A stretch of 64,000 nucleotides of DNA. It comes from a virus. Positions within the stretch are counted from its first letter, which is position 1, and the number at the start of each line of letters is the position of its first letter. A program made the translations under genes and the position numbers. The notes beneath the pieces were generated by a model. That model was not told the origin of the DNA, did no database searches, and saw nothing but the letters and a program-made list of their open reading frames with translations. This document shows positions 1 to 64,000 of this stretch, piece by piece. The stretch lies in IMG/VR virus record IMGVR_UViG_3300008111_000001. The stretch is one strand, 5' to 3'.

Positions 1-3000
1 ACTAATAGCCTGGATAGCATTACGGATAATCCAGCAGAAGCTATTAAAAGATTCTTTTCTTTAACAAGACCAGATGTCATTCCTGATATAGATACTTTAA
101 AGGATGGTCAGGCAGAAGACTTCAAGTCGGACCGGGACAATTATTCAAATAGAATAGAGGCTACCACTAGAGTGTTTACATCTGGTGGGACTCTGTCGTC
201 GCTTGTTGACGACGGTGCATTGTTAATTAACTTATATAAAAGATTAGAATCTACAGGTTTACTGTATTTGGCTTCGTTTGCTTATGAAATAAGTGAGTTC
301 GGCAAGAGGAGGCTGCAAAATGTTTATATGACTCAAAAGTCATTAGACTATCATGTAGATCCAGCAGTAGATACTGAGTGGCTCACTCTTTTAAGTCAGG
401 TTGTTTATAATCTCCAGGCAGATCCTATATCTTTTTCTATTATAAATCATTACCTTCCCGGTTTAATGACATTTGTCTTTGATGCCCTAGCTGTAACTGG
501 AGATTATTCAAACGCAGGAAAAGGCGGTGGAAGCGAAGACACTCTTAATAGAGAAGAAGACGCTGTTGAAGAATTAGAAAAAGCTTTTGGTGTTGCTCCA
601 AATGGTGAACCAATATTCACTATGGCATTTAGGATTAATGGTGGAAATACTTCTGCAAGAATTCGCAAAGCGATAGAAGACTTCCCATATAGAGCAAATA
701 TACCTCCTAAGAAACCTGATATTTTTCATTTACGTTTAGGCGCAGCAAACTTTTATGTACCGCCTATTTCCGTAACAGTCAACTCTGCATTCAAAACTGG
801 ATCTCTTACAGGTGGGGCAATCAGACAAAGAAACACGCCAAAATATAATGCAGGATACAAAGAAACCTCAATTTCATTAAGATTATTTTTTCCAAACTAT
901 GAAGAAATATGGGGCATGCACATAAGCGATGCTTCATCAATAGATCTTAAAGAAGGTTTTAAAATAGATTTTAAGAATTCTGGTGATTCAGAAGAAAAGA
1001 TAGATAAGTTCTTATCTTCTTTGCGTGGACTAATAGCAGCTTTTAAATACTCCCCGATACTGCCAATAAAAAATGATTACATAAACTCTGTTCATGGAAT
1101 CTCGGCGGTTGCACTATCTTCAATGTCTATTTCTACAGTTCCTAATTATCCATTTTCTCTGATGGTTGATCTGGAGCTATTTGCCTATAATCACAAGCCA
1201 TTCTTGCCAATGATTAAAGATTTTAACCAAGCAATTCACTGGGGCAAATACAGACAGTATATGGGCAAGGCTGCCGGCGCAATGCACAAATATGCCAATG
1301 AATCATTTTTGCTGAAAACTTCTGATAATAGAAACTCTGAAGAAACGCAAGATAATACTGGCATCATCCGCGATGGTTCTTATATATATCAAACGAGCCC
1401 TTATGGCGCATCCCTGACAAGTGAATCTGCTTTAGTGGATTCGTCTTTGACAGATGATACCTTGGAATTACTAAACACATATGAGGATGATGTTTTATAT
1501 ACTAATATAATTTCTCAATGGCGAGATGGTAGTAATTTAAGTTTTTACACTCCCGCTGAAACACAAACTAAAATGTTTTTACCTGACACTTCTTCATTTA
1601 GAAGTGAACAGGAAAAAATTCTAAATCAAGAAAGCTATGGGTTGTGGAATGGCTTATTGGCAAAATTTGGGATTGAAATTTCTCCTAATACGCCAGCAAT
1701 TCGTGACTTGGGTCAAATGAAGTCTCTTTCTTTAGAGCCAACATTCCCCCCATCCACAAGGACACTTGTTCGAGAATTCGTAGATATAGTTACCGCTGGC
1801 GTCAGCCAAACGGACTATAGAGATGGAATCTATAAATATAAAATGCAATCGTTTATTTCAAGCAATTTGACTAAACTGACTGCAGAAGAAAAAGAATGGC
1901 TTTTAAATTATTTAACACCAGATGAAATGCCATTTGATGCAGATTATTTTACTCAATATTCAACAGAGGGATCATATATATTAAATGATCCAGTTTTTAA
2001 TAATGAAAACGATAATGTAAGTTTAAACTTTGTTAAAAGAAGTATATGGAATTCAGTTCTTAATTCAGGAAATGTTATAGATACTTTGATTGTCGAAGAG
2101 ACCGAAAGAAGAAAAATTTTAGGTACTGAATCAACGCTTCCCGATGAAGAAAAGATTCGTCAACAAGTAACCGATGCTTTCTTAGTTTCGCTTTACAATC
2201 GCTTTTTTTCTGATGGTTACGTTCAAAATTTAATGAATGCTAAACGTTTGAAAGAAGGAGATTATCACTTCCAGGAGTGGGAAGTTCCGATGAATCGAGT
2301 AGATCTAGATCCTAAGAAAGCTATAGTTAACGGTGTTAGCGTAAGCCTTGGAAATAATCTTGCAAAACTACAAGTACAGATGCAAGAAGAGCCTACTTAT
2401 CAATATATAGGTGGAAAAGATTCGTATATCAATATATCCATGACTGTTTTTGGTGAAAGAGAACTCTATAAGATTAGAGCAATCTTTGACCATATCAATA
2501 GTTTGGCAAGACTAGAGCATTCTACTGGTGTTATTGGTTTCTTAGGAATCAAAAACATTATTAGCGCACTATGTGGAATTAAGTATGTTATCCCACTTAA
2601 CTTTAAAGTTGATACCATACCTAATTATCCACATGTCTATAATGTTCAGTTAAGTTTTGTGGACTTTGATATATTTCAGCAGCAACGAGAAAAGCTATCA
2701 TCAAAGCAGCAACGCGATTTTATTGATCATTTTGGATCAAAGAGAAATCCTTTCCTAAGAATTAAGCAATTGTGGGGAGCATTTAATGCATACCCCGATA
2801 TGCCGCTGGAAGTTCGCGATAAAGAAAATGAAGTAGTTGGCAATTTAGATCCAGATTTCTATTTCAGAAGTTTTGAAATGTTTGATAAAGATGTCATTAA
2901 TAATTTTATCTACCAACCAGATATAACAAAAGATTTTAAATTTGATTATAGTGATGACTGGGCAAAAGTTGGAGACGCTCGTGCTATAGAAATTAGAAAA

Positions 3001-6000
3001 AATCAAGTCAAAAATAGGATCACAGATTTTCTTAGAAGATACGCCTATAGGGATGTAGCAAATGAACCATTTGCTGCAGCACAAAGGGCAACTAATAATA
3101 AAACATTGATTAATGAAATAATAGACTACGTTAACACTAGTGGTATAAGTGTTCATAATTTTATTAGCCTTTTCAAAGAAGTAGTGCAAGCGGAAACTTC
3201 TGAGTTTGAAACTTCGCAAAAGCAAGCTCTATTAACCGATTATATTTTCATTGCTGCTCAATCAACTGAAGATAGTCCAGTATTTGATGAGGTTTCTGGA
3301 GCTGGATATTCTGTCGGGAACATTAATTATTCTGGTGCTGAAACGTTAAATCTAATTAAACAGGTTTTGACAGATTCTCATTTAGCTAATGAGACAGAGG
3401 TTAGTTTTAATCCAGATGAAGTAGATTTCCATAAAGTTATATATATGATTCCGGCAACAAATCCGCAAGAAACTGGATCTGAATCAGAGATACCAGCAAT
3501 GATGCAATCCGCATTAGGTACTCATTTTGGTTATATCAATAAAGATAATGGAAGATTCTACCTAACAGTTGATGGCTCGAATGTTCACATAGATGATAAT
3601 GGGGATAAAAGATTATCAGAAAATCAAATTGAAGATACACAAACTCCAGATAAAGGATGCACAAACACTCTTACTGGAGTTGAAGGTGTTCAATCATTGG
3701 ATAAATATCAAAAAGCATATGATGGCTCTTTTGGCGGTCACATACAAAAAATGATGAACGACGTCCAGTATAGAGACATATCCGGAAGAATGATTAGAGC
3801 ATTTCCTACGTACATGCTGTGGCTCATCGATGAAGGTGGTTTTTTTGCTGGCGTTAAATTGTTTGACAATTTCTACGGATTACAATCCATAGTTGACTTC
3901 TCTGTTGTTTCCTCAGAAGATCTTTTGGGTGATACCCTAATATTTAGGGTGTCCAATATGTATTCAAAGTTGACTACACGTCCTTCAACTGAAATTTTTA
4001 ACTCTAGAGACAATCAGCCAAATGATGCTCCCATAGATTTTACCCAAGGAATTGAGTCTATCTTAGATAGAACTCTAAATATAGCTAAAAATATTGTTTC
4101 TGGTATGAGAAATGACTATGTAGTAGACATAAATAATATTAGATTAAAGCCTGGTGTTCGCGTACATTTGAGAGTTGGTTATGGGGCTAATCCAAACTCT
4201 CTACAAACAGTTTTTAATGGCGTAATAACAAACGTTGAGCAAGGTGAAATTGTAACAGTAACTGCACAGTCTGATGCTATTGAGCTTGGAGCAATAGTTA
4301 ACTCTACAAATAAAAAGGGTGACACGGGTAAGATAGATGGTGGCGTAGATACTGGAATGTATTTGTCGGAGCCTAGAGATCTTATGGTCAGACTGCTTTC
4401 AATGGGGGCATCTAGATTTAGAGAAGCTTTTGCTAGAGCTACAAATGGAACGGTATTTTCTGAAAACAGATTTGGAATTCGTCACTTTGGCTCGACACTA
4501 TATGAGCCTTTAAGCGATTCAGAAAGAGCAAGGGCAGACGGAATTAGAAATGTTGTAGCAAGTGTTTATTCTAATCTTGGTCAAGGAGATGTTGGCGGAG
4601 CTGCCAACGCAGCGTCATTTAAATTGGCAACTAATGTATTCCAAAGAAATCCCGTCAACGCATTTTTTGGGGATGGAAAAATTATGACCAGTATGGGTCA
4701 ATTAATGTCCAACTTCTGCGCAGAAGTTGATTTGGAAATTTTTAAAAGAAATATTTATCCAGGAAACGGAACAGGTTTTGCTCAATTCCTTGGTGGCGAT
4801 ATAGATGACGGATGGTTAACCGCTTCTTCATTAGTGGAAGAAGACGACAAAAAATTAAAAGGACAGGCATACCTTGAAAGAGGCGTGGACAGATCGTGGA
4901 ATAGATTAATAGTAGAGGCTCAAAATGAGTCAGTTTCAGCAAGAACAGCTATTGCAACGATGACTTCCGGTAATCAATTAGTGTCCGCTGAAGGCAGAGC
5001 TAATGCAACAAAGAATGTATTGATGGGCGGATTGGCTGGTTCTATAGGTCTCATCCCTGGAGTGAGTTTTGCTGCTGGTGCAGGTCTTTCTGGTGGCGGA
5101 TTATTTGGCTTATTAAGAGGAAGAGGCGGCACTAACCTTTTCAGAACATTGGGAATTCTTGCACCGAACGCTGATGATGATTTGCCCGGTTTTGATGAAG
5201 TTTCATTTAGGGCTCAAACATACATGAGAACGGTATGGGATCTTTTCCAGGTATGCGCTAGGTTGCTACCTAATTATATTGTTGCTATTAGGCCCTTCGA
5301 GGACAGGTCCACTATATTCTACGGTAAACCTCATTGGCTTTATACTTCTGGTGTCGTACCGGTAACTACTGGATTCCCTAGTACCGAAAGAGGTTCGGAG
5401 TTAGAATTGCCAGGGTATCCAAGGTACCGTTCGCCGGACGAAGATATTGAAAATATTATGAACAATATTAATAGATCAAGTAATACATTAGCTGATTACG
5501 AAGCATTCAAGAGATCCAATGAATTGTCTGACACAATGGCAAGTTTAGCCAGCGATCAACTAAATGCCGAGGGGATATATAAGCCTACAGCATTTTTGAA
5601 AGAAAAGTTAATTAACTTTAATTCACCATTGGCTTCAAGTTTTTCTGAAACACAAGAAGATGGCTCAACCAGAATAGTGGCAAAACTGCCAGCTGTTGTT
5701 GGATTAACTAGAGTCGGATTCCATCTTCCAGTTGGAGACCCAGCTACAACTATAGCTCCAGCAACAGAGTCACACGCTCAGTTGGATAATCTTCCGCCAA
5801 GATTTAGGTACCCATTTTATACTATTAATGAAACTGTCATATTAGACACAACATCTTATACAGTTAGAGATGGCGGAGTTTTTAAAAACGCAGCAAGTCA
5901 TTTTAAGGATATTGGGAAATCTGGAAGAAAGTTTTTAGATAATGAGGGCGAAGTGCCCATGGACGCTGAAGAGTTTGAGGGTTTTGTAAATGAAGCAATG

Positions 6001-9000
6001 GCAGAAGACAGAAGGTCTTTTGGTGGGGCAACATTTATGGCAAATATGTTTACCCTACTTCAGTATGAAAGTAAGTTTATATTAAATAACGATTTAACAT
6101 TAGTACCATCTTCTGGGGTTCTAGAGCTGGACCGTCCATTGGGATTTTCAAGTTTTATAGACAATATAGTGGACGTAGATGGTTTATCTTTTATCGGCGG
6201 CGCAACTTCAAAGTATGTAAGAATGCCCTTGCCCTCAGTCTATGCCAATAGGCCTAGCATATCTCTTGATCAAACAGCTTTGTCGCAGTATTCAGTCACA
6301 TCTTCTGAGGCTAATCGGAATGCAGATGATTATTCGTTTGAGTATGAATTAACAAATCAAATATCATATGAAGAATGGGGTTCGCCTGGAGAATTACCCG
6401 CTTCCCAGCAAACAGCAGCTGAAGCAGAACAATTCTATATTGCTATGAGATGGCCATATAATCCAGGTAATGATGACATTAACGTTTCCGATGAAGCTAT
6501 AGAAAAATTCAAAGAAAAATATGGATTTAGCGATTTATATGGAACAGTTGAAGATTATAAAAAGAGAAAAGTTTTAGTTTATAGTCCTAGAACTGGTAGG
6601 GCCGTTGTTTGTGCTCCAGCATATTTCTTGTGGGGAGAGGAAGATGACGGCACTGCTGCAGTTGTTTCGCCTGACGCCGCATGGTATTTGGGCAATTTTG
6701 TATCTAGGAATTTAAATTTTAAATATATTGCTGATGGAGAAGAAACAAGCATATTGGATCAGCTGCCGTCATGGATTAATACTACAATAAGTGCAGCTAG
6801 TGCAGTTGGTAAGTTTAGCCTTGATGTAATTGCTTATGGTGCAAAGGTTTTGCAATTTACTAGTGCTCCACTTGCTATAGCTAATAAAATAGTCGATAGA
6901 TTAAATATATCTCTGTTTGGTGGTGAAGACGAATTAAACTATGAAGACGAAAGTGGTCTAAGCATAAACCCACTACCAGTAGAATGTCTTTTTGCTTTTG
7001 TTCCAGATGATGTTCCCGTAGGTGTCATATCTTCCGCTGCAGCTCCTGTTAAAAGATTTTATGAAAGAGGAGCTGCATCACTCGACGCTAGTATGATCCT
7101 TGGGTTTGGAAACTATACGATGACAGAAGATGGTCAACTTTCCAAGCTAACAGCAAGACGAGCTACTTCTCAAGACTTAAGAAATGAACTAGGGGGAGGT
7201 ATTAGTTCAAGATTTGTTATTTATGATGATGATATGGTTAATCCTCAAAACGTCTTCTCAGAATGGGTTCCTGTAAATGCGGAGATAGCTTCTAGTAGAT
7301 TTGATTTTGGCGGTAACGCTTTGGCAGTTCCAGATGGACGAGACAAACCATTTATAGGGTACTTCAACGCTCTATTGGATGCTACTAATTTCAATGATAC
7401 TTCAGAAATAGACGGTGCTCTGGGAGGTGCTGCTGCCGATCTAGTTGGGAATGAGCAATTATCTAGAGCATATCTATACAATGTTCTAGATGAAGAGTTG
7501 GCTTCAACTGGTGACGTAGATAGCGCTAAGGGCAGAGCTGCATTTTTAAGTGTGTACGATCCACTGGATTCAGTTGGAGTTGAGGCTAGGTCTTATTATG
7601 ATGAAAATTTTGACCCTAACGTATCAGTTATAGCTGGTGATGGTAGAAATTTGAATGAAGCTAATGACATATGGGATCAATTTAGATTTGGATATCACAC
7701 ATATGATAGCGTTAAAGCTGTATTTGCAAGAATTTACGGAATGGATCCAGATTCAATAGATCCATTCCCCGAAGAGTTTTCTAGAATGTTAGGATCGTCA
7801 ACAGAAAACTCATTTAGTAATTTTGAAGATTCAAATATCCCGATTGCTGGCCTGTCTAACACTGAAAACACGGCTGTAGATGAACTGGCCATTTTGTTGG
7901 GCGCGGACTACTTTAATATACCAAATAATCCACAATTAGGTGGTCAAGGAGTTCCAATAACAAACGCTGCTGAAAGAAGAAACGCAGTAGAGTTTATAAG
8001 AAAAAATTATATAGATTTAATAGCATCAGAAAATGAATCAGACGCAGGAATTATTCAGTACTTTAACTCTACTATTGCAGATTCTCTTAATGGTATTAGG
8101 GAAAACTTTTTTGAGTCCGGAGTTATTAATACAATATTAGAATACGCCTTAGAGAACACTGAAAACCCTGAAGAAGCAATCTCTTTAAACGAAAAAATTA
8201 AAACTCCAAAACAGCTATTCTTATTGATGGTCGGACTTTTTAGGCAGAAACTTTGGAGTACAGCATACGGTAGGGCGTGGCTTGTGTTGAAACCCAATCG
8301 TAAGAGAGGTCTGATAACCAGTGGCGGAGGTGGCTCTGAGGGGCAGTGGTCATTTAAGCCAATTGACAGAGTGTTTGAAGCATTTATTAATCCATATGGC
8401 GAGTATGCTAAGAATGACAACAAGTTTCTTGGACTACTAGTATCAACAAAAGCTGAGGGTACTGGTGCGACAACATTTATTTCTGGAACGCTAGAAGATA
8501 TTGGCAATTTCTATGATAGAAATATCGGACCAATAATGACGGCAATAGGCGATGGTCTTTCTGGTTTATTGGGAATGTTTAAGATGTCGATGATGCAGAT
8601 GGGTTATGCTATTTCTGAAGTTGGCAACTTTAGTAAGCAGGCTCATATATTGAACAAGGTTCTAAATGACTCTATCTACTATTCACTAGGAAGAGAAGGT
8701 ACGCTTCTTAGGGCCGTAGACAATCCGTTTACTCGTGAATATGGTGAGCCGGTTTTGGAAATTAGGCAGCCTTTCCAGAGAATACATTATCTAAGTTCAT
8801 TTTCTCATATTATCTCTAATCAAATTCAAGAGAACTTAAATGGTGTATCTACTGTTGTCACAGCTGTTTCCGATGGAAAGTATCCAATTACAGTAGCCTT
8901 AGATAAGGGTGCTCCAGCAGAGCGTCAAACAGAAAAAACTGTTGAAACAGGTTTGTACTACGATAATTTTGTTGGCTCAGGATTTCTTGGTATTCTGCAT

Positions 9001-10992
9001 CCATTAATGCACCCTATGGAAACTGTAAGAGGTATCGCAAAAAACATCCAAGGAACTCCTGATGAATTGTCGGCAAAAAGAATAGCTTTATCACACCTAA
9101 AGGAATCAATTAAAGATATATATGGTGGAGAGTTAATTATCATAGGTAACGCCGATATTCGTCCCCACGACTTGGTTTACTTGTCAGACATCTATGAAAA
9201 AATGTACGGTATTTTTGAAGTAGAACAAGTCGTCCATCACTTTACCCCAGAGATGGGTTATATTACTTCGATTACACCAAATGCGTTAGTAACAGTTAAT
9301 GATCCAGCAAGATGGTTCCTGACCTCATGGGTTAACTCTTGGTTCACTGTGCAAAATCTTAGAAATGATACACGTTTCTATATGGACAATATAATGGCAT
9401 CGAATACTGGGATTAATTTAGGCGGCAATATATCTGTAGATAGCTTGTCCGACGCCCTAGGACCCCAAATGATTGGTGGCCTACAGTACACTCATGGTTC
9501 TACCGCTTTAGTTAAAGATGTGATGGCAAATCAGACAGCTACAACTCTTCCCAAAAAAGCTGAAGCAGTCATTCAACAGTATGGTTCTTCTGCAAGCAGA
9601 ACAGTTTTCCAAGGAATGACAACAGCTTTAACTGGTGGCGTTGGTGTCGCGGCTGCAGCGGCTGGGGCTGGAGCTACCGGAGCAGCAGGGTTTGGTGTAG
9701 CTTTAGCTGTGCCAATAGTGGGTCAGTTGGCCTGGAAGGGTTGGAAATGGATTAGAGATAATGTTCTAGATCAGCACGGCTGTTATGTCCAATATCTAAA
9801 TAAAAATGGTCAACCAATGGATGCTGGACTGTCTTACAATCAAGGCATGGTAGTCGGCAAGCATCATTCTAAGGTATTGCTGCCAGGATTACTTGGAGCA
9901 AGAACTAAGGTTAGAACTCCAGAGGGAAATATTTTTGTTAGAAGCGATGATCTATTGAAGAGCTTGGGCTGGCAAGAGAAACAGATAACAGATTTAGTTA
10001 GATATATAGATTATGAAAATGCCCTAGTTCATGCAAGAGTTTTGCAGTTGAGTGGTCTAGGCCCAGATAGAACAGATCTTCAGCCATCACTATTTAGTGT
10101 TATTGCTAAAGTCACAAAGTTTAAAGACGGTGACACATTCGATGTAGAAGATGTTATTTCTGGAGCAACATTTACTGTAAGATTTGATGGCATAAACACT
10201 GGTGAAACAAACACGTTTACCGTTACATCAAACGATGGCGATCTAGGTGTCAGCTATAGTGATTCATCAACACCATCAACTAAAATGACTGCAATAAATA
10301 CTCCTGGAGGTAAAGCTAAAATATTTGTTCAGTCTAAATTAGAAAACAGATTAGTTGTTTTGAGAATAAGAATTAACAACGCTGCATCTAGCTCTGTTAT
10401 TTCTGAGTCCGATTTTGAAGCCGGCGCTGAACAGAATACTTTAGCAAACTACACTAAAGACGTTACCGATTCAAAGAGAACTCTTGGAACAGTATGGTAC
10501 TATCAGCCAGAATCAGTAGTTCAGGCAGCAAAAGATTTTGTAGAAACATGCTTTATAGGAAATCAAGCTGGTGCTGGCGCTGAGCAAAAAATTAAAGAAG
10601 CATTCTTCAATTCTATATACCAAGATTCTCCATTGTTTATAAAGAAAGATTCTATACTTAATGCAATATCCGTATTAGGGTTGGTGTATACTTCTCCATT
10701 ATCCATTTTGGTTGATACAGCAACTAGGTATGGATTGTCTGAGAGTCAAACAATTAAGCTATATAATGATTTAGTCCAATATAAAGTGTTGGAAGCTACC
10801 TATAATAAAACTAGAGAATGGCCTACTATATTCTGGGACGAGTACTATGAAAATGGATATCCCGTTACTTTGAATTGGGAGCTCGTTACAAATAATCTGG
10901 CTACGGTGTACGCTAAGCAGCTTCAGATTGAAGGCGATGCTGTAATTAGCGCCGAGGAATCAGCTTTAATACCAACAAGAGTTGGACAATAA
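1..10992 (+). CDS. Giant virion protein (>3660 aa, 5' truncated): baseplate hub/central-spike-like, with a DPBB-like insert and a C-terminal thermonuclease (SNase)-like domain
   Basis: Frame 1 is open from base 1 (TNSLDSITDNPAEAIKRFF...) into the tracked GTG at 172, so the true start is upstream of the window. Hub-like motifs: VRVHLRVGYGANPNSLQTVFNGVITNV and ELIIIGNADIRPHDLVYL...FEVEQVVHHFTPEMGYITSITP. SNase-like motif KDGDTFDV...VRFDGINTGE. Lies directly upstream of lysin, gp25 and baseplate J genes. Confidence 0.75.
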   Translation, partial: TNSLDSITDNPAEAIKRFFSLTRPDVIPDIDTLKDGQAEDFKSDRDNYSNRIEATTRVFTSGGTLSSLVDDGALLINLYKRLESTGLLYLASFAYEISEFGKRRLQNVYMTQKSLDYHVDPAVDTEWLTLLSQVVYNLQADPISFSIINHYLPGLMTFVFDALAVTGDYSNAGKGGGSEDTLNREEDAVEELEKAFGVAPNGEPIFTMAFRINGGNTSARIRKAIEDFPYRANIPPKKPDIFHLRLGAANFYVPPISVTVNSAFKTGSLTGGAIRQRNTPKYNAGYKETSISLRLFFPNYEEIWGMHISDASSIDLKEGFKIDFKNSGDSEEKIDKFLSSLRGLIAAFKYSPILPIKNDYINSVHGISAVALSSMSISTVPNYPFSLMVDLELFAYNHKPFLPMIKDFNQAIHWGKYRQYMGKAAGAMHKYANESFLLKTSDNRNSEETQDNTGIIRDGSYIYQTSPYGASLTSESALVDSSLTDDTLELLNTYEDDVLYTNIISQWRDGSNLSFYTPAETQTKMFLPDTSSFRSEQEKILNQESYGLWNGLLAKFGIEISPNTPAIRDLGQMKSLSLEPTFPPSTRTLVREFVDIVTAGVSQTDYRDGIYKYKMQSFISSNLTKLTAEEKEWLLNYLTPDEMPFDADYFTQYSTEGSYILNDPVFNNENDNVSLNFVKRSIWNSVLNSGNVIDTLIVEETERRKILGTESTLPDEEKIRQQVTDAFLVSLYNRFFSDGYVQNLMNAKRLKEGDYHFQEWEVPMNRVDLDPKKAIVNGVSVSLGNNLAKLQVQMQEEPTYQYIGGKDSYINISMTVFGERELYKIRAIFDHINSLARLEHSTGVIGFLGIKNIISALCGIKYVIPLNFKVDTIPNYPHVYNVQLSFVDFDIFQQQREKLSSKQQRDFIDHFGSKRNPFLRIKQLWGAFNAYPDMPLEVRDKENEVVGNLDPDFYFRSFEMFDKDVINNFIYQPDITKDFKFDYSDDWAKVGDARAIEIRKNQVKNRITDFLRRYAYRDVANEPFAAAQRATNNKTLINEIIDYVNTSGISVHNFISLFKEVVQAETSEFETSQKQALLTDYIFIAAQSTEDSPVFDEVSGAGYSVGNINYSGAETLNLIKQVLTDSHLANETEVSFNPDEVDFHKVIYMIPATNPQETGSESEIPAMMQSALGTHFGYINKDNGRFYLTVDGSNVHIDDNGDKRLSENQIEDTQTPDKGCTNTLTGVEGVQSLDKYQKAYDGSFGGHIQKMMNDVQYRDISGRMIRAFPTYMLWLIDEGGFFAGVKLFDNFYGLQSIVDFSVVSSEDLLGDTLIFRVSNMYSKLTTRPSTEIFNSRDNQPNDAPIDFTQGIESILDRTLNIAKNIVSGMRNDYVVDINNIRLKPGVRVHLRVGYGANPNSLQTVFNGVITNVEQGEIVTVTAQSDAIELGAIVNSTNKKGDTGKIDGGVDTGMYLSEPRDLMVRLLSMGASRFREAFARATNGTVFSENRFGIRHFGSTLYEPLSDSERARADGIRNVVASVYSNLGQGDVGGAANAASFKLATNVFQRNPVNAFFGDGKIMTSMGQLMSNFCAEVDLEIFKRNIYPGNGTGFAQFLGGDIDDGWLTASSLVEEDDKKLKGQAYLERGVDRSWNRLIVEAQNESVSARTAIATMTSGNQLVSAEGRANATKNVLMGGLAGSIGLIPGVSFAAGAGLSGGGLFGLLRGRGGTNLFRTLGILAPNADDDLPGFDEVSFRAQTYMRTVWDLFQVCARLLPNYIVAIRPFEDRSTIFYGKPHWLYTSGVVPVTTGFPSTERGSELELPGYPRYRSPDEDIENIMNNINRSSNTLADYEAFKRSNELSDTMASLASDQLNAEGIYKPTAFLKEKLINFNSPLASSFSETQEDGSTRIVAKLPAVVGLTRVGFHLPVGDPATTIAPATESHAQLDNLPPRFRYPFYTINETVILDTTSYTVRDGGVFKNAASHFKDIGKSGRKFLDNEGEVPMDAEEFEGFVNEAMAEDRRSFGGATFMANMFTLLQYESKFILNNDLTLVPSSGVLELDRPLGFSSFIDNIVDVDGLSFIGGATSKYVRMPLPSVYANRPSISLDQTALSQYSVTSSEANRNADDYSFEYELTNQISYEEWGSPGELPASQQTAAEAEQFYIAMRWPYNPGNDDINVSDEAIEKFKEKYGFSDLYGTVEDYKKRKVLVYSPRTGRAVVCAPAYFLWGEEDDGTAAVVSPDAAWYLGNFVSRNLNFKYIADGEETSILDQLPSWINTTISAASAVGKFSLDVIAYGAKVLQFTSAPLAIANKIVDRLNISLFGGEDELNYEDESGLSINPLPVECLFAFVPDDVPVGVISSAAAPVKRFYERGAASLDASMILGFGNYTMTEDGQLSKLTARRATSQDLRNELGGGISSRFVIYDDDMVNPQNVFSEWVPVNAEIASSRFDFGGNALAVPDGRDKPFIGYFNALLDATNFNDTSEIDGALGGAAADLVGNEQLSRAYLYNVLDEELASTGDVDSAKGRAAFLSVYDPLDSVGVEARSYYDENFDPNVSVIAGDGRNLNEANDIWDQFRFGYHTYDSVKAVFARIYGMDPDSIDPFPEEFSRMLGSSTENSFSNFEDSNIPIAGLSNTENTAVDELAILLGADYFNIPNNPQLGGQGVPITNAAERRNAVEFIRKNYIDLIASENESDAGIIQYFNSTIADSLNGIRENFFESGVINTILEYALENTENPEEAISLNEKIKTPKQLFLLMVGLFRQKLWSTAYGRAWLVLKPNRKRGLITSGGGGSEGQWSFKPIDRVFEAFINPYGEYAKNDNKFLGLLVSTKAEGTGATTFISGTLEDIGNFYDRNIGPIMTAIGDGLSGLLGMFKMSMMQMGYAISEVGNFSKQAHILNKVLNDSIYYSLGREGTLLRAVDNPFTREYGEPVLEIRQPFQRIHYLSSFSHIISNQIQENLNGVSTVVTAVSDGKYPITVALDKGAPAERQTEKTVETGLYYDNFVGSGFLGILHPLMHPMETVRGIAKNIQGTPDELSAKRIALSHLKESIKDIYGGELIIIGNADIRPHDLVYLSDIYEKMYGIFEVEQVVHHFTPEMGYITSITPNALVTVNDPARWFLTSWVNSWFTVQNLRNDTRFYMDNIMASNTGINLGGNISVDSLSDALGPQMIGGLQYTHGSTALVKDVMANQTATTLPKKAEAVIQQYGSSASRTVFQGMTTALTGGVGVAAAAAGAGATGAAGFGVALAVPIVGQLAWKGWKWIRDNVLDQHGCYVQYLNKNGQPMDAGLSYNQGMVVGKHHSKVLLPGLLGARTKVRTPEGNIFVRSDDLLKSLGWQEKQITDLVRYIDYENALVHARVLQLSGLGPDRTDLQPSLFSVIAKVTKFKDGDTFDVEDVISGATFTVRFDGINTGETNTFTVTSNDGDLGVSYSDSSTPSTKMTAINTPGGKAKIFVQSKLENRLVVLRIRINNAASSSVISESDFEAGAEQNTLANYTKDVTDSKRTLGTVWYYQPESVVQAAKDFVETCFIGNQAGAGAEQKIKEAFFNSIYQDSPLFIKKDSILNAISVLGLVYTSPLSILVDTATRYGLSESQTIKLYNDLVQYKVLEATYNKTREWPTIFWDEYYENGYPVTLNWELVTNNLATVYAKQLQIEGDAVISAEESALIPTRVGQ

Positions 10993-11002
10993 GGGGTTTA
11001 TT

Positions 11003-13318
11003 GTGTCATTCAATATAAATACTCAATCACTTTCCGATAGCGCATCTTTTGCCAAAACCATACATGGAGATTTTTATCCAGGAGGAAAATCTCCTGTTCT
11101 AAATACTAGTGCCTCCTTATCTCCACCGGCTACAGGGAGAACATTAAGCTCTTTTGATGTTACGGGTGTTATGGCCGGAGATCTTTTGAACAGGAGTAAA
11201 AAATATCCCATAGCAGCGATGAATGCAAGTATATCTGGATCTTTAAATGGTTTAATTACTGGTGGAGCTGCAGCAGCATCAGCTACGACTCCAGAAAATG
11301 CGACAATTACAATTGCTAATCCTGAGGCAACAGATTTTAGTGTAGACGGCGAGGGAAACCCAACTGGGGCAAATAATGCCACATTAACCGGAGCTGCTGC
11401 TTGGAATAAGATTTTATCAAAAAGTATGGCCGGCAAAAATATTGGCAACACCTTTGTTGAAAACTCTTTGCAGATTATAAGAAATACAATGATTTCTTCT
11501 TCTGAAAATAAAGATCCTTCAGATAATAATAGAGGCTCTGGTGGCTCAAGTTCACCAGGCATAGGAGAGATGCAAAGCGCAGGACGCAGAGACGTTGCTT
11601 TGATAGCGGAAATGACAGAAGAGGAAAAAGGTTGGTATCAAGAAAGATTAACGCTATTAAGAACAAAATACCAATCGCAAATAAGTGACCATAGTTCAAT
11701 TGGTGGATTTAGATTTGATATTCCCAATGAATGGGCAGCTGATCCAAGAGAGGTATATAATGGATCTTCAACCTTCTTTCCTGATTCTAAGGTGGATAAT
11801 AGTCAAAGAGTTTTGAGCGACGAACTGATACTTCAAAACCCTACGCTAGGTATAGCGAACGCTTTTTTATCCGCAGCTCTGATAGAACTATTAATACTCT
11901 TGCATGAGAAAAACTACTATATAGCCGGTGGTTTTGGTGCAGGAAGAGATCCAAATCAAGAAAAGTACATTAAGCCAGATAAATTTACTCCTGGAGACCA
12001 TACTTTTGGTAGAGCCATAGACATACGGGAAGTTGGAAGGGTAAATGAAGAATCTTTTAATGTTGAAACAACCAATGGTACCCCAAATCACGTTCCCGTT
12101 TACGGTTCTGCTTTAGACATTTTAATAGAGGCATTGTCTGAAGTGCCCCAGTATTTGATACCAGACTCAGTTGTGGTCAGCGATAAACTTGATCTTGGTA
12201 TTGTAGACGGCTTAGAGCCGGTTACCGCTGCAATCAAATTGAATCGACCGTATTTACAGTATCTAAATTTTCATGCGGACTCCGGCCACAGGGATCATAT
12301 ACACTTAAGTTTTAGCGGAATGAGAGCGGGCAAATATGTTGGTCCAGGAGGAGCTATGACTGTTTCTGGAACAAATGTTTCTGGTGGCAGTGTTACTACG
12401 CGTCCGTCTAATTTGTCTGGCAGCGCAGACAGTCTTGAAAGGCAAATTGAAAGAAGATTATATAATCGGTCAACAGAAGGCTTATTAGATCAAAACTATT
12501 ATGGTCAATGGGACTTTAGCTTGGGTTTAGATGGCGTTTATGATGTTTTAACTCAGACTTGGTGTTCCCCTGAAGTAGCAGCTTGTCTGGCTGCAGTTGC
12601 AGTTAGGGAAAGTAATTGTAGGCCCACCGGTTTTTATATTGGAAATACAGATTTTATTTCTTTAGGATTTTTACAAATTAATATGGGCGCCGGCGGATTT
12701 GGATACTCTGGTGGCAACCCAGTATATAGACGAGGCGCAGGATTGGCTCACGGAACAAAAACGTATGAGTTAACTGATGCAAGTGGAAAAACACAAATAC
12801 AAGGATGGTTAATTGCTTCAGCTAATTGGGATTCGGTTTATCCAGGGGAAACAAGACCAACTCAAGATACTTATAATAAGATTATAAATGATAAATATCA
12901 TCTTTCTTTATTCTATAATGGTGGGGTTAAGGATAAGGTAATGGAAGAGATGAGACCATTGGTTGATAGAAGATTATGGATACCCAGAAATCAGGCATGG
13001 CTTGCCTATACCGCACGGACCAGTAGGCTACCAACGTTTGGAGAACCAAAGCTTGATGGATATCAGTTTCAGGTTTGGGGGGATGGATACAAGGCTTATG
13101 GTTGGATGAATGGTGGAGTTAAATTTCAGGATGCAGCAGACGTCTATACTGACAGAACAGGTAAAACAGTAGAGGATTTAAAGAAATGGATAAGAAATGT
13201 ATACTCCAATGATCCATCTGTATTCCTAGATGAGGTAGCAAACTATTCTGCTAAATATATAGAAAGATGGATGAGCGGAGAAGTATTCCCAAGAGAGTAT
13301 GCAAATGGAGATAGCTAG
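11003..13318 (+). CDS. Tail-associated lysin: M15-type (LAS) Zn peptidase plus lysozyme-like/lytic transglycosylase domain
   Basis: GDHTFGRAIDI...HRDHIHLSF matches the H-x6-D and H-x-H zinc ligands. AAVAVRESNC...LGFLQIN matches the E-S and GxxQ transglycosylase motifs. GTG at 11003 follows AAGGGG; the track start is TTG 10982. Confidence 0.75.
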   Translation: MSFNINTQSLSDSASFAKTIHGDFYPGGKSPVLNTSASLSPPATGRTLSSFDVTGVMAGDLLNRSKKYPIAAMNASISGSLNGLITGGAAAASATTPENATITIANPEATDFSVDGEGNPTGANNATLTGAAAWNKILSKSMAGKNIGNTFVENSLQIIRNTMISSSENKDPSDNNRGSGGSSSPGIGEMQSAGRRDVALIAEMTEEEKGWYQERLTLLRTKYQSQISDHSSIGGFRFDIPNEWAADPREVYNGSSTFFPDSKVDNSQRVLSDELILQNPTLGIANAFLSAALIELLILLHEKNYYIAGGFGAGRDPNQEKYIKPDKFTPGDHTFGRAIDIREVGRVNEESFNVETTNGTPNHVPVYGSALDILIEALSEVPQYLIPDSVVVSDKLDLGIVDGLEPVTAAIKLNRPYLQYLNFHADSGHRDHIHLSFSGMRAGKYVGPGGAMTVSGTNVSGGSVTTRPSNLSGSADSLERQIERRLYNRSTEGLLDQNYYGQWDFSLGLDGVYDVLTQTWCSPEVAACLAAVAVRESNCRPTGFYIGNTDFISLGFLQINMGAGGFGYSGGNPVYRRGAGLAHGTKTYELTDASGKTQIQGWLIASANWDSVYPGETRPTQDTYNKIINDKYHLSLFYNGGVKDKVMEEMRPLVDRRLWIPRNQAWLAYTARTSRLPTFGEPKLDGYQFQVWGDGYKAYGWMNGGVKFQDAADVYTDRTGKTVEDLKKWIRNVYSNDPSVFLDEVANYSAKYIERWMSGEVFPREYANGDS

Positions 13319-13326
13319 GAGAAAAA

Positions 13327-13698
13327 ATGCCAGTTAATTACCCTAAGTTTGATAAAAAGATACAAGATCAAATAGATGTTACAGAAATGCAAAAGGCAAG
13401 GACTAGGCCTGGCGTTATAGCGTCTTATGACAAACGTCAAAACACCGCAGTTGTAATACTTGAGGATCAATATTCTCAAAATATAGGTAATATTATAAAG
13501 AATGTAGTTTGTCCAGTCACAAATGGTGTGCAGGCTGTAGCTCCGACCCCAGGGAGTAGATGTTTAGTAGGATTTCGCGACAATAATGAGGCAAAGCCAT
13601 ATATTATAAACTTTTACAATGACGCTGGAAATACAGGAAATTACAGGTATTACAATACAGTTAATACCGGAGTGCCGAATTTTATGGTTTGCTCATGA
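13327..13698 (+). CDS. Baseplate spike/gpV-like N-terminal OB-fold protein
   Basis: PGVIASYD...AVVIL...NVVCP...AVAPTPGSRCLVGFRDNNEAKPYII resembles the gp5/gpV OB-fold; baseplate context; SD AGGAG. Confidence 0.55.
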   Translation: MPVNYPKFDKKIQDQIDVTEMQKARTRPGVIASYDKRQNTAVVILEDQYSQNIGNIIKNVVCPVTNGVQAVAPTPGSRCLVGFRDNNEAKPYIINFYNDAGNTGNYRYYNTVNTGVPNFMVCS

Positions 13699-14339
13699 GT
13701 AAAGAGTCGATACAAAGAGATAATTATCAGCAACCAACCATACCCATAGGTGCTGAAATTAGGAAAAGAAAAGAGTTCTCAGAAAGAGAAGTAGGACTAA
13801 CGCATCCTGATTTGTCTAGTTTTATTAGGTTAAATGATCGTGGAGACATAGAGATATTTGCTGCTCCAGGAGTTGGCATTGTGATAAGCGCAAAGTCTAA
13901 GTCAATTTCTTTATTTGGCGATTCCGTAAGGCTGTTTACTAAAGAAGATGGATTAAGGTGGAATAGCTATAATTTTAATTACTGCGCCTCTTCCTATATA
14001 GAGCCAACTTTAGTTAAAATTAACCATAAAAACATTCACTCGGCAACCAACGGAGTCGCTTATTATTTAAATAATGCTGAACAGTATGCAGATCAAGAAA
14101 CGCAAACTCCTATTACTATAGTAGGTGAGTTTGGTTTTGCTAAAAAACAAGAGCAAATTCAACAATCGTATGAATCAGAATATGATTTAGCTGGATTGAC
14201 CGATGAACAAATAGGGTTACTTGAGATATATCAGACCGATCACTCTAAAGAGCATATATTATTGATGATTCAGTTAATGAAAGATGGAAATAGTTTTGAG
14301 CAAGCACATAATCTTGCGCTAAAGGAAACAAATGAGTGA
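13695..14339 (+). CDS. Baseplate-associated structural protein (possible spike beta-strand part)
   Basis: ATGA overlap with the upstream gene; SFIRLNDRGDIEIFA resembles spike beta-helix segments; position between the OB-fold gene and gp25. Confidence 0.4.
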   Translation: MSKESIQRDNYQQPTIPIGAEIRKRKEFSEREVGLTHPDLSSFIRLNDRGDIEIFAAPGVGIVISAKSKSISLFGDSVRLFTKEDGLRWNSYNFNYCASSYIEPTLVKINHKNIHSATNGVAYYLNNAEQYADQETQTPITIVGEFGFAKKQEQIQQSYESEYDLAGLTDEQIGLLEIYQTDHSKEHILLMIQLMKDGNSFEQAHNLALKETNE

Positions 14340-14712
14340 TTTGTATTTAACATTAAATGGGGACATTATGCTTGACGGCAATAAGGATATTGCACTAGCC
14401 CCATCCTCTATGCACGAAGATGTCCAGCAAATCTATTTGAGAATAATGACTGAGCCTGGAGATTTTTATATTTATCCTCAATTAGGGGTAGATTTATCCA
14501 GGCTTTACGGTCTACCTCAAACTAAAGAAACAGCTGAATTTGGTAAAGCTTTAATAATGGCCGGCATTCAAAAAGAAGGTCTTTTTAAGGGTAGGGGCAT
14601 TCAAATTAAAGCAGTACCAACAAGCAGAGATGTAATTAGATTTGATATTCATATTATTTCGGATATTAATGAGCCAATAATTCTTTCTGTTAGTCAAACC
14701 CTAGGAGCATAA
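14332..14712 (+). CDS. gp25-like baseplate wedge/sheath initiator
   Basis: 126 aa; QQIYLRIMTEPGDFYIYPQLGVDL matches the gp25/GPW motif (R-L-x-T-x-x-G-x5-P-x-x-G); immediately before baseplate J. Confidence 0.8.
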   Translation: MSDLYLTLNGDIMLDGNKDIALAPSSMHEDVQQIYLRIMTEPGDFYIYPQLGVDLSRLYGLPQTKETAEFGKALIMAGIQKEGLFKGRGIQIKAVPTSRDVIRFDIHIISDINEPIILSVSQTLGA

Positions 14713-14713
14713 A

Positions 14714-15883
14714 ATGCCAATTTATGGAATAAAAAATAAAGCTGATATACTAGTCAATGTCTTGAATGGCTTGCAGAAAAATGCAGGCGTATCAGCCGTC
14801 TATCCTGGGTCTATAGCTAGAGCATTTGCAGAAGCTTTTACCAGTGAAGTATCAGATCTTTATGAGGCTTTAAGATTTAACCTAACCCAAGGTGACCTCA
14901 TGACAGCATCAGGCAGGAATCTTGATTTGATAGGCGACCTATATGGAATAACCAGAAGAAACATTAGCGATTATTCTAGTCAAGATCGCGAATCCTTCAA
15001 TATTCAATTCCTTATAGACAAGCCACATAGCTCGGACGTAACAATACCATCCGGAACATTGGTTTACAATGATGTGTCAAATTTTATTACAAAGCAATAT
15101 ACATATAAACTAGCTGGAGATGTAATTATTGGCAAAGGATCAACTAGAGCTTATGGAAGAGTTGATCCAAACTTTACAGATAATGCGTATGTTGCTCCTG
15201 TCGGCACACTAACTAAGCATAACGCTTTTGCTCCAGCTGGGGTAATAGTGTTTTGCTCAAATCCCAAAGAGGTTTACTCTAACACCAGTGCAGAGTCAGA
15301 TACTAATTTCCGAAGAAGAATCATAGCTTCGATAAAAGCAAAAGCTCCGGGCACAGCTGAATCTATCAGATTTGCTGCGTTAGCAGTTAGAGGTGTTAGG
15401 GACGTTAGAATTAGAGAAGGCACATACGGGGTAGGGTCATGCGATGTTATCGTCGTGCCAGAAACTGCTACCGACATGTCAAATCTGCCTCAAAGAGTTA
15501 TGATCGCAGTTAGTGCAGCTAAGCCAATTGGCGTAAGATTTAATGTTAGAATAGCAGAACGAGTTAGTATGAACGTAGAAGCTACTATTACGCTACCGAT
15601 GGGCTTGAGTGAAAATCTTGCTAGTGGCATAAGAAATCAGGCCTCACTGTTTGTGAAAAGATACCTAAATTCATTAACAGTTGGAGATACTGTTTCTATT
15701 TCGGAAATTGAAAGACAAATTAAATTATCATCAGATTATATTCGATCATGTTACATAAGTTCCATGTTAGCAGATGGTTCCAGTCTTCCACTTGTAGATT
15801 TTTCACTAGATACAGTTAAAAGATACCCCGTAGCAGGCGCAATAAACATTAGTTCTGTTATAATGGGTGGAACAAATTATTAA
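14714..15883 (+). CDS. Baseplate J-like wedge protein
   Basis: ASGRNLDLIGDLYGITRR and ESDTNFRRRI...GTAESIRFAALAVRGVRDV...GVGSCDVIV are baseplate J hallmarks. Confidence 0.85.
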   Translation: MPIYGIKNKADILVNVLNGLQKNAGVSAVYPGSIARAFAEAFTSEVSDLYEALRFNLTQGDLMTASGRNLDLIGDLYGITRRNISDYSSQDRESFNIQFLIDKPHSSDVTIPSGTLVYNDVSNFITKQYTYKLAGDVIIGKGSTRAYGRVDPNFTDNAYVAPVGTLTKHNAFAPAGVIVFCSNPKEVYSNTSAESDTNFRRRIIASIKAKAPGTAESIRFAALAVRGVRDVRIREGTYGVGSCDVIVVPETATDMSNLPQRVMIAVSAAKPIGVRFNVRIAERVSMNVEATITLPMGLSENLASGIRNQASLFVKRYLNSLTVGDTVSISEIERQIKLSSDYIRSCYISSMLADGSSLPLVDFSLDTVKRYPVAGAINISSVIMGGTNY

Positions 15884-15912
15884 TTTGTAAATTAATATTT
15901 TAAGGATAATTG

Positions 15913-18900
15913 ATGAAACAGTATTTGTTACTTTTAAAAAGCGGGGACTTTAATAAGTCTGGCAACATATGGACTAGCAATGCTGTAAATCTATATAAGA
16001 ACAATTCTTTCACCAACTATTCTTATGTTAGATCAAGGTATGGCCTTAACGCCATAGGGGACAATACCTATGTTGGCTTAGAATATACTTCTCCGTCATA
16101 TACTGCGGAATTATCAACTCCACTATCCAATAATGCGCTGTATGTTACAGATGTTGGCGAGATTGTTTATGAACAGGCTACGCCTTCTATTCTGAGATTT
16201 GTTGATACTACGTCAAAAATAGACGTATTAGCCTATAAGCACGCCTTTACAAATCTTCCTGGAACCGAGGTTCCAACCTTCAACTTGCAGATGTATGAGT
16301 CTGATTCAGAAAATGGTCCATGGTTAAAATCCATTCTTTCCTTTGATTCAAATGTGATCTTCATAAGAGATTGTAAACCATGGATAAAGATAGAATTAGA
16401 GATATTCACTGAAACTTTGAATACTAGTGATTTAGGTCTATTGTTTTATTTGGAAATTGGCATACATGATCCAGTCCCACCAGTAGCATCTGAGCATGCA
16501 AGAAATATATTAAAGAGATTCCCAACATGGACGGACATGTTTGCAGATTCAGAAAATCCTGCAACCCCATCTTTGTTTGTTCCTAGTTCTACCGCTGGAA
16601 AATTCTTAACAGCGCTTGTCCAGGAGACTCTGGATAATTTTGATAATGAATTAAATCTTTACGACATTAATCATTACATATCGAGCGCAGATGAAAACAT
16701 GCTTGCATGGGCATACGTATCTTATGATGTACCTGTAAACATTCTAAAGGTCTTGGGTGACGATATTCCGCTTATACAAGTAGATAGTTTAGCTTCATTC
16801 CATAGATCTCAGCCAACCGATTATGTATATTATTATAGTCAGGCAAATAAGCAGATAATTTGTATGCGAGAATTTTCTGTATTGAAAATTAATGATATTC
16901 AATATGATCAGCATCCGCTACATGTTCCAAATAACTTTGATGAATTTGGCGCAAGAGTCGGACTCCCTAGACTGCTACTAGAATCAAACGCAAGATACAA
17001 GAAAAGAATCTTAGACGTATCTTTAAACTATCCTGCAGCTCACATAGATGGTTTCAAGAGAACAGTAAGAAGAGAGCTAGATATTTGGAAAGCTTATGGT
17101 CTTGAACCAGATTCTAATTATCTTGGCGCAACTCCAGATGTTATCGAAATCTCTGATATGGAAAAGAGTACCCCATGGTTTACTCCTTCCGGTAAGCCAC
17201 TAAAGCCATTTATTGACCTTATCGAAAGTATTAACGAAAAGTATCCATCAAACATTGGATATGTTCGATGGGAAGAGGGCTACTGGGATTACGGCGGAAT
17301 GGACGGAGAAGGTATTTCTTCAATTCCCGCAATATACGACGTAGAAACAAGCGCGTCTCCGCAGTATTATCAATCAGGTGTTGGCGACTACGCAGACGCT
17401 AAGCTGATATTGGAGGCAGAAGAAAAAGCCACAACGTCTTTTTCTGGTTATGCAAGTATTTCCGGCGTCTATGCAGATGGTATCGAAGAAGTCTATGCTC
17501 CAATTAAAGTCGACTATTCATGGTATGTTTCTTATCTCAAGAGAGTCCCAGACTATGCAGCAGGGCGCAGAAAGTCCGGCGTAACACAGGATGTTGGCGT
17601 TGGTCTAACATATGAATTATCAATGGCTACACACAACTTCTACGCCACGCCATCTACATTTTACGTTAATTTAAATTATTTAGATAGAGATGACTTTTAT
17701 GTAGGAAACAGATTACCAGAAAATCATCCAGCAAGCCCAGAGTATAATCTAATTAGAATATTTAATGACGATGGATATACTCTTTCTGATCTTCAATTCA
17801 AAGATAAGATATACAATAACATTTACTACAATGCCTCTAGTTCGCCTAGCGTAAATACAATTAATTTTGATGACGTAAGTTCTGTAAAAATAGTTTTCTC
17901 TAATGGTGGATGGAACCATGTTACTCAAACATATGACAAGTCTTTGGCTACAGCAAACTACAGAGTAGCTTTTAGTAAGTCTACTCCAAATACAATTTAC
18001 TATACCGATCCTTCCTACATGCAATCAGCCCAGTTGGCATCTCCAAGCCAATTCTCCTATAACGATGCAAACATAAGGATAGGTTCAACTGTATATCAGA
18101 CAAAAGTGCAAAAATTTGATACACAAACAATTACTTCATCATTCTTTTTGAACGAAAATAATAATCTTACTCAATCTGGTACACAGAATTATTCTATGTA
18201 CATAGATGATCTTGTGGATAGAATAATACTTCCCCCTCAGTCAACGCCTCAGTATATTTACATAAATAATATAAAGCCTCTTGGTTTAACATATTTTAAC
18301 GGTGATACTTTAATAAGTGACATTCATGGTGGAGCGGTTATTAATCCAGACGATAATGAAAGATATCTCGTTCCTTCATCCCCAAACATAACATATAAGA
18401 CATATAACTCTTCAGGGGTTGAAATTGCTAGCCCAGATTATTTTGATTCAGCCACTATAAATTACTACGCAACGCCATCATATTTAAGTTTTGAATCAGC
18501 AAGTAATAATTTTTATCCTATTTACTTTACAAAGTACGCCTCGTTTACTTCTCAGACAACACCCCAAATATTTAGTGGCTACATAGATTCTTTGGATAAT
18601 GTTTATGAAAACTCGGAGGCAGCAAACAATCAGTTCTTTAACTCAGATGATTTTCTTAAGAGAATATACTTATCAAAAGATTCTTTTGGTTTGGACCCAC
18701 AAATAGATTACATTATCAAAGATGCCCAATTAATATCTGATACTCAATATATTGAGCCATATGTAAATGATAAAAACTCCTTGATAATAGAACTAAACAA
18801 TGCATTTCTTAATAACGAAAATGCTAATGTTGACGTAAGAATAGCTAGAGATATTCAGGAAGTAGTGCAAAATAATCCAGCAATTCATACTGGCTGGCTA

Positions 18901-20508
18901 TACTTAAACAAAGATGAATATTATGTATATTCTAATCCTGTTACAGATTCTGCTACAGGAAGATTTTTCTCGCTTCCAATTAGTGGCTATCCAAGATCTG
19001 GTTCGCCTATAATAGTTACAGTTGGGGAAGAGCAGTATAGAAATATACTATTTGAAGATGTCGCAACACCTGGCAACGTTGTTTTTAGTAATACAGAAGA
19101 CATTTACGGTAATGTCAGTAATTTTATTTACTTAGCCTATCAAAACGCTGAAAATATATCTGTTACAGATTCTTACACTGGTGTTGTATTATTTGAAAAT
19201 TTGTCAACCTCAACAAATGAGCTGCACTGCTTTAGCGATGCAACTCCGTCCGTGTATGGCAGAAAATATACTGTTAATTACGATGTAAAAAATGCCTGGT
19301 ACGTTGACAAAAATGTATACAACCAGAATACGGAGAGTTATAGTTCGTCAATCTATTTTAGTTCAACTCCAAATACAGATAAAGTATATTCTATTACTTA
19401 CGAATCATCTTTAAATGACAATACTCATCCAATAGATCTTTCGTTAGTTCCATCATCTAACCCAATAGATGAAGGATTTGTTTATGTTTCAAAAACCGAC
19501 TATCCATTTGCTAGCGCAAAAGCAATTTTGTCTCCAACAAGTATTTCTAATTCACAAGATGATTTGATGTATTTGACAATTATTTCTTACGATCAAAACA
19601 ATAACTTTAAGCCAGGCCAAACATTCCACGTTTATGGGGATATAATTTCTGCCACGCCGGCTTATGTTACCACAAATGATAATGGTATAGCTAAAACAAT
19701 AATTCGATACTCTTATAATGGATCCGAGAATTATGAATCAAGTAATTTGTTTGTGTCAGGAATTGGTTCAGCTACTCCAAATGGTGGAATAAATAGTGAG
19801 ACCCAGGGGTATGTGGCATCAGTTCCGTTTAATGTTAATATTTCAGATCCAGAAATCTTAAGATTAAAAGCAGCCCCATCTTCGCTAATTATTAATGCTG
19901 GATCGGATCAGTCTATATCTCTTGTTGGACAAGTTCTTTGGAAAAATCAGCCTTGGGGCAAGATTTTGCGAGTTTCTTGGAACAAAGCAAGAACGTTAAA
20001 AGACCTATTTGCAGCAACTCCTGATTATACAGCTTATACGTCTTCAGATGGCAAACTGGAAATAGCTAATATTGCAACTGCGCAGGATTCTGCAACACCT
20101 GGATACTGGTTTGCTAGAGTTAATATAGCAGATGAAGCAGGCGCTAAGAATATTTTGCTAACAGATCAGGAAATTAATGCTGGTCAAGACGTTACTATAT
20201 CTGGAGACGTGGTTTACTGGTATGAGTCTTATGACACGATTCAATATGATCAAGAATTGAATCCACCACTACCAAATATATATACTTTAAATAAGCAAGA
20301 AAATTCAGAAATTATAGCAACTCCAAACTTTGTTTATAAGCATAGCGATTCTAATACTATTGTTTATAACAGTGCAACACCAAATTGGACACCCCCCAGA
20401 TGGGTGCCATTGAGAAAGTATGATCAGTATCAAATGGGAATTTTTGGCTCAACACCAAACCATATATCTGATTATGAGTTAATTCACCCAGATCATGAGG
20501 AACAGTGA
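15913..20508 (+). CDS. Large virion structural protein (baseplate wedge/tail), 13 dispersed ATP tripeptides
   Basis: About 1531 aa, beta-rich, following baseplate J. FDEFGARVGLPRLLLESNARYKKRILD resembles a P2 gpI/wedge-type segment. ATG 15913 follows AAGGA. Confidence 0.6.
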   Translation: MKQYLLLLKSGDFNKSGNIWTSNAVNLYKNNSFTNYSYVRSRYGLNAIGDNTYVGLEYTSPSYTAELSTPLSNNALYVTDVGEIVYEQATPSILRFVDTTSKIDVLAYKHAFTNLPGTEVPTFNLQMYESDSENGPWLKSILSFDSNVIFIRDCKPWIKIELEIFTETLNTSDLGLLFYLEIGIHDPVPPVASEHARNILKRFPTWTDMFADSENPATPSLFVPSSTAGKFLTALVQETLDNFDNELNLYDINHYISSADENMLAWAYVSYDVPVNILKVLGDDIPLIQVDSLASFHRSQPTDYVYYYSQANKQIICMREFSVLKINDIQYDQHPLHVPNNFDEFGARVGLPRLLLESNARYKKRILDVSLNYPAAHIDGFKRTVRRELDIWKAYGLEPDSNYLGATPDVIEISDMEKSTPWFTPSGKPLKPFIDLIESINEKYPSNIGYVRWEEGYWDYGGMDGEGISSIPAIYDVETSASPQYYQSGVGDYADAKLILEAEEKATTSFSGYASISGVYADGIEEVYAPIKVDYSWYVSYLKRVPDYAAGRRKSGVTQDVGVGLTYELSMATHNFYATPSTFYVNLNYLDRDDFYVGNRLPENHPASPEYNLIRIFNDDGYTLSDLQFKDKIYNNIYYNASSSPSVNTINFDDVSSVKIVFSNGGWNHVTQTYDKSLATANYRVAFSKSTPNTIYYTDPSYMQSAQLASPSQFSYNDANIRIGSTVYQTKVQKFDTQTITSSFFLNENNNLTQSGTQNYSMYIDDLVDRIILPPQSTPQYIYINNIKPLGLTYFNGDTLISDIHGGAVINPDDNERYLVPSSPNITYKTYNSSGVEIASPDYFDSATINYYATPSYLSFESASNNFYPIYFTKYASFTSQTTPQIFSGYIDSLDNVYENSEAANNQFFNSDDFLKRIYLSKDSFGLDPQIDYIIKDAQLISDTQYIEPYVNDKNSLIIELNNAFLNNENANVDVRIARDIQEVVQNNPAIHTGWLYLNKDEYYVYSNPVTDSATGRFFSLPISGYPRSGSPIIVTVGEEQYRNILFEDVATPGNVVFSNTEDIYGNVSNFIYLAYQNAENISVTDSYTGVVLFENLSTSTNELHCFSDATPSVYGRKYTVNYDVKNAWYVDKNVYNQNTESYSSSIYFSSTPNTDKVYSITYESSLNDNTHPIDLSLVPSSNPIDEGFVYVSKTDYPFASAKAILSPTSISNSQDDLMYLTIISYDQNNNFKPGQTFHVYGDIISATPAYVTTNDNGIAKTIIRYSYNGSENYESSNLFVSGIGSATPNGGINSETQGYVASVPFNVNISDPEILRLKAAPSSLIINAGSDQSISLVGQVLWKNQPWGKILRVSWNKARTLKDLFAATPDYTAYTSSDGKLEIANIATAQDSATPGYWFARVNIADEAGAKNILLTDQEINAGQDVTISGDVVYWYESYDTIQYDQELNPPLPNIYTLNKQENSEIIATPNFVYKHSDSNTIVYNSATPNWTPPRWVPLRKYDQYQMGIFGSTPNHISDYELIHPDHEEQ

Positions 20509-23500
20509 TGGAAAAGTTTATTAATTTAACAGATTCCAATAATGAAAAGTCAATTAAAATTGGTCAAAATGCACCAAAAGATTCCGCTGTTTTAGCATGG
20601 TTTAATGTAGATCCTATTTCTCCAGAAAAAAATGTTACAATATTTGATTTATCTGGAACAATATTGGAAAATAGAATTCCAATTTCTGGAGAATCAGAGT
20701 TAATGTATGCAGATGAATTTGGCATACTAAGCAGGTCGGACGGCTCTTCTATTCTTTCTGGTAACAATATAAGTGTTAGCAATATATTTACGGATAGAAT
20801 TACATCTTCACAAAAATTAAACGCATCAGAAATAGATAGTGATAATTTTGCACACCATTATTATGTTAGCAGGTATTTTACTGTAGCTCCCGCAGTTTTT
20901 TCGGTAATAACTTTAAACGACTATTTGAATAGCACACGAATTTCTGACATCGGCATCAAAATAATCGACCAGTATGGTAAGGATTATGTCGATCAAGACA
21001 CTAATAAGCCAAAATATAAGATTCTCCTAGAGCCATTTAAAACAGATTATAACGTAAATGATTCTGAGCTACCTTATAAGATTCTTGTATTCTTAGACGC
21101 AACCACGCCTGTTGGACTAAAGTTAATATACAATAAATTTGAAGTTGATGAAAAAGGTAAAAGACATAATCATCAACTTAGATACACTGAAAATATTAAT
21201 TCTGTCCCAATGTTCAAAGAATTGCCAGAAGAATCTTTTGTTATAGATCCCAACTATATTGGTTCAAATACTTTCTCCATAAAAAAGGTAGACAACAGAT
21301 TTGTAAATACATCTGGTCAATCAAATATAGTCAAAAATGGCTACCAAGCTATAGTCCCCAGTAAGGCCATAAAAGATTATAGAACATATGAGGTTTTTAA
21401 TTGGAGGATTGTAGGAAGAGTTAAAAGAGCTCTTAATTTGAGAGAAGTTAACTTTGGAGCCAATAGAACAGTCAATGCTTGTGTGCTATATTCAGGTAGC
21501 GCTTCAGGATCTAATATCAGTCCGTATATAATATACAGATTGCAGAATTCTCCATTTAATTTGTCTAATTTCAATTTTGAAAATCCACTAATCAATACAC
21601 AAAGCAAAAATGCAAAATCACATTGGTTGGTAGATATAGACTCAGTAAGCATACAGGATTTATCTAGGTATGACATTGTCTTTTGGTCGCCAGATTTTTC
21701 AATAACCCCATTGCAAGCTCAAAAAATTAACGACTATATTACAAATAAGTTTGGCACTATCTTTTTAGATCTAAGCAACTGTCCTGACGCTCAAAGACTT
21801 TTTTGTGGCTCGCAATTACAGATGAGCGAGTCAGTATCAGCCAATACTGCGTCAATGAATTCCGATAGCTATCTTATAGATTCAAACAAGAACGGTGGCT
21901 GGGACATTAATGATAATATCTTTGAAAAAGATTATTATGGAGTATTTGGATCCAGATACACAAGGGACCTAAATGCTAAAACATATAAGTATTTTTCAAA
22001 TATTGTCTCTGATAATAGTTTCATTAAAGTGGGACCCACAACAGGATCTCAGCAATCTATAGGTGCCACTATATCATATTCGCCAGCTGTAGATAATCTG
22101 TCAAGAGGAAATGTTATAGCTACCACTTTTCCAGTTATGGAATACTGCAATAAGGTTTATTCATTGTCTGGATCTGAGATTCCAGTAAATGATAATAATG
22201 AGCAGACGCACGTCGGAAATATCGAAACAGAAAATGTTTTACCAGCAATAATAGAGGGGCCATTTAAGTTACTATATAATGCAGTTTCATATGCCTTATA
22301 TTCAAAGGCTAGAGGTCAGCAGTCGAGTTCCACAATATCTTCTCTAACTAATTTCGTAACCGACTGGGGTTCTTCATGGGTCATGTACAGCGACGCTCTA
22401 GATGACTCTGAAAAAAATGATTTTGAAATAACCCCCATTTCACCCTCCACTTCTGTTTATGCTCGTGTTCTTACGAAGAATTCAGCTTCTAACAATACTA
22501 GTATATTCAATTATTTTAAAGAAAAAATGTCATCAAAGTTACCAGCAACACAAGTTGCAATGCTGTCCGAAGTTTCAATTAATGATATAGATTTTTTCAT
22601 TGAAATTACTAATCCTGACGTTTCAATAAAAGACGCAACAAAAATAGATAATAATAATTCTGTAGAAATAAATATACCGTCTTCTTATTCTCTCCATCAG
22701 ATAAATCAACCAACTGGAGATACTGCGCATCCAGCAAACGCATCTTTGTATGCATATACTGTCAAGTATTCTAGGTCTCTTTCTCCAATTTCCGGTATGG
22801 GTCCATATGTATTACTCGAAAGGCCGATTAATAGTTCATCAAATAGGCAGCTTTTAAGTGGATTTAATTCTTCTTCCGGTTTTCATTCCTATTCTTTTAG
22901 ACTAAAATCTTCTTTTGTTTCCTATGAAGGAATAGATCAGCCAACAGTTTTCCAAACTAAACTAAATGGTGAATTAGCTTATGATTTAATGGGAACAATT
23001 AAAAGAACTAGAACTACGGTTATAACACCAGAGCCGGCGCTGAGAACGTTAAAAACTTCCTCCGCTAAATCCGCCATTGATGATTACGGTTTATTGAGAG
23101 CCAAATCTACATCGGAAACATCCAATGTTTTCCCTTATACTGGCGATATTGAAATTCATGGTCAAACCAGAATATGGAAACAAGGGTGGGATTCTTCAGG
23201 AGAGGGCAGTAATAGATTCTTGTCAATTGAAGAAGCTCAAGCAGTTGCTAGCTATTTAGAGTCATTGTATGTTTCTAACTATTATCAGTTAAATCCACCT
23301 ACCATTGTTCAAGTCCCTGACAGGCTTGAGGAAAGGGCAAATGTTGTGCCAACGTCTTCACAGGTGGCAGCTCAAACAATTCCTACAATGACAAGCTCTA
23401 GTGATTTTAGGAATATTTATATAAATTATTATCCAAACAATTATCGAACTTTTATCGGCCCAATTATTACACCTCTGCCAATAGCAGAATGGAAATATTG

Positions 23501-23726
23501 GAAGAAAAACGCAAGTCTTCCTAGTGGAACAAAATACAGTATTGGCGTAGTGATAAAAATGAATAACGATCAATATACTGTTACCGTTTCACAGCAGGAC
23601 AGTGATGGCGACCTTAAGGCCATTCTTGTAAGTTCACGTATGTCTTTAGCTGCGTTGAGAACATACCTTGGACCAAGCATTTCTATACCAGCTGATTTCT
23701 TTTTGGCAAAAGTAAGTAACTTATAG
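20505..23726 (+). CDS. Large virion structural protein (tail/baseplate)
   Basis: 1073 aa, S/N/T-rich; GTGA overlap with the upstream gene within the structural operon. Confidence 0.5.
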   Translation: MMEKFINLTDSNNEKSIKIGQNAPKDSAVLAWFNVDPISPEKNVTIFDLSGTILENRIPISGESELMYADEFGILSRSDGSSILSGNNISVSNIFTDRITSSQKLNASEIDSDNFAHHYYVSRYFTVAPAVFSVITLNDYLNSTRISDIGIKIIDQYGKDYVDQDTNKPKYKILLEPFKTDYNVNDSELPYKILVFLDATTPVGLKLIYNKFEVDEKGKRHNHQLRYTENINSVPMFKELPEESFVIDPNYIGSNTFSIKKVDNRFVNTSGQSNIVKNGYQAIVPSKAIKDYRTYEVFNWRIVGRVKRALNLREVNFGANRTVNACVLYSGSASGSNISPYIIYRLQNSPFNLSNFNFENPLINTQSKNAKSHWLVDIDSVSIQDLSRYDIVFWSPDFSITPLQAQKINDYITNKFGTIFLDLSNCPDAQRLFCGSQLQMSESVSANTASMNSDSYLIDSNKNGGWDINDNIFEKDYYGVFGSRYTRDLNAKTYKYFSNIVSDNSFIKVGPTTGSQQSIGATISYSPAVDNLSRGNVIATTFPVMEYCNKVYSLSGSEIPVNDNNEQTHVGNIETENVLPAIIEGPFKLLYNAVSYALYSKARGQQSSSTISSLTNFVTDWGSSWVMYSDALDDSEKNDFEITPISPSTSVYARVLTKNSASNNTSIFNYFKEKMSSKLPATQVAMLSEVSINDIDFFIEITNPDVSIKDATKIDNNNSVEINIPSSYSLHQINQPTGDTAHPANASLYAYTVKYSRSLSPISGMGPYVLLERPINSSSNRQLLSGFNSSSGFHSYSFRLKSSFVSYEGIDQPTVFQTKLNGELAYDLMGTIKRTRTTVITPEPALRTLKTSSAKSAIDDYGLLRAKSTSETSNVFPYTGDIEIHGQTRIWKQGWDSSGEGSNRFLSIEEAQAVASYLESLYVSNYYQLNPPTIVQVPDRLEERANVVPTSSQVAAQTIPTMTSSSDFRNIYINYYPNNYRTFIGPIITPLPIAEWKYWKKNASLPSGTKYSIGVVIKMNNDQYTVTVSQQDSDGDLKAILVSSRMSLAALRTYLGPSISIPADFFLAKVSNL

Positions 23727-23738
23727 TAAGGAAATATT

Positions 23739-26483
23739 ATGGCTGTACATGAATACGTGAAATATATACAATACACACTGGCTGCTGCTGGTTTTTATAA
23801 TAAAGCCATAGATGGAGAATATGGTTCATCTACCGCATCTGCTGTTAGATCTTTTCAAGTTGAAAACAATGAAAGATATATAGACGGAAAAGTTGATAGT
23901 GAAACAAAATGGTATTTAGCTAAATATTGGTTAACTTTAAAATCAACAAATAACCAATTGTTTGAAAGCTGGAAATCATTTGCGTCTGAAGATATTAGAA
24001 AGTATATACAAAAAGTTGAAGAAATGGGATTGGCGCCAGATATTGGAAGTGGTAAAGTTTATAGAAAAACAACATTCACCGGTGTCGCTGGGCCAAGTTC
24101 TGCTTCCGATGTAATATTTTTTGAAATACCACAATCAGTTATTGGTATTGAAAAAATTATCATAGTTCCAGATCAAGACATAAGATGGAGAAATTACAAA
24201 GCCATTTCTTTTGGTTGGCATTCCGCTTTTTCTTCAAATATATTTGATTATCCAAACATTGAAGCATTAGATTTGTCCGCTGCTTCAGGAAATATAGAAA
24301 TACCCATGAACAACAGGTCTGCTGCTAGCGCCAGATATGTATGGGTTAACATTGTGGGTGGCCCAATATATGGATTGGGTCAAGGCGAGGGTTTTGGTAT
24401 ATCTGAAATTAATATTTCAGCCTTAGTTCAAGATCCAGATATAACTCAGGTAGTAGATTATGATGATCCAATTAGAATCAGCGTGAAAGCTAATTTCATT
24501 ACTTCGTTGAAAGATGTCACTCCGTCTTCACCAGCTCTAATTGATCTTTCAAATGTAGAAAGAGTTTCTTCTCAGCAAACGCAATATATATCTTCATTAA
24601 CATACTATCCTGATGGAATTAATCAAAGACAATTGACATTTACTTCTGGGTCAGGAATTAATCTTAACAGTGTTGACTATACGTTAACCGGAGAATATGA
24701 AATAAAAATTGCCAACTTTAGAAGCAACGTCGTATCTGGAACATTTACTTTGGCTAATCTAACATTGTCAGACACAACAAGTCTGGGTGAGACAATATCA
24801 GGTTCGCCTATATCAATAAGGCAAACACAAGAGAATAATGTGATGCTAGAAACTTCTAGCACGTTTTATGGAGATGCGCTTACCAGGACAACGGAAATAG
24901 ATCTGTCTTCTGGCTATAGGCTAAAGAATCGTCTTGGCCAAATGTTTCCGGAAGGAAAGAATTCTATTAACTACGGTGATGGGATTTTATTGTTGTGCGA
25001 CTCAAATGGAAAGCCTGTTGGTTTGCCGACGCTAGCCCAAATATCCGCTTCAATATCAAATCCAACAACTTTAGCGCAGGAAGAAAGAGACATTGCCTAC
25101 GGATACTTTTCGCTCGTTAATGAGTTGCCGGCGGATGGTTTAAGATATGGCTTCTATGATTTAAACACTAAAGAAATGTTAGGCAGTTCTTTGAGTTATA
25201 TTGATTTTTATACAAGGTCATCTTTTACTAATTTTGAAAATATATATATAGCAGTTTGCGCCCTGGATGCAGATGGGGCCAATGGGGACAATGAATTCGT
25301 TGGGCAGAATAATTCAACCACATTTATACCAGTAAGAATTCCACTAAAATATCTAACGCCTGTATACTCTGTCAAATCCAATAACTCATCAGGAATACAG
25401 GTAAACAATATTAATGCAAACTTGTCAAAGTTTGATGCATGGGAGCTTCCAGTTACAAATGGATCGTTTAATAAAAAAATTAAGATTGATTCTTTAATTC
25501 AGTATACTGATTGGAAATCTATATATTCCGGCCAAGAAATGCTAGCAGAGTATTCGACAATGGATTTGCCCGGGGTTTCTTGGTCAAAAATATACGGATA
25601 TGGTTATTATGATGTAGCTGATGAAAATCCAATCATTGTGGATAATAGGTCGATTAGATTAAGAAAAACTCCAATTTTAAGCTGGAATCATAAAACTGAT
25701 TACAAGCAATCTATCGGGGGTATAGTTCGTCAGCAAGTAGAAATATATACTAGAACTACATTAAATTCTGCTTGGGTAAAAGTTGATGATTCACTTATAT
25801 CAGATATAGATTGTGAAAATGGATTAATAAAATTTAAAAAACGAATCATCCCAAGTGAAACATCGTTGATAAAGGTTAACTATTCAACGGTTAATAAAAA
25901 CTCTTTAGTTAGACATATAGATGGAAATCCAATACCGTTAAATCCATTTTTGAATTCCGATAATGTACAATTTGATAAGCCAATGTATATTTATCTGACG
26001 CCAAGAAATATATACAAAAAGAATACTCCTAATCAATCTGAGGTAAATATATTTAGTTACGAAAAAGTAACTGAGTACCAGTACCCCCACTTGCTTAATT
26101 TTACGTATAGTTCGACCATTTTTGATGAAACATCAATACATTACGACCCATTTGCTTTATGTATAGCAGTAATATATGTTGCCAATAATCCAAATAAAGT
26201 TAAGCCTAATTTATTTGATTTAAGATTAAGAGGTGGCGGAATAAAGGCTGATATTGAAAATTCAGACATAATAACTGAAGTTCCTGAAATTTTATCACAT
26301 TGGGACACATATCCCGCAAATGGCACCTCGTATACAAATGGTGGATATGTTATAATTAGAATACCTGAAGATGTCAAGAAAAACTTTACTTCACCACAAG
26401 AAATATATAATATTATTAGAAATAATTTAACAGCCGGAATTGTTTTCGATCTGCAAAACATGGAAGGGGAAGATTGGTCCTAA
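23739..26483 (+). CDS. Structural protein with N-terminal peptidoglycan-binding domain
   Basis: YVKYIQYTLAAAGFYNKAIDGEYGSSTASAVRSFQVENNERYIDGKVDSET matches the PG_binding_1 pattern (DG-x-Y/F-G-x-x-T-x-x-AV-x-x-FQ...DG-x-V). Confidence 0.7.
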   Translation: MAVHEYVKYIQYTLAAAGFYNKAIDGEYGSSTASAVRSFQVENNERYIDGKVDSETKWYLAKYWLTLKSTNNQLFESWKSFASEDIRKYIQKVEEMGLAPDIGSGKVYRKTTFTGVAGPSSASDVIFFEIPQSVIGIEKIIIVPDQDIRWRNYKAISFGWHSAFSSNIFDYPNIEALDLSAASGNIEIPMNNRSAASARYVWVNIVGGPIYGLGQGEGFGISEINISALVQDPDITQVVDYDDPIRISVKANFITSLKDVTPSSPALIDLSNVERVSSQQTQYISSLTYYPDGINQRQLTFTSGSGINLNSVDYTLTGEYEIKIANFRSNVVSGTFTLANLTLSDTTSLGETISGSPISIRQTQENNVMLETSSTFYGDALTRTTEIDLSSGYRLKNRLGQMFPEGKNSINYGDGILLLCDSNGKPVGLPTLAQISASISNPTTLAQEERDIAYGYFSLVNELPADGLRYGFYDLNTKEMLGSSLSYIDFYTRSSFTNFENIYIAVCALDADGANGDNEFVGQNNSTTFIPVRIPLKYLTPVYSVKSNNSSGIQVNNINANLSKFDAWELPVTNGSFNKKIKIDSLIQYTDWKSIYSGQEMLAEYSTMDLPGVSWSKIYGYGYYDVADENPIIVDNRSIRLRKTPILSWNHKTDYKQSIGGIVRQQVEIYTRTTLNSAWVKVDDSLISDIDCENGLIKFKKRIIPSETSLIKVNYSTVNKNSLVRHIDGNPIPLNPFLNSDNVQFDKPMYIYLTPRNIYKKNTPNQSEVNIFSYEKVTEYQYPHLLNFTYSSTIFDETSIHYDPFALCIAVIYVANNPNKVKPNLFDLRLRGGGIKADIENSDIITEVPEILSHWDTYPANGTSYTNGGYVIIRIPEDVKKNFTSPQEIYNIIRNNLTAGIVFDLQNMEGEDWS

Positions 26484-29078
26484 ATGATACACGCATTACC
26501 AGAAACAATTAGCTTATACTCTTCTGCTTCCAGGGCCACGGTTTCATCTCTCATAAGAGATATGAGGCTTGAAAAAACAGATTTAAATTTCCTAGTCACT
26601 AAAATGTCGAATATGACATTTGATCTAAATTATACAGGAGCAAAAGTTGCTTCTTTTTCTCTTCTAACAAAAGAAGCAATGGTCGACGCATTTAGAAACG
26701 CTTATCTAAGAATGCAAAATCTCTTCAACGCAGCAAATGCTACTGGTATAGCTTTAAATTCTATCGTTAGTGTTTTTGATTCTGAAATACAAAAAGTGGA
26801 AGAAGACCTCGATAAGCTTCAGGTATTTATAGATAATTACGAATTCATTTCTGGTAAAGATGATTTGTTTAATGCAAACTATATAGAAAAATTTGATAGC
26901 TTTCTTAATGACTACAGGGCAGACGGAATTCAATTTTCCATCCCAGATAGAGATGGGCAGGACTTTTCGGAAACTAACAACGCTTTTATAGATCCTGTTA
27001 GTGGAACTTTAAAAATTGGCAAAGGTCAAGATATCAAAAATATTATTAGAAATGTAAAGTCTATAAAAATTGCCACTAATTACAATAACTATACAACAAC
27101 TAATTCTAGTTTTGAAAACTTATTTAATGACAACTTTTTTGATTCATGGTCTGTTACGGTCAAGTCTCCGGCCATCCTATCTGCGCAACTAAAAGATTAT
27201 ATAAAGTATTTTAACTATGATTATTCGGCTATAAGTGGAGCAATTGCAGCCGTTGAGATAACTTTACAAAGGCCAATCAATATAGACACTATTAGATTCC
27301 AGCCAAATCAGTCAACTAACTTTAAGCTTCTGCAGGCTGTTGTTTATCACAATTCGCCATTAGAAGCAAACAACATCACGCCATCTGAAAATTATACAGT
27401 CCTACTAAATAATCCAGTTCTATTAAATAGAGTTTTTGATTTAAGATTTAATAAAAAATCTATTAATAAAATTATTTTTATATTTAATCAACAGGATTAC
27501 GTAAAAAATAATAGACCACCAATAAATTCTGAATTAAATTCTAAAGTTTTAGATTCTTTTGTCAAAGCTGTTATAGATGACCGCAAAAATCGTTTCAGTA
27601 AATTTCAAGATATTATTTACTGGTTCTTTAAAAGAAAAAGTACTGTAAAAGGAATTTCTAAAAATAAGAAAACAGATATAGATTACTATGCCTACAGATT
27701 CCCGCAAGAATTTGATAGTTATATCAATAATTTAGATCAACAAATAAAAGAGTTTAATAATTTAATAATAGAAGATAGAAATGTTTTTACAAATACTCCT
27801 GTTTTTGTTAATGCAATTAACTCTATGTTAAACACATTTTCAGGAAAGTATAAAATATTTGATTCCGATAAATATATCGAAGGAATAACCGCAGGCTCTT
27901 CACTTTTTGCATCCGGATTTATAATGGGGTCTAGTAGTAACGGTAGATCCACTTCTGCTCAGCAATACGATTCTGGGGCTTTAGCAGCTCCGTTAACTTC
28001 TATAAGTTCTCAAACGTCTGTGCTGGAATCCAACCTCGGTTATGAATACAGTTTTTCTCTTAAGTCTATAGAATTCATTGAAACATTAAATGATAATGTT
28101 AATAAAGCTGTTTTTGTTAGCAAAAAAATTCCTGTTAATGGACAAGTTGTCGCTGCTAAAATTAAACCGTATTTCTTTAATAACAATGCGGGAGTTGCGA
28201 GTGTAAATAGAAGCATATTGGCCCCAGCTTCATATGAATTGTCGCTGTCCAATAAGCCATTCCCTTCCAGTGAATCTGACTGGATTCCGATTTCAAGTTA
28301 TGGAAATACTTTTGTGCAATCTGAAATTCTATTCACAAATAATATAACAAGAAAAGGTACGCTAAGATTTAGGGCAAAAAATGATTCGATCACACTTTAT
28401 AAAGATGGAGTTTTAGTTCCTAGAGTTTCAGCAAACTATACCTACTCTGTAAACGAAAATAGTATTTCTATTTCAGAAAGCATATTCAATATTAATAGTA
28501 GATTTATAGTTTCTTATGATTTAGATTTTTCACTGTCCCCGCCTGATGAAGTAGATTTTATAAAAAAGAATATAATTCTTCAATCTTTGAAAAACTATTC
28601 TACAGAAGATGGTTCCGGAGAAATTTTTTCCTCCACCAATCTAAACGCATCAGTTAGATTAAGTTATGCGCCATATGTAGATAGGGATAGTTATTCTAGG
28701 ATAATATATAACAAGTCAACGGGAACGAATTTTATTAGTAATAACGCAGGGTATAATCCAGTTAGAATTGTTCTTTCAGATGGAACTGTTGCAGTTAATC
28801 TAACCAACTATTCACTGTCAGCAGAAAAGGTTTCTTTCTACTCTACAACTGAAACACTTTTCATTCAAAGTGGCAGGAATGTTGTTTTCAATAGGGTAAT
28901 TAATCAGCCATTTACGGTTTACTATCAATATATACCAAATGATTTGCGATTTAGACTGATTGTCAGAAAAAATATTATTGATTTATCTGATCCAATATCT
29001 GTAGATAGTGTTATTCTTAAAATGAAAACCATTAATAATGATCCATATTATGAGAAGTTAAATTCCTTAACATTGTAA
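26484..29078 (+). CDS. Virion structural protein (paralog family: helical N-terminus plus beta-sandwich)
   Basis: 864 aa; shares YIEKFDS...AFIDPVSGTL...NLFNDNFFDSW motifs with the downstream genes. Confidence 0.5.
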   Translation: MIHALPETISLYSSASRATVSSLIRDMRLEKTDLNFLVTKMSNMTFDLNYTGAKVASFSLLTKEAMVDAFRNAYLRMQNLFNAANATGIALNSIVSVFDSEIQKVEEDLDKLQVFIDNYEFISGKDDLFNANYIEKFDSFLNDYRADGIQFSIPDRDGQDFSETNNAFIDPVSGTLKIGKGQDIKNIIRNVKSIKIATNYNNYTTTNSSFENLFNDNFFDSWSVTVKSPAILSAQLKDYIKYFNYDYSAISGAIAAVEITLQRPINIDTIRFQPNQSTNFKLLQAVVYHNSPLEANNITPSENYTVLLNNPVLLNRVFDLRFNKKSINKIIFIFNQQDYVKNNRPPINSELNSKVLDSFVKAVIDDRKNRFSKFQDIIYWFFKRKSTVKGISKNKKTDIDYYAYRFPQEFDSYINNLDQQIKEFNNLIIEDRNVFTNTPVFVNAINSMLNTFSGKYKIFDSDKYIEGITAGSSLFASGFIMGSSSNGRSTSAQQYDSGALAAPLTSISSQTSVLESNLGYEYSFSLKSIEFIETLNDNVNKAVFVSKKIPVNGQVVAAKIKPYFFNNNAGVASVNRSILAPASYELSLSNKPFPSSESDWIPISSYGNTFVQSEILFTNNITRKGTLRFRAKNDSITLYKDGVLVPRVSANYTYSVNENSISISESIFNINSRFIVSYDLDFSLSPPDEVDFIKKNIILQSLKNYSTEDGSGEIFSSTNLNASVRLSYAPYVDRDSYSRIIYNKSTGTNFISNNAGYNPVRIVLSDGTVAVNLTNYSLSAEKVSFYSTTETLFIQSGRNVVFNRVINQPFTVYYQYIPNDLRFRLIVRKNIIDLSDPISVDSVILKMKTINNDPYYEKLNSLTL

Positions 29079-29088
29079 AGAGAATATT

Positions 29089-31245
29089 ATGACGCAATTA
29101 TCAGCAAGCACAATGCCTTATCAGCAGATGGTCCATAAAGTGGGTCAATTAATCACCGCAATAAACTCTGCGTCTTTGATTACCAAAGATGAAATAGCGG
29201 AACAATATGTGAAAATATTGAATGAAATCAAAGAGCAAATAGGTGGACCATTAGCGTCATACTCGCCTTTTATAAAAGGAGAACCACCAAGGTCTGAAAA
29301 GTTTAATAAGTTTTTTTCAGAGTATGCACAAGATGTTTCTATCTTATCAAAGCAAATCGACTACCTAAACGCTAAGACAATAAATATATTTAATTTATTC
29401 TCTAAAGAAATTGAAGGAGAAAAAAGATATTCAGAAAGAATAGCTTCTAAATGCAAAATCCTGCAGATGTATTCACGCAGCCCTTCTGATGACCTAGTTT
29501 ATATTGGTGACTCTTTTGAGAATGATGATTTAATTGATTATACAAAAATCACGAAGGGCTCTAATCCATTAATTAGAAACGGTGCTGCATCGCTTGCGAT
29601 AGAATCATCTAAGAGATGGACGATTAACTCCATAGAAGTTGTGTCTGGAAATGGTTTCATAGGAAACAGTCATCAGGTACTTAAGGCTAATAATGATGAA
29701 AATACTTCTGAATATAAATATGTTTTTGAAAATAATAAAACATTAAATAATTTGAGAAGCATTAACGATAATAATCCTCTTACATATTTTGAATATGAAA
29801 GTCTTAATGTTGACAAGTCAACGGCAAAACCGCCACTAACTACTATAACTCAAGAGAATGAGTTTAAGTTTCTAAAAACAGAAATGAATAGCTCTAATTC
29901 CAATGAATCTAATACAGTAGACTGGTCTTCGCATCCAGAAGAAGATCCTTTAACTTTGAAACTAAGATTAACTTCCAATTCTGGGAGAGTAGCAAACAGT
30001 ATTGATATAACTCCATTTTTTGGTTCATCTAAATATCTAGAAGTTACCGAAGTTATAGTCTTTGCTAAAGATGGGTCATCTGAAAATGTTCTAAAGCAAA
30101 ATATATTTATAGGTTCTTCGTTGATTCCTTTGAATCTTGAATTGGCGCAAAATTATTTCTACAACAAAGCGACAGTTAGATTCCCTGAAAGACAGGTTTC
30201 TAAAATAGAAATATCTTTCAGACAGCCGGCCTATTCAAATGTTGACATAAAACACGTATACTGGAAGCCAAGCTCAACTAATGTTAATAATCCGTTTGTC
30301 AACCTGTCTAGATTTAACCCCGACGCCTTGAGTAGAGACATATATGAGTCAATTAAGTATAATAAATATCAGCTAATACCTACTTTATCTAATCCAACTA
30401 AATACAAAACGAACACGCAAAATGTAGCTGATGTAAATGTTACTCTAAAAAAGAAGCCAACATCATTAACTGCATACTTTATAGCTGCTTCATTTTTAAA
30501 TGAATCAGCTACTCCAACTAGTTCTACGGTTTATTTTCATAGATGGACAATAACCGGAGAAGAGGCTCAATTTGTTTCTGAGATACTTAAAGATGAAGAT
30601 AGTTACATAACAAAAAACTATGACACAGCGTCCGCTGCTCAGGAAGATCTAAATGATCTTTTAGATTTATATTTAGGTGCCACCCCATTTTCGGATCCAG
30701 AGTTAGGGATACTGCAAGATATTTCGATTGTGCAACAGTCATTCGTGCCCGTTCAAAAAGAAATTTCCTACAGAGTTATTCTTGAGCAGGCAGAAGAACT
30801 ATATAACGCTAAAAGATGGGCAATAGGTATTAGAGATGTAGATGTATATCGGGAAACTTATAAAGATGAGATGGAAGTTGTATCTTTCCCATTCAAGTTT
30901 GATTATCCTGTTGAGTCAGTCATGCTTGATGTGCAGGCCTCTATAGATGAAGTTCACTCCGGAAGAACTAATATTCAAACCTATATATCCGCTGATCAGG
31001 GATCTAATTGGATAGAGGTTTCTCCCGTGCAATTAGATTTTACAGGTATCCCTGAGATAGTATTCTTTAACCAATCTGTACTTAATGAATATAGATTGTC
31101 TGGGGCATCATATTTATCTTTCCCAACTATTCCTAAAGAAGTTAAAGATATTATTGTTAAAATAGTTGCGCAGAAAAAAGGCGCATATAATTTTACGCCT
31201 AATATATATTCATATCAATTAATAGCTAAGGTAAAGAGATCATGA
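29089..31245 (+). CDS. Virion structural protein (paralog family)
   Basis: 718 aa; GDSFENDDLIDY...SINDNNPLTYFEY; structural operon context. Confidence 0.5.
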   Translation: MTQLSASTMPYQQMVHKVGQLITAINSASLITKDEIAEQYVKILNEIKEQIGGPLASYSPFIKGEPPRSEKFNKFFSEYAQDVSILSKQIDYLNAKTINIFNLFSKEIEGEKRYSERIASKCKILQMYSRSPSDDLVYIGDSFENDDLIDYTKITKGSNPLIRNGAASLAIESSKRWTINSIEVVSGNGFIGNSHQVLKANNDENTSEYKYVFENNKTLNNLRSINDNNPLTYFEYESLNVDKSTAKPPLTTITQENEFKFLKTEMNSSNSNESNTVDWSSHPEEDPLTLKLRLTSNSGRVANSIDITPFFGSSKYLEVTEVIVFAKDGSSENVLKQNIFIGSSLIPLNLELAQNYFYNKATVRFPERQVSKIEISFRQPAYSNVDIKHVYWKPSSTNVNNPFVNLSRFNPDALSRDIYESIKYNKYQLIPTLSNPTKYKTNTQNVADVNVTLKKKPTSLTAYFIAASFLNESATPTSSTVYFHRWTITGEEAQFVSEILKDEDSYITKNYDTASAAQEDLNDLLDLYLGATPFSDPELGILQDISIVQQSFVPVQKEISYRVILEQAEELYNAKRWAIGIRDVDVYRETYKDEMEVVSFPFKFDYPVESVMLDVQASIDEVHSGRTNIQTYISADQGSNWIEVSPVQLDFTGIPEIVFFNQSVLNEYRLSGASYLSFPTIPKEVKDIIVKIVAQKKGAYNFTPNIYSYQLIAKVKRS

Positions 31246-33386
31246 ACATAGCGAGTGTACAGAAGTTAAAGTTTTTGAATAATGTAAATAAATTACTTTA
31301 TTCATCAGGAACCAGACCAAGTGAAATAGAAATTAGAAAATTGTTTAATGACTATTTTTCTATTTATAAATTAGGGTATCCAATACCTATGGACTATGAT
31401 ATTTTTACAAGAAAAAATGTTTTTGATCACGAAGATTTAAACGAATTAATGATAAAAGCTTTATTCAATCTAGAAGTGGCTTATGATTGTACTACTGAAA
31501 ATAACTATCAGATGATGGAAACTATCACAGCGCTGAATAAAAGATTAGATAACCTTAAGTCAAAGCGTCGAGAATTAGAAGGAAAAGTTGATGAATTAAT
31601 TTTTTCTATAAATAATTCTGATGGATTTTTTTACTCATATCTAGAAAATTTTACATCAACTAAAAATATTGATTTAAATTTAACAGACGCTTTTGTGGAT
31701 ATTAAAGCTGGAAACGCAACTATACCAATTATTAATTCTGGCGTATTTGATATGATAACATCATCTTTAATTAATCCTTCTAGTGTGACATTGTCTGTGG
31801 ATCTTAATGGCATACAGGTTGTTACTCCTTCTGTAATATCTGGACTGGAAAACATCACCGATGGATTAACTGACACATATTGGTCGTATAGATATGAGTC
31901 CGCTGAATTAGGCGTAGCCAGTGCAGTGATAACTATACCAGTTAATTCTAATTATGTAATTTCTAAAATTGAAGGCACTGTGTTGGCTTCTTCCGGAGTT
32001 GGAATTGGAGTTTTGGCTAGACCGTTAAACACAGAAATGCCGGAACAAAATATAATTAAAGACACTAGATCTGATTATGATAGATTTTCTTTTAACCTAA
32101 ATCCATTAAACTACTCTAGTATTACTTTAATTTTATTTAAAACATTTCCTGATGAAATTTTAAATAATTCTGATAAACCATACATTTATGAGTTTGGTCT
32201 AAGAGATATTTACATTGGTTCCAAATACCACGATAGAAGAGCTACAGTTGTCTCTTCGCCAATATCAATACCTGAGGTAGACAATGGTCTTCTTTCTATA
32301 GAATCAGTAAGCTTAAACGTGCAACATCAGGTTGGGCCAGGTTATGATGTTGATTACTTTGTCGCAGCTGATGTTCCAAATGCAACTGGTATCGACTCGT
32401 TTAATTGGATAGCAATTGATCCGGAAAACTCTTTGTCTACTTCAAATCCTACGATTGCAAATTTGCAAACAACCAATAGAAATAGCAGATTAATTTACGA
32501 TGGAGCAGGGCAAGTTGGCGGCTTTGAATTAATTGATTTAAATTCCACTTCTGGAAATATTAACGAATTAAATCCAAATACAAATATATATTCTGGGAAA
32601 ACCGTTTATCGAGTCTGCAATGTTGGTGCGGAACAGATAAAACAACCTTTTATTCTAAATGGAATAAATTCAATAAGAAACTATGCGCTTCTTAGATCTT
32701 CTAGTTCTAATATCACAGAACAATATTATAAGTCTTTAAATATATGGACACAAAAGATTTCACAATCTTCATCTGATATCACTCAGACTAGCCCTATTGA
32801 AAATCAACTCAATGCAATAAATCCTGGTTTTAACGGTATATGTTCCGGATTGTTGGAGACCAGTCTTTCTGCAACAAGGGATAATACCGTAATACATACT
32901 GTGACTAAAAGTAGAGAAGATTTTACATTAGCCATATATTTAAATGATGTTTTAATCGCAGATCTTCCATCTGGTGTTTTGTCCAAAGACATTGAGTGGG
33001 ATTTTAAGACCGGAATTAATTATATTAAAGTAACGTATGATAAAAACTTTGAAGGCCTTATCACTTTCAATATAATGTCTGGAAGAAGACTGTCCGATTA
33101 TGGAACTGTATTTTTGGACTACTATTCATATCTTGATCCATACGAATTTAGGCAAAGAGTATCGCAATCAAATTACGTATTTACCGTGGATCAGGCATTT
33201 GGCGCACAGGAAATTTTGAGCTCTAGGCATTTAGCGGGTACATCTCAACTAGTCTATTATGGGGAGAATTCCAATATAGTTAAAGCAGTCAGGTATAGGG
33301 CTGACCTGTATAGAGATAAGAATCCATTGATTTCTCCAATAATAGATAATATAAGAATAAAATTTAGGCACAACGAAGAAGGATAA
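31242..33386 (+). CDS. Virion structural protein (paralog family)
   Basis: 714 aa; YLENFTSTKNIDL...AFVDIKAGNATIP...NITDGLTDTYW; ATGA overlap. Confidence 0.5.
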   Translation: MNIASVQKLKFLNNVNKLLYSSGTRPSEIEIRKLFNDYFSIYKLGYPIPMDYDIFTRKNVFDHEDLNELMIKALFNLEVAYDCTTENNYQMMETITALNKRLDNLKSKRRELEGKVDELIFSINNSDGFFYSYLENFTSTKNIDLNLTDAFVDIKAGNATIPIINSGVFDMITSSLINPSSVTLSVDLNGIQVVTPSVISGLENITDGLTDTYWSYRYESAELGVASAVITIPVNSNYVISKIEGTVLASSGVGIGVLARPLNTEMPEQNIIKDTRSDYDRFSFNLNPLNYSSITLILFKTFPDEILNNSDKPYIYEFGLRDIYIGSKYHDRRATVVSSPISIPEVDNGLLSIESVSLNVQHQVGPGYDVDYFVAADVPNATGIDSFNWIAIDPENSLSTSNPTIANLQTTNRNSRLIYDGAGQVGGFELIDLNSTSGNINELNPNTNIYSGKTVYRVCNVGAEQIKQPFILNGINSIRNYALLRSSSSNITEQYYKSLNIWTQKISQSSSDITQTSPIENQLNAINPGFNGICSGLLETSLSATRDNTVIHTVTKSREDFTLAIYLNDVLIADLPSGVLSKDIEWDFKTGINYIKVTYDKNFEGLITFNIMSGRRLSDYGTVFLDYYSYLDPYEFRQRVSQSNYVFTVDQAFGAQEILSSRHLAGTSQLVYYGENSNIVKAVRYRADLYRDKNPLISPIIDNIRIKFRHNEEG

Positions 33387-33387
33387 A

Positions 33388-33783
33388 ATGGCTATTAGCT
33401 ATAGAAATTCTAATAAAATAAATAGAATAATTGAACCGCTTTATCAGATTGATAGAGTTAAGTTCAAGTCACCTAGAAATAGTTTAATGGAAAATTTAGA
33501 AAGTAATTTATTGAAGATAGATTTTTCTAGAATACTAAACCATTTAAACGAAGTTGATAATTCTATTCTGGATAAGTTAAAATATTTTATTGGCGATATA
33601 ACAGATTATACGGAGCAGGCAAAGTTAGAAGATGGTATCTCGTATGACTTTCCAACTTTACAAAGATACATAGATGAAGCGAGCCCTTCATTGGAAACAT
33701 TGACAATAGATACTACTAATAAGTTAAGTGGAAAATTGTCTAGATTAATTAATAAAGTTTCTAGATTAGAAAACGGTGAATGA
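33388..33783 (+). CDS. Small helical structural-module protein
   Basis: 131 aa ORF tightly packed in the operon; SD GAAGG. Confidence 0.45.
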   Translation: MAISYRNSNKINRIIEPLYQIDRVKFKSPRNSLMENLESNLLKIDFSRILNHLNEVDNSILDKLKYFIGDITDYTEQAKLEDGISYDFPTLQRYIDEASPSLETLTIDTTNKLSGKLSRLINKVSRLENGE

Positions 33784-35038
33784 TATGACTGATGTATTAA
33801 AAACTAAAAAAAGAGACTATAAATATAACGGTCCAGTAGATAGCTCAGACTATAATGCCAGGATAGAAGAAAACTATCAAGACCTGGTTTATCTTTATAA
33901 TAGAGCAAATATTATAGATGCCCGACTTGCCACTGCTTTCGAGAGGGTTTTGAAGGATCACATATTTCTTGCAAACGCAATACAAGACTTGGTCGATAGG
34001 GTATCAGCTCTTGAATCAGCTTCTAATACCTTGTCAATATATTCCTTTTCACAGCTCGACTATGCAACTTTTGTTGGCACGAGTTTTTCTATTCCAGGGA
34101 CAGAATTATTAAGCTTTGATCCCATATATAATATCGTGACCCTACCTAGGGTTTCAAGTGGTTCGTTTTCTAAGCTAAAGTTTGGCCAATCTGGCGTTGG
34201 CCAAATAGTCCCAGACTACTTTAAAACCAGAATAGATATTTCATATGCCGGAGTAGATACCTCTGGAGCCGTAATAGATAGCACTCCAATATATAACTGC
34301 ATTCTAGACGCGCCCGATAAGGTTTGGAAAAGAACGGTAGTCTCAAATACAAACCCAACAACTGGCGCACAACTAATGCTGTATGTCCAAATACCTAATG
34401 ATGCTGTGGGCATCTTAAGATCCAATGTTATCAAACTAAATCCCTTCCCTGCCCTTGGCTGTGAGATATACTCAATTGAGTATACGACAGTTGATAATCC
34501 ATCTTTATCACCCGCAGATACTTGGATACCATTAAATAAAAATAGTTTCTATGACTCTGTGGCTTCAGCTGTAGGAAAAGTTGCCCCTGGTGGATGGTCA
34601 ACTCTTGGTTCTGATTCTATAAAAAATTCTGGTCCACTTTGCTTCCAGTTTCCAGAAACAAATATAACAGCCATAAGAATAAAAATGAATCAAAAAAATT
34701 ATCTAACAGAGGCCGGACAATACGTATACACATATGGTCTTTCTGATCTAGATGTTAAATATGAAAAGTATCTGCCAACAGGAAAGATGATCATAAAGTA
34801 TTCTGCTCCAGCTGGCGATGTAATAGAAGAAGTGACAAATGTCTCACCCAAGATATATAATGTAGCGGAAAGCCAACTAGACGAAGCGTTCAGTTACAGA
34901 ATTATATACGATGATGCAGGCACCTATAGCCTCACTAACCCCGGTGCCAATAACCATGTGTGGATAGAGGTTACCTTAAACCAGTTGGATGACAAAACTG
35001 CACCAGTTCTTTCTGATTTAATTATTGAATATATCTAA
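33776..35038 (+). CDS. Virion structural protein (shorter member of the paralog family)
   Basis: 420 aa; helical N-terminus (YNARIEENYQDLVYLY), then SFDPIYNIVTLP...NCILDAPDKVW. Confidence 0.5.
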   Translation: MNDMTDVLKTKKRDYKYNGPVDSSDYNARIEENYQDLVYLYNRANIIDARLATAFERVLKDHIFLANAIQDLVDRVSALESASNTLSIYSFSQLDYATFVGTSFSIPGTELLSFDPIYNIVTLPRVSSGSFSKLKFGQSGVGQIVPDYFKTRIDISYAGVDTSGAVIDSTPIYNCILDAPDKVWKRTVVSNTNPTTGAQLMLYVQIPNDAVGILRSNVIKLNPFPALGCEIYSIEYTTVDNPSLSPADTWIPLNKNSFYDSVASAVGKVAPGGWSTLGSDSIKNSGPLCFQFPETNITAIRIKMNQKNYLTEAGQYVYTYGLSDLDVKYEKYLPTGKMIIKYSAPAGDVIEEVTNVSPKIYNVAESQLDEAFSYRIIYDDAGTYSLTNPGANNHVWIEVTLNQLDDKTAPVLSDLIIEYI

Positions 35039-35045
35039 CTTAAAA

Positions 35046-35053
35046 TTACTATA
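35046..35053 (+). promoter_or_regulatory. TTACTATA candidate promoter element
   Basis: Intergenic, 31 nt before ATG 35085; the same octamer recurs at similar spacing at 60546, 61956 and 63284. Confidence 0.5.
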
Positions 35054-35084
35054 AGTATACGGATTTCTGACAAGGAGAAAATAA

Positions 35085-35717
35085 ATGGCTACTTTTTATG
35101 TAGGACCTAGACCAGTTTTAAAGGGTAGATCATCATCTGAGATGGTTAATCCATATACTACTATGACCGGAAAGTCTAAGGGTACTGGTACCTATTCTTT
35201 CTACCCACTTTACAGCACTAGTCACGTATTAGACGGTGCACCTGATAATCATTTTGCTCCCGGTACCGGTGAGTTTCCTGGCAATAGATTCCTTTCTCAG
35301 GTATTTAATGGAACTACACTTTACGTTCATCCACTTTCTGGTACCTTCCCTGATGGAAGTGCAACATATGATGGAGCTAGATTCAGGCCACTAGAATACA
35401 AGGGCCTTGCGGGAGCAAAAGCATTCCCATCAGACTTTGGCCACGCATCAAGAGCAGACAGAGAATATTCTCTATACAATAATTACATCTTTGACGGTGT
35501 AACATCTGCTAATATATTTGCCAATACCGGTCACGGACCGAGAACTGAAGCTGGAGGAGCTCCAGCTACATTTGGTTTATTCAAGCCAAGTGAATTCCAG
35601 GGTGTAACAAGCTCTGTTGTATTCACTTCTGGATATGGCCAAGCAAATACAACTGGAGACTATGGTCGTGAAAAAGTTCAAGAGTGGTACGGAGTCCCTT
35701 CGGCTAAAGCTCTCTGA
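35085..35717 (+). CDS. Gly/Thr/Ser/Phe-rich hypothetical protein, probably virion-associated
   Basis: 210 aa; strong SD AAGGAG; own upstream TTACTATA motif. Confidence 0.5.
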   Translation: MATFYVGPRPVLKGRSSSEMVNPYTTMTGKSKGTGTYSFYPLYSTSHVLDGAPDNHFAPGTGEFPGNRFLSQVFNGTTLYVHPLSGTFPDGSATYDGARFRPLEYKGLAGAKAFPSDFGHASRADREYSLYNNYIFDGVTSANIFANTGHGPRTEAGGAPATFGLFKPSEFQGVTSSVVFTSGYGQANTTGDYGREKVQEWYGVPSAKAL

Positions 35718-35982
35718 TGCCATAAGTGCTCCCCTAGTTCTTGAAAAACAAGAGCGAAAAAGCGGATTGACTGCTTGGGGTGCCTTAGCATTGGGAATTA
35801 TAGCATACGACGTATATGCTATAAAGTCTAAAAAGATTGAAACTTTAACTAGATCTTTTTGGAGATTAACTGAAAAACCATTAATAGGAATTATACCAGT
35901 AGGAGTGTGGTTAGGTTTAACTTTTCATCTTCTTATAGAGAAGTTGGTTAGAAAAAGTATTCTTAACAAAGGAGTTATATGA
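35662..35982 (+). CDS. Two-TM membrane protein next to the holin (start uncertain: 35662 or TTG 35767)
   Basis: AWGALALGIIAYDVYA...ETLTRSFW...GVWLGLTFHLL resembles small membrane proteins found near actinophage lysis genes. Confidence 0.55.
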   Translation: MVVKKFKSGTESLRLKLSDAISAPLVLEKQERKSGLTAWGALALGIIAYDVYAIKSKKIETLTRSFWRLTEKPLIGIIPVGVWLGLTFHLLIEKLVRKSILNKGVI

Positions 35983-36179
35983 CTAAATTACATAAAGATA
36001 TTATTGAAAGAGCAATCTGGACTGCAGTCCAGGCTTTTGTAGCTGTTTACACAGTTGGTGGAGTGGATGAATTAAAGTCCGCTGCAACGGCTGCGGTTGC
36101 AGCAGGGATCAGCGTTATCAAGGGCTTCGCTGCCACAAAAATTGGTAATGCAGAAAGTGCAGCAACTTTAAAAGGTTAA
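35979..36179 (+). CDS. Holin, r1t-like family
   Basis: 66 aa; DIIERAIWTAVQAFVAV...AAVAAGISVIKG matches the ERA-x-K/W-T-x-x-Q holin signature with two hydrophobic segments. Confidence 0.75.
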   Translation: MTKLHKDIIERAIWTAVQAFVAVYTVGGVDELKSAATAAVAAGISVIKGFAATKIGNAESAATLKG

Positions 36180-36205
36180 TTTAGTATTATATAGTGGCTG
36201 TGACG

Positions 36206-36214
36206 TGATATAAT
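36206..36214 (+). promoter_or_regulatory. Extended -10 promoter (TGnTATAAT) for the nucleotide-metabolism operon
   Basis: TGATATAAT in the intergenic gap after the holin. Confidence 0.55.
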
Positions 36215-36240
36215 GTATCTGTCAGAAGGCCAATAGAGTA

Positions 36241-36276
36241 ACGGCCCCGTCTGAAATTGACGGGGCTGTCTCTTTA
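36241..36276 (+). terminator. GC-rich hairpin (terminator or attenuator)
   Basis: ACGGCCCCGTC-TGAAATT-GACGGGGCTGT, 11-bp stem with one G-U pair, followed by a weak U-tract CTCTTTAT. Confidence 0.5.
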
Positions 36277-36331
36277 TACTGGCAAGTATATATGTTTAAA
36301 CCAATTTATGCGAGCTTATTTAGGATTAAGG

Positions 36332-37039
36332 ATGTCTATACAAGAGGTTCAAGAAGCAATAATAAACAAGTCTCTGCCGCTTTCTATTGCAGAAAAATAT
36401 TTGAAGCTATACGTTGCTGATGTTAGTTGGGAGCAGTCGATAAAAACTTTGTGGACTAATTCCGTTAACAAGCTGCGCAGTGAAGACTTAGCTAAGGAAC
36501 ATGTTAAAAAGGCAATTAGCTGTGCAACTATATTGCCGTTTACCGAAAACACAGCCATACCAGAACCTCCTACCAATCTATTATTTTGGTGCACTGGTTG
36601 GGCTCAGTTTAACAAGCACGACTGGTTTTCTATGTATGTTGATGTTCTTAAGGAAGACGTAAAAGTAGTTCAGCTTAGAAATCAGGCTATACAAATCGGC
36701 GTAATAGATCCCATAGATGTTTCTCCGATAACTAGACAAGCTTATAATTGGCTTTATCAGAAAACCGAAGAAAATGAAAATTGTTCACAAATTGATATGA
36801 ATGATTTGAAGATTAAATTTTCAAATTTGGTTAAAGCATATGGTGGAGCAGTTATTTGTAACATATTTATTAACCACAAATCAAATGTCGATAAAGTATT
36901 TAACTGGAGAAGCGGGTACTTTTTTGAAAAACAAATACACAAAGTTTATTCTATAGATCAAATAAAGAAGATAAAATTAGCAGAGTTAAATAAAACAAAC
37001 AATCAATATATTAAAAAGGTAGGAGTGCAAAATGTCTGA
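36332..37039 (+). CDS. Hypothetical protein (235 aa)
   Basis: ATG 36332 follows AAGG; the tracked start at 36257 lies inside the hairpin. Confidence 0.55.
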   Translation: MSIQEVQEAIINKSLPLSIAEKYLKLYVADVSWEQSIKTLWTNSVNKLRSEDLAKEHVKKAISCATILPFTENTAIPEPPTNLLFWCTGWAQFNKHDWFSMYVDVLKEDVKVVQLRNQAIQIGVIDPIDVSPITRQAYNWLYQKTEENENCSQIDMNDLKIKFSNLVKAYGGAVICNIFINHKSNVDKVFNWRSGYFFEKQIHKVYSIDQIKKIKLAELNKTNNQYIKKVGVQNV

Positions 37040-39089
37040 GGGTTCATCCGTGTTTACTTTTCGTTTAAGTGATGATTTCGTTGAAACATACAAGAAAGTT
37101 AAACCACCATTTGGTTATACAGATGCCGCTGGTAATTCTGTTGGAGAAATCACGTTCTTAAGAACGTATTCTAGAATGAAGGAAAGTGGAACCAAGGAAA
37201 CTTGGGTTGATGTGTGCGAACGAGTAATTAACGGAATGTACTCTTTACAAAAAGAACACTGCAAGAAGAACAGACTGCCATGGAATGATATAAAGGCTCA
37301 GGCATCAGCAAAAGAGGCTTTTGATAGACTGTTTAACTTGAAGTGGACACCTCCCGGTAGAGGCCTGTGGGTGATGGGGACCCCTATAGTCATGGTCCAA
37401 AGAAACTCTGCAGCGTTACAGAACTGCGCTTTTGTTAGTACGTCAGAAATGACAAAGGCCAATCCAGCTAAGCCATTTGGTTTTCTCATGGAAGCATCTA
37501 TGCTCGGCGTAGGAGTGGGGTTCGATGACAAGGGTGCGGATAAAGATTTTAATATACATGAACCAACTAGACCCATGGTGATTGATACCATTGAGGATTC
37601 TCGTGAGGGATGGGTTAATTCTGTCGTTTCCTTAATCAATTCATATTTAAAGCCTGACCAAAATCCTCTGGAATTTGACTACTCTTTGATCAGACCATTG
37701 GGTACTCCAATTAAAACTTTTGGCGGTACTGCAGCTGGTCCAGATCCTTTGATAAAGCTGCATAATCATATTAGAAAGATGTTTGATGGAAGAGCTGGGC
37801 AAAAGCTCACCAGAGTAGATATAGCCGATATTGGTAATACCATAGGTGTTTGTGTTGTATCTGGCAATGTTCGTAGATCAGCAGAGCTTTTAATCGGACG
37901 TTTGGATGACCAAGACTTTCTTAATCTAAAAAATTCTGAAAAGTTTCCAGAAAGAAATTCTTATTCCGCCGAATCTCCAGGTTGGGGGTGGATGTCCAAT
38001 AACTCGGTAGAAACATCGGTTGGCACAGATCTATCAAATATTGTTGATGGAATATCTAGAAATGGTGAGCCTGGCGTAATCTGGATGGATATGTCGAAAA
38101 AGTATGGTAGATTAGCTGATCCGCCAAACAACAAGGATCATCGTGTAGCAGGATATAACCCTTGCGCAGAGCAGTCCTTAGAGTCCTACGAATGCTGCAC
38201 CCTAGTTGAAACATACTTAAATAGACATGATTCACTAGAGGACTTTAGGAGAACGCTAAAGTTTGCTTACCTATATGCTAAGACAGTAACGCTTCTTCCA
38301 ACTCACTGGGAGGAAACAAACGCTATCATGCAAAGAAATCGTAGAATTGGCACATCTGTCTCCGGTGTTGCAAACTTTGCCGACAAATTAGGTCTCCCAG
38401 TACTAAGAGAGTGGCTAGATAGTGGATATCAAACTGTGCAGAGATATGATAATATCTATTCAGAATGGCTAGGTATACGTGAGTCCATTAAGACTACTAC
38501 CGTAAAGCCTTCTGGCACAGTATCAATTTTGGCGGGCGAGTCCCCTGGTGTTCATTGGACTCCTGGTGGCAAATACTTCCTAAGAGCAATTAGATTCGCA
38601 AATGATGATCCAATGTTGCCATTATTTAAGATGGCAAACTATAGAGTTGAACCAGCATCTGAGTCTCCAGATACCACATCTGTGGTGTTCTTTCCTATTA
38701 AGTCAGATGCTCGTAGATCTGAAAAAGATGTAACAATCTTTGAAAAGATGTCTTTGGCTGCAACAGCTCAAAGATATTGGTCTGACAATTCCGTTTCCGT
38801 GACTATATCATTTGACGCAGAAGAAGAGAAGCATCACGTTGGCACCGTATTGCATATGTATGACGGACAGCTGAAAACTGTATCATTCTTGCCTCAGGGT
38901 AATTTCACATACCCTCAAATGCCGTACACTCAAATAGAGCAAAATGATTACGATGAGTCTTCAAAAAATTTGTTGCCAATAGATCTAGATGGAATTTATG
39001 CTGGCCTAGCTGCTGATGCTATAGGAGAGCAGTATTGCACTACCGACTCGTGTGAAATTAAATTTATAAAAGACAACGCAAAGGTATGA
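37032..39089 (+). CDS. nrdJ: Class II (adenosylcobalamin-dependent) ribonucleotide reductase, monomeric RTPR type
   Basis: WTPPGRGLW, NCAF, NPCAEQSL, TTVKPSGTVS and a C-terminal YCTTDSC redox pair; no beta-subunit gene nearby. Confidence 0.93.
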   Translation: MSEGSSVFTFRLSDDFVETYKKVKPPFGYTDAAGNSVGEITFLRTYSRMKESGTKETWVDVCERVINGMYSLQKEHCKKNRLPWNDIKAQASAKEAFDRLFNLKWTPPGRGLWVMGTPIVMVQRNSAALQNCAFVSTSEMTKANPAKPFGFLMEASMLGVGVGFDDKGADKDFNIHEPTRPMVIDTIEDSREGWVNSVVSLINSYLKPDQNPLEFDYSLIRPLGTPIKTFGGTAAGPDPLIKLHNHIRKMFDGRAGQKLTRVDIADIGNTIGVCVVSGNVRRSAELLIGRLDDQDFLNLKNSEKFPERNSYSAESPGWGWMSNNSVETSVGTDLSNIVDGISRNGEPGVIWMDMSKKYGRLADPPNNKDHRVAGYNPCAEQSLESYECCTLVETYLNRHDSLEDFRRTLKFAYLYAKTVTLLPTHWEETNAIMQRNRRIGTSVSGVANFADKLGLPVLREWLDSGYQTVQRYDNIYSEWLGIRESIKTTTVKPSGTVSILAGESPGVHWTPGGKYFLRAIRFANDDPMLPLFKMANYRVEPASESPDTTSVVFFPIKSDARRSEKDVTIFEKMSLAATAQRYWSDNSVSVTISFDAEEEKHHVGTVLHMYDGQLKTVSFLPQGNFTYPQMPYTQIEQNDYDESSKNLLPIDLDGIYAGLAADAIGEQYCTTDSCEIKFIKDNAKV

Positions 39090-39090
39090 T

Positions 39091-39441
39091 ATGTCGGAAG
39101 ATCCTGATTTTGAAAAAAAGTTTTCTGAGATAATTAATTCAGAAGAGTTAAAAGATTTTTCTGAAAACTGTTTCAAAGATGGTCCATTAACAGTAAAAGA
39201 GCTTTTGCTAATGCAAAGATCTTTGATCGACGCCTTGAATAATATAGCGGAAATAATAGAGGGATTAAATAATGGTGAAAACGATTTAGTTCAACCTGGT
39301 AGTGAAGAGTTTGAAAAGTTAGGTTTACTGTATAGAATATCTGAAGATTTTAATGATTCTATAAGTGAAAATTTTGTTATTTTTACAATTGATGATGATG
39401 AAGATTTTGAAGAGGATGATTCTGAAAATGGAGAAAACTAG
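39091..39441 (+). CDS. Acidic hypothetical protein
   Basis: 116 aa with a D/E-rich tail, between nrdJ and thyX. Confidence 0.5.
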   Translation: MSEDPDFEKKFSEIINSEELKDFSENCFKDGPLTVKELLLMQRSLIDALNNIAEIIEGLNNGENDLVQPGSEEFEKLGLLYRISEDFNDSISENFVIFTIDDDEDFEEDDSENGEN

Positions 39442-40129
39442 TAATTTAATAGAAGTTTTAGATAAAGGCTATGTTAGACTCGTAGACGTTATGGGGTCTG
39501 ACCTCTCAGTGGTAAATGCTGCCAGAGCTTCATTTGCTAAAGAGTCTGAAGAAATGTCTGTTGCAGATGGACGATTGCTGCACTTTCTCGCCAGAGAAAA
39601 TCATATGTCTCCATTTAGGCATGCCTTTGCTACGTTTGAGTTTAAAGCTCCTTTAATGGTTGCTCGTCAGCATTGGAAGTATGTTGTTGGTGCAGATCAT
39701 ACGATGGACTCATGGAATGAGTCAAGTAGACGCTATATCACTATGGATCCTGAGTTTTATATTCCATCAAAAGATGATTGGAGATTAGCTCCGGATAATA
39801 GAAAGCAGGGTTCGGGTGGTCCGATAGACCCTTGGACAGGCGCAATTCTAACTCAACAATTACTAGATTACATAGAGCAAGGTGAATCCCATTACGCTAT
39901 GGCTATAAATTCTGGAGTAGCACCTGAGCAAGCAAGATTATTCTTGCCGGCTTATGGAATGTATGTAGTTTATCGGTGGTCTTGCAGTCTTCAGTCTATA
40001 GCTTTATTTCTCTCTCAGAGATTGGCCGAAGATTCACAAAAAGAAATACAACTATATGCTCAAGCCGTAAGAGACCTTATCATAGATAAGTTCCCAGTTT
40101 CTATACCACTACTTGTTGGTGAATTGTGA
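39428..40129 (+). CDS. thyX: FAD-dependent thymidylate synthase
   Basis: LDKGYVRLVDVMGSDLSVVNAARASF, HMSPFRH, RQHWKY...SWNESSRRY, APEQARLFLP, EIQLYA. ATG 39428 is preferred over the tracked 39365. Confidence 0.93.
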   Translation: MEKTSNLIEVLDKGYVRLVDVMGSDLSVVNAARASFAKESEEMSVADGRLLHFLARENHMSPFRHAFATFEFKAPLMVARQHWKYVVGADHTMDSWNESSRRYITMDPEFYIPSKDDWRLAPDNRKQGSGGPIDPWTGAILTQQLLDYIEQGESHYAMAINSGVAPEQARLFLPAYGMYVVYRWSCSLQSIALFLSQRLAEDSQKEIQLYAQAVRDLIIDKFPVSIPLLVGEL

Positions 40130-40299
40130 TACTTTTAGATCTTATTAAGTTAATAGTATTTTCATTTATCTTTAACTGGTGTATATCTTTGCAAATACTA
40201 CAGCAGTCTTTAGATTCCTCTAAAAAAAGACAAAAGATTACTGCAGTTATATTGAGTATGTTAGCTGGGGCTTTGGCTGGTGCTGTGCTAATATGGTAG
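40126..40299 (+). CDS. Small two-TM membrane protein (57 aa, not in ORF track)
   Basis: GTG overlaps the thyX stop; VILLDLIKLIVFSFIFNWCISLQIL...ITAVILSMLAGALAGAVLIW; its stop overlaps the next ATG. Confidence 0.55.
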   Translation: MILLDLIKLIVFSFIFNWCISLQILQQSLDSSKKRQKITAVILSMLAGALAGAVLIW

Positions 40300-40763
40300 T
40301 TGATTTTATATCAAGAAAAGATATTCAGTACATGAATTTATGTATGCAAATATCTAAAATATTTTCTACTTGTGGAAAAAAGAAATACGCAGCAATATTA
40401 GTTGATGATCTTGGACATGTGGTTGGGATGGGATATAATGGTGGCGCTAGCGGTCTGCTTCATTGTGAAGACGGTGGTTGTCCAAGATATATAGAAAATT
40501 CACCAAATGGTTCGATATATGATAATTGTATAGCAGTGCATGCAGAAGCTAACGCTCTGCTACATTCAGATTATTCTGCTAGGCCAAAAAAATTGTATGT
40601 AAATGGACCGCCATGTTTCTCTTGCGCTAAACTGATTGCAAATTCAACAGTTGAAACTGTATACTATGTTTGCGACACTGCATATGCTAATTGGCATGAG
40701 GTTAAGAATTTTCTAGAAAAGTGCTCAGTAAAAACTATAGAGGTAAAAAATGCCAGCTGCTAA
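40293..40763 (+). CDS. dCMP deaminase (ComEB-like)
   Basis: MGYNG, HAEANAL and PCFSCAKLI zinc-deaminase motifs. Confidence 0.9.
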   Translation: MVVDFISRKDIQYMNLCMQISKIFSTCGKKKYAAILVDDLGHVVGMGYNGGASGLLHCEDGGCPRYIENSPNGSIYDNCIAVHAEANALLHSDYSARPKKLYVNGPPCFSCAKLIANSTVETVYYVCDTAYANWHEVKNFLEKCSVKTIEVKNASC

Positions 40764-40956
40764 ACTAAACTACATATTGGTTTATAAAGAACACAGCCAA
40801 ATATATGGTTGTTCTTCAAAAAAGATTGCGATGGAAAGTCCACCGCCCGAGGGCTATTCGGTAGATGACAAAAATGTTTTTTTTATAACATTTGAGCCCG
40901 ATACCGATAGTATAAGCATACATAAAGTAAATAATCAGGAAGAAAGTAATGAGTAA
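40750..40956 (+). CDS. Hypothetical protein
   Basis: 68 aa; SD GAGG; overlaps both neighbours. Confidence 0.5.
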   Translation: MPAAKLNYILVYKEHSQIYGCSSKKIAMESPPPEGYSVDDKNVFFITFEPDTDSISIHKVNNQEESNE

Positions 40957-41182
40957 GAAACAATCATACAAAAAAAAGATAAGCCTAAAGCTAAACGTAG
41001 AAGATACAGCTATAGTCATACCTTATGATGTAGCTATGCATATAGCTGAAACATATGATTTCGTGTCTATGGATGCAGAAGAAGAACATGTTCAATATTA
41101 TAAGGACGTTGCTGATCTAGTTAGAGCGCAGGCAAATGAGAATCGCCATGAGTTACAGGATGATGAGTATGAAGAATGGTGA
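40949..41182 (+). CDS. Hypothetical protein
   Basis: 77 aa; coupled to its neighbours. Confidence 0.5.
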   Translation: MSKKQSYKKKISLKLNVEDTAIVIPYDVAMHIAETYDFVSMDAEEEHVQYYKDVADLVRAQANENRHELQDDEYEEW

Positions 41183-41432
41183 GAAGACTCTTTTTATTTT
41201 TATGATGTTTGCTCTTGGCTCATTAATTGGCAAATCTCAGTCTAAAAAGAAAATAGTTGAAAAATCAAAAGAGCCAAATGTTGCGCAATATTTAAATAGA
41301 CTAATTGAATTTTATGATTCCAATACACTAGATATTGTTGAGGATGAATTTCTAAATTTAGTAGACTTTGGAATGAGCCCAAAAAATGCTTTTGGTGCTG
41401 TAACACACAAGCAGGTAATTAATAATGATTGA
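41169..41432 (+). CDS. Hypothetical protein with N-terminal hydrophobic anchor
   Basis: MKNGEKTLFIFMMFALGSLIGK; start uncertain. Confidence 0.45.
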   Translation: MKNGEKTLFIFMMFALGSLIGKSQSKKKIVEKSKEPNVAQYLNRLIEFYDSNTLDIVEDEFLNLVDFGMSPKNAFGAVTHKQVINND

Positions 41433-42216
41433 TTTATGTGTAGTTAATTATAATACAAGACCACTTTTAAATAGATTTTTAGATTGTCTTCATAATGATC
41501 TTCATAATCATCCCAAGGTTTGGAATTTGTATATCGCAGATAACGATTCTACGGACGATAGTGTTGATTGGTTAAAGTATAATTATCAGAGATATAGGAT
41601 TAATAAATTCTATCATAATGATAACATTGGCTACTCCGCTGCTTGTAACCAACTCGCTGCTGAAGGAAGATCAGATATTATATGCCTACTCAACGCTGAT
41701 GTATGGATAGATAATGAAAATTTAGTTAGAGCAGCAAATATATTTGATGAAAATCCCGATATTCATATTTTAGGGCCAAAGCAAAGAGATGAGAATGGTT
41801 TAATCACCCATGCCGGTATAGTCGGCACTAATACAGCTCCTAGACATCGGGGATGGCGTCAAAGCGATTTTAATGATGAGCTATTTAAAGATAGAATTAA
41901 TTGCGTAACAGTTTCTGGCTCTGCCTACTTTATTCGTCGTGAAGTTTGGAATACACTGACTAATAATCCTAAATATAGAGAAATGTATCCAAACGCAACT
42001 GGAGCATTTTTGCCGACTCCTCATTATTATGAGGAAACCTGGTGCTCTTATTTTGCTAGGCATCTTGGCTATAATGTAGTTTATGATGGCAGTGTATCAA
42101 TAGGACATAGTTGGCATAAATCTTCTGCTGTTGGTGGCGAGGCAGATGGTAAGTTTTCTGTTAGTAGAGATATTTTTAGAAGAGCTTGCGATTTTATTGG
42201 GATAGAAAGAGACTAA
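41425..42216 (+). CDS. Glycosyltransferase family 2 (WbbL/RfbF-like)
   Basis: VVNYNT...ADNDSTDDS...NIGYSAACNQ...LLNADVW...HYYEET...IGH. Confidence 0.85.
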   Translation: MIDLCVVNYNTRPLLNRFLDCLHNDLHNHPKVWNLYIADNDSTDDSVDWLKYNYQRYRINKFYHNDNIGYSAACNQLAAEGRSDIICLLNADVWIDNENLVRAANIFDENPDIHILGPKQRDENGLITHAGIVGTNTAPRHRGWRQSDFNDELFKDRINCVTVSGSAYFIRREVWNTLTNNPKYREMYPNATGAFLPTPHYYEETWCSYFARHLGYNVVYDGSVSIGHSWHKSSAVGGEADGKFSVSRDIFRRACDFIGIERD

Positions 42217-42223
42217 TTCACCA

Positions 42224-43102
42224 ATGCTAACATACGGCTCACTTTTTTCGGGCGCAGGAGGAATAGATATTGGTCTAGATAATGCTGGTATGAGCTGTAA
42301 GTTTCAAGTAGAGATAGATGAAAATTGTCAACAAATATTACAGTACAATTGGCCTAATGTCTTAAAATTCAAAGACATAAAAAATGTTAATGGATATGAT
42401 TTACCGGAAGTAGACTTAATTGCGTTTGGATCTCCATGTCAAGACTTATCTACTGCTGGGAATAAAACAGGACTTTATGGAAATAAATCTATTTTATTTT
42501 ATGAAGCTACAAGAATAATAAAAGAAATGAGAGCCAAAACGAATGGACAATACCCAAAATGGTCAATCTGGGAAAATGTTGTTGGAGCCTTATCTTCCAA
42601 CGGAGGTTCCGACTTTGGGCAAGTCCTCCGAGAAATGGATGAAGCAGGGGCGCATTTCAGTGAATGGGCAGTGTTGGATGCACAATACTTTGGAATACCC
42701 CAGCAACGAAGAAGAGTTTACGTCATCTCTGTCTATGATTCTGTTATCGCCAAAAGATGTCCAGAAAAAATATTTTCTCTCAGCCAAGGCAGCGATGGGA
42801 ATTCTTCGAAGAGTATCAAGAGAGAACAAAAAGATTCCACAGAAATTGCTAGTTGCCTTAGAAGCGGTGGCCAAGGAGGAGTCCCCTCAAGTAGGGGAGA
42901 ACATTTAGTTGTTGAGTCAGAAAAAAGGGTTAGAAGACTTACTCCAATTGAATGGGAAAGACTCATGGGCTGGCCGGATAATCACACCTTATTCCGTATT
43001 GATGGACAGACTAACTCAGACACAATAAGATATAAAATGTGTGGTAACGGAGCCGCATCACCTGTGGTAAAATGGATAGCAGATCAAATAAAGGAGATAT
43101 AA
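42224..43102 (+). CDS. DNA (cytosine-5) methyltransferase (alpha-like chain)
   Basis: Motif I FSGAGG, IV GSPCQDLS, VI ENVVG, VIII PQQRRRVY, IX RRLTPIEWERLMGWP, X YKMCGNG; very short variable region. Confidence 0.92.
   Translation: MLTYGSLFSGAGGIDIGLDNAGMSCKFQVEIDENCQQILQYNWPNVLKFKDIKNVNGYDLPEVDLIAFGSPCQDLSTAGNKTGLYGNKSILFYEATRIIKEMRAKTNGQYPKWSIWENVVGALSSNGGSDFGQVLREMDEAGAHFSEWAVLDAQYFGIPQQRRRVYVISVYDSVIAKRCPEKIFSLSQGSDGNSSKSIKREQKDSTEIASCLRSGGQGGVPSSRGEHLVVESEKRVRRLTPIEWERLMGWPDNHTLFRIDGQTNSDTIRYKMCGNGAASPVVKWIADQIKEI
42543..42908 (+). CDS. Overprinted alternative-frame protein inside the C5-MTase gene, M.EcoHK31I beta-subunit-like
   Basis: 121-codon ORF in the +1 frame. SGKM...SSEKWMKQG...GQCWMHNTLEYPSNEEE-SSLSMIL...KKYFLSAKAAMGILRR...KKIPQKLLVAL is protein-like and matches the L-x-x-I-L...KY-x-LS element that normally follows motif VIII. 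Confidence 0.7.
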   Translation: MDNTQNGQSGKMLLEPYLPTEVPTLGKSSEKWMKQGRISVNGQCWMHNTLEYPSNEEEFTSSLSMILLSPKDVQKKYFLSAKAAMGILRRVSRENKKIPQKLLVALEAVAKEESPQVGENI

Positions 43103-43501
43103 ATGTCGGATAAATTAAATCCATGGATATACAATGCAGAGGTAAAAAAAGTTGTTGATGGTGACACTTTTGATATTATTATTGACCTTGGTTTTGACGT
43201 GCTCAAAAAGGGTAGAGTTCGCTTATATGGCGTTAATACTCCGGAAAGCAGAACGTCTAACGTTGAAGAAAAGAAGATGGGATTAGCTGCAAAAGAGTTC
43301 ACGGACCAATGGTTAACCGCCGCCAATCACAAAGTTAAAATTGAAACTATTATTGATAAGAACGAAAAGTACGGAAGAGTTCTGGCAAGAGTGTGGAATG
43401 AGGCTGAAGAGTGTCTAAATGATGCTATAATAGCGTCTGGTCTTGCTAGAGCATACTTTGGCGTAGGCGATAAAACATTCACTGAATTCAAAAAGGACTA
43501 A
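43103..43501 (+). CDS. Thermonuclease (SNase-like)
   Basis: KKVVDGDTFD...VRLYGVNTPE...EKYGRVLA...NDAIIASGLA. Confidence 0.88.
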   Translation: MSDKLNPWIYNAEVKKVVDGDTFDIIIDLGFDVLKKGRVRLYGVNTPESRTSNVEEKKMGLAAKEFTDQWLTAANHKVKIETIIDKNEKYGRVLARVWNEAEECLNDAIIASGLARAYFGVGDKTFTEFKKD

Positions 43502-43502
43502 A

Positions 43503-43922
43503 GTGCAAACATTTTTACCGTACGCAGATTTTGAAAAATCTGTAGAAGTATTAGACTATCGCAGATTGGGGAAGCAACGTGTTGAAACATTTCAAGTTCT
43601 TAATATTTTACTTGAAAGAACGCCTACGAAAGGTTGGCGAAACCATCCAGTCACGCTAATGTGGACCGGGTATGAATCAGCTCTGAAGTTATATCAAAAT
43701 ATAACTATCCGTGAATGGGTTCGTAGAGGATACAATAACAATATGCAATACGAAGAAATAGAACCGGGAACTGTTGTAATGCCAGCCTGGTTTGGCAATG
43801 AAGAATTCCATAGATCACATAGATCAAATCTTCTTCGTAAAGACTTTGGATATTATTCACAGTATTTTGATGAACCAAATGACCTAGAATATTATTGGCC
43901 AGGAGTAAGCTATGCCTCTTAA
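43503..43922 (+). CDS. Pyrimidine-dimer DNA glycosylase / endonuclease V-like (MSMEG_6728-like)
   Basis: MQTFLPY...LDYRRLGKQRVET...GWRNHPVTLMW...FHRSHRSNLLRKD...YYWP. Confidence 0.85.
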   Translation: MQTFLPYADFEKSVEVLDYRRLGKQRVETFQVLNILLERTPTKGWRNHPVTLMWTGYESALKLYQNITIREWVRRGYNNNMQYEEIEPGTVVMPAWFGNEEFHRSHRSNLLRKDFGYYSQYFDEPNDLEYYWPGVSYAS

Positions 43923-44316
43923 AGTATTTTTATCTGGAGCCATTGAAGGTGTCGAAGAATATGGTCGCAGTTGGAGAAAAGCTGCTACTGAAAAGCTGCA
44001 CCTTTTTGGTTATGATGTTTTAGATCCAACACTAATCTTCGATAAAGAGTATGAAACTCCAGAAGAAATTGTTGAAAAGAATTTGTTTTTACAGCGCAGA
44101 GCCGATATAATTCTTGTAGAATATATGATCAAAGATCGCCCATATATAGGAACTGATTTTGAATTAGCTTGGGCTAAATTCAACAATCAACCCGCAGTAG
44201 TTTTCTGCTGTGATTCAAATAAAAATAGAGTTTATTTGAAATATATGGCAACAAAACTTGCATCATCGATGCAAGATGCGATAGAATATATCGCAACCAA
44301 TTATCCATCAAATTAA
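43912..44316 (+). CDS. Nucleoside 2-deoxyribosyltransferase / dNMP N-glycosidase-like protein
   Basis: KVFLSGAI...ADIILV...IGTDFELAWA matches the NDT GT-x-x-E motif. Confidence 0.75.
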   Translation: MPLKVFLSGAIEGVEEYGRSWRKAATEKLHLFGYDVLDPTLIFDKEYETPEEIVEKNLFLQRRADIILVEYMIKDRPYIGTDFELAWAKFNNQPAVVFCCDSNKNRVYLKYMATKLASSMQDAIEYIATNYPSN

Positions 44317-44330
44317 CGAAAGGTAATACA

Positions 44331-44525
44331 ATGTCAGATAACAAGTTGAAGTATTTCACAGTAACAACAACAGCAATCGTCAAGGCCAACAATAAGACCG
44401 AGGCGGAAAAGCTGGCTATGTCAACTGGTCGTCGTCCAGTCGGCGTTGCTGGAGAGGTAATCTTCAAGGACGTTGAGATCGAGCGCATCTCGGCTGTTGA
44501 GGCCCACGATCAGCTCGTTGGCTGA
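44331..44525 (+). CDS. Small hypothetical protein with GC-richer codon usage
   Basis: 64 aa; strong SD GAAAGG; frequent AAG/GTC/ATC/GAG codons; followed by its own terminator. Confidence 0.65.
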   Translation: MSDNKLKYFTVTTTAIVKANNKTEAEKLAMSTGRRPVGVAGEVIFKDVEIERISAVEAHDQLVG

Positions 44526-44551
44526 GTAGTTCAGCAAACGTATTTGTTGTG

Positions 44552-44587
44552 GCTTGAGGGGGAGCAATCCCCCTCAAGCTGTTTCTA
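44552..44587 (+). terminator. Intrinsic terminator
   Basis: Perfect 12-bp stem GCTTGAGGGGGA-GCAA-TCCCCCTCAAGC with a GNRA loop, then TGTTTCT. Confidence 0.75.
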
Positions 44588-44602
44588 AGGATTGGATATT
44601 TT

Positions 44603-45295
44603 ATGATAATAGCTCAAATGATAGGCAAGAATGAATCCGAGAGATTTCTTGAAGATGTCTTAGAAAGACTATCTTCACAAGTAGATAAGATTGTTTTTAC
44701 AGATGATTGTTCTGATGATAACACTATTGAAATAGCTGCAAAATACGCAGAAGTTTTTCAGAGTCCAGAACCTCTATTCAAAGTGCACGAAGGCAAGCTA
44801 AGAGCTTTTGCGTGGGGAAACTTAGAAAAGTTTGCCTCTGTTGGCGATTGGATAATCGCTATAGATTGCGACGAGATGCTACATCACATTAATGAAATGC
44901 CAATAAGAGATGTTTTGGCTCAGTCTCCAAATGATGTTGTTAATGTTAGGTTCTATCATATGTGGAACGATTCTCAATATCGAGTGGATAAACTTTGGGC
45001 GCCAAACAATAGTTCAAGAATATTTAGATTTGTTCCAAATGGCGGATTTGCAAATAGACAACTCGCCTGTGGATCAGAGCCTACGTATGTAGCAGATTGG
45101 ATTCGCCAAAGAAATTGGTGGCTTAACTCCGGTTTAGTCATGCAACATTTAGGATATGTTAAGGATTCCGACAAAAAAGATAAATATTCAAGATATTCAG
45201 AGATAGATGGTGGTAGATTTCATAACGGAGATCATATTAATTCAATAATGGACGAAAACCCAGTCTTAATTGACTGGGGTACATTTGGTATATAA
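44603..45295 (+). CDS. Glycosyltransferase family 2 (SunS/Glyco_tranf_2_4-like)
   Basis: IGKNESERFLEDVL...FTDDCSDDNT...WIIAIDCDEML...MQHLGY. Confidence 0.85.
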   Translation: MIIAQMIGKNESERFLEDVLERLSSQVDKIVFTDDCSDDNTIEIAAKYAEVFQSPEPLFKVHEGKLRAFAWGNLEKFASVGDWIIAIDCDEMLHHINEMPIRDVLAQSPNDVVNVRFYHMWNDSQYRVDKLWAPNNSSRIFRFVPNGGFANRQLACGSEPTYVADWIRQRNWWLNSGLVMQHLGYVKDSDKKDKYSRYSEIDGGRFHNGDHINSIMDENPVLIDWGTFGI

Positions 45296-45308
45296 TTAGG
45301 AGAAAAAA

Positions 45309-45950
45309 ATGACCTGTCTTAACCCCGCTGAATCAATCAAAAACATTACATTGGCTCTTGAAAAGAACAAAAAGTTTTCTTACATTAACGTTACAAAGTC
45401 GGCAATTATCGCTCTAAGTAAAAGTTCAGATAACTCCTTTCCTTCACACTTTGCCAAGAGCGTAATCGCCTCCTTGAAAAATAATGATCCTATGATGATG
45501 AAAGCTATATCTCATTCATTGGTTTCTGACATAGAGGATGGAAAGCATTACAAAATAGGTCTCCATAAAAATGGAACGTACTATTATTCAAATATTTTTG
45601 AATATTATTACATGAATAATAAAGATGTATATAACTCAACAGTTAACTATTACATAAAGAATTCTCCAAGCGTTGTTATCACCTTTCATGATAAGAAGCT
45701 TATACAAAAACATTTTGGCAATAGTGCCCACATAATCAACGTTGCGTATACCAATTACTATGAAAAATTAGATAATATATATGCTCAACTAACCGAATTT
45801 GAGGGTGGAGTAGATTACTGCATTATGGATTGTGGCGTCCTTGGTTTGGCGTTGGCTTCTAAGATATGGGAAAACTTGAACATGTCAGTATTAGATTTTG
45901 GTAAAACATTAAGTTTGAGTAAGACTCCTCAAACAGTAAGCGTGGCATGA
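45309..45950 (+). CDS. Putative GT-D-fold glycosyltransferase-like protein
   Basis: C-terminal DYCIMDCGVLGLALASKIWENLNMSVLDFGK resembles the GT-D/DUF1792 nucleotide-binding end; adjacent to a GT2 gene. Confidence 0.5.
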   Translation: MTCLNPAESIKNITLALEKNKKFSYINVTKSAIIALSKSSDNSFPSHFAKSVIASLKNNDPMMMKAISHSLVSDIEDGKHYKIGLHKNGTYYYSNIFEYYYMNNKDVYNSTVNYYIKNSPSVVITFHDKKLIQKHFGNSAHIINVAYTNYYEKLDNIYAQLTEFEGGVDYCIMDCGVLGLALASKIWENLNMSVLDFGKTLSLSKTPQTVSVA

Positions 45951-46603
45951 AAAAAGAATACAAAAAGCTAGAAGAAGATGATATTAATTTTCTTACTGAT
46001 CTTCTTTTTGATACATCTTTATCTATTAGCGAAATCGCTAAGCAATTAGACGTATCTATACCGGAAGTTAATAAGAAAATAAATTCTCTTGGTTTGTCGT
46101 GGCTGAAAAATTCTAGAAAAAAAATGTCTAGAGGCCAAACTGCTTTGACGATGATAATGCAAAAACTTCTTCCTGGTGAAGAAATCATTAATGAACACCA
46201 TATAGGTGACAAGTTAAAGCTGGATGTATTTTGCCCTAAATATAAAATAGCAGCAGAGTATCATGGTAGACAGCATTTTTATTATACTAGTAGATTTTTT
46301 GAATCCAAGTATGACTTTGAACAAGCTCAGAAAAGAGATGAAAAAAAAGCGCAGTACTGCATAGACAATGGAATAGCTTTGATCGTTTTTAGGTACAACG
46401 ATTTGTTAACTGAACAAGCTGTTTATGATAGAATGTTAACAGCAATAAGGGAAACTGATTTTGTTTCAAAACCGACTCGCAAAACATCCATAAGTTCTAA
46501 TCCAGCGTACCAAGAAGCTAAAAAGAAAAACTCTGAGTACAAAAAGAAATTGTACAGAAAAATAAAAGGTTCCAAAATTGATGACCGCAGAAGAAGTATC
46601 TGA
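45947..46603 (+). CDS. HTH plus very-short-patch/DUF559-like PD-(D/E)XK endonuclease
   Basis: N-terminal LSISEIAKQLDVS HTH; KLDVFCPKYKIAAEYHGRQHF...RDEKKAQYCIDNGIALIVFRY. Confidence 0.75.
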   Translation: MKKEYKKLEEDDINFLTDLLFDTSLSISEIAKQLDVSIPEVNKKINSLGLSWLKNSRKKMSRGQTALTMIMQKLLPGEEIINEHHIGDKLKLDVFCPKYKIAAEYHGRQHFYYTSRFFESKYDFEQAQKRDEKKAQYCIDNGIALIVFRYNDLLTEQAVYDRMLTAIRETDFVSKPTRKTSISSNPAYQEAKKKNSEYKKKLYRKIKGSKIDDRRRSI

Positions 46604-48041
46604 GTTAGAAAACTCTCCAATAGAATACCATGCCTTCTCATTATGCCTAAAGCAGCCAGGTGCTGTAGAATTTTTTAATGATAATTTATCTAGTGATATA
46701 GTTGGAATTATTCATGGAGAAAAAGGCGTTCATGAATTCTATGAAGCACTTCTGGGTTTCCACCGTGCTACTGGATTGGATATAGTAGATCCTGTAGCTT
46801 TTAAAGTTTGGTTGCAGTCTGAAACTGATATCTACAACGCTTTAGGTGGAGACACTGGTCTTTCTATAATGCTGGACTATGTTCTTGGTATTGACGTTGG
46901 AAGTAAAGAATCTGTTTTAGAGTTAATTAAGCATAAAGCAAATAAACGAAAGCAGATAAATTATCTTCAAGAGCTTCAGATATTAATTAATAAAAAAGGT
47001 CTCAAGTCTGAAGAAGATACTTCCAGAATATCTGAGTTAACTTCAAAGATTAAAGATTTAGAAAATTCGATAAAGTACAACCCTTTTGATAAGTTAACAA
47101 CAGCTTCAGATATTATGTCTAGAGCTGATGATCTGCTAGACATACCCAGCTTTATGCCTACACAGTTTAAGGCTTTAAATAGGGCTATGGGCTATACTGA
47201 AGACGGTGGCTTCTTTAAGGGGGCTGTCCATGCCGTAATTGCCCCATCAGGTAAGGGTAAGAGTACTTTTACAAAATGCCTAGCGAATCACTGGCTTGAT
47301 TCAGGTTACAGAGTTTTATATGTCAACTTCGAAGAAGCTATTGGTCACTGGGAAAGAATATTGATGACACAAATAATAGGCAAGAATGTTTATTCGGAGT
47401 CTGAGAAATGGTCACAAAAAGAGAAGTTAGATTATATATCGATTTTTAAATCTAGATTGGAAAAATGGGGAGATCGCCTTATGGTTAGACATGATCCTGA
47501 TACCCCATACTTTGAGGATTTAGAATTTTGGCTTAGAGATTTAATAGGACACGCAGATAAAACTCCAGATGTATTAATAATTGACACCATACAATCAATG
47601 TTCACTAGAGGTAACGGTAAGGGTAAGCCTCGATGGGGTGAATTTGAAGAAATGATGGTTAGATTAGAAAAACTAGCTAGAGATATGAATTGCGTTTTAA
47701 TAATAACCGCACAAGAAAATGCTAATAGAATGAAAGAAAGAAGAGAAGTTGTCCAGCAATCTGACACCGGCGGATCTTTAGCTATTCAGCAAAAATGTGC
47801 AGTAACTATTTTTATTACTGAAAAACGTTTAGCGACCCAAGATGAAACCGAAGATGAAAACATTATGCAGCTACAGATTCCCAAGAACAGAATAACTGGC
47901 TCTGCCTTTCTTTATGATCCCCCATTGGTTCGCTACAATGACGAAAAGAAAATATATGAAGATTATGAAGTTGTGAGCGAAAGCTCTTATACGGAAAGTA
48001 CAGATTTACAAGATTTACTTAATGGAGAAGGGTTTGATTGA
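46578..48041 (+). CDS. dnaB: DnaB-like (SF4) replicative helicase
   Basis: Walker A APSGKGKST, YVNFEE, Walker B LIIDTIQ, LARDMNCVLIITAQ, QIPKNR. Confidence 0.85.
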   Translation: MMTAEEVSELENSPIEYHAFSLCLKQPGAVEFFNDNLSSDIVGIIHGEKGVHEFYEALLGFHRATGLDIVDPVAFKVWLQSETDIYNALGGDTGLSIMLDYVLGIDVGSKESVLELIKHKANKRKQINYLQELQILINKKGLKSEEDTSRISELTSKIKDLENSIKYNPFDKLTTASDIMSRADDLLDIPSFMPTQFKALNRAMGYTEDGGFFKGAVHAVIAPSGKGKSTFTKCLANHWLDSGYRVLYVNFEEAIGHWERILMTQIIGKNVYSESEKWSQKEKLDYISIFKSRLEKWGDRLMVRHDPDTPYFEDLEFWLRDLIGHADKTPDVLIIDTIQSMFTRGNGKGKPRWGEFEEMMVRLEKLARDMNCVLIITAQENANRMKERREVVQQSDTGGSLAIQQKCAVTIFITEKRLATQDETEDENIMQLQIPKNRITGSAFLYDPPLVRYNDEKKIYEDYEVVSESSYTESTDLQDLLNGEGFD

Positions 48042-48832
48042 TGATAGATTTAAGTACTGATTCAATAAAAGACTTTCAAACATGTGAAAGATTATATGAT
48101 TATAGATATGTAGAAAAGCTTCCTGAGACAATCTATTCTCGTGATCTCTATGCTCTAAAGTTTGAAAATAGTTTAAAGAATATTATAAATTTTTTTTGGT
48201 TCAAAAAACAAGCCGGAATCACCCCATCATACGCATCCCTACTAAATAGATGGGAAAAGATTTGGTTTCCAAAGGATACGACTCATTATGATCTAACAAT
48301 AGAGCAGCACGAAAGTGCTTATGGAAACATGTCTAGCTTGACGGCCCAGGCAGCAAACATCCTACTTAATTTCCATGAAACCTATAGTCAATTAGATGCA
48401 ATCCCGTTGTCTATTGCAGATGAGTATGTCGTTACTGTAGATAAAACAGTGAGAATACATGATAAGTTTGATCTTATATATCGGCACGCAGGGCAAAATT
48501 ACGTTGTTAAGTTTATTTTTAACTATAAGAATAGTTACAGACAAATGTATCAAGTAGATTTTTCTTCGATGTATTTAGCTTTCAAAAATCTTCATCCAGG
48601 AAAGGTTGCTTCAACAAAGTTTGGTTATGTTGATTTAATGTCAAACAATCTAAAGTTTAACGAATATGAAATAACTGAACAAGACATAGAGTCAATAAAT
48701 TACTGGTGTGCTACAATAGAGGATAAAGATGTTTTTGTGCCCAGAAGAGGTTTAACATATTATTGTAAAAAGTGTCCATTTGATACGCCGTGTTCCAAAT
48801 GGTCTTTCTCAACTCAAGCTAAAGTAAAGTGA
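48038..48832 (+). CDS. Cas4/AddB-like PD-(D/E)XK fold protein, catalytic motif degenerate
   Basis: SIKDFQTCERLYDYRY; DKFDLI...VVKFIF in place of D-x-K; C-terminal YCKKCPFDTPC. Confidence 0.65.
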   Translation: MMIDLSTDSIKDFQTCERLYDYRYVEKLPETIYSRDLYALKFENSLKNIINFFWFKKQAGITPSYASLLNRWEKIWFPKDTTHYDLTIEQHESAYGNMSSLTAQAANILLNFHETYSQLDAIPLSIADEYVVTVDKTVRIHDKFDLIYRHAGQNYVVKFIFNYKNSYRQMYQVDFSSMYLAFKNLHPGKVASTKFGYVDLMSNNLKFNEYEITEQDIESINYWCATIEDKDVFVPRRGLTYYCKKCPFDTPCSKWSFSTQAKVK

Positions 48833-48842
48833 GTATTATATT

Positions 48843-49520
48843 ATGGCTAAAAATTTCTTAGATGAAATTCTTAAAGAAGATAAAAAGAGTTTTTTTGAAA
48901 CAGAAAATGATGTACTGCATCAGTTGTTGGATGAAATAAATCTAATTACAGACGATGCTATAGTTTCATTTGTAAGATCAGTATTGTTGAAGGCAGAAAT
49001 ATTTTGGGATATTCCATCTAGTTTTTCAGGCAAATATCATCCTGGCGATGAGCATGGTCCTGGCGGCAACGTACTGCACACTAAGCGAGTTGTTAGGGTA
49101 GCATCTATCTTGGCTGATTCGTATTCTTTGTCAGATGATGAGAGAAATGTAATTATAGCAGCGTGCCTGCTCCATGACGTCACAAAGGGCATACCCGATT
49201 TTAATGATGCATCCTCTTTTCACTATGACCCCATGCATCCATATACGGTGGCTAAGTTTGTCCAAAATTGTCAAATGTATGATAAAGAATATGGAAACGA
49301 TTCTCAGTCAACTAGTTTATTTATAGCAGAAGAATCTATACAAGCCATATTGCGTTTAGTTAGATGTCATCTTGGTCCATGGTCACCAGTGCCAGAAACC
49401 TATCCTATTACTTATTTAGATTATATTGTTCATATAGCAGATAATCTTGCTAGCAAGATCCATACGGTTATAGAAGATAGTGAGCTTATCAATGAAAAGT
49501 GGCGAAAGCAAGCTGAGTAA
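48843..49520 (+). CDS. HD-domain phosphohydrolase (YhaM-like)
   Basis: KYH...GGNVLHTKRVV, LLHDVTKG, H-x-G, VHIADNLAS. Confidence 0.8.
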   Translation: MAKNFLDEILKEDKKSFFETENDVLHQLLDEINLITDDAIVSFVRSVLLKAEIFWDIPSSFSGKYHPGDEHGPGGNVLHTKRVVRVASILADSYSLSDDERNVIIAACLLHDVTKGIPDFNDASSFHYDPMHPYTVAKFVQNCQMYDKEYGNDSQSTSLFIAEESIQAILRLVRCHLGPWSPVPETYPITYLDYIVHIADNLASKIHTVIEDSELINEKWRKQAE

Positions 49521-49674
49521 GCAGCAGCGTATTGTAAATAGAACGTTTATTTTAAACAACTTAGATGATATAATTAAAGAGTCTGTTTATTATAGAACAA
49601 ACGCAGATTGTCTCGCAGAGCAATCTGTTGCAAAGATTAACATCTATAACGATACTAAGGTAAAGATATTGTGA
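49480..49674 (+). CDS. Hypothetical protein
   Basis: Short ORF filling the gap and ending in a GTGA overlap with the primase gene; start uncertain. Confidence 0.4.
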   Translation: MSLSMKSGESKLSKQQRIVNRTFILNNLDDIIKESVYYRTNADCLAEQSVAKINIYNDTKVKIL

Positions 49675-50867
49675 AAATGCCAGCCGATCAATCTAAATAT
49701 ATTTCTAATTGGAAATATTTTGAGATAGCTAAGTATGTAAAAAGTTTAGATAGAGTTATTAGAGTCAAGAACAATGACAGACCTGTGTTAATAACGGACG
49801 CAGAGTTAAATAATTTTATTACACAAAACAATAATACCGGTTTGTATACTTCAATATGGAGATATAACGAAACCAATTTGGATTCAGCAACAAGATTGGC
49901 TTCTCTTTATTTTGATATAGACAATAAAGATCAAGAGCAGTCATTAAAAGACTGCATAAAACTTTATGATTATCTTTCCAATTTTATTCCAAAGAATTCT
50001 ATAATAGTTTATTTTACTGGCAAAAAAGGCTTTCATGTTGAGTGCGAAGCCATCGCCTTGGGAATAAATCCGTCTAACAATCTGCCAAATATATTTAGAT
50101 TTATAGCAGAAAGCATTAAATCAAAGTTGAATATAGAATCTTTAGACTTTAGTGTCTACGATGCTAGAAGAATGTGGAGACTTGCGGGAAGCGTTCATCA
50201 AGATACTGGGTTATATAAAAATATAATTTCAGAACAGATGCTGAAAACTGGTTTATCGGCAATAATGGAATACTGTTTATCTCCAGCTGATAACCTAATA
50301 GAAGAACAGTGTTTCAGTGCAAAAGCTAATGAATGGTTTAGAAGTTTTACGTATGAACTAGAGATACATAAAGAAAAATCTAAGGACTTTATTGGTTACT
50401 TTAATAAGTATGGCTCTTCTGCTTTTAAATCTTTTCAAGAATCAGAAAAAGAATTTACTCCAAAAAATCTTGTAGAAAACTGCACAGCTGTAAAAAGACT
50501 GTGGCAACAAGCTATAGAAAAAAAATACTTAGAGCATGAAGCTAGATTGTTTTTGTGTTCCATTCTTACATATAGTGACGAATCCATAAAATTCTTACAC
50601 GGAATACTAAGTAATTGTGATGATTATAACGTGGAAAAAACCAATAGTCACGTAAATGATTGGATTAAGAGAAGACAATTAGGAATTGGCGGAAGACCAT
50701 ATACCTGCGAAAGAGCAAATGCTGTAGGAGTTGGTTGCGGTGAATGTTCGTTGGAAAAAAGAAATAAATGGATAAAAGTTGGCGATAAATATATCGAAAC
50801 ACAAGACCAATCTTCTCCTTCACCAATAAGGTTTGCTTATAAAAATACTAAAAAAGGAGGTGAATAA
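49671..50867 (+). CDS. Archaeo-eukaryotic primase (AEP) fused to a PriL-type Fe-S C-terminal domain
   Basis: LYFDID (motif I), FTGKKGFHV (II), DFSVYDARRMWRL (III); then ENC...HEARLFL...PYTCE...GCGEC with four Cys. Confidence 0.8.
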   Translation: MKMPADQSKYISNWKYFEIAKYVKSLDRVIRVKNNDRPVLITDAELNNFITQNNNTGLYTSIWRYNETNLDSATRLASLYFDIDNKDQEQSLKDCIKLYDYLSNFIPKNSIIVYFTGKKGFHVECEAIALGINPSNNLPNIFRFIAESIKSKLNIESLDFSVYDARRMWRLAGSVHQDTGLYKNIISEQMLKTGLSAIMEYCLSPADNLIEEQCFSAKANEWFRSFTYELEIHKEKSKDFIGYFNKYGSSAFKSFQESEKEFTPKNLVENCTAVKRLWQQAIEKKYLEHEARLFLCSILTYSDESIKFLHGILSNCDDYNVEKTNSHVNDWIKRRQLGIGGRPYTCERANAVGVGCGECSLEKRNKWIKVGDKYIETQDQSSPSPIRFAYKNTKKGGE

Positions 50868-50870
50868 TCC

Positions 50871-51077
50871 ATGGATAATGTAAAAGATCCAGATGATGTT
50901 ATTGGCGTTTGCTCAGAATGCAAGTCAGATCAGCCTGATAGCTATATGTACAAAAGCCCATTCGCCCAAGAGGGTAAACCGGTACCTTGCAAGTACTGTG
51001 GCGGAGTTGTAATTATCACGTATAGGGAAACTAGAGACAGCGCTCTTGATGGTTCCGATAAAAGTAGAGGCATTTGA
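50871..51077 (+). CDS. Small zinc-ribbon protein
   Basis: CSEC...CKYC; SD AAGGAGG. Confidence 0.65.
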   Translation: MDNVKDPDDVIGVCSECKSDQPDSYMYKSPFAQEGKPVPCKYCGGVVIITYRETRDSALDGSDKSRGI

Positions 51078-54000
51078 TGAAAAATTGGACTAACCTCCAT
51101 AACCATACAATATATTCCATGCTCGATGGCCATGGTAGAGTTGAGCAGTATTTGGAAAGAGCCAAGTCTCTCGGCATGAGAGGCTTGGCTACTACCGATC
51201 ATGGAAACATACACTCTTGGCTAGACTTTTATGACGCTGGTCAAGCAACAGGGGTAAAGCCTATTCTTGGCTCTGAATTTTATCAAGCTAGAAAATCTAG
51301 ATTTGATAGGGATGAAGAGGAGCGTTCTGGGCCGGCAAAAAATGAATGGGAACAAAGAGGACCATATCACATAACTATATTGGCTAAAAATAATACTGGC
51401 TATAATAATATAATCAAAATGTCTTCTAGATCTTTTCTAGAAGGGTATTATGTTAAGCCTAGAATAGATCACGAATTAATAGCTGAACATTCAGATGGAA
51501 TTATCGTTCTTTCAGGGTGTTTGAACGGAGAAATTGCCCAGGCTCTTTTACGTGATGATTATGATTTTGCGATTAAGTCTGCAAGAAAAATGCAGGACAT
51601 TGTTGGTAGAGAAAATTACTTTATAGAAATTCAAGATCATGGTTTATCTGAGCAGAAAAAAATTACTAGTCAGCTAATAGATATCGCTAATTCTATAAGT
51701 GCAAAAATAGTTCCTACTGGCGATTGCCACTACGTGCACCAACACGATGCTAGAGCGCACGACATAATGCTCTGTGTCGCCACCAACGCAACTATCGATA
51801 CTCCTAATAGATTTTCTTTTAGTGGCGATGAGTTTTATCTTCAATCTTATGAGGATATGGAGAGAAAGTTTCAGCCAGAGTGGCTAAAAAATACCATGCA
51901 CATATGTGATATGGTTGATCTTGATTTAAATTTTGGCAATATACATTTTCCTAATTTTCCTATTCCTACAAACGAAACGTCAACTCAGTACTTTGAAAGA
52001 TTGGCTTGGGATGGTTTAAAGAAAAGATATGGAGATCCACTCCCGCAACACATTATTGATAGAGCTCACCACGAAATAAGAGTAGTTAAGGAAATGGGCT
52101 TTCCGGAGTACTTCTTAGTTGTTTCTGATTTGGTCAACTGGGCTAAAAATAATGAGATTAGAGTTGGTTGGGGTCGAGGATCTGCGGCTGGCAGCATACT
52201 GTCTTACGCATTTAGAATTACTAATTTAGATCCGATTAAGTTTGGTCTTATGTTTGAGCGATTCCTTGTGGAAGGAAGAAAATCAATGCCAGACATTGAC
52301 CTTGACTTTGATGATAGACATAGAGATGAAGTAATTAATTACGCCAGAGAAAAATATGGTCATGACCATGTTGCTCATATATGTACCTTTAATAAAACTG
52401 GAGCTCGCCAATCAATCAGAGACGCAGCTAGAGCCTTAGGCTATGATTTTTCTTCTGGCGATAATGTGGCTAAATTGGTCCCACCTCCAGTACTCGGTAT
52501 TTCAAAAAGTCTAACCGAGTGCATGCAAGTGGGAGACTTTGCTGGCCTGTACGGTAAAGACGAAAATGCTAAAAAGATTATAGATGCCGCCTTTGGTTTA
52601 GAGGGTCTTGTTAGACAGACTGGAATTCATGCCGCTGGAATAGTTATTTCTAAGGATGCTCTTACCGAATATCTCCCCGTAATGCAAAAAGGAGTAGATA
52701 ATCCTTTGGTCACTCAGTGGGATATGGGTAGAGTTGAGCAATGTGGCCTTCTTAAAATTGACTTCTTGGGCTTAAGAAATCTGGGCATCATAGATTCTTG
52801 TGTAAAATTAATAAAGAAACATCATAATCTAGATATAGATATTGATCAAATACCTCTTGATGATTCAAATACGTATGAGCAATTATGTCGTGGCAACTGT
52901 ATTGGCGTCTTTCAGTTGGAATCATCCGGTATGCGCCAACTCATGATGCAACTACAGCCTAAAAACATAGAAGATATCATGGCTTTAATCTCACTGTACC
53001 GACCGGGACCAATGGGCTCAGGAATGGACAAGGAGTACATTGATCGCAAGCATGGGCGTAGTAGAGTCAAGTATGAGCATCCTAAGCTAGAGAAGGTGTT
53101 GGGTCCATCACTTGGAATCATGCTTTACCAGGAGGACGTGCTTGGGGTGGCAAGAGAGTTGGCTGGCTTTTCTTCAGCTGAAGCTGATGATTTAAGAAAA
53201 GTTATTGGCAAAAAGTTAATGGACAAGATTGCAAGTATGCGATCAAAGTTTGTTGACGGCTGCATTGAAAATTCTGGTTTAACCGAAATATTAGCAAATA
53301 AAATATTTTCAGATATCGAATATTTCGGTGGCTATGGTTTCAACAGAGCTCACGCTGCAAGCTATGCAATGATTAGTTATATTACGGCATACTTAAAAAC
53401 TAATTACACTGTTGAATACATGGCAGCGCTCATGTCGTCAGTGGTGGGAAATAAAGATAAGCAGTCGTTGTATTTGGCAGACTGCAGAAAATTGGGTATA
53501 AATGTTTTGCCTCCATCCATTAATTACTCTGGTATAGATTTTGAAGTTTTAGATTCTAATTCTATTATTTTTGGGCTATCTGCAATTAACGGCATAGGTA
53601 ACTCAATAGCGGAAAATATAGTTTCAGTTAGAGATCAGTCAAATCCATATAATAACATGCACGACTTCTTTAGAAGATGTGGGGCAACTCTTTTAAAGAA
53701 AAGTACATTAGAGCACCTGGCCAAAGCTGGTGCACTAGATGAATTGTTTAATCTAGAAATCACCGAACTAAATAGAATTGAAGAAATTAAGTTACTTGAA
53801 ATAGAAAAAGAAGAATTAGGAATATATGTTACTGATCACCCTGTAAATGGAATATGGGACATATTATCTAAAAAAATTGACTGTGAAATATTTGATTTAT
53901 CAGAACTTTCGAATAATACTCAAGTAAGAATTGGTGGCATATTAGGTGATGTAAAGCCAATAGTTACAAAAAAGGGAATGAAAATGTATAAATTAATATT

Positions 54001-54409
54001 GGAAGACATATCTTCTGATATTGAAATTATCGTTTTTCCAAAATCTTTAAAAAATCTAGGAGATTCCCCATTTGCAAAAGGTGACATCCTAATAGTTAAT
54101 GGAACTGTTAATAAAGAGGGCGATGAGGAAAACTCAATAGTTAAACTGTACTATAATTCATCCGAAAAAGTTGATTCAAAAATATTTTCCAGTGGCAAGG
54201 CAATAATACTGGAAATAGATGAAAACTTTTCTCCCTCATTAATTGAAAAAATATATGATATAATTGAATCAACAAAAGGTGATAAACCAGTATTCATGCA
54301 AATGATTAATGGTAATCACAAATATATATTTAAGTTTAAGAATAATACGTCATCAAAAGTTCAATCTGTTATTGAAAATATTATTAGAATGGAGAAAGAA
54401 AATGTCTAG
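51074..54409 (+). CDS. dnaE: DNA polymerase III alpha subunit with intact PHP domain
   Basis: LHNHTIYSMLDG, TDHGN, GRGSAAGS, SMPDIDLDF, KIDFLGLRNL, GFNRAHAASY, C-terminal OB-fold. Confidence 0.95.
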   Translation: MMKNWTNLHNHTIYSMLDGHGRVEQYLERAKSLGMRGLATTDHGNIHSWLDFYDAGQATGVKPILGSEFYQARKSRFDRDEEERSGPAKNEWEQRGPYHITILAKNNTGYNNIIKMSSRSFLEGYYVKPRIDHELIAEHSDGIIVLSGCLNGEIAQALLRDDYDFAIKSARKMQDIVGRENYFIEIQDHGLSEQKKITSQLIDIANSISAKIVPTGDCHYVHQHDARAHDIMLCVATNATIDTPNRFSFSGDEFYLQSYEDMERKFQPEWLKNTMHICDMVDLDLNFGNIHFPNFPIPTNETSTQYFERLAWDGLKKRYGDPLPQHIIDRAHHEIRVVKEMGFPEYFLVVSDLVNWAKNNEIRVGWGRGSAAGSILSYAFRITNLDPIKFGLMFERFLVEGRKSMPDIDLDFDDRHRDEVINYAREKYGHDHVAHICTFNKTGARQSIRDAARALGYDFSSGDNVAKLVPPPVLGISKSLTECMQVGDFAGLYGKDENAKKIIDAAFGLEGLVRQTGIHAAGIVISKDALTEYLPVMQKGVDNPLVTQWDMGRVEQCGLLKIDFLGLRNLGIIDSCVKLIKKHHNLDIDIDQIPLDDSNTYEQLCRGNCIGVFQLESSGMRQLMMQLQPKNIEDIMALISLYRPGPMGSGMDKEYIDRKHGRSRVKYEHPKLEKVLGPSLGIMLYQEDVLGVARELAGFSSAEADDLRKVIGKKLMDKIASMRSKFVDGCIENSGLTEILANKIFSDIEYFGGYGFNRAHAASYAMISYITAYLKTNYTVEYMAALMSSVVGNKDKQSLYLADCRKLGINVLPPSINYSGIDFEVLDSNSIIFGLSAINGIGNSIAENIVSVRDQSNPYNNMHDFFRRCGATLLKKSTLEHLAKAGALDELFNLEITELNRIEEIKLLEIEKEELGIYVTDHPVNGIWDILSKKIDCEIFDLSELSNNTQVRIGGILGDVKPIVTKKGMKMYKLILEDISSDIEIIVFPKSLKNLGDSPFAKGDILIVNGTVNKEGDEENSIVKLYYNSSEKVDSKIFSSGKAIILEIDENFSPSLIEKIYDIIESTKGDKPVFMQMINGNHKYIFKFKNNTSSKVQSVIENIIRMEKENV

Positions 54410-54767
54410 TATTGGACCAACAGTAAATCCAGTACAAAAGTGGTGCTGGTCCTTCTGCCCTTCATGCAATAGATGCCAGGATAAAGGTAGATATACCAAG
54501 TGCAACGGGTGTAGTGGTAGATATGATCCGGATTTAAGAATACCTGTTGATAATGAAGATTTCTGCGATTGTAAAAATGGTGTTCTTAGATGGAAAACGC
54601 AACAAGGTAAATTGATTGTAACTAGATTTAAATCCAATCCTTTTAAGGGTCAGGTTAAATATGAAAAGAAAACGGAAGATGAAAGAGATTGGGATTCTTA
54701 CGTTAAAGATATGCGAGAAAAATTGGATGACCCAAGCTGGAATCCAATAACTATATACGAGGAGTGA
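54402..54767 (+). CDS. Cys-rich hypothetical protein (8 Cys)
   Basis: WCWSFCPSCNRC...KCNGC...FCDC; ATG 54402 follows GGAG. Confidence 0.6.
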   Translation: MSSIGPTVNPVQKWCWSFCPSCNRCQDKGRYTKCNGCSGRYDPDLRIPVDNEDFCDCKNGVLRWKTQQGKLIVTRFKSNPFKGQVKYEKKTEDERDWDSYVKDMREKLDDPSWNPITIYEE

Positions 54768-54991
54768 AAATGTTACCCGCAGTTGTTCAAAAAGGAAATA
54801 TAAAACTAACAGAGTATTCTGATTCAACTTATGGATACGACGATAGATTGTTTATTCAATGCACGTGTGTCGGCTTTTATCTAACAAAAAATGACCTTAA
54901 AGATCTATTGACTGTTGTGCATTACTATTTAAATGCAGATGATATTACCGACGTATCCGTTTCTATAGGAGGGGAAAATGTGGCCCTATGA
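54764..54991 (+). CDS. Hypothetical protein
   Basis: 75 aa; GTGA overlap; SD GAGGAG. Confidence 0.55.
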   Translation: MKMLPAVVQKGNIKLTEYSDSTYGYDDRLFIQCTCVGFYLTKNDLKDLLTVVHYYLNADDITDVSVSIGGENVAL

Positions 54992-55142
54992 AGAAGATGA
55001 TCATATGGAATTAGGTGAAACTGGATGGATCCCAATTGGACAGGGAGCCTATATCAATAAAAATACTGGTCATACTATTGATGAAATAGGAAGAGAATTC
55101 GATCAAAATGGTCAATTAATTTATGACCCAAATGAACAATAA
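54978..55142 (+). CDS. Hypothetical protein (54 aa, not in ORF track)
   Basis: MWPYEEDDHMELGETGWIPIGQG...YDPNEQ; SD AGGAGG. Confidence 0.6.
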   Translation: MWPYEEDDHMELGETGWIPIGQGAYINKNTGHTIDEIGREFDQNGQLIYDPNEQ

Positions 55143-55149
55143 TTAGGAG

Positions 55150-55953
55150 TTGTCTTTGAGTTTAATTAAAATTAAAAGTTATAATGATCTAACGGATTTG
55201 CAGACGCTAGCTTTAGTTGATTTCTCATATTCTAGAATAGATACATATCAGCAGTGTCCCGCTAAATATTTTTATTCGTACATTTGTAAGGAGCCACGAG
55301 CATTTAATCCTCCCGCAGTACTAGGGAACATAGTTCATGCTGTACTAGAGAATGTATTAGATAATGACAAGTCTCTAGACATCAATGAGTTAGAGCAGGA
55401 ATATAATAAAAATATTCCCATTTGGGATCCAGATAATAATATACCAAAAGATTTAATATCTGTCGGATCTGTCATCTTGCAGGAATTCTATGATGAATAT
55501 TACGATAAAAAGTTTAACATATATGAAAAAGAGTTAGCATTTGATTTTATTATTGGATGCTATCGAATACTTGGTTTCATTGATAGGGTGGATGTTATTG
55601 GGGATCGAGTTAATATTGTAGACTATAAAACAGGAAAATGGGAAGTTGCCCTAAAAGACGTGCCAAATAATCTGCAACTAGGAATATACGCTCTAGCTAT
55701 GCATAATATTTTTCCGGAAAAAGAAATCTATGCGGAATTACACTATCTAAGATCTGGCAAGAAAAAAGGTCACCTTTTTACTAGTGAAGATATTGAAAAT
55801 GTAAAGTTAAAATTGATTAGTTCTATAACTAAAATAATCAATGACACTAACTTTACGCCAACATCCAATGTGCGCATATGCTCATACTGCGATCACGCTA
55901 AAAGCGGAGCTTGCCCAACAGGTGTTTTTAGGAACAAAAAGAATAATGGATAA
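55150..55953 (+). CDS. Cas4/RecB-like PD-(D/E)XK exonuclease
   Basis: FSYSRIDTYQQCP, LGNIVHAVLE, GFIDRVD...IVDYKTG, QLGIYA, CSYCDHAKSGACP. Confidence 0.88.
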   Translation: MSLSLIKIKSYNDLTDLQTLALVDFSYSRIDTYQQCPAKYFYSYICKEPRAFNPPAVLGNIVHAVLENVLDNDKSLDINELEQEYNKNIPIWDPDNNIPKDLISVGSVILQEFYDEYYDKKFNIYEKELAFDFIIGCYRILGFIDRVDVIGDRVNIVDYKTGKWEVALKDVPNNLQLGIYALAMHNIFPEKEIYAELHYLRSGKKKGHLFTSEDIENVKLKLISSITKIINDTNFTPTSNVRICSYCDHAKSGACPTGVFRNKKNNG

Positions 55954-55989
55954 CAAAAAAGACCGGGGTTTCCCCCGGCCCTTTTTGTT
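55952..55989. terminator. Bidirectional intrinsic terminator
   Basis: AACAAAAAAGACCGGGG-TTTC-CCCCGGCCCTTTTTGTT with flanking A- and T-tracts, between convergent genes. Confidence 0.75.
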
Positions 55990-56002
55990 GGGAAAGCAAC
56001 TA

Positions 56003-56215
56003 TCAGAAATCAGTTACAGGATTTTCCTCAGCAGAGAGCCAAAGGTCGAAATCCTCAAACTCAGTTACCATTTTGACAGCCGACTGATGGTCGACACCAA
56101 GAACCTTGGTCATGTCGTCAATGATCTCTTCGTTGATTGTCTGATTGATGCTGTTGATGATTGTTTTTAGTGTGTTCATGGTGAACAGTATACTCTCTTT
56201 CTTTTGGATTTCCAA
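56003..56215 (-). CDS. Small acidic hypothetical protein; the only credible minus-strand gene
   Basis: 70 aa; double stop (TGA TAG); terminator directly downstream; codon usage differs from neighbours; sits in a gap between + strand genes. Confidence 0.65.
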   Translation of the reverse strand: MEIQKKESILFTMNTLKTIINSINQTINEEIIDDMTKVLGVDHQSAVKMVTEFEDFDLWLSAEENPVTDF

Positions 56216-56221
56216 CCTATT

Positions 56222-56250
56222 TTGATTTTTTTATCAGGATAGTGTATAAT
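56222..56250 (+). promoter_or_regulatory. Sigma70-type promoter
   Basis: TTGATT-17 bp-TATAAT; an overlapping TACACT on the minus strand may drive the divergent gene. Confidence 0.65.
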
Positions 56251-56287
56251 TTATCTACGAACTATCTTGATACGTAAAGGATACACA

Positions 56288-56854
56288 ATGGACATACCGA
56301 TTGTCAACCCAGAACAGTTTTTTTTGGAGAAATCTTCTTTCAAGAAACATCCAAACTTAAAAAATATTAGGAATAAATCTGTTGATTCTGAGATTATTGA
56401 AAACGATGCGGTAATTTCCAGGAAAAAAGGTAATGCATATCAGTATACCAAGACTGGTTACAGAAAAGATATAGACATGAATGTTCGTTCTAGTTGGGAA
56501 GCAAATTTTGTTAGGGTATTGAAGATTTATAAAATTGATTTTGAATTTGAACCTACCGTATTTTCTTTTCCAATCAAAAGGGGAACCAGGGGTTATACAC
56601 CAGATTTTCTTTTGAATAGAAATCATGATTGGGTAGAAATAAAGGGCTACCTAGATGATAAAAGTAAAATTAAATTAAAAAGATTTAAAAGATATTATCC
56701 AGATGAATTTGAAAACTTTACTTGCGTAATAAGTAAATATTCAAACGACGCAAAGAACTTCATGAAAGAATTAGAGGTTCCTAATATTATCTTTTATGAA
56801 GACTTTAGGGATTATTACAGTGAGTATATAGTTCACTGGGAAGGAAAAAAATGA
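56288..56854 (+). CDS. PD-(D/E)XK endonuclease (T7 endonuclease I-like)
   Basis: RSSWEANF...FEFEP...YTPDF...WVEIKGYL; ATG 56288 follows AAAGGA. Confidence 0.75.
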   Translation: MDIPIVNPEQFFLEKSSFKKHPNLKNIRNKSVDSEIIENDAVISRKKGNAYQYTKTGYRKDIDMNVRSSWEANFVRVLKIYKIDFEFEPTVFSFPIKRGTRGYTPDFLLNRNHDWVEIKGYLDDKSKIKLKRFKRYYPDEFENFTCVISKYSNDAKNFMKELEVPNIIFYEDFRDYYSEYIVHWEGKK

Positions 56855-57717
56855 CAAGCTACAAAGAACAGTACTATTCCTTAGCTGAAGAGGAAATGCA
56901 GAAACTAATATCTGATAGCAAAAAGGGTTCTCAAAAATCTCAAGAAGAATTGTTGAAAGTTTTTAGTAATTTCTTGACTAAATATATTTCTTTATTATAC
57001 TATGGAAAATTTAATTTAAACGATTATGATATCAGAAGATTTGTTTCTCTTTTTATAAAAGAGCCTTCTGCTAGATTTGCTCTCATGAAAAATAAAATAA
57101 GCAGTAGTAATTTAAAAATAGTTAATGAAACAATGCGGGGCATTCATTATATGACAAAAAGATATGGTGACGAAGAAGATATTAGGCAAACAGTCTACAT
57201 GACATTCTTTCAGTGCGTAGCAAGATATGAGAGGAAGGATTCAGCAAAAGGGCCAATACCATTTAGTGGATTTTTGTATAGCTATTTTTTTTATCTCTTA
57301 AAGAAAAATGTAGATACATTTTTAATTGATCAGTTAGGCAGAAAAACATTCCCTTTGCTGGATGACGAGGCTACAAGTGACGAAAGCGACGAAGATTATG
57401 TTGTTGGATTTAAGGCTGATCCAATAGAATATAGTATGGAAAGATTGATGGCAACTGATAGAATAGATGAATTCTGGGTATTAGGAGAGAATGTAGAAGG
57501 TCCATTTGATAAACTGTCGATACAGGAAAGGCAGCTTTTGAAATGGAGATATGTCGATGGTAAAAGATCGAGTCAAATTTCACAAATTGTCAATGAGCAC
57601 CCCAATACAGTAAGAGAGCACCTCTCTAAGGTTAGGGAAAAAGTAAAACAAATACTTCTAGAGGACGAGTTCTCGTATGAAGAACTTTACTATCTATTAA
57701 AAATGGAGAATAAATGA
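56851..57717 (+). CDS. Phage RNA polymerase sigma factor (sigma70-like)
   Basis: Region-2-like LISDSKKGSQKSQEELLKVFSNFLTKY...EDIRQTVYMTF; region-4 HTH LSIQERQLLKWRYVDGKRSSQISQIVNEHPNTVREHLSK. Confidence 0.75.
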   Translation: MTSYKEQYYSLAEEEMQKLISDSKKGSQKSQEELLKVFSNFLTKYISLLYYGKFNLNDYDIRRFVSLFIKEPSARFALMKNKISSSNLKIVNETMRGIHYMTKRYGDEEDIRQTVYMTFFQCVARYERKDSAKGPIPFSGFLYSYFFYLLKKNVDTFLIDQLGRKTFPLLDDEATSDESDEDYVVGFKADPIEYSMERLMATDRIDEFWVLGENVEGPFDKLSIQERQLLKWRYVDGKRSSQISQIVNEHPNTVREHLSKVREKVKQILLEDEFSYEELYYLLKMENK

Positions 57718-58232
57718 ACAGTTCAACTCTTGAAAAACTTCAAGAAATGCTGCAGCAATTTCTAGGGCCTCAATTGAAAGAGGTTATAGATGCGTACAAT
57801 GATAATAATAATTCTTACAAATACTTTATTGAAATTCCAGAAACTGATGTTGTAGATTTGGGCATAGAAAAAATAGCTTCTCTTGTAGCAAGAACATCTA
57901 ATGTGTACGGTAGAGCAGCAAGATTTGCCGGAATATCTAGAGCCCAATACAAGATCTTGGAAGGGAAGTACAAAAAGGTTTACAAATCAAATCGCGTAGG
58001 AAAGAATGAAGCAGAAAGAGAAGCTGCAGCTATGGACGCTGCGGAGGATGAATATTTTGCTCTAGTAACTTGTGAGGCGATTGTTAACTTAGCAGAAGCT
58101 ATGGAATCTGCAGCAAGAATTGCATCTGAATCCGCAAGAAAACTTATGGATAAAATACAGTCTATGCAGGTAGCTTCATTTAGAGAAGACAAGGGCTCAT
58201 TTATGGAGTCAGATTTTTTTAATACATACTAA
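57714..58232 (+). CDS. Helical/coiled-coil protein, possibly UvsY-like recombination mediator
   Basis: Ala-rich helical sequence (KNEAEREAAA...AESARKLMD); the UvsY resemblance is weak. Confidence 0.4.
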   Translation: MNSSTLEKLQEMLQQFLGPQLKEVIDAYNDNNNSYKYFIEIPETDVVDLGIEKIASLVARTSNVYGRAARFAGISRAQYKILEGKYKKVYKSNRVGKNEAEREAAAMDAAEDEYFALVTCEAIVNLAEAMESAARIASESARKLMDKIQSMQVASFREDKGSFMESDFFNTY

Positions 58233-58243
58233 AAGGATAATAT

Positions 58244-58468
58244 ATGTTTATAGGTTACTATAAAAGTGTTGGATCATCTAAAGAGTTTTATTCTTCTAAA
58301 AGAAATGATTTAAATTTTCCAATACAAGTAGAGTATGAGGGCGATAGATACTTGTTGAGTAAAACCATACAAGTGTCCTCAGAATCTCAAGAAAAAAATA
58401 TTGTTAACACCGCCAAAAAATACGGAATAAAATATGACATTAGAATTGACTCAGGAGCAAATAGCTGA
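58244..58468 (+). CDS. Hypothetical protein
   Basis: 74 aa; SD AAGGA. Confidence 0.55.
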   Translation: MFIGYYKSVGSSKEFYSSKRNDLNFPIQVEYEGDRYLLSKTIQVSSESQEKNIVNTAKKYGIKYDIRIDSGANS

Positions 58469-58589
58469 TTTAAGGTCAGAAATTGAAAACTTTTTGTTTG
58501 AAATATCTTCTCAAGACAGAGAACTATATAGCAGGCAAGAGATAGAAAACATGCTTCTTGACATATATTCTTTACTTAAAACAAACTGA
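58434..58589 (+). CDS. Hypothetical protein (51 aa, not in ORF track)
   Basis: MTLELTQEQIADLRSEIENFLFEIS...LLKTN fills the gap before RNase H. Confidence 0.5.
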   Translation: MTLELTQEQIADLRSEIENFLFEISSQDRELYSRQEIENMLLDIYSLLKTN

Positions 58590-58601
58590 AAACGGTGTTA
58601 A

Positions 58602-59036
58602 ATGAATATAGAAGTTTTTTGCGATGGTGCATCACGAGGTCAAGGCCAAAAGAAATTTGGTGAGGCAGCGTGTTCCGCTGTGGTTTATAGAAATAGAAAA
58701 AAAATAGCTCAATTTGCCAGAGGCCTTGGGCCAAGAACAAATAATGAAGCTGAATACGAGGCGGTTATAGCTGGTCTGCTTATTTGTTCTATGGCAGATC
58801 TGGCTGATCCAATAATATATACTGATTCAGCCGTTGTAGCCAATCAGGTTAATGGAAGATGGAAATGTAAAAATCCAACTTTAATTCCACTATTAATGAC
58901 AATAGAAGAGATCAAAGATGAGTTCAATTTTCGAGTTGTACAAGTTAAAAGATCGTTTGTCTGGGAGCCAGACGCTCTAGCAAATGCATTTCTTGACGAA
59001 TTAGAACTAAGAAAAGAACACATTTCCAAGATATAA
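58602..59036 (+). CDS. rnhA: Ribonuclease HI (archaeal/actinobacterial type)
   Basis: FCDGASRG, TNNEAEYEAVIAGL, YTDSAVVANQVNGRWK, DALAN. Confidence 0.88.
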   Translation: MNIEVFCDGASRGQGQKKFGEAACSAVVYRNRKKIAQFARGLGPRTNNEAEYEAVIAGLLICSMADLADPIIYTDSAVVANQVNGRWKCKNPTLIPLLMTIEEIKDEFNFRVVQVKRSFVWEPDALANAFLDELELRKEHISKI

Positions 59037-59037
59037 C

Positions 59038-59046
59038 TGCTATAAT
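59038..59046 (+). promoter_or_regulatory. Extended -10 promoter (TGCTATAAT)
   Basis: 10 nt before ATG 59057; no SD. Confidence 0.55.
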
Positions 59047-59056
59047 ATAGTCCATC

Positions 59057-59845
59057 ATGTTAGAAAAAAAATATTATAAAGAATACCCATTAATTGTTGG
59101 CCTAGCAGGCAAAGCTGCTAGTGGCAAGACTTCAGTGGCTGAGAGTATAGTTCCTAAGGCGTCGGTAAACCCCATTAATAACGCCGTTATATGGGATCAT
59201 ATATTCTTTACTCTACCATTATATGAAATAGCTTCTATTAAGAGAACTACGCTGGGTCTTCGTCAAAAAGATCGTCAACTGTTCTCTATCCACCAAGTTT
59301 TGTTTGATTTATTTGGCGGAAATGCTTTAGGTAATATACCGGATTACAAACATTTCACTGATCTAGTCGAACAGATGTACAGCTTGCCAATAGAACAGGA
59401 GCCATTAAAGCCAAGAAGTTTCTTGCAGAAGGCAGGAGATTTGTGTCGCCTATATGACCCCGAGTGCTTTGCTAAATGGGTTATATATAAAGCTTCCAGA
59501 ATTCATAGAGCAATAATATCTACTGAGTCTTATGAGGATAATCAGCTTCCTGTTGGAATAATTATTTCCGATGTTCGGTTTGAAAATGAAGCTAATAAGA
59601 TTCTAAGTCAACCAAATGGAGTAGTTATCTACTTTGATGCCTCAGACGATACTAGAAATGAAAGAATGATTAAGCGAGATGGGGCTGTAATGACAGAAGC
59701 TCAAGCATCTCATAAGTCAGAGAAAGAATGTGACTTGGTAAAAGCAATAGCTTCTGCTATAATTAATACAGACAACATGTCAATGGAAGAGCAGTCTTCT
59801 AAAACTTTAGAAATAATTAACGGATTCGTAAACGCATATGCCTAA
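59057..59845 (+). CDS. Deoxynucleoside monophosphate kinase
   Basis: IVGLAGKAASGKTSVA P-loop; RSFLQKAG; IISDVRFENE; HKSE. Confidence 0.85.
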   Translation: MLEKKYYKEYPLIVGLAGKAASGKTSVAESIVPKASVNPINNAVIWDHIFFTLPLYEIASIKRTTLGLRQKDRQLFSIHQVLFDLFGGNALGNIPDYKHFTDLVEQMYSLPIEQEPLKPRSFLQKAGDLCRLYDPECFAKWVIYKASRIHRAIISTESYEDNQLPVGIIISDVRFENEANKILSQPNGVVIYFDASDDTRNERMIKRDGAVMTEAQASHKSEKECDLVKAIASAIINTDNMSMEEQSSKTLEIINGFVNAYA

Positions 59846-60161
59846 AATAACTAAAACAGCAATGGAGCAGTCTAGCGATTCTCCTCTAGATCAGGTGGTT
59901 AATCTTTTGAGTAATGAAATTTCCTTAACAAGCTCCCCCATAGTAATATGTGGGGTAAATAGAAAAATCAATATTGGAAACTTTGAAAATATTGATGTCT
60001 ATGCAGGGGTTACCATACCTTTGCATGGTGTTTCTTTTGTCGACAAAGAAGCTCTTACGGCAGCAGTTGAAGAAGCTGTCGCTTATGGTTTTTCTTTGGC
60101 TTCGAAAGAAACTGGTGAGCGCTATATGCTCATTAAAGAATCACAGCAAGGTACAAAGTAA
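59838..60161 (+). CDS. Conserved-looking phage hypothetical protein
   Basis: RKINIGNFENIDV resembles the common phage INLGNYES-type motif. Confidence 0.5.
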   Translation: MPKITKTAMEQSSDSPLDQVVNLLSNEISLTSSPIVICGVNRKINIGNFENIDVYAGVTIPLHGVSFVDKEALTAAVEEAVAYGFSLASKETGERYMLIKESQQGTK

Positions 60162-60172
60162 TAGGAGATAAA

Positions 60173-60499
60173 ATGAAACTAATTAAAAAGCTTGCAAGAA
60201 AATTGCTGTTTCCAAAAAAGAAGCAGTCACCAACCCCTGTTTTTCAGACTAAACCAACTACATCTGCCAATTCAGTCGCAGAACCAGTTATAAAGTTTGA
60301 GCAGCCAAAGGTTGGAGGTAGTGATTTAGATGACAAAAAGCCTGTATCTGATACCGAAACTTGTCTAGACAAAAAGCCTGCTACCAAAAAGCCTGGTAGA
60401 CCAAAAGGGCAAACAAGCAATTCTGCAAAGAAGCCTTCAGCAAAAAAGCCGGCAACCTATAAGCAGAATATGCAAAAAAACCAAAATAAAAATAAGTAA
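60173..60499 (+). CDS. Lys/Pro-rich basic protein (histone H1-like tail, AT-hook-like KPGRPK)
   Basis: KKPATKKPGRPKG...KKPSAKKPA; SD AGGAG. Confidence 0.6.
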   Translation: MKLIKKLARKLLFPKKKQSPTPVFQTKPTTSANSVAEPVIKFEQPKVGGSDLDDKKPVSDTETCLDKKPATKKPGRPKGQTSNSAKKPSAKKPATYKQNMQKNQNKNK

Positions 60500-60519
60500 A
60501 ATATACTAAACTATTTTTT

Positions 60520-60569
60520 AGACTAGTTATATGGCAGCAGAAATGTTACTATATAACTAGTCTTTTTTT
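60520..60569 (+). terminator. Long hairpin terminator containing a TTACTATA motif
   Basis: AGACTAGTTATAT/ATATAACTAGTCT perfect 13-bp arms, inner stem with GAAA loop, then a T-tract. Confidence 0.7.
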
Positions 60570-60588
60570 ATTGATAAGGTGGTTAATT

Positions 60589-60735
60589 ATGGCCGATAAA
60601 GGTTGGGGTAGTAAAACATCCTCAGAGAAGAATTATTACAAATTACTCAAAGATTCTGTTATGAATGTTATCGACACCAAGAAAACTGGTGGACAATATT
60701 CAAGCCATTGGACAAAAAATAAAAATGGCAAGTAA
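60589..60735 (+). CDS. Small basic protein (48 aa, not in ORF track)
   Basis: MADKGWGSKTSSEKNYYKLLKDSVMNVIDTKKTGGQYSSHWTKNKNGK; SD AAGGTGG. Confidence 0.6.
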   Translation: MADKGWGSKTSSEKNYYKLLKDSVMNVIDTKKTGGQYSSHWTKNKNGK

Positions 60736-60898
60736 GAAAAAGACAGCTTATCAAAAAAAGATTAAGTCTGTTATGGGTGAATACGGTAGAGGTACCCTGC
60801 ATTCCGGTAAGGGTGGTCCGGTAGTTAAGTCCAAGAAGCAAGCAATCGCTATTGCAATATCATCAGCTGGTAGATTGAAAAAGAAGCGCAAAAAATAA
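60725..60898 (+). CDS. Small basic protein (57 aa), DUF6496-like
   Basis: KIKSVMGEYGRGTLHSGKGGPVVKSKKQAIAIAIS matches a recalled EFK-x-G-x-LHSG...SRKQAIAIAL family pattern. Confidence 0.65.
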   Translation: MASKKKTAYQKKIKSVMGEYGRGTLHSGKGGPVVKSKKQAIAIAISSAGRLKKKRKK

Positions 60899-61005
60899 TG
60901 GCTTTGAAAAAATTTATTTATATAAGTGGACCAAGAATGGGTACAAATAATCAAAAATCTAATGGTCCTGTTTTAAAAAATAAAAAGCGTAGAAAGAAAA
61001 AGTAA
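60898..61005 (+). CDS. Micro basic protein (35 aa, not in ORF track)
   Basis: MALKKFIYISGPRMGTNNQKSNGPVLKNKKRRKKK; TAATG coupling at both ends. Confidence 0.6.
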   Translation: MALKKFIYISGPRMGTNNQKSNGPVLKNKKRRKKK

Positions 61006-61316
61006 TGGCAGCTAAAAAGGATCCACGCTTAGCAAGAGCTGGGGTAAGCGGTTTTAATAAACCAAAAAGAACACCTAGTCATCCAACTAAGTCTCACATT
61101 GTTGTAGCTAAATCTGGTGGCAAAGTTAAGACAATTCGCTTTGGTCAGCAGGGCGTAAAGACTAATCAAACCGTTGGTCAGAGGAAGGCTTTTGCCTCAC
61201 GCCACGCTAAGAATATATCTAAAGGACCTATGTCTGCAGCATACTGGGCCAATAAAGTTAAATGGAGTCCCAGTAAAACTCAGTCTCCCTCCAAAAAATG
61301 GGTTAAAGGATCTTGA
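61005..61316 (+). CDS. Basic protein of a widespread aquatic-virus family
   Basis: NKPKRTPSHPTKSHIVVA...IRFGQQG...RKAFASRH...SAAYWANKVKW; only one acidic residue in 103 aa. Confidence 0.7.
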   Translation: MAAKKDPRLARAGVSGFNKPKRTPSHPTKSHIVVAKSGGKVKTIRFGQQGVKTNQTVGQRKAFASRHAKNISKGPMSAAYWANKVKWSPSKTQSPSKKWVKGS

Positions 61317-61317
61317 G

Positions 61318-61581
61318 ATGGAAGCTGTCATTGTTGCAATAATAACCGCTATTGGTGGGATACTGATGGCCCTGGTTCAAAAGGGTCGCAAAGAAAACAA
61401 AAATGATCACAATGTTGTTGCGACAATGTTAATAGATGTCAAAGATGAAATAATTAATCTACATCACAAAATAGATCATGTAGACGAGCAGGTTGACAAA
61501 GTGGATGATCAAATGCATGATCACATGATGTGGCACTATCGTAAGTCAAGTGAAAACAAGAAGAAAAAAGAGGAGGTGTAA
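61318..61581 (+). CDS. Single-TM plus coiled-coil protein (holin/lysis-accessory-like)
   Basis: MEAVIVAIITAIGGILMALVQ, then a heptad-rich, His-rich C-terminus. Confidence 0.6.
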   Translation: MEAVIVAIITAIGGILMALVQKGRKENKNDHNVVATMLIDVKDEIINLHHKIDHVDEQVDKVDDQMHDHMMWHYRKSSENKKKKEEV

Positions 61582-61583
61582 TT

Positions 61584-61724
61584 ATGGCTGGTCACGTAGG
61601 AAACAAGAAGATGGGCGGTTCCAAGAAGATGGGCGGTTCCAAGAAAATGGGCGGTTCCAAGAAAATGGGCGGTTCCAAGAAGATGGGCGGTTCCAAGAAA
61701 ATGGGTGGCAAGAAGATGTACTGA
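61584..61724 (+). CDS. Repeat peptide MAGHVGN(KKMGGS)5KKMGGKKMY (46 aa, not in ORF track)
   Basis: Strong SD AGGAGG; repeat variants AAG/AAA are synonymous only in this frame. Confidence 0.75.
   Translation: MAGHVGNKKMGGSKKMGGSKKMGGSKKMGGSKKMGGSKKMGGKKMY
61605..61718 (+). repeat. 18-bp tandem repeat AAGAARATGGGCGGTTCC, five full copies plus two partial
   Basis: Direct inspection; no spacers between units. Confidence 0.95.
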
Positions 61725-61763
61725 AATTGATTTTCAGTCTTAGTTAAGATTAGAGGAATAGTT

Positions 61764-61895
61764 ATGGCTATGAAGAAGAAGGCAGCTGTCCCCAAAAAGG
61801 TGGCTTCAAAAAAAACAGCTGGTCTTACTCCAGCTCAAAAAAAACTTCCACCTTTTATACAAAAAGCTATCATGAATAAAAAGAAGAAGAAGTAA
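61764..61895 (+). CDS. Micro basic protein (43 aa, 15 Lys, no acidic residues; not in ORF track)
   Basis: MAMKKKAAVPKKVASKKTAGLTPAQKKLPPFIQKAIMNKKKKK; SD AGAGGA. Confidence 0.7.
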   Translation: MAMKKKAAVPKKVASKKTAGLTPAQKKLPPFIQKAIMNKKKKK

Positions 61896-61906
61896 TCTTC
61901 CTACTT

Positions 61907-61948
61907 AAGAGGGCTATGGCTGTAGTGTCATAGCCCTCTTTTTTATTT
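61907..61948 (+). terminator. Intrinsic terminator
   Basis: AAGAGGGCTATG...CATAGCCCTCTT followed by TTTTATTT. Confidence 0.8.
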
Positions 61949-61955
61949 TCTTAGA

Positions 61956-61963
61956 TTACTATA
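61956..61963 (+). promoter_or_regulatory. TTACTATA candidate promoter element
   Basis: Intergenic, just after the terminator and 32 nt before ATG 61996. Confidence 0.5.
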
Positions 61964-61995
61964 TCCTCTGCGGACAACTAGAAGACGAGGGAGAT

Positions 61996-63348
61996 ATGTC
62001 TAGAATTAAAAATATTTTATCAGCATTATTTATTGTTATAGGTGTAGGGTTATTTATTAATCCAGCAGGTCAAGCTCCAGTAGCTTTAGCCACCAGTGGT
62101 GGTGGTGGACCAATCGTTCTAGATGGAATGGACCCAGTATGCCATTCGGGGTGGGAAAGCACTGGACAATACATCGCAAAGGTTCTGAAGAAAGTGCATG
62201 ACGGCTCCAGAAACCTAAGCAACGGACACATTGCTATCATTGGCTCAAATGCCACTACAACTTCTTGTGGCTCCAACTGGTCCAGTCAGTTAAGCACACA
62301 ATTTCTAGCAGAGTTTCCTACTGCTCCACAGATAGATTTCTATATTACAGATTCAGAAATTAATACTTTCTTTAGCACTACAGTTACTTCTAATCCTCCA
62401 GCCGTATTATGGATACCAGATAACTGGAATCGCACATCCGGCACTGAAGCAATATTTACATCGAATGCAGAGAAAATAGCTGACTTTGTTAATGGTGGTG
62501 GCGGTCTTTTTGCCAATGCCGGTTCCTATGGGTGGTTGACAGCATTACTTCCCAACGCCGTTTATAATAATGGAGGATGCAATGGTGGACCAGAAGCTAC
62601 GACTGATGGGACAAATGATTTTGGATTAAGCAATACATTAGTTGCAGCTTGTTGGCATGGATATTTTACCGGTAATGTCGGCACACTAAAGACTCTTGTT
62701 GACTATCCATATAATCCAAATGATTCATCTGATATGACAGCATCGCGCAAAGCAGTATCCATTGGTGGCGGAAGCGTATCCCTACCAAGTTCATTCGTAC
62801 TATCATATAGTCCTGCAACCCCTCGTGCAGGTGAGCCAATTACTATTACAGCAACAGCTCAAACTTTAGCAGGTGTGCCACAAGCTGGTGTCACAGTGTC
62901 TATGACAGTTTCTTCTGGTCCAGATTCTGGACAGACTTTTACTGCAACAACCGATGCAAGCGGGGTGGCTAATATTACTGTTAACACGGCATCACAGGGC
63001 ACGGCTGTATATACAGCTAGCGCAACGGTTAATGGTGTTGTAAAAGTAGTTTCAATAACAGTTTTGTGGGATCCTCCAGCCCCAACAACGGTCCCAGTCA
63101 CAGAAGCTCCAACAACTGTGCCAGAAACAACTACGAGCACAGAAGCTCCTGTATTGGTTGAGCCAACCACAACAGTACACGACCATAGTAGTCACGATCA
63201 TGGAGTGGACACCACAGTGCAGGCACAGCTTCCTTTAACCGGCAGAGATACTAAGTCATCTATGGGTATCGGCGCTTTTCTGATTACTATAGGCATATCA
63301 ATGTTTATTTTAAATCGAAAGGTTTTAAGAAATGGCAAAACCAGCTGA
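61996..63348 (+). CDS. Secreted, sortase-anchored (LPxTG) surface protein with Ig-like domain and Pro/Thr linker
   Basis: N-terminal signal peptide; GATase/ThuA-like segment IADFVNGGGGLF; Big_1-like PITITAT...GVPQAGVTV...TTDASGVANIT; PT-rich linker; LPLTG plus hydrophobic stretch plus RKVLR tail; SD GAGGAG. Confidence 0.8.
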   Translation: MSRIKNILSALFIVIGVGLFINPAGQAPVALATSGGGGPIVLDGMDPVCHSGWESTGQYIAKVLKKVHDGSRNLSNGHIAIIGSNATTTSCGSNWSSQLSTQFLAEFPTAPQIDFYITDSEINTFFSTTVTSNPPAVLWIPDNWNRTSGTEAIFTSNAEKIADFVNGGGGLFANAGSYGWLTALLPNAVYNNGGCNGGPEATTDGTNDFGLSNTLVAACWHGYFTGNVGTLKTLVDYPYNPNDSSDMTASRKAVSIGGGSVSLPSSFVLSYSPATPRAGEPITITATAQTLAGVPQAGVTVSMTVSSGPDSGQTFTATTDASGVANITVNTASQGTAVYTASATVNGVVKVVSITVLWDPPAPTTVPVTEAPTTVPETTTSTEAPVLVEPTTTVHDHSSHDHGVDTTVQAQLPLTGRDTKSSMGIGAFLITIGISMFILNRKVLRNGKTS

Positions 63349-63535
63349 TAAAAAATGGATCCAAAAGGCAATCAAAAGACCTGGCGCCTTTACCGCTAAA
63401 GCTAAAAAGCGAAAAATGACAGTAGCCGGTTTCGCAGCTGCCGTAAAAAAGAATCCACAAAAATATGATACAAGAACAGTACGTCAAGCTAATTTGGCTA
63501 CAACGTTAAGAAAAATTTCTAAAAAGAAGAAGTGA
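63332..63535 (+). CDS. Small basic protein (67 aa)
   Basis: KKWIQKAIKRPGAFTAKAKK...RQANLATTLRKISKKKK. Confidence 0.7.
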   Translation: MAKPADKKWIQKAIKRPGAFTAKAKKRKMTVAGFAAAVKKNPQKYDTRTVRQANLATTLRKISKKKK

Positions 63536-63548
63536 ATAGGAGATTATT

Positions 63549-64000
63549 GTGATATACCCTTATATTAAACTCGTTGTTCCTACAGCATTAAAGGCCCATA
63601 AAAATGGACAACTTCCAGCTAATTTGTTGGCTAAGGTAAAAACTGGTGGACAGATGTATGCCCCGGTGGCTGCACAGTTTGACAAGATGTACGACGCAGC
63701 ACTTGCTGCCGGATACAAGCTGGTCAATGTTGGCGATTACCGTTCTTTTGAGGGCCAGCTATCCATGTTTATGGATCGCTATACTACAACTGATCAGGGT
63801 CGCAAGCCTCAGGTGACACGTCAATATGAGGGTAAGACTTGGTACCTTAAGCCAGGTAAGGCCCCTTCAGCTGCTCCTGATCCCACTGGACTTAAGGGAT
63901 CTAACCACGGTTGGGGTATCGCAATTGATCTCGGCTATAAAGACGCAGCTGGCAAAACTGCAAGCATGGGCGGTGCATGTTTTGAATGGATGTGCGCTAA
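63549..64000 (+). CDS. Endolysin, M15B/VanY-like peptidase (3' truncated; not in ORF track)
   Basis: GTG after AGGAG; KNGQLPANLL...GDYRSFEGQ...SNHGWGIAIDL (R...S-x-H-x6-D motif); frame open to the window end. Confidence 0.85.
   Translation, partial: MIYPYIKLVVPTALKAHKNGQLPANLLAKVKTGGQMYAPVAAQFDKMYDAALAAGYKLVNVGDYRSFEGQLSMFMDRYTTTDQGRKPQVTRQYEGKTWYLKPGKAPSAAPDPTGLKGSNHGWGIAIDLGYKDAAGKTASMGGACFEWMCA

What the first reader, a model, noticed from the sequence alone, without database searches (positions are those of the whole stretch)
9631..10510. Glycine zipper followed by a thermonuclease domain at the hub C-terminus: evolved-VgrG-like architecture in a phage
A hydrophobic Gly/Ala zipper (TGGVGVAAAAAGAGATGAAGFGVALAVPIVGQLAWKGWKW, 9631-9753) precedes an SNase-like domain (10096-10510). 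That domain keeps DGDT, the R of VRF, E43-like GE and a second R (KRTL), but has N in place of D40. A second zipper lies at about 5017-5130. A membrane-inserting hairpin plus a C-terminal nuclease on a spike is the layout of T6SS evolved-VgrG effectors. The domain could be delivered into the host, or could clear extracellular DNA at the tail tip.
Basis: partly seen in the sequence, partly recalled or inferred. Interest (0 to 1): 0.7.

Follow-up and report, generated by a model that had tools for sequence, protein, structure and literature searches.

The report
Nuclease-type domain ending a phage tail hub
The last ~300 residues of a 3,704-residue tail-tip (baseplate hub) protein of an uncultured ~194-kb phage are a real but divergent staphylococcal-nuclease-type domain; nuclease domains on this hub family were already noted in 2007, and what they do at the tail tip is still untested.

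Summary
Observation confirmed. The Gly/Ala hydrophobic stretch, a second one near 5017, and the SNase motifs are all present. It runs from 10081 to 10923 and is split by a ~105-aa helical insert.

An AlphaFold model matches staphylococcal nuclease and Tudor-SN (Z 10.6-10.7). Pfam's SNase model does not detect the domain.

Among 167 homologues, 129 keep D21, R35, E43 and R87. In the other 38 these residues are lost together, in at least 5-7 separate lineages. This pattern fits an active enzyme with some dead offshoots. Asn at the D40 position is normal here, because the phage's own Pfam-positive stand-alone SNase (43103-43501) has it too.

The "evolved VgrG" reading holds only as an analogy:
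- The hydrophobic stretch and the invariant block after it are ancestral to the whole 0305phi8-36-type hub family, including members without SNase.
- After that block, Bacillus phage 0305phi8-36 carries NlpC/P60 and M23 domains where this phage carries SNase.
- A separate gpV-like spike gene lies downstream.

An SNase domain on a hub of this lineage was reported by Hardies et al. in 2007. Acinetobacter phage ME3's hub has an internal one. This scan has also followed the same C-terminal module up on other genomes. Verdict: a new variant of a known kind, with function untested.

The parts
1..10992 (+). Giant baseplate-hub gene. The start codon lies 123 nt upstream of the window, giving about 3,704 aa.
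   Evidence: The frame is open and the start is at L002:18070. It matches PHROG 20474 at 5.9e-122 and phrog_8809. tblastn hits are collinear with 0305phi8-36 ORF147 'baseplate hub', KLEB27-3, WH1, MTATph1 and ME3.
5017..5115 (+).
   Evidence: It is a 33-aa run free of charged and strongly polar residues, with best KD 1.68. A run of 20 aa or more occurs upstream of the FYGKPHW anchor in 109 of 173 homologues.
9034..9372 (+). Hub block X (aa 3012-3124), shared with hubs of cultured phages.
   Evidence: tblastn gives 29-38% identity to the hubs of 0305phi8-36, ME3, KLEB27-3, WH1, Edson and MTATph1. phrog_8809 matches aa 3031-3098.
9613..9723 (+). C-terminal Gly/Ala hydrophobic segment (aa 3205-3241).
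   Evidence: It is a 37-aa run free of charged and strongly polar residues, 59% G+A, with KD 1.59. A run of 20 aa or more is present in 104 of 119 close and 15 of 36 distant homologues. Hydrophobic counterparts occur in the hub tails of cultured phages.
9724..10080 (+). Block Y (aa 3242-3360), the most conserved part of the C-terminus (WKGWKW.RDNVLDQHGCYVQYLNKNGQPMDAGLSYNQGMVVG...).
   Evidence: Its columns are invariant or nearly so. The core motif aligns with the hub tails of cultured phages (hhalign E 1.1e-4, probability 56%). AlphaFold confidence is low.
10081..10500 (+). SNase-type domain, OB-barrel part (aa 3361-3500), carrying DGDT, VRFDGINTGE and KRTLGTVWY.
   Evidence: Foldseek places SNase first (E 3e-4). 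VIA gives Z 10.6-10.7 to 1sta and 3bdl. NCBIfam calcium-activated nuclease EcnA matches at E 4.2e-5. hhalign against the phage's own SNase gives E 5.6e-5 to 7e-5.
10501..10818 (+). Helical insert inside the SNase domain (aa 3501-3606).
   Evidence: The model shows helices at model residues 303-404 with high pLDDT. The segment is absent from the 2,300-3,250-aa relatives.
10819..10923 (+). C-terminal part of the SNase domain (aa 3607-3641: EWP..WDEYY..G.P.TLNWELV..NLA).
   Evidence: The structural alignments span model residues 163-438. The motif is conserved in all clades.
13327..13698 (+). Candidate gpV-like spike gene (123 aa), separate from the hub.
   Evidence: BLASTP against 0305phi8-36 gp148 'P2 gpV-like' gives E 6e-6 over 28 aa. 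Gene order matches 0305phi8-36. This is weak evidence.
14332..15883 (+). Baseplate wedge genes: a gp25/W-like ORF of 126 aa and a Baseplate_J ORF of 389 aa.
   Evidence: phrog_120 and phrog_25235 match the first and phrog_6 matches the second at 1.6e-37. Pfam Baseplate_J matches at 7.8e-11.
43103..43501 (+). Stand-alone SNase paralogue (132 aa), also with Asn at the D40 position (GVNTPE).
   Evidence: PF00565 scores 54 bits. Orthologues occur in all five related phage records checked.

Best explanation
The giant gene encodes the baseplate hub of a contractile-tailed phage of the 0305phi8-36 type, a gp27/gpD-like hub with exchangeable enzyme domains. Its C-terminus has three parts:
1. A Gly/Ala hydrophobic segment.
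2. An almost invariant ~120-aa block.
3. A staphylococcal-nuclease-type domain split by a helical insert.

The first two parts are ancestral hub features. The third fills the same C-terminal cargo slot that holds cell-wall hydrolases in Bacillus phage 0305phi8-36.

Inferred: the domain is a working Ca2+-dependent phosphodiesterase carried on the virion. It is deployed at the tail tip during adsorption or penetration. It acts outside the cytoplasm, on extracellular or envelope-associated nucleic acid, in the way the wall hydrolases in that slot act on the wall.

Shown here: fold, homology, residue conservation and position in the hub. Inferred only: catalysis, Ca2+ dependence, presence in the virion and site of action.
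For: Hub identity:
- PHROG 20474 matches at 5.9e-122.
- tblastn hits are collinear with annotated hub proteins.
- Baseplate W and J genes lie downstream.
- gp147 was assigned as a gp27 homologue by Hardies et al. 2007 (PMC2147016).

SNase fold:
- Model residues 161-440 are confident.
- Foldseek's top hits are all SNase, with E 3e-4 and TM about 0.5 on the target.
- VIA-align gives 3bdl Z 10.7 and 1sta Z 10.6, with rmsd 3.2, 107 aligned residues and 25% identity.

Sequence links:
- NCBIfam calcium-activated nuclease matches at E 4.2e-5.
- hhalign against the phage's own Pfam-positive SNase gives E 5.6e-5 to 7e-5.
- Insert-free relatives show canonical DGDT / VRLxG[IV]xTPEL / DxYGRxLAxVFH motifs. 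One of them scores a weak Pfam SNase hit.

Catalysis:
- 129 of 167 homologues keep D21, R35, E43 and R87.
- The other 38 lose them jointly (for example DDRISK, DGKIPK), in at least 5-7 independent changes.
- Asn at the D40 position is also used by the stand-alone SNases of this phage and of four of the five related records checked; the fifth match is cut off at the contig end.

Cargo slot:
- After the shared block, 0305phi8-36 gp147 carries NlpC/P60 and M23.
- MTATph1 has a weak VanY/M15 match there.
- KLEB27-3 and WH1 have nothing recognisable there by Pfam.
Against: - Pfam's SNase model does not detect the domain, either in the protein or in the six-frame search. The NCBIfam hit is far below its cut-off.
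- About a quarter of the homologues have lost the catalytic set yet keep the domain. The fold therefore also has a non-catalytic role, and that could be its main role.
- Nothing shows that the C-terminus is exposed at the tail tip rather than buried, or that the protein is in the virion at all.
- A nuclease next to the exit path of the phage's own DNA needs some form of control, and none is evident.
Confidence: 0.5

Rival explanations
1. Injected effector, the reader's evolved-VgrG reading. On contraction, the hydrophobic segments insert into the inner membrane. The SNase domain is carried into the cytoplasm, where it degrades host DNA or RNA.
For: - Two conserved hydrophobic Gly/Ala segments are each long enough for a membrane hairpin.
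- The catalytic set is intact.
- Earlier unchecked notes from this scan say the neighbouring 1,689-aa gene may be an ejected virion RNA polymerase. That would imply protein translocation through this tail.
Against: - The hydrophobic segment and block Y also occur in hubs whose C-terminal cargo is a wall hydrolase or nothing. They are therefore not tied to delivering the nuclease.
- SNase chemistry needs millimolar Ca2+ (own knowledge), which the cytoplasm lacks.
- The domain is covalently attached to a 3,400-aa structural protein.
- No immunity or inhibitor gene was seen next to it.
Confidence: 0.15
2. Non-catalytic OB-fold module. The SNase-like domain serves as a structural or binding element. 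It could dock to another baseplate or tape-measure protein, or bind a polyanionic surface polymer. This would resemble the inactive SN-like halves of extended Tudor domains.
For: - 38 of 167 homologues keep the domain without its catalytic residues.
- The best structural matches include the non-catalytic SN-like parts of Tudor-SN and eTudor domains, which are also split by an inserted domain.
- The domain is too divergent for Pfam.
Against: - Three quarters of the homologues, including the very divergent 2,300-3,250-aa clade, keep D19, D21, R35, E43 and R87 exactly.
- Joint loss of the residues is what follows the loss of a real activity.
Confidence: 0.27
3. Chance resemblance: the motifs are fortuitous and the segment is not related to SNase.
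For: The domain has no Pfam hit and no PDB hit by sequence.
Against: - Two independent aligners find the same fold match.
- Profile-level sequence links exist.
- Motifs become canonical in insert-free relatives.
Confidence: 0.03

Closest known systems
Hub proteins of the Bacillus phage 0305phi8-36 lineage: gp147 and its BtI1/BwK1 prophage-like homologues (Hardies, Thomas and Serwer 2007, PMC2147016)
   Same: - It belongs to the same hub family.
- It follows the same principle: a conserved assembly core decorated with exchangeable enzyme domains.
- The paper reports an SNase-related domain on the BtI1 hub, calls its purpose not obvious, and proposes transfer from a stand-alone phage SNase gene. 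This phage also has such a stand-alone gene.
   Different: - In BtI1 the SNase is N-terminal. Here it is C-terminal, behind the hydrophobic segment and block Y, in the slot where gp147 has NlpC/P60 and M23.
- Here it is split by a ~105-aa helical insert and lies below Pfam's threshold.
- The protein is twice as long.
- One homologue is labelled Flavobacterium sp.; the host is otherwise unknown.
Acinetobacter phage vB_AbaM_ME3 gp037 (2,329-aa hub, annotated 'peptidase')
   Same: It is a hub of the same family, from a cultured phage with a Gram-negative host. It carries an SNase domain (PF00565, 4.7e-14) next to an M23 peptidase. It shares block X and the hydrophobic-plus-block-Y motif.
   Different: - ME3's SNase is internal (aa 1126-1241), upstream of block X, compact and canonical (GLDTPE).
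- ME3's C-terminal tail has no SNase.
- The nuclease is not mentioned in the genome paper.
Staphylococcal nuclease / thermonuclease (PF00565; PDB 1sta, 1stn)
   Same: It has the same fold. It has counterparts of D19, D21, R35, T41, E43 and R87.
   Different: - Asn replaces D40.
- It has a loop insertion after the E43 motif and a helical domain inserted before the last helices.
- It is fused to a structural protein.
- It does not reach Pfam's cut-off.
T6SS evolved VgrG and phage tail-associated lysins (Tal)
   Same: Both are tail-tip or hub scaffolds with an enzyme domain appended at the C-terminus.
   Different: - Pfam detects no gp5-like needle in this chain, and a candidate spike is a separate gene.
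- The context is phage baseplate genes, not a T6SS.
- The cargo is fixed within the clade.
- The cargo is a nuclease-type domain, not a wall hydrolase as in Tal.

Membership tests
SNase / thermonuclease superfamily | Five-stranded OB barrel plus helices, the SNase fold | tested here: met
   The AlphaFold model is confident over residues 161-440. Foldseek's top 50 hits are all SNase (E 3e-4). VIA gives 1sta Z 10.6 and 3bdl Z 10.7.
SNase / thermonuclease superfamily | Score above Pfam PF00565's gathering cut-off (21 bits) | tested here: not met
   Neither the protein nor its C-terminus gives a hit. The six-frame search finds only the stand-alone ORF. The distant relative P0150 scores 14.2 bits. 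Weaker links are NCBIfam EcnA at E 4.2e-5 and hhalign at E 5.6e-5.
SNase / thermonuclease superfamily | Catalytic and Ca2+-binding residues D21, R35, D40, T41, E43, R87 | tested here: met
   All are present except D40, which is Asn. The same Asn occurs in the phage's Pfam-positive stand-alone SNase. 129 of 167 homologues keep D21, R35, E43 and R87.
SNase / thermonuclease superfamily | Ca2+-dependent cleavage of DNA and RNA | not testable with these tools
   This needs the purified domain.
gp27/gpD-type baseplate hub (0305phi8-36 gp147 family) | Sequence homology to gp147-family hubs along the chain | tested here: met
   PHROG 20474 matches at 5.9e-122 in 5 stretches. Two collinear tblastn segments match 0305phi8-36, KLEB27-3, WH1, Edson, MTATph1 and ME3.
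gp27/gpD-type baseplate hub (0305phi8-36 gp147 family) | Gene position: after the tape-measure region, before the gpV-, gpW- and gpJ-like genes | tested here: met
   Giant genes lie upstream. Downstream are a gpV-like candidate, a gp25-like gene and Baseplate_J. The order is the same as in 0305phi8-36.
gp27/gpD-type baseplate hub (0305phi8-36 gp147 family) | gp27-like fold of the core domains | tested here: inconclusive
   The model of aa 2880-3210 failed, with mean pLDDT 35. The assignment of gp147 to gp27 rests on PMC2147016.
T6SS evolved VgrG | gp5-like OB domain and beta-helix needle in the same chain, upstream of the effector domain | tested here: inconclusive
   Pfam finds no domain in the protein, and the region before the zipper could not be modelled. 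A separate gpV-like candidate gene exists.
T6SS evolved VgrG | C-terminal effector differs between otherwise close homologues | tested here: not met
   All 167 homologues with the DQHGC block carry the SNase domain. Variation appears only between very distant hub lineages.
T6SS evolved VgrG | Encoded in a T6SS locus | tested here: not met
   The context is a phage tail and baseplate module in a 194-kb virus record.

The most novel reading that the evidence does not exclude
The hub-borne SNase domain is an active nuclease that the phage uses as a tail-tip tool. It either cuts through extracellular DNA in the aggregates and biofilms where its host lives, or is carried through the envelope to attack host nucleic acid. 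That would make it the first demonstrated nuclease effector on a phage tail tip. The lineages that lost the catalytic set together would serve as natural controls.
Probability: 0.3. Interest if true: 0.65.

Novelty: new variant of a known kind. Interest (0 to 1): 0.4.

Why it matters
Enzymes on phage tail tips are known almost only as cell-wall or capsule degraders. A nuclease in that position has been on record since 2007 without a function. Here it is fixed in a very large family of uncultured phages with contigs of about 200 kb.

The joint-loss pattern of the catalytic residues gives the first comparative argument that the activity is real and selected. It also offers natural intact and dead pairs for experiments.

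The hydrophobic segment and block Y turn out to be ancestral to the hub family. This removes an attractive but wrong "delivery hairpin" reading and defines a C-terminal cargo slot in these hubs.

Tried and rejected
- PDB sequence searches found nothing relevant. This holds for the C-terminus, for the profile A1 and for the whole protein.
- Pfam on the whole protein and on sub-segments found nothing.
- An AlphaFold model of the conserved region before the zipper (aa 2880-3210) failed with mean pLDDT 35, so the hub fold could not be checked by structure.
- The zipper and block Y also modelled poorly within the C-terminal model.
- A three-copy complex job on the zipper plus block Y gave no verdict. 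It says nothing either way.
- The ESM Atlas gave no usable hit for block Y.
- I considered block Y as a cysteine peptidase or L,D-transpeptidase-like site because of its invariant DQHGC. I rejected this for two reasons. The His and Cys are not kept in the matching motif of cultured relatives. No profile supports it.
- ME3's C-terminal tail is unrelated to this SNase module.
- Literature searches for thermonuclease or SNase together with baseplate hub found no paper. A search for EcnA found only unrelated papers.
Full report
**What is in the sequence**

Frame 1 of the + strand is open from base 1 to 10992. The window lies in a 193,906-bp IMG/VR virus record estimated 92% complete. The gene starts 123 nt upstream of the window, so the protein has about 3,704 aa. 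Residue numbers below count from the first codon inside the window.

The longest runs free of charged and strongly polar residues are aa 3205-3241 (9613-9723; 37 aa, 59% Gly+Ala) and aa 1673-1705 (5017-5115; 33 aa). No other such run reaches 22 aa. Chance expectation is about 0.0005 and 0.003 runs. Kyte-Doolittle means are 1.59 and 1.68, which is borderline for a membrane helix. I therefore call these hydrophobic Gly/Ala segments rather than proven transmembrane hairpins.

**The protein is a baseplate hub**

PHROG 20474 matches at 5.9e-122 in five stretches, and phrog_8809 matches aa 3031-3098. tblastn against cultured phages gives two collinear segments, at aa ~1200-1780 and ~3012-3124. They hit one gene each in Bacillus phages 0305phi8-36 (ORF147, 'baseplate hub protein'), KLEB27-3, WH1 and Edson, and in Moorella phage MTATph1. 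Acinetobacter phage ME3 is hit by the second segment only.

In 0305phi8-36 that gene follows the tape measure and precedes a P2 gpV-like gene and a gpJ-like gene. In this window the hub is followed by:
- a 778-aa ORF of no known family;
- a 123-aa ORF with a short match to the 0305phi8-36 gpV-like protein (E 6e-6 for the pair);
- a gp25-like ORF;
- a Baseplate_J ORF.

Hardies, Thomas and Serwer assigned gp147 to the T4 gp27 / P2 gpD hub family by HMM comparison. They called it a 'hyperplastic' hub whose conserved core carries exchangeable N- and C-terminal domains (PMC2147016). I could not confirm the hub fold by structure, because a model of aa 2880-3210 came out at mean pLDDT 35.

I built an AlphaFold model of window 9604-10989 using 40 homologous C-termini. 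It is confident only for model residues 161-440. Foldseek against the PDB returns staphylococcal nuclease as every top hit (E 3e-4, probability 1.00, TM about 0.5 on the target).

An independent all-against-representatives search gives the following:
- human Tudor-SN 3bdl at Z 10.7;
- staphylococcal nuclease 1sta at Z 10.6 (rmsd 3.2, 107 aligned residues, 25% identity), spanning model residues 163 to 438;
- SN-like extended Tudor domains at Z 8.6-9.6.

So the fold runs from aa 3361 to 3641 (10081-10923). A helical subdomain (aa ~3501-3606) is inserted before the last SNase helices.

A search of 1.8 billion representatives found a more distant set of hubs of 2,300-3,250 aa with the same C-terminal module but without the insert. 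Their motifs are close to textbook: DGDT, VRLxG[IV][N/D/A]TPEL, DxYGRxLAxVFH and NWELVxxGLA.

Sequence-level support is real but sub-threshold:
- NCBIfam 'calcium-activated nuclease EcnA' matches aa 3368-3454 at E 4.2e-5.
- hhalign of the family profile against the phage's own SNase gives E 5.6e-5 to 7e-5.
- One distant hub scores 14.2 bits on Pfam SNase, against a cut-off of 21.
- Pfam does not detect the domain in this protein.

**Are the catalytic residues under selection?**

I aligned 167 homologues that carry the module and read the columns that match SNase D19, D21, R35, D40, E43 and R87.
- 120 show D-D-R-[N/D]-E-R.
- 129 keep D21, R35, E43 and R87.
- The other 38 have lost several of these at once, for example D-D-R-I-S-K, D-G-K-I-P-K and S-D-K-F-Y-K.

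On a tree built without these columns, the degenerate state needs 7 changes, and at least 5 are forced by well-supported branches. Joint decay in some lineages, with strict retention elsewhere, is the usual signature of a real activity that is sometimes given up. Because the domain stays in those lineages, it also has a structural role.

The Asn at the D40 position is not a defect. The same phage encodes a stand-alone, Pfam-positive SNase of 132 aa (window 43103-43501, 54 bits) that reads GVNTPE. All five related phage records checked carry a stand-alone SNase match, and the four with a complete ORF read G[VI]NTPE.

**The zipper is not a delivery device for the nuclease**

The most conserved part of the C-terminus is neither the zipper nor the SNase domain. 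It is the ~120-aa block between them. I read the hub tails of five cultured relatives downstream of the shared block X. Each has a hydrophobic segment followed by a short motif of the form ...PL.K.G.PF.AGI.G..G.VVGD. A profile comparison with this family's block gives E 1.1e-4 at probability 56%. That is modest on its own, but the motif sits at the equivalent position in every case.

What follows the motif differs between phages:

| Phage | After the motif |
|---|---|
| 0305phi8-36 | NlpC/P60 plus M23 |
| MTATph1 | weak VanY/M15-type match |
| KLEB27-3, WH1 | nothing recognisable by Pfam |
| ME3 | nothing recognisable by Pfam; unrelated to this module by hhalign |
| This clade | SNase |

The hydrophobic segment and block Y are therefore ancestral hub parts. 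The SNase sits in a variable C-terminal cargo slot.

ME3's hub does carry SNase, a canonical one (PF00565, 4.7e-14), but internally at aa 1126-1241, next to an M23 domain. Hardies et al. reported an N-terminal SNase-related domain on the BtI1 hub. They wrote that its purpose is not obvious and suggested transfer from stand-alone phage genes. SNase domains therefore occur at three different positions in this hub family.

**How it most likely works**

Shown: a hub homologue with an SNase-fold domain in the slot used elsewhere for wall hydrolases, and catalytic residues conserved in three quarters of the family.

Inferred, at about 0.5: the domain is an active Ca2+-dependent phosphodiesterase on the virion. 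It acts outside the cytoplasm, at the tail tip or in the envelope. The supports are its positional equivalence with wall hydrolases and the Ca2+ requirement of SNase chemistry (own knowledge).

Rivals:
- A purely structural or binding OB fold (0.27). This is supported by the 38 degenerate homologues and by the likeness to inactive SN-like Tudor scaffolds.
- An injected cytoplasmic toxin (0.15).
- Chance resemblance (0.03).

The evolved-VgrG comparison holds only as an analogy, in that a tail-tip scaffold bears a C-terminal enzyme.
- Pfam finds no needle domain in this chain.
- A candidate spike is a separate gene.
- The cargo is fixed within the clade.
- The context is a phage baseplate.
- The hydrophobic segment is unrelated to the cargo.

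**Novelty**

Earlier notes from this scan show that the same C-terminal module was already followed up on other genomes, with the same 2007 reference. I checked that paper myself.

- the joint-loss analysis of the catalytic residues;
- the finding that the zipper and block Y are ancestral to the hub family;
- the conserved stand-alone paralogue with the same Asn.

I rate this a new variant of a known kind.

Noticed in passing
window 43103-43501 (+), with 42224-43102 and 43503-43922: A stand-alone SNase gene (132 aa, PF00565 at 54 bits) sits between a C5 DNA methyltransferase and a pyrimidine-dimer glycosylase. A stand-alone SNase match occurs in all five related phage records checked; the four complete ORFs read G[VI]NTPE.
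   Followed up: partly
L065 (Acinetobacter phage vB_AbaM_ME3, NC_041884.1) gp037, aa 1126-1241: The deposited hub protein, annotated 'peptidase', contains a full Pfam SNase domain (4.7e-14) just before its M23 domain. The genome paper does not mention it.
   Followed up: partly
window 9724-10080 (aa 3242-3360): Block Y is almost invariant across hundreds of homologues (W..W..RD...DQHGC.Y..YL.KNGQPMD..L..NQGM.VG). AlphaFold models it at pLDDT 34-47, and it matches no family. Its role is unexplained.
   Followed up: partly
L040, L054, L055 (positions 1885-2877): In three related loci the frame upstream of the C-terminal module contains stop codons. The hub there may be split, frameshifted or recoded.
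   Followed up: no
P0123 (544 aa), P0128 (533 aa), P0131 (635 aa), P0137 and P0141: Short database proteins consist of little more than the zipper, block Y and SNase module. They may be contig-edge fragments or separately encoded versions.
   Followed up: no
window 10982-13318 (+): A 778-aa ORF overlaps the hub stop codon by 11 nt and has no Pfam or PHROG match. Cultured relatives have a lytic-transglycosylase-like or amidase gene at this position.
   Followed up: no
window 5017-5330 (aa 1673-1777): The internal hydrophobic segment is followed about 70 aa later by FYGKPHW, a motif found in all 173 long homologues checked. This arrangement parallels the C-terminal zipper followed by block Y.
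   Followed up: partly

Follow-up and report, generated by a model that had tools for sequence, protein, structure and literature searches.

A second reading frame conserved within a phage C5 cytosine methyltransferase gene and its putative role as a small subunit

The C5 cytosine DNA methyltransferase (MTase) gene of an uncultured virus contains a second, shorter open reading frame that lies entirely within it, and purifying selection acts in both frames. We refer to the product of the main frame as alpha and to that of the nested +1 frame as beta. Judged from sequence comparison, beta is a real gene under selection of its own and would be translated as such; its length, its openness, its start and the purifying selection in the second frame are what is expected computationally of a functional overlapping gene. 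By analogy with a known two-chain enzyme, we further consider it fairly probable that beta is translated separately as a small subunit that would dock on alpha, complete its DNA-recognition domain and so take part in methylation.

The methyltransferase gene and its nested frame

The stretch of DNA analyzed here (the window, 64,000 nucleotides) belongs to a 194-kb uncultured virus record that is ∼92% complete and holds a single C5-MTase. The alpha gene (42224-43102, plus strand) encodes 292 amino acids and matches PF00145 in two stretches (E = 6.8e-57). All conserved motifs from I through X lie on this one reading frame of the plus strand: motif I (FSGAGG, seen in the translation), motif IV (PCQ, nt 42434-42442), motif VI (ENV, nt 42572-42580, residues 117-119), motif VIII (QQRRR, nt 42701-42715, residues 160-164), motif IX (RRLTPIEWERLMGWPD, nt 42932-42979, residues 237-252), and motif X (GNG, nt 43043-43051). 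Motif IX is invariant or nearly so across the family and stands in the alpha frame, where the initial annotation had placed it.

The AlphaFold model of alpha (pTM 0.78) has chains of M.HhaI as its top PDB matches (E ∼1e-17), with M.HaeIII also among the best, so that both the motifs and the MTase fold place alpha in the C5-MTase family. The model is confident over residues 1-187, with a dip to ∼60 at residues 71-90, and again over residues 235-292. Residues 188-234 (42785-42925, plus strand), which consist of a low-complexity linker and a short "CLRSGGQGGVPSSRGEHLVV" loop, stay below a pLDDT of 50, in agreement with the earlier impression of a short, unstructured-looking variable region in the main frame. 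Between the confidently folded core and motif IX there are these ∼47 poorly structured residues and nothing else. The model suggests that alpha possesses a normal catalytic domain and motifs IX-X, and that the folded small domain is almost absent.

The MTase gene is preceded by a GT2 glycosyltransferase gene (41425-42216) and followed by genes for a staphylococcal-nuclease-like (SNase-like) protein (43103-43501), a DenV-like pyrimidine-dimer glycosylase (43503-43922), and a nucleoside 2-deoxyribosyltransferase-like protein (43912-44316). No restriction endonuclease gene was found among these neighbors within 41425-44316. The GT2, MTase, SNase-like, and pyrimidine-dimer glycosylase genes recur as a block in the closest IMG/VR relatives (window block 41425-44316). 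A related-locus search likewise returned IMG/VR contigs as the nearest relatives of the MTase gene, and a search at the DNA level found no cultured phage close to it.

The beta frame (42543-42908, plus strand) runs from an ATG at 42543-42545 to a TAG at 42906-42908, encodes 121 amino acids and, as the initial annotation had described, lies wholly inside the MTase gene, where it covers alpha motifs VI and VIII and the beginning of the variable region. We divide it into an N-terminal half (residues 2-61, 42546-42725, plus strand), which overlaps alpha motifs VI-VIII and over which alpha is the dominant selected frame, and a C-terminal element (residues 62-112, 42726-42878, plus strand), a predicted helical hairpin over which beta is the selected frame. 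From stop to stop, the open stretch measures 125 codons. When alpha was shuffled synonymously (n = 20,000), the longest +1 stretch averaged 50 codons, and a stretch of at least 125 codons arose with P = 0.0012; in the remaining ORFs of the window (≥150 amino acids), no nested alternative-frame stretch is longer than 63 codons. A chance ORF is excluded as an explanation for beta.

Conservation and selection in the two frames

We compared the window with 80 viral loci that carry alpha homologs at 40-74% identity. Searched by tblastn with beta, all 80 loci were matched in the +1 frame (33-71% identity). Of the 81 related copies, 80 keep the beta frame open, over 113-178 codons and at GC contents of 44-60%. 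In the sole exception (L013), codon 17 of the beta frame is a stop, after which an in-frame ATG occurs; stops in close homologs, which had been named beforehand as grounds for rejecting the nested gene, are absent from all other copies. Across the region, alpha is open in 58 and beta in 60 of 60 homologs, and no other frame is consistently open: the third sense frame is open in none of the 60, and the three antisense frames are open in 0, 5, and 18. Where the homologs differ in beta, the amino acid exchanges are conservative (Lys/Arg, Tyr/Phe, Ile/Leu).

Two antisense ORFs of the window, at 42590-42874 (minus strand, 94 amino acids) and 42733-42966 (minus strand, 77 amino acids), overlap the dual-coded stretch. 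They were rejected as genes and are regarded as by-products, since the antisense frames are open in only 0-18 of the 60 homologs.

Several homologs depart from the common pattern in alpha. In three IMG/VR loci (L064, L065, and L066), a TAA replaces the CAA codon of the motif VIII glutamine (FGVP*RRRR; L065:3475-3477), a change without effect on the beta protein, whose frame remains open over 140 codons; motifs IX-X of these loci lie in yet another frame. They may represent a decaying alpha with an intact beta. In about 20 of 61 homologs (including L028, L030, L065, and L077), the alpha ORF stops within a long modular variable region and motifs IX-X run on in a different frame, the break often lying near "...VVE.P" or "K(S/R)RRAQ..DDYETW". 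Such breaks could mark sites of recurrent frameshifting, reflect errors of assembly, or divide enzymes made of several pieces. Finally, three loci (L012, L027, and L055) keep the beta frame open but have diverged past "KY.L[ST]" and do not carry the GILRR...ALE helices; in L012 and L055, the variable region of alpha is of a different, compact, GYFTFYTSQGKYD-like kind. This hints that the beta hairpin is tied to a particular type of recognition region.

The likely translation start of beta (42529-42545, plus strand) comprises a purine-rich GAGAG at 42529-42533, a spacer of 9 nucleotides, and the ATG, which is built from the alpha codons for Asn-107 (AAT) and Gly-108 (GGA). A +1 ATG formed from an alpha NAT codon followed by G, 9 and/or 12 codons before ENV, is present in all 61 unique sequences. 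The ATG-forming NAT is kept even in genes whose overall NAT:NAC ratio is as low as 4:57 to 9:56, and the three homologs with AAC at −9 all carry GAT-G at −12. A GGAG-type Shine-Dalgarno sequence lies 6-10 nucleotides upstream of the ATG in 35 of the 61 homologs; the window's own is weak, with GAGAG alone. The conserved ATG together with the Shine-Dalgarno sequences of the homologs argues for independent initiation rather than for frameshifting.

Selection on the two frames was assessed by four independent measures: codon phase, substitution classes, synonymous diversity of alpha, and a recoding null for the N-terminal half of beta. Over beta residues 1-60, the per-position entropy is highest at the third base of alpha codons. 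From about residue 61-66 until about residue 115, the most variable position moves to the third base of beta codons; the third base of alpha is then among the most conserved (0.3-0.9 bits versus 1.1-1.6). Seen from alpha, first codon positions are the most variable and third positions the most conserved after motif VIII. This switch of phase is characteristic of coding selection acting on the other frame.

The substitution classes follow the same division. In the N-terminal half, 13,414 differences are silent in alpha and change beta versus 2,375 of the reverse kind (5.6:1 for alpha). Over beta residues 66-112, 11,504 differences are silent in beta and change alpha versus 1,443 of the reverse kind (8:1 for beta), and the same bases of the C-terminal element yield a mean pairwise identity of 0.60 when read as beta and of 0.21-0.49 when read as alpha. 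The synonymous diversity of alpha is 0.55-0.7 upstream of beta, with a single dip to 0.42. Inside beta, it is 0.34-0.48 from about residue 100, with values of 0.12 at residues 134-145 and 0.09 at residues 188-205, and it returns to 0.54-0.59 past the beta stop. For the N-terminal half, where most of the sequence follows from alpha, we used a recoding null that keeps both alpha proteins of a pair and their codon usage. The +1 identity lies above this null by a mean z of 3.3, versus 0.1 for an upstream control region, and no partner contains a stop in this half, though 28-97% of the recodings create one. The N-terminal half of beta is held open, and its conservation exceeds what alpha accounts for by itself.

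The initial annotation had held that the second frame reads as a real protein; the shuffling probability of 0.0012, the open frame in 80 of 81 copies, and the switch of selection to beta bear this out. Dual-frame codon conservation across homologous phage MTases, which it had proposed as a check, is likewise found: both frames are constrained, and the phase switches after motif VIII.

Predicted structure of beta and known two-chain enzymes

An AlphaFold2 model of beta was built from a 53-sequence alignment. Residues 1-60 are predicted at a pLDDT of ∼50 and residues 62-112 at 81-92, with helices at 81-94 and 100-111. The C-terminal element follows the pattern SL..IL...V..KY.LS.KA..GILRR....K.(I/L)P..L..ALE.VA. 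The DNA that encodes the hairpin (42726-42878) corresponds to alpha residues ∼168-218, which are of low complexity and weakly conserved; residues 188-218 fall within the low-confidence segment of alpha.

Beta has no family match in Pfam, including PF00145, and no match in a sequence search of the PDB. Fold searches (Foldseek, VIA) returned generic helical matches and nothing specific, a single-sequence word search for homologs of the C-terminal element gave none, and the ESM Atlas returned unnamed viral clusters alone. The initial annotation had equated this element with the segment that single-chain C5-MTases carry after motif VIII. The likeness in pattern stands, as Escherichia coli Dcm contains a similar-looking "TLAQLLDPMVEAKYILTP", but neither hhalign of the element against Dcm nor Pfam gives a significant match. 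In Streptococcus phage Javan113 (L091, 1167-2447), a C5-MTase is annotated as two coding sequences split by an in-frame stop, and its +1 frame ends in "STLSDILEVEVDDKYYLSAEKAVAILSNL", which resembles the first part of the beta element and is followed by a stop.

The precedent cited in the initial annotation, M.EcoHK31I, is genuine. This two-polypeptide C5-MTase of E. coli HK31 recognizes YGGCCR (Lee, Kam & Shaw 1995, to the extent described in PMC2836561 and PMC3404938). Its beta chain is encoded wholly within the alpha gene in another frame, and both chains are needed; motif IX is described as lying on beta and missing from alpha, which has motifs I-VIII, the variable region, and motif X (PMC2836561, PMC3404938). 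The enzyme becomes inactive when the beta start and two internal Met codons are removed by silent changes. Beta binds alpha less and less well as its N terminus is progressively deleted, whereas function stays with the C-terminal part, and a beta chain minus 67 N-terminal residues is still functional when tethered (PMC2836561, PMC3404938).

The phage gene shares the layout of M.EcoHK31I, as the small-chain gene lies wholly within 42224-43102, on the same strand and in another frame (offset +1). The division of the M.EcoHK31I beta chain into an N-terminal part for association and a C-terminal part for function also parallels the low-confidence N-terminal half and the folded C-terminal hairpin of phage beta, and this shared anatomy favors beta as a small subunit. 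However, motif IX of M.EcoHK31I, as published, resides on the small chain, whereas in the phage it resides in alpha and beta, which does not match PF00145, offers a different, helical element. Moreover, M.EcoHK31I belongs to a restriction-modification pair, whereas the phage gene is a lone MTase. Either the split differs from that of M.EcoHK31I, or the motif IX assignment of 1995 meant the element of beta. The initial annotation had tentatively likened one stretch of beta, "WMHNTLEYPSNEEE", to the M.EcoHK31I beta chain; compared here by its published description, M.EcoHK31I is most likely the closest known case.

A second natural two-chain C5-MTase, M.AquI (CYCGRG), is divided within the variable region (Karreman & de Waard 1990, as far as it is summarized in PMC3404938). 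The phage enzyme would resemble it in having two chains and a division in this region. However, in that summary the two M.AquI chains follow one another, the first with motifs I-VIII and the second with IX-X, whereas phage alpha is full length, spans motifs I to X, and has beta nested within it.

The overlap also resembles overprinted genes of viruses (PMC8227390) in being a same-strand +1 overlap that suppresses synonymous change in the host frame, and in placing an ordered segment over a low-complexity, poorly predicted segment of the other frame. In contrast to those genes, it is neither lineage-restricted nor young. In the literature, we found no further description of nested frames in C5-MTases: the two-chain nested layout is demonstrated by experiment in M.EcoHK31I only and is almost never annotated. 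What is new here is a widespread, unannotated variant with motif IX in alpha; the kind itself is already known and has barely been studied.

Distribution of the layout and the role of beta

An exhaustive HMMER search with beta returned 1,129 cluster representatives at E ≤ 1e-3. A profile of its C-terminal element matched 941 proteins, most of them 100-170 amino acids long and either unnamed or labeled "hypothetical protein". Direct reading revealed the nested layout in four loci of bacterial metagenome-assembled genomes (L081-L084: an Actinomycetales member, two Anaerolineaceae, and a Rhodoferax), as well as in a Ruminococcus phage (L090). It was also read in a P1-like IncY plasmid (L093, NZ_LR883966.1), where a nested +1 ORF of 163 codons lies in a gene for a 1096-amino acid Dam and C5-MTase fusion (CDS 964-4251). 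The fusion MTase of this plasmid also contains an intein-like insertion that ends "...VVHN|CQAFS" within catalytic motif IV. Searches by tblastn also located the nested frame in mycobacteriophages and in hundreds of P1-like plasmids, where it falls within genes annotated as MTases; for a few phages (Ruminococcus phages and mycobacteriophage Phoebus), the record labels the host gene itself merely "hypothetical protein". Among the plasmid hits, none was recognizable as M.EcoHK31I-like. None of the records listed by these searches has a separate annotated feature for the nested frame, as had been anticipated of standard annotation. Judged from these loci, the nested layout occurs widely in a large C5-MTase clade and is no peculiarity of this phage, and the overlap, common to phages and several bacterial phyla, is neither restricted to one lineage nor young.

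Three kinds of database hits were rejected. Proteins with beta fused to motifs IX-X (P0004, P0009, P0023, P0093, P0143, and others), considered as a second, "Rosetta stone" architecture, are all single-member clusters, and the nearest genomic relative of P0143 (L081) has the ordinary nested layout; these fusions are probably indel artifacts and do not count as evidence of a natural joining of beta to these motifs. The same applies to proteins in which the N-terminal part of alpha is joined to beta (P0159, P0160, P0166, P0174, P0197, and P0217), which are singletons with varied junctions. Finally, "SPAKTSPSP" and "SLKMFPD", considered as independent domains in the hits, apparently represent +1 readings of motif IV (PCQDLS) and motif VI (ENVPG), as decoded by hand.

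How might the two products work together? We propose that the MTase gene encodes two proteins, alpha of 292 amino acids from the main frame and beta of 121 amino acids from the +1 frame, and that beta would initiate independently at the ATG 9 codons before ENV. Its first 60 residues, dictated mostly by alpha motifs VI-VIII, probably make up a flexible arm for docking on alpha. The last 50 residues of beta, the part under the strongest selection, are predicted to form a basic helical hairpin. Bound to alpha, beta would complete or stabilize the small DNA-recognizing domain, as the M.EcoHK31I beta chain does. Several findings count against such a subunit: alpha lacks no catalytic motif, IX included, and could work without a partner; beta has no Pfam, PDB-sequence, or specific fold match; and the window's own Shine-Dalgarno sequence is weak. 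Furthermore, because a gene nested in another is passed on along with it regardless of what it does, co-occurrence alone is no proof of a shared function.

All of the coding evidence would apply equally if beta were a separately translated protein with an unrelated job, for example a gene regulator, a nucleic acid-binding protein, or an anti-defense factor, overprinted on a tolerant linker of alpha. An alpha with all ten motifs, a basic hairpin (RR...K) that has no recognizable MTase fold, and the three loci in which alpha stops in motif VIII while beta is intact (L064-L066) agree with such a role. We nevertheless regard it as unlikely, because M.EcoHK31I, the sole tested case of the layout, is a two-chain enzyme (PMC2836561), because the region between motifs VIII and IX of alpha is far too short and too poorly predicted for a normal small domain, and because the beta element lies on the DNA exactly where the small domain would begin.

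Much less probable is entry into the beta frame by a +1 ribosomal frameshift after motif VIII, which would yield an alpha(1 to ∼165)-hairpin protein and not a free 121-amino acid chain. Beta-specific selection does start directly after motif VIII, and the arginine run after this motif uses rare AGA codons. Against this stand the ATG conserved 60 codons upstream, often with a Shine-Dalgarno sequence, and the 60 codons that follow it, which nearly all homologs keep free of stops and which are conserved beyond the demands of alpha. The junction also has no alpha-frame stop of the kind present at known bacterial +1 shift sites, and the point at which the two frames are joined differs widely among the database fusions, all of them singletons. 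That the beta frame is untranslated, its openness and conservation being a by-product of alpha residues, codon bias, or an RNA or DNA signal, is scarcely credible: most of the conservation in the N-terminal half does follow from alpha, but the phase switch after motif VIII, the conservative replacements in beta, the start codon kept against codon bias, and the upstream control region that has no such effect all speak against it.

Returning to beta as a small subunit of alpha, we put forward a broader proposal more tentatively. A large, ancient clade of C5-MTases, spanning freshwater phages, mycobacteriophages, phages of gut Firmicutes, P1 Dmt, and bacterial enzymes, may consist of obligate two-chain enzymes. 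Their second chain, nested in the +1 frame and unannotated, would supply a helical element for DNA recognition and not motif IX, and thousands of "single-gene" MTases would be misdescribed. The subunit role of beta can be tested directly where experiments are tractable, for example in phage P1 dmt or in mycobacteriophages. Should beta prove to be a working subunit, many phage and plasmid MTases now treated as single genes in cloning, annotation, or use would be two-gene units, and recoding, truncating, or codon-optimizing alpha would silently destroy beta. The pair would then clearly exemplify how DNA for a poorly structured linker can also encode an ordered protein segment, and would rank among the oldest and most widespread overlaps known between same-strand genes of prokaryotes and their viruses.

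What the first reader, a model, noticed from the sequence alone, without database searches (positions are those of the whole stretch)
60589..61895. Operon of translationally coupled, extremely basic micro-proteins: candidate protamine/histone-like genome-condensation system
At least six ORFs of 35-103 aa lie between a TTACTATA motif and a strong terminator; most are missed or misread by the ORF track. Several have about 30-35% Lys/Arg and zero or one acidic residue, and they are linked by overlaps including TAATG. Similar proteins flank the operon (60173, 63332). Such a battery could neutralise and compact a very large genome inside the capsid, coat DNA after ejection, or bind ribosomes or RNA.
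Basis: partly seen in the sequence, partly recalled or inferred. Interest (0 to 1): 0.7.

Follow-up and report, generated by a model that had tools for sequence, protein, structure and literature searches.

The report
Array of small basic phage proteins
A roughly 194-kb uncultured lake phage carries a real, conserved run of about eleven genes for tiny, strongly positively charged proteins, built from modules shared by thousands of aquatic phages. They probably bind DNA and are probably loaded into the phage head, but they cannot work as a protamine-like system that neutralises the whole genome.

Summary
Seven packed or overlapping genes (48, 57, 35, 103, 87, 46 and 43 aa) lie between a TTACTATA motif and a 14-bp-stem terminator. 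Six are very basic; the fifth is a membrane and coiled-coil protein.

- **Genes are real:** pN/pS is 0.09-0.27 against relatives.
- **Larger array:** they belong to a conserved array of about eleven genes. Here it is split by an inserted LPXTG surface-protein gene and a lysis cassette.
- **A pool of modules:** DUF6496, PHROG 7595, PHROG 20603, DUF5872-like pieces, a KKMGGS repeat and an AT-hook-bearing protein. They are fused, split and shuffled in other phages, including 35-55-kb podoviruses.
- **103-aa protein:** it is predicted to be folded (pLDDT 85). It is homologous to the C-terminal domain of the XkdF-type prohead protease of Vibrio phage ICP1.

Best reading (about 0.4): late-made, nucleic-acid-binding proteins carried in the head. 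The strict protamine idea fails on three counts: full neutralisation would need more protein than DNA by mass, the modules are not tied to large genomes, and at least one is a folded domain.

No experiment or expression data exist. Unchecked notes from this scan describe similar arrays on other DNA, so this is another example of something the scan has already seen.

The parts
60173..60499 (+). First array gene: 108-aa basic protein (net +19) with an AT-hook-like P-G-R-P-K-G motif near the C-terminus
   Evidence: ORF. Counterparts in relatives diverge, but 38 of 43 distinct ones keep K-(P/K)-G-R-P-K-(G/K). pN/pS 0.22.
60520..60570 (+). Intrinsic terminator hairpin plus T-run of the upstream gene; its 3' arm contains the TTACTATA motif
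   Evidence: RNA fold -26.8 kcal/mol, z = -6.5.
60546..60553 (+). TTACTATA promoter-like motif, 43 nt upstream of the O1 start
   Evidence: Conserved 33-48 nt (up to about 100 nt) upstream of the first array gene in at least 35 of 60 distinct relatives. The same 8-mer lies 53 nt upstream of the tail sheath gene.
60589..60735 (+). O1, 48 aa, mildly basic (net +6), no known family
   Evidence: SD-like AAGGTGG upstream. Found in 32 relative loci. pN/pS 0.14.
60725..60898 (+). O2, 57 aa, net +17, Pfam DUF6496
   Evidence: PF20106 E 3.7e-9, 37.2 bits against a cut-off of 24. 1,525 relatives, the listed ones on contigs of at most about 210 kb. pN/pS 0.15.
60898..61005 (+). O3, 35 aa, net +12, conserved I-Y-I-S-G-P-R-M-G-T-N-N core, TAATG-coupled on both sides
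   Evidence: Found in 57 relative loci. pN/pS 0.20. L018 counterpart.
61005..61316 (+). O4, 103 aa, net +23, PHROG 7595. Predicted folded alpha/beta domain, homologous to the C-terminal domain of XkdF-type prohead proteases
   Evidence: phrog_7595 E 3.7e-33. AF2 pLDDT 85.4, pTM 0.72. hhalign to ICP1 ORF125 residues 189-265: probability 95.4%, E 1.7e-8. At least 8,000 90%-identity clusters. pN/pS 0.09.
61318..61581 (+). O5, 87 aa, not basic: N-terminal membrane helix plus acidic His/Asp-rich helical tail, PHROG 32850
   Evidence: phrog_32850 E 1.4e-13; weak holin, spanin and membrane-protein hits. Found in 79 relative loci. pN/pS 0.26.
61584..61724 (+). O6, 46 aa, net +14, six tandem M-G-G-S-K-K units
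   Evidence: Strong SD GAGGAGG. Relatives keep a variable-copy KKMG(G/S)S protein ending in GGKKMY. In some lineages the repeat is fused to the O7 module.
61764..61895 (+). O7, 43 aa, net +15, conserved A-Q-K-K-L-P-P-F-I-Q-K-A-I core and poly-Lys tail
   Evidence: Found in 63 relative loci. pN/pS 0.17. Sequences.
61907..61950 (+). Intrinsic terminator closing the O1-O7 unit
   Evidence: 14-bp stem with 7 GC pairs, followed by a T-run.
61956..63348 (+). Insertion in the array: a second TTACTATA (61956-61963) plus a 450-aa LPXTG-anchored surface protein gene (61996-63348). Not a basic-array member.
   Evidence: Big_1-like Ig domain and weak LPXTG anchor hits. Present in only 13 relative loci and absent from L018-type relatives, where the array is uninterrupted.
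63284..63291 (+). Third TTACTATA, 48 nt upstream of the O67 start, inside the end of the LPXTG gene
   Evidence: Conserved at 48 nt (or 90 nt) before O67 in 8 distinct relatives.
63332..63535 (+). O67, 67 aa, net +20, PHROG 20603, predicted four-helix protein
   Evidence: phrog_20603 E 1.2e-22. 61% identical to Thermus phage P23-45 gp111. AF2 pLDDT 75. Directly follows O7 in L018. pN/pS 0.25.
63549..64000 (+). Start of a lysis cassette inserted in the array: VanY/M15 peptidase with a PG-binding domain. Two small membrane proteins follow, then the last array genes D58 and D92 beyond the window (genome 123048-123509).
   Evidence: PF02557 E 3.6e-15 and PF01471 E 4.1e-11. D58 is DUF5872-like and D92 is phrog_23735. 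In L018, D58 and D92 follow O67 directly.

Best explanation
The region is one transcription unit (TTACTATA motif, seven coupled genes, strong terminator) inside a lineage-conserved array of about eleven genes for small, strongly cationic proteins. Each gene encodes a different small module drawn from a pool that aquatic phages fuse, split and shuffle.

I think these are nucleic-acid-binding proteins, most likely DNA-binding, made late in infection. I think they are loaded into the head, where they sit with the packaged DNA as minor cargo. There they would screen or organise part of the DNA and could enter the next host with it.

Shown here:
- the genes are real and conserved;
- the array and its promoter-like motif are conserved;
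- the modules are fused to one another in other phages;
- O4 is predicted to fold;
- O4 is homologous to the C-terminal domain of a prohead protease;
- one member keeps an AT-hook-like motif.

Inferred only: late timing, packaging into the head, and DNA binding.
For: 1. Real genes: pN/pS 0.09-0.27. They form the only such cluster in the genome.
2. One array: the 202-kb relative L018 carries the AT-hook protein, O2, O3, O4, O5, an O6-like gene, O7, O67, D58 and D92 in an unbroken run. 79 relative loci keep it between the dNMP kinase and exonuclease genes.
3. Late-type signal: TTACTATA is conserved in front of the array in at least 35 of 60 distinct relatives. It also precedes the tail sheath gene.
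4. Link to the head interior: O4 is homologous to residues 189-265 of ICP1 ORF125 (hhalign 95.4%, E 1.7e-8). That protein carries the Pfam XkdF prohead-protease domain and is encoded between the portal and capsid genes. O4 also matches part of PHROG 220, 'minor head protein and DNA pilot' (E 2.2e-5). BFVD fold hits include proteins named XkdF and ChaB.
5. Context in cultured phages is late or structural. It is the last gene of the virion-plus-lysis arm in SIO1 and P12053L. It lies inside the head module of S-CBS2 and near a virion structural protein in HMO-2011. The O67 homologue gp111 lies in the late region of P23-45.
6. Modularity: P0122 and P0132 join D58-like, D92-like and O4 modules in one chain. 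Syn9 gp114, encoded among neck and terminase genes, holds D92-like (E 8e-5) and D58-like (E 4e-6) modules.
7. DNA-binding hint: the AT-hook-like G-R-P core is kept in 38 of 43 divergent counterparts of the first array gene.
8. O4 is 65-89% identical across phages with unrelated virions and hosts. That fits a universal ligand such as DNA.
Against: - There is no proteomic, expression or binding evidence for any of these proteins. I could not verify the lead that related modular proteins were detected in virions.
- The array lies next to replication genes, not in the head module of this phage.
- TTACTATA is only about twofold enriched in the window: 10 found against 5.0 +/- 2.3 expected. Its temporal class rests on one structural gene.
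- The phage has no XkdF protease, so the docking logic cannot be transferred directly.
- Very high conservation across phages with different capsids argues against capsid-specific docking. It fits a conserved host target equally well.
- O5 is a membrane protein, and lysis genes are interleaved here.
- Neither predicted fold matched a known DNA-binding structure.
Confidence: 0.4

Rival explanations
1. Cytoplasmic host-takeover factors that are never packaged. In this reading the small basic proteins bind a conserved host component (ribosome, rRNA, mRNA, nucleoid or RNA polymerase) late in infection, much as phage-encoded ribosomal protein bS21 is thought to act.
For: - O4 is 65-89% identical in phages of Roseobacter, Synechococcus, SAR116, Vibrio and this lake phage. 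O67 is 61% identical to a Thermus phage protein. This suggests a universal target rather than a phage-specific structure.
- Phage bS21 is reported as a late-expressed small basic protein (bioRxiv 10.1101/2021.10.11.463225, listed; abstract only read).
- An unchecked scan note reports an anti-23S hairpin in this same genome.
Against: - No member matches any ribosomal-protein or RNA-binding Pfam family at E <= 1.
- O4 occurs as the C-terminal domain of a prohead protease and inside a 'minor head protein' PHROG.
- Gene context in cultured phages is structural or late.
Confidence: 0.2
2. No shared function. The stretch is a hot spot where small, independently acting accessory genes accumulate, and their basic composition reflects several unrelated jobs.
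For: - The members are unrelated in sequence and belong to different families.
- A membrane protein (O5), an LPXTG gene and a lysis cassette sit among them.
- Order and content vary between lineages.
Against: - The same families co-occur next to each other in unrelated phages: O2 with O4 in 12 loci, and D58 or D92 with O4 in about 11.
- They are fused into single chains elsewhere.
- All genuine basic micro-proteins of the genome lie in this one stretch.
- The array keeps a conserved promoter-like motif.
Confidence: 0.2
3. One reading: a protamine/histone-like system that neutralises and condenses the unusually large genome inside the capsid.
For: - Extreme Lys/Arg content and poly-Lys tails.
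- AT-hook-like motif.
- In several relatives an S-adenosylmethionine decarboxylase gene (polyamine synthesis) follows the array directly (PF02675, E 5.2e-13).
Against: - Neutralising about 420,000 phosphates needs about 2,600 copies of each of ten proteins. That is 187 MDa of protein against 137 MDa of DNA.
- The modules occur in 35-57-kb phages.
- O4 is a folded domain, and the proteins are Lys-rich rather than Arg-rich.
Confidence: 0.1
4. Lysis accessories: cationic, membrane- or wall-active small proteins acting with the endolysin and holin. This is comparable in principle to the cationic lysis peptide gp28 of phage phiKT (my own knowledge).
For: - An M15 endolysin and two small membrane proteins lie inside the array here.
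- O4 follows the lysis genes in SIO1 and P12053L.
- P23-45 gp111 follows the endolysin and holin.
- O5 has weak holin and spanin-like PHROG hits.
Against: - In L018-type relatives the array has no lysis genes, so the interleaving is a lineage-specific insertion.
- O4 is a folded, non-amphipathic domain.
- The LPXTG gene hints at a Gram-positive-type host without an outer membrane to disrupt.
Confidence: 0.07

Closest known systems
Phage T4 internal proteins IPI, IPII, IPIII (own knowledge)
   Same: They are small, basic, late proteins carried inside the head with the DNA in sub-stoichiometric amounts and injected with it. This is the working model proposed here.
   Different: The N-termini here read M-A-x-K-K, with no T4-type capsid-targeting sequence or L/I-x-E cleavage site. 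There is no sequence similarity. There are ten or more different modules rather than three. Packaging has not been shown.
C-terminal domain of XkdF-type prohead proteases (Pfam PF14550 proteins, e.g. Vibrio phage ICP1 ORF125)
   Same: O4 is homologous to ICP1 ORF125 residues 189-265 (hhalign 95.4%, E 1.7e-8). It shares the G-x-N-K-P, I-R-F-G and S-x-x-Y-W motifs.
   Different: O4 stands alone and has no protease domain. This phage has no XkdF protease. I found no reported function for that C-terminal domain.
Syn9 gp114-type modular basic proteins of T4-like cyanophages
   Same: They contain D92-like and D58-like modules in one chain and are encoded among neck and terminase genes. The family is found in 490 phage records.
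   Different: There it is one 443-aa chain, here separate genes. It has no O4 module and carries DUF6321 at the C-terminus. The virion detection claimed in an earlier scan note could not be verified.
Protamine-like viral core proteins (adenovirus pVII, baculovirus P6.9; PMC3281028, PMC6163548)
   Same: They are small, very basic and proposed to bind the viral genome.
   Different: Those are Arg-rich, abundant enough to neutralise much of the genome, and belong to viruses that pack DNA less densely. Here stoichiometry forbids full neutralisation, and at least O4 is folded.
Pfam DUF6496, DUF5872 and DUF5754; PHROGs 7595, 20603, 23735, 27331, 32850
   Same: O2, O4, O67, D92, D58 and O5 are members or near-members. 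DUF5872 and DUF5754 are also annotated in a giant algal virus (PMC12085832).
   Different: All of these are families of unknown function, so membership gives no mechanism.

Membership tests
Pfam DUF6496 (PF20106) | Profile match above the curated cut-off | tested here: met
   O2: 37.2 bits against a cut-off of 24, E 3.7e-9. Confirmed on the genome.
PHROG 7595 | Full-length profile match | tested here: met
   O4: E 3.7e-33, profile positions 2-96 of 96.
PHROG 20603 | Full-length profile match | tested here: met
   O67: E 1.2e-22, profile positions 2-59 of 59.
Pfam DUF5872 (PF19197) | Profile match above the curated cut-off | tested here: inconclusive
   D58: 21.2 bits against a cut-off of 27.5, profile positions 1-40 only. 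D92 has no Pfam hit, but its nearest Atlas clusters carry DUF5872.
XkdF-type prohead protease (PF14550) | Serine-protease domain | tested here: not met
   The genome has no PF14550 match at E <= 1. O4 aligns only to the non-protease C-terminal domain.
XkdF-type prohead protease (PF14550) | Homology to the C-terminal appendage of ICP1 ORF125 | tested here: met
   hhalign probability 95.4%, E 1.7e-8, 76 columns. Foldseek BFVD E 1.9e-3.
T4-type internal head proteins | N-terminal capsid-targeting sequence removed by the prohead protease | tested here: not met
   The N-termini read M-A-x-K-K or similar. No T4-like targeting sequence or L/I-x-E site was seen by inspection.
T4-type internal head proteins | Presence inside mature heads and injection with the DNA | not testable with these tools
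   This needs virion proteomics. No proteomic record was found.
Protamine/histone-like viral DNA-condensing proteins | Enough copies to neutralise a large share of genome charge | tested here: not met
   By calculation, about 2,600 copies of each of ten proteins, or 187 MDa against 137 MDa of DNA.
Protamine/histone-like viral DNA-condensing proteins | Arg-rich, largely unstructured polycation, or a histone fold | tested here: not met
   The proteins are Lys-rich. O4 is predicted to be a compact alpha/beta domain (pLDDT 85) and O67 a helical protein. There is no histone or HU Pfam hit.
AT-hook DNA-binding motif | G-R-P core flanked by Lys/Arg/Pro | tested here: met
   The 108-aa protein has K-K-P-G-R-P-K-G. 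The motif is kept in 38 of 43 distinct counterparts. DNA binding itself was not tested.
Ribosomal proteins (e.g. bS21) | Match to a ribosomal-protein profile | tested here: not met
   No ribosomal Pfam family at E <= 1 for any member.

The most novel reading that the evidence does not exclude
Aquatic tailed phages, from 35-kb podoviruses to 200-kb myoviruses, share a mobile toolkit of small folded DNA-binding modules. Two of the module families are also annotated in giant algal viruses. These modules would be packaged with the genome as a rudimentary phage 'chromatin' or genome-escort set. O4 would be the free form of a domain that also tethers prohead proteases and minor head proteins to the DNA or the head interior.
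Probability: 0.2. Interest if true: 0.75.

Novelty: new variant of a known kind. Interest (0 to 1): 0.5.

Why it matters
The 103-aa module alone has at least 8,000 90%-identity clusters. It is 65-89% identical across unrelated phages, yet it has no Pfam family, no solved structure and no reported function.

If these modules are packaged with the DNA, tailed phages would carry a more varied protein cargo than the few model cases suggest. That would bear on genome ejection, early protection from host defences and capsid physics.

If they instead act on ribosomes or the host nucleoid, they would be a large unexplored class of host-takeover factors.

Either way, cultured carriers exist, so the question can be tested now. 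They include SIO1, P12053L, ICBM2, S-CBS2, HMO-2011, P23-45 and ICP1.

The work also shows that standard gene calling misses or misreads several of these genes. One example is the unannotated copy in SIO1.

Tried and rejected
- **PDB sequence searches.** O4, O67 and O2 as single sequences, and the O4 and O67 profiles, gave nothing.
- **Fold searches against solved structures.** O4 by Foldseek: best E 1.1. O4 by VIA wide: best Z 2.4. O67 by Foldseek: best E 9.2. No usable match.
- **Fusion partners.** Pfam and PHROG scans of 60 fusion partners of O4 found almost nothing. There was one NUDIX and one DUF5824.
- **Large fusion proteins.** tblastn of P0226 and P0178 against cultured phages matched only the O4 module.
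- **Other small proteins.** tblastn of D58 and O2 against the phage collection found nothing.
- **Virion detection in the literature.** There were no papers for P23-45 gp111 or Syn9 gp114. The Cobavirus paper has no proteomics. Supplements of PMC3037559 and PMC10770324 held no usable entry. PMC2440725 is not held. The earlier-note claim that related modular proteins were detected in virions therefore stays unverified.
- **RNA evidence.** No RNA holder was listed.
- **Overlapping ORF rejected.** The 65-aa ORF at 61550-61747, in another frame over O6, is rejected. It has no SD, and the O6 frame is the one conserved in relatives.
- **Complex prediction not used.** No specific pair was well enough motivated.
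Full report
**Setting.** The window is bases 58192-122191 of a 193,906-bp IMG/VR virus record judged about 92% complete. The phage has a contractile tail: a tail sheath gene and a major head protein gene were identified. Replication genes lie just upstream of the finding. They include a DnaE-like polymerase, RNase H and a dNMP kinase.

**The observation.** Reading the sequence and ORFs gives seven + strand genes.
- O1 60589-60735 (48 aa)
- O2 60725-60898 (57 aa)
- O3 60898-61005 (35 aa)
- O4 61005-61316 (103 aa)
- O5 61318-61581 (87 aa)
- O6 61584-61724 (46 aa)
- O7 61764-61895 (43 aa)

O1/O2 overlap by 11 nt. O2/O3 and O3/O4 share TAATG. O4/O5 and O5/O6 are 1-2 nt apart. Six of the seven have net charges of +6 to +23 and pI 9.8-12.0. 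O5 is the exception, with a membrane helix and an acidic tail.

TTACTATA lies at 60546-60553. It sits in the 3' arm of a strong terminator hairpin that ends the preceding gene (-26.8 kcal/mol, z = -6.5). A terminator with a 14-bp stem follows O7. A plain ORF listing misreads the starts of O1, O2 and O5, and at 60 aa it would drop four of the genes.

**The genes are real.** A census of the whole genome puts every convincing small basic ORF in one 5.2-kb stretch, genome 118364-123509. Against 79 related loci, pN/pS is 0.09-0.27 for O1-O5, O7, O67, D58, D92 and the upstream 108-aa gene, with pS at 0.58-0.76. O6 is kept as a KKMG(G/S)S repeat protein with varying copy number and a fixed GGKKMY end. 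In some lineages the repeat is fused to the O7 module.

**True extent.** In a 202-kb relative (L018) the same genes form one unbroken run. The order is an AT-hook-bearing protein, a 34-aa ORF, O2, O3, O4, O5, an O6-like gene, O7, O67, D58, D92 and a small acidic protein. In this phage and its nearest relatives the run is split by two insertions. One is an LPXTG surface-protein gene. The other is a lysis cassette of a VanY/M15 peptidase with a PG-binding domain plus two small membrane proteins. The finding is therefore the first operon of an array of about eleven genes.

TTACTATA stays in front of the first array gene in at least 35 of 60 distinct relatives, and in front of the LPXTG and O67 genes. 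The same 8-mer lies 53 nt upstream of the tail sheath gene. This is my only basis for calling the motif late. Overall enrichment is modest: 10 found against 5.0 +/- 2.3 expected.

**What the proteins are.** They are unrelated to one another.
- **O2:** Pfam DUF6496.
- **O4:** PHROG 7595. **O5:** PHROG 32850. **O67:** PHROG 20603.
- **D58:** a sub-threshold DUF5872 match. **D92:** PHROG 23735, with Atlas neighbours that carry DUF5872.
- **O4's family is huge.** It has more than 600 IMG/VR loci, at least 8,000 90%-identity clusters and 1,111 50%-identity representatives.
- **O4 in cultured phages.** It occurs in phages of Roseobacter, Celeribacter, Lentibacter, SAR116, Synechococcus, Prochlorococcus and Vibrio. 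It is unannotated in SIO1.
- **O67** is 61% identical to Thermus phage P23-45 gp111.
- **D92** has relatives in pelagiphages.
- **The upstream 108-aa protein** diverges fast, but 38 of 43 distinct counterparts keep a K-(P/K)-G-R-P-K-(G/K) AT-hook-like motif.

**Modularity and the head link.** Many O4 relatives are fusions. P0122 and P0132 join D58-like, D92-like and O4 modules in one chain. Others carry O4 at the end of 600-1,100-aa proteins with no known domain.

Syn9 gp114 is encoded among neck and terminase genes. It contains D92-like (E 8e-5) and D58-like (E 4e-6) modules.

AlphaFold2 predicts O4 as a compact alpha/beta domain (pLDDT 85.4, pTM 0.72). It has no match among solved structures. 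Among predicted viral structures it matches Vibrio phage ICP1 ORF125 and proteins named XkdF and ChaB.

I checked the ICP1 match directly. ORF125 lies between the portal and capsid genes and carries the XkdF prohead-protease domain at residues 36-160. Its residues 189-265 align to the O4 profile with 95.4% probability, E 1.7e-8. O4 also matches part of PHROG 220, 'minor head protein and DNA pilot'. This phage has no XkdF protease and only one O4 copy. O67 is predicted to be helical (pLDDT 75) with no structural match.

**Context elsewhere.** The O4 homologue is the last gene of the virion-plus-lysis arm in SIO1 and P12053L (arm layout from PMC6775973). It lies inside the head module of S-CBS2 and near a virion structural protein in HMO-2011. 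In Vibrio phage D274 it ends an operon behind a very large protein. P23-45 gp111 follows the endolysin and holin.

**Mechanism.** My best reading, at about 0.4, is late-made nucleic-acid-binding proteins carried in the head as minor cargo.

The strict protamine model fails on arithmetic. Neutralising about 420,000 phosphates needs about 2,600 copies of each of ten proteins. That is 187 MDa of protein against 137 MDa of DNA. The literature also notes that dense phage packaging leaves little room for such proteins (PMC3281028). The modules are not a large-genome feature either.

The strongest rival, at about 0.2, is a conserved host target such as the ribosome. The very high conservation across phages with unrelated capsids fits that reading as well as it fits DNA binding. 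Two further rivals, a mere hot spot of small accessory genes and lysis accessories, are treated in the Rival explanations section.

**Novelty and earlier notes.** Unchecked notes from this scan describe the same kind of array on other genomes and on this stretch.
- I confirmed that modules occur fused in one chain elsewhere, and that PHROG 7595 belongs to such arrays.
- I could not confirm the reported detection in virions.
- The homology of O4 to the prohead-protease C-terminal domain appeared in none of the notes or papers I saw. The same is true of the conserved AT-hook motif.

**Limits.** No RNA run held the stretch.

Noticed in passing
window 61996-63348: A 450-aa phage-encoded protein with a signal peptide, an Ig-like (Big_1) domain, a Pro/Thr-rich linker and an LPLTG sorting motif plus membrane anchor. 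It has its own TTACTATA motif and is present in only some relatives. It suggests a Gram-positive-type (perhaps actinobacterial) host and a phage-made cell-surface protein.
   Followed up: partly
L018:5883-6281 (also L143, L146, L123, L119, L164): In several relatives an S-adenosylmethionine decarboxylase gene (PF02675, E 5.2e-13; polyamine synthesis) directly follows the basic-protein array. It is absent from this genome.
   Followed up: partly
L084:5001-5282 (NC_002519.1 23996-24277, minus strand): The model roseophage SIO1 has an unannotated homologue of the 103-aa protein (55% identity, E 2e-20). It lies at the end of the late arm.
   Followed up: partly
window 60520-60570: The TTACTATA motif sits inside the 3' arm of the upstream gene's terminator hairpin. 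A transcript started there could not form the hairpin, which makes this a possible combined terminator-promoter.
   Followed up: partly
window 61584-61724: An 18-nt tandem repeat encodes six M-G-G-S-K-K units. Copy number and unit spelling differ between relatives, and the repeat is fused to the next module in some lineages.
   Followed up: yes
L002:2510-2713 (genome 123509-123715): A small acidic protein (68 aa) closes the array in 51 relative loci and evolves faster than the basic members (pN/pS 0.51). It might be a partner or chaperone of the basic proteins.
   Followed up: no
L002:6250-6453 (genome 127249-127452): Another small basic protein (67 aa) with a C-x-x-C ... C-x-x-x-C zinc-ribbon-like end (weak LIM and YacG hits). 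It lies behind a further TTACTATA motif, 3.7 kb past the array.
   Followed up: no
window 63332-63535 and L086:2495-2674: A lake phage and the hot-spring Thermus phage P23-45 (gp111) share a 58-residue stretch at 61% identity. That is unusually close for such distant viruses.
   Followed up: partly
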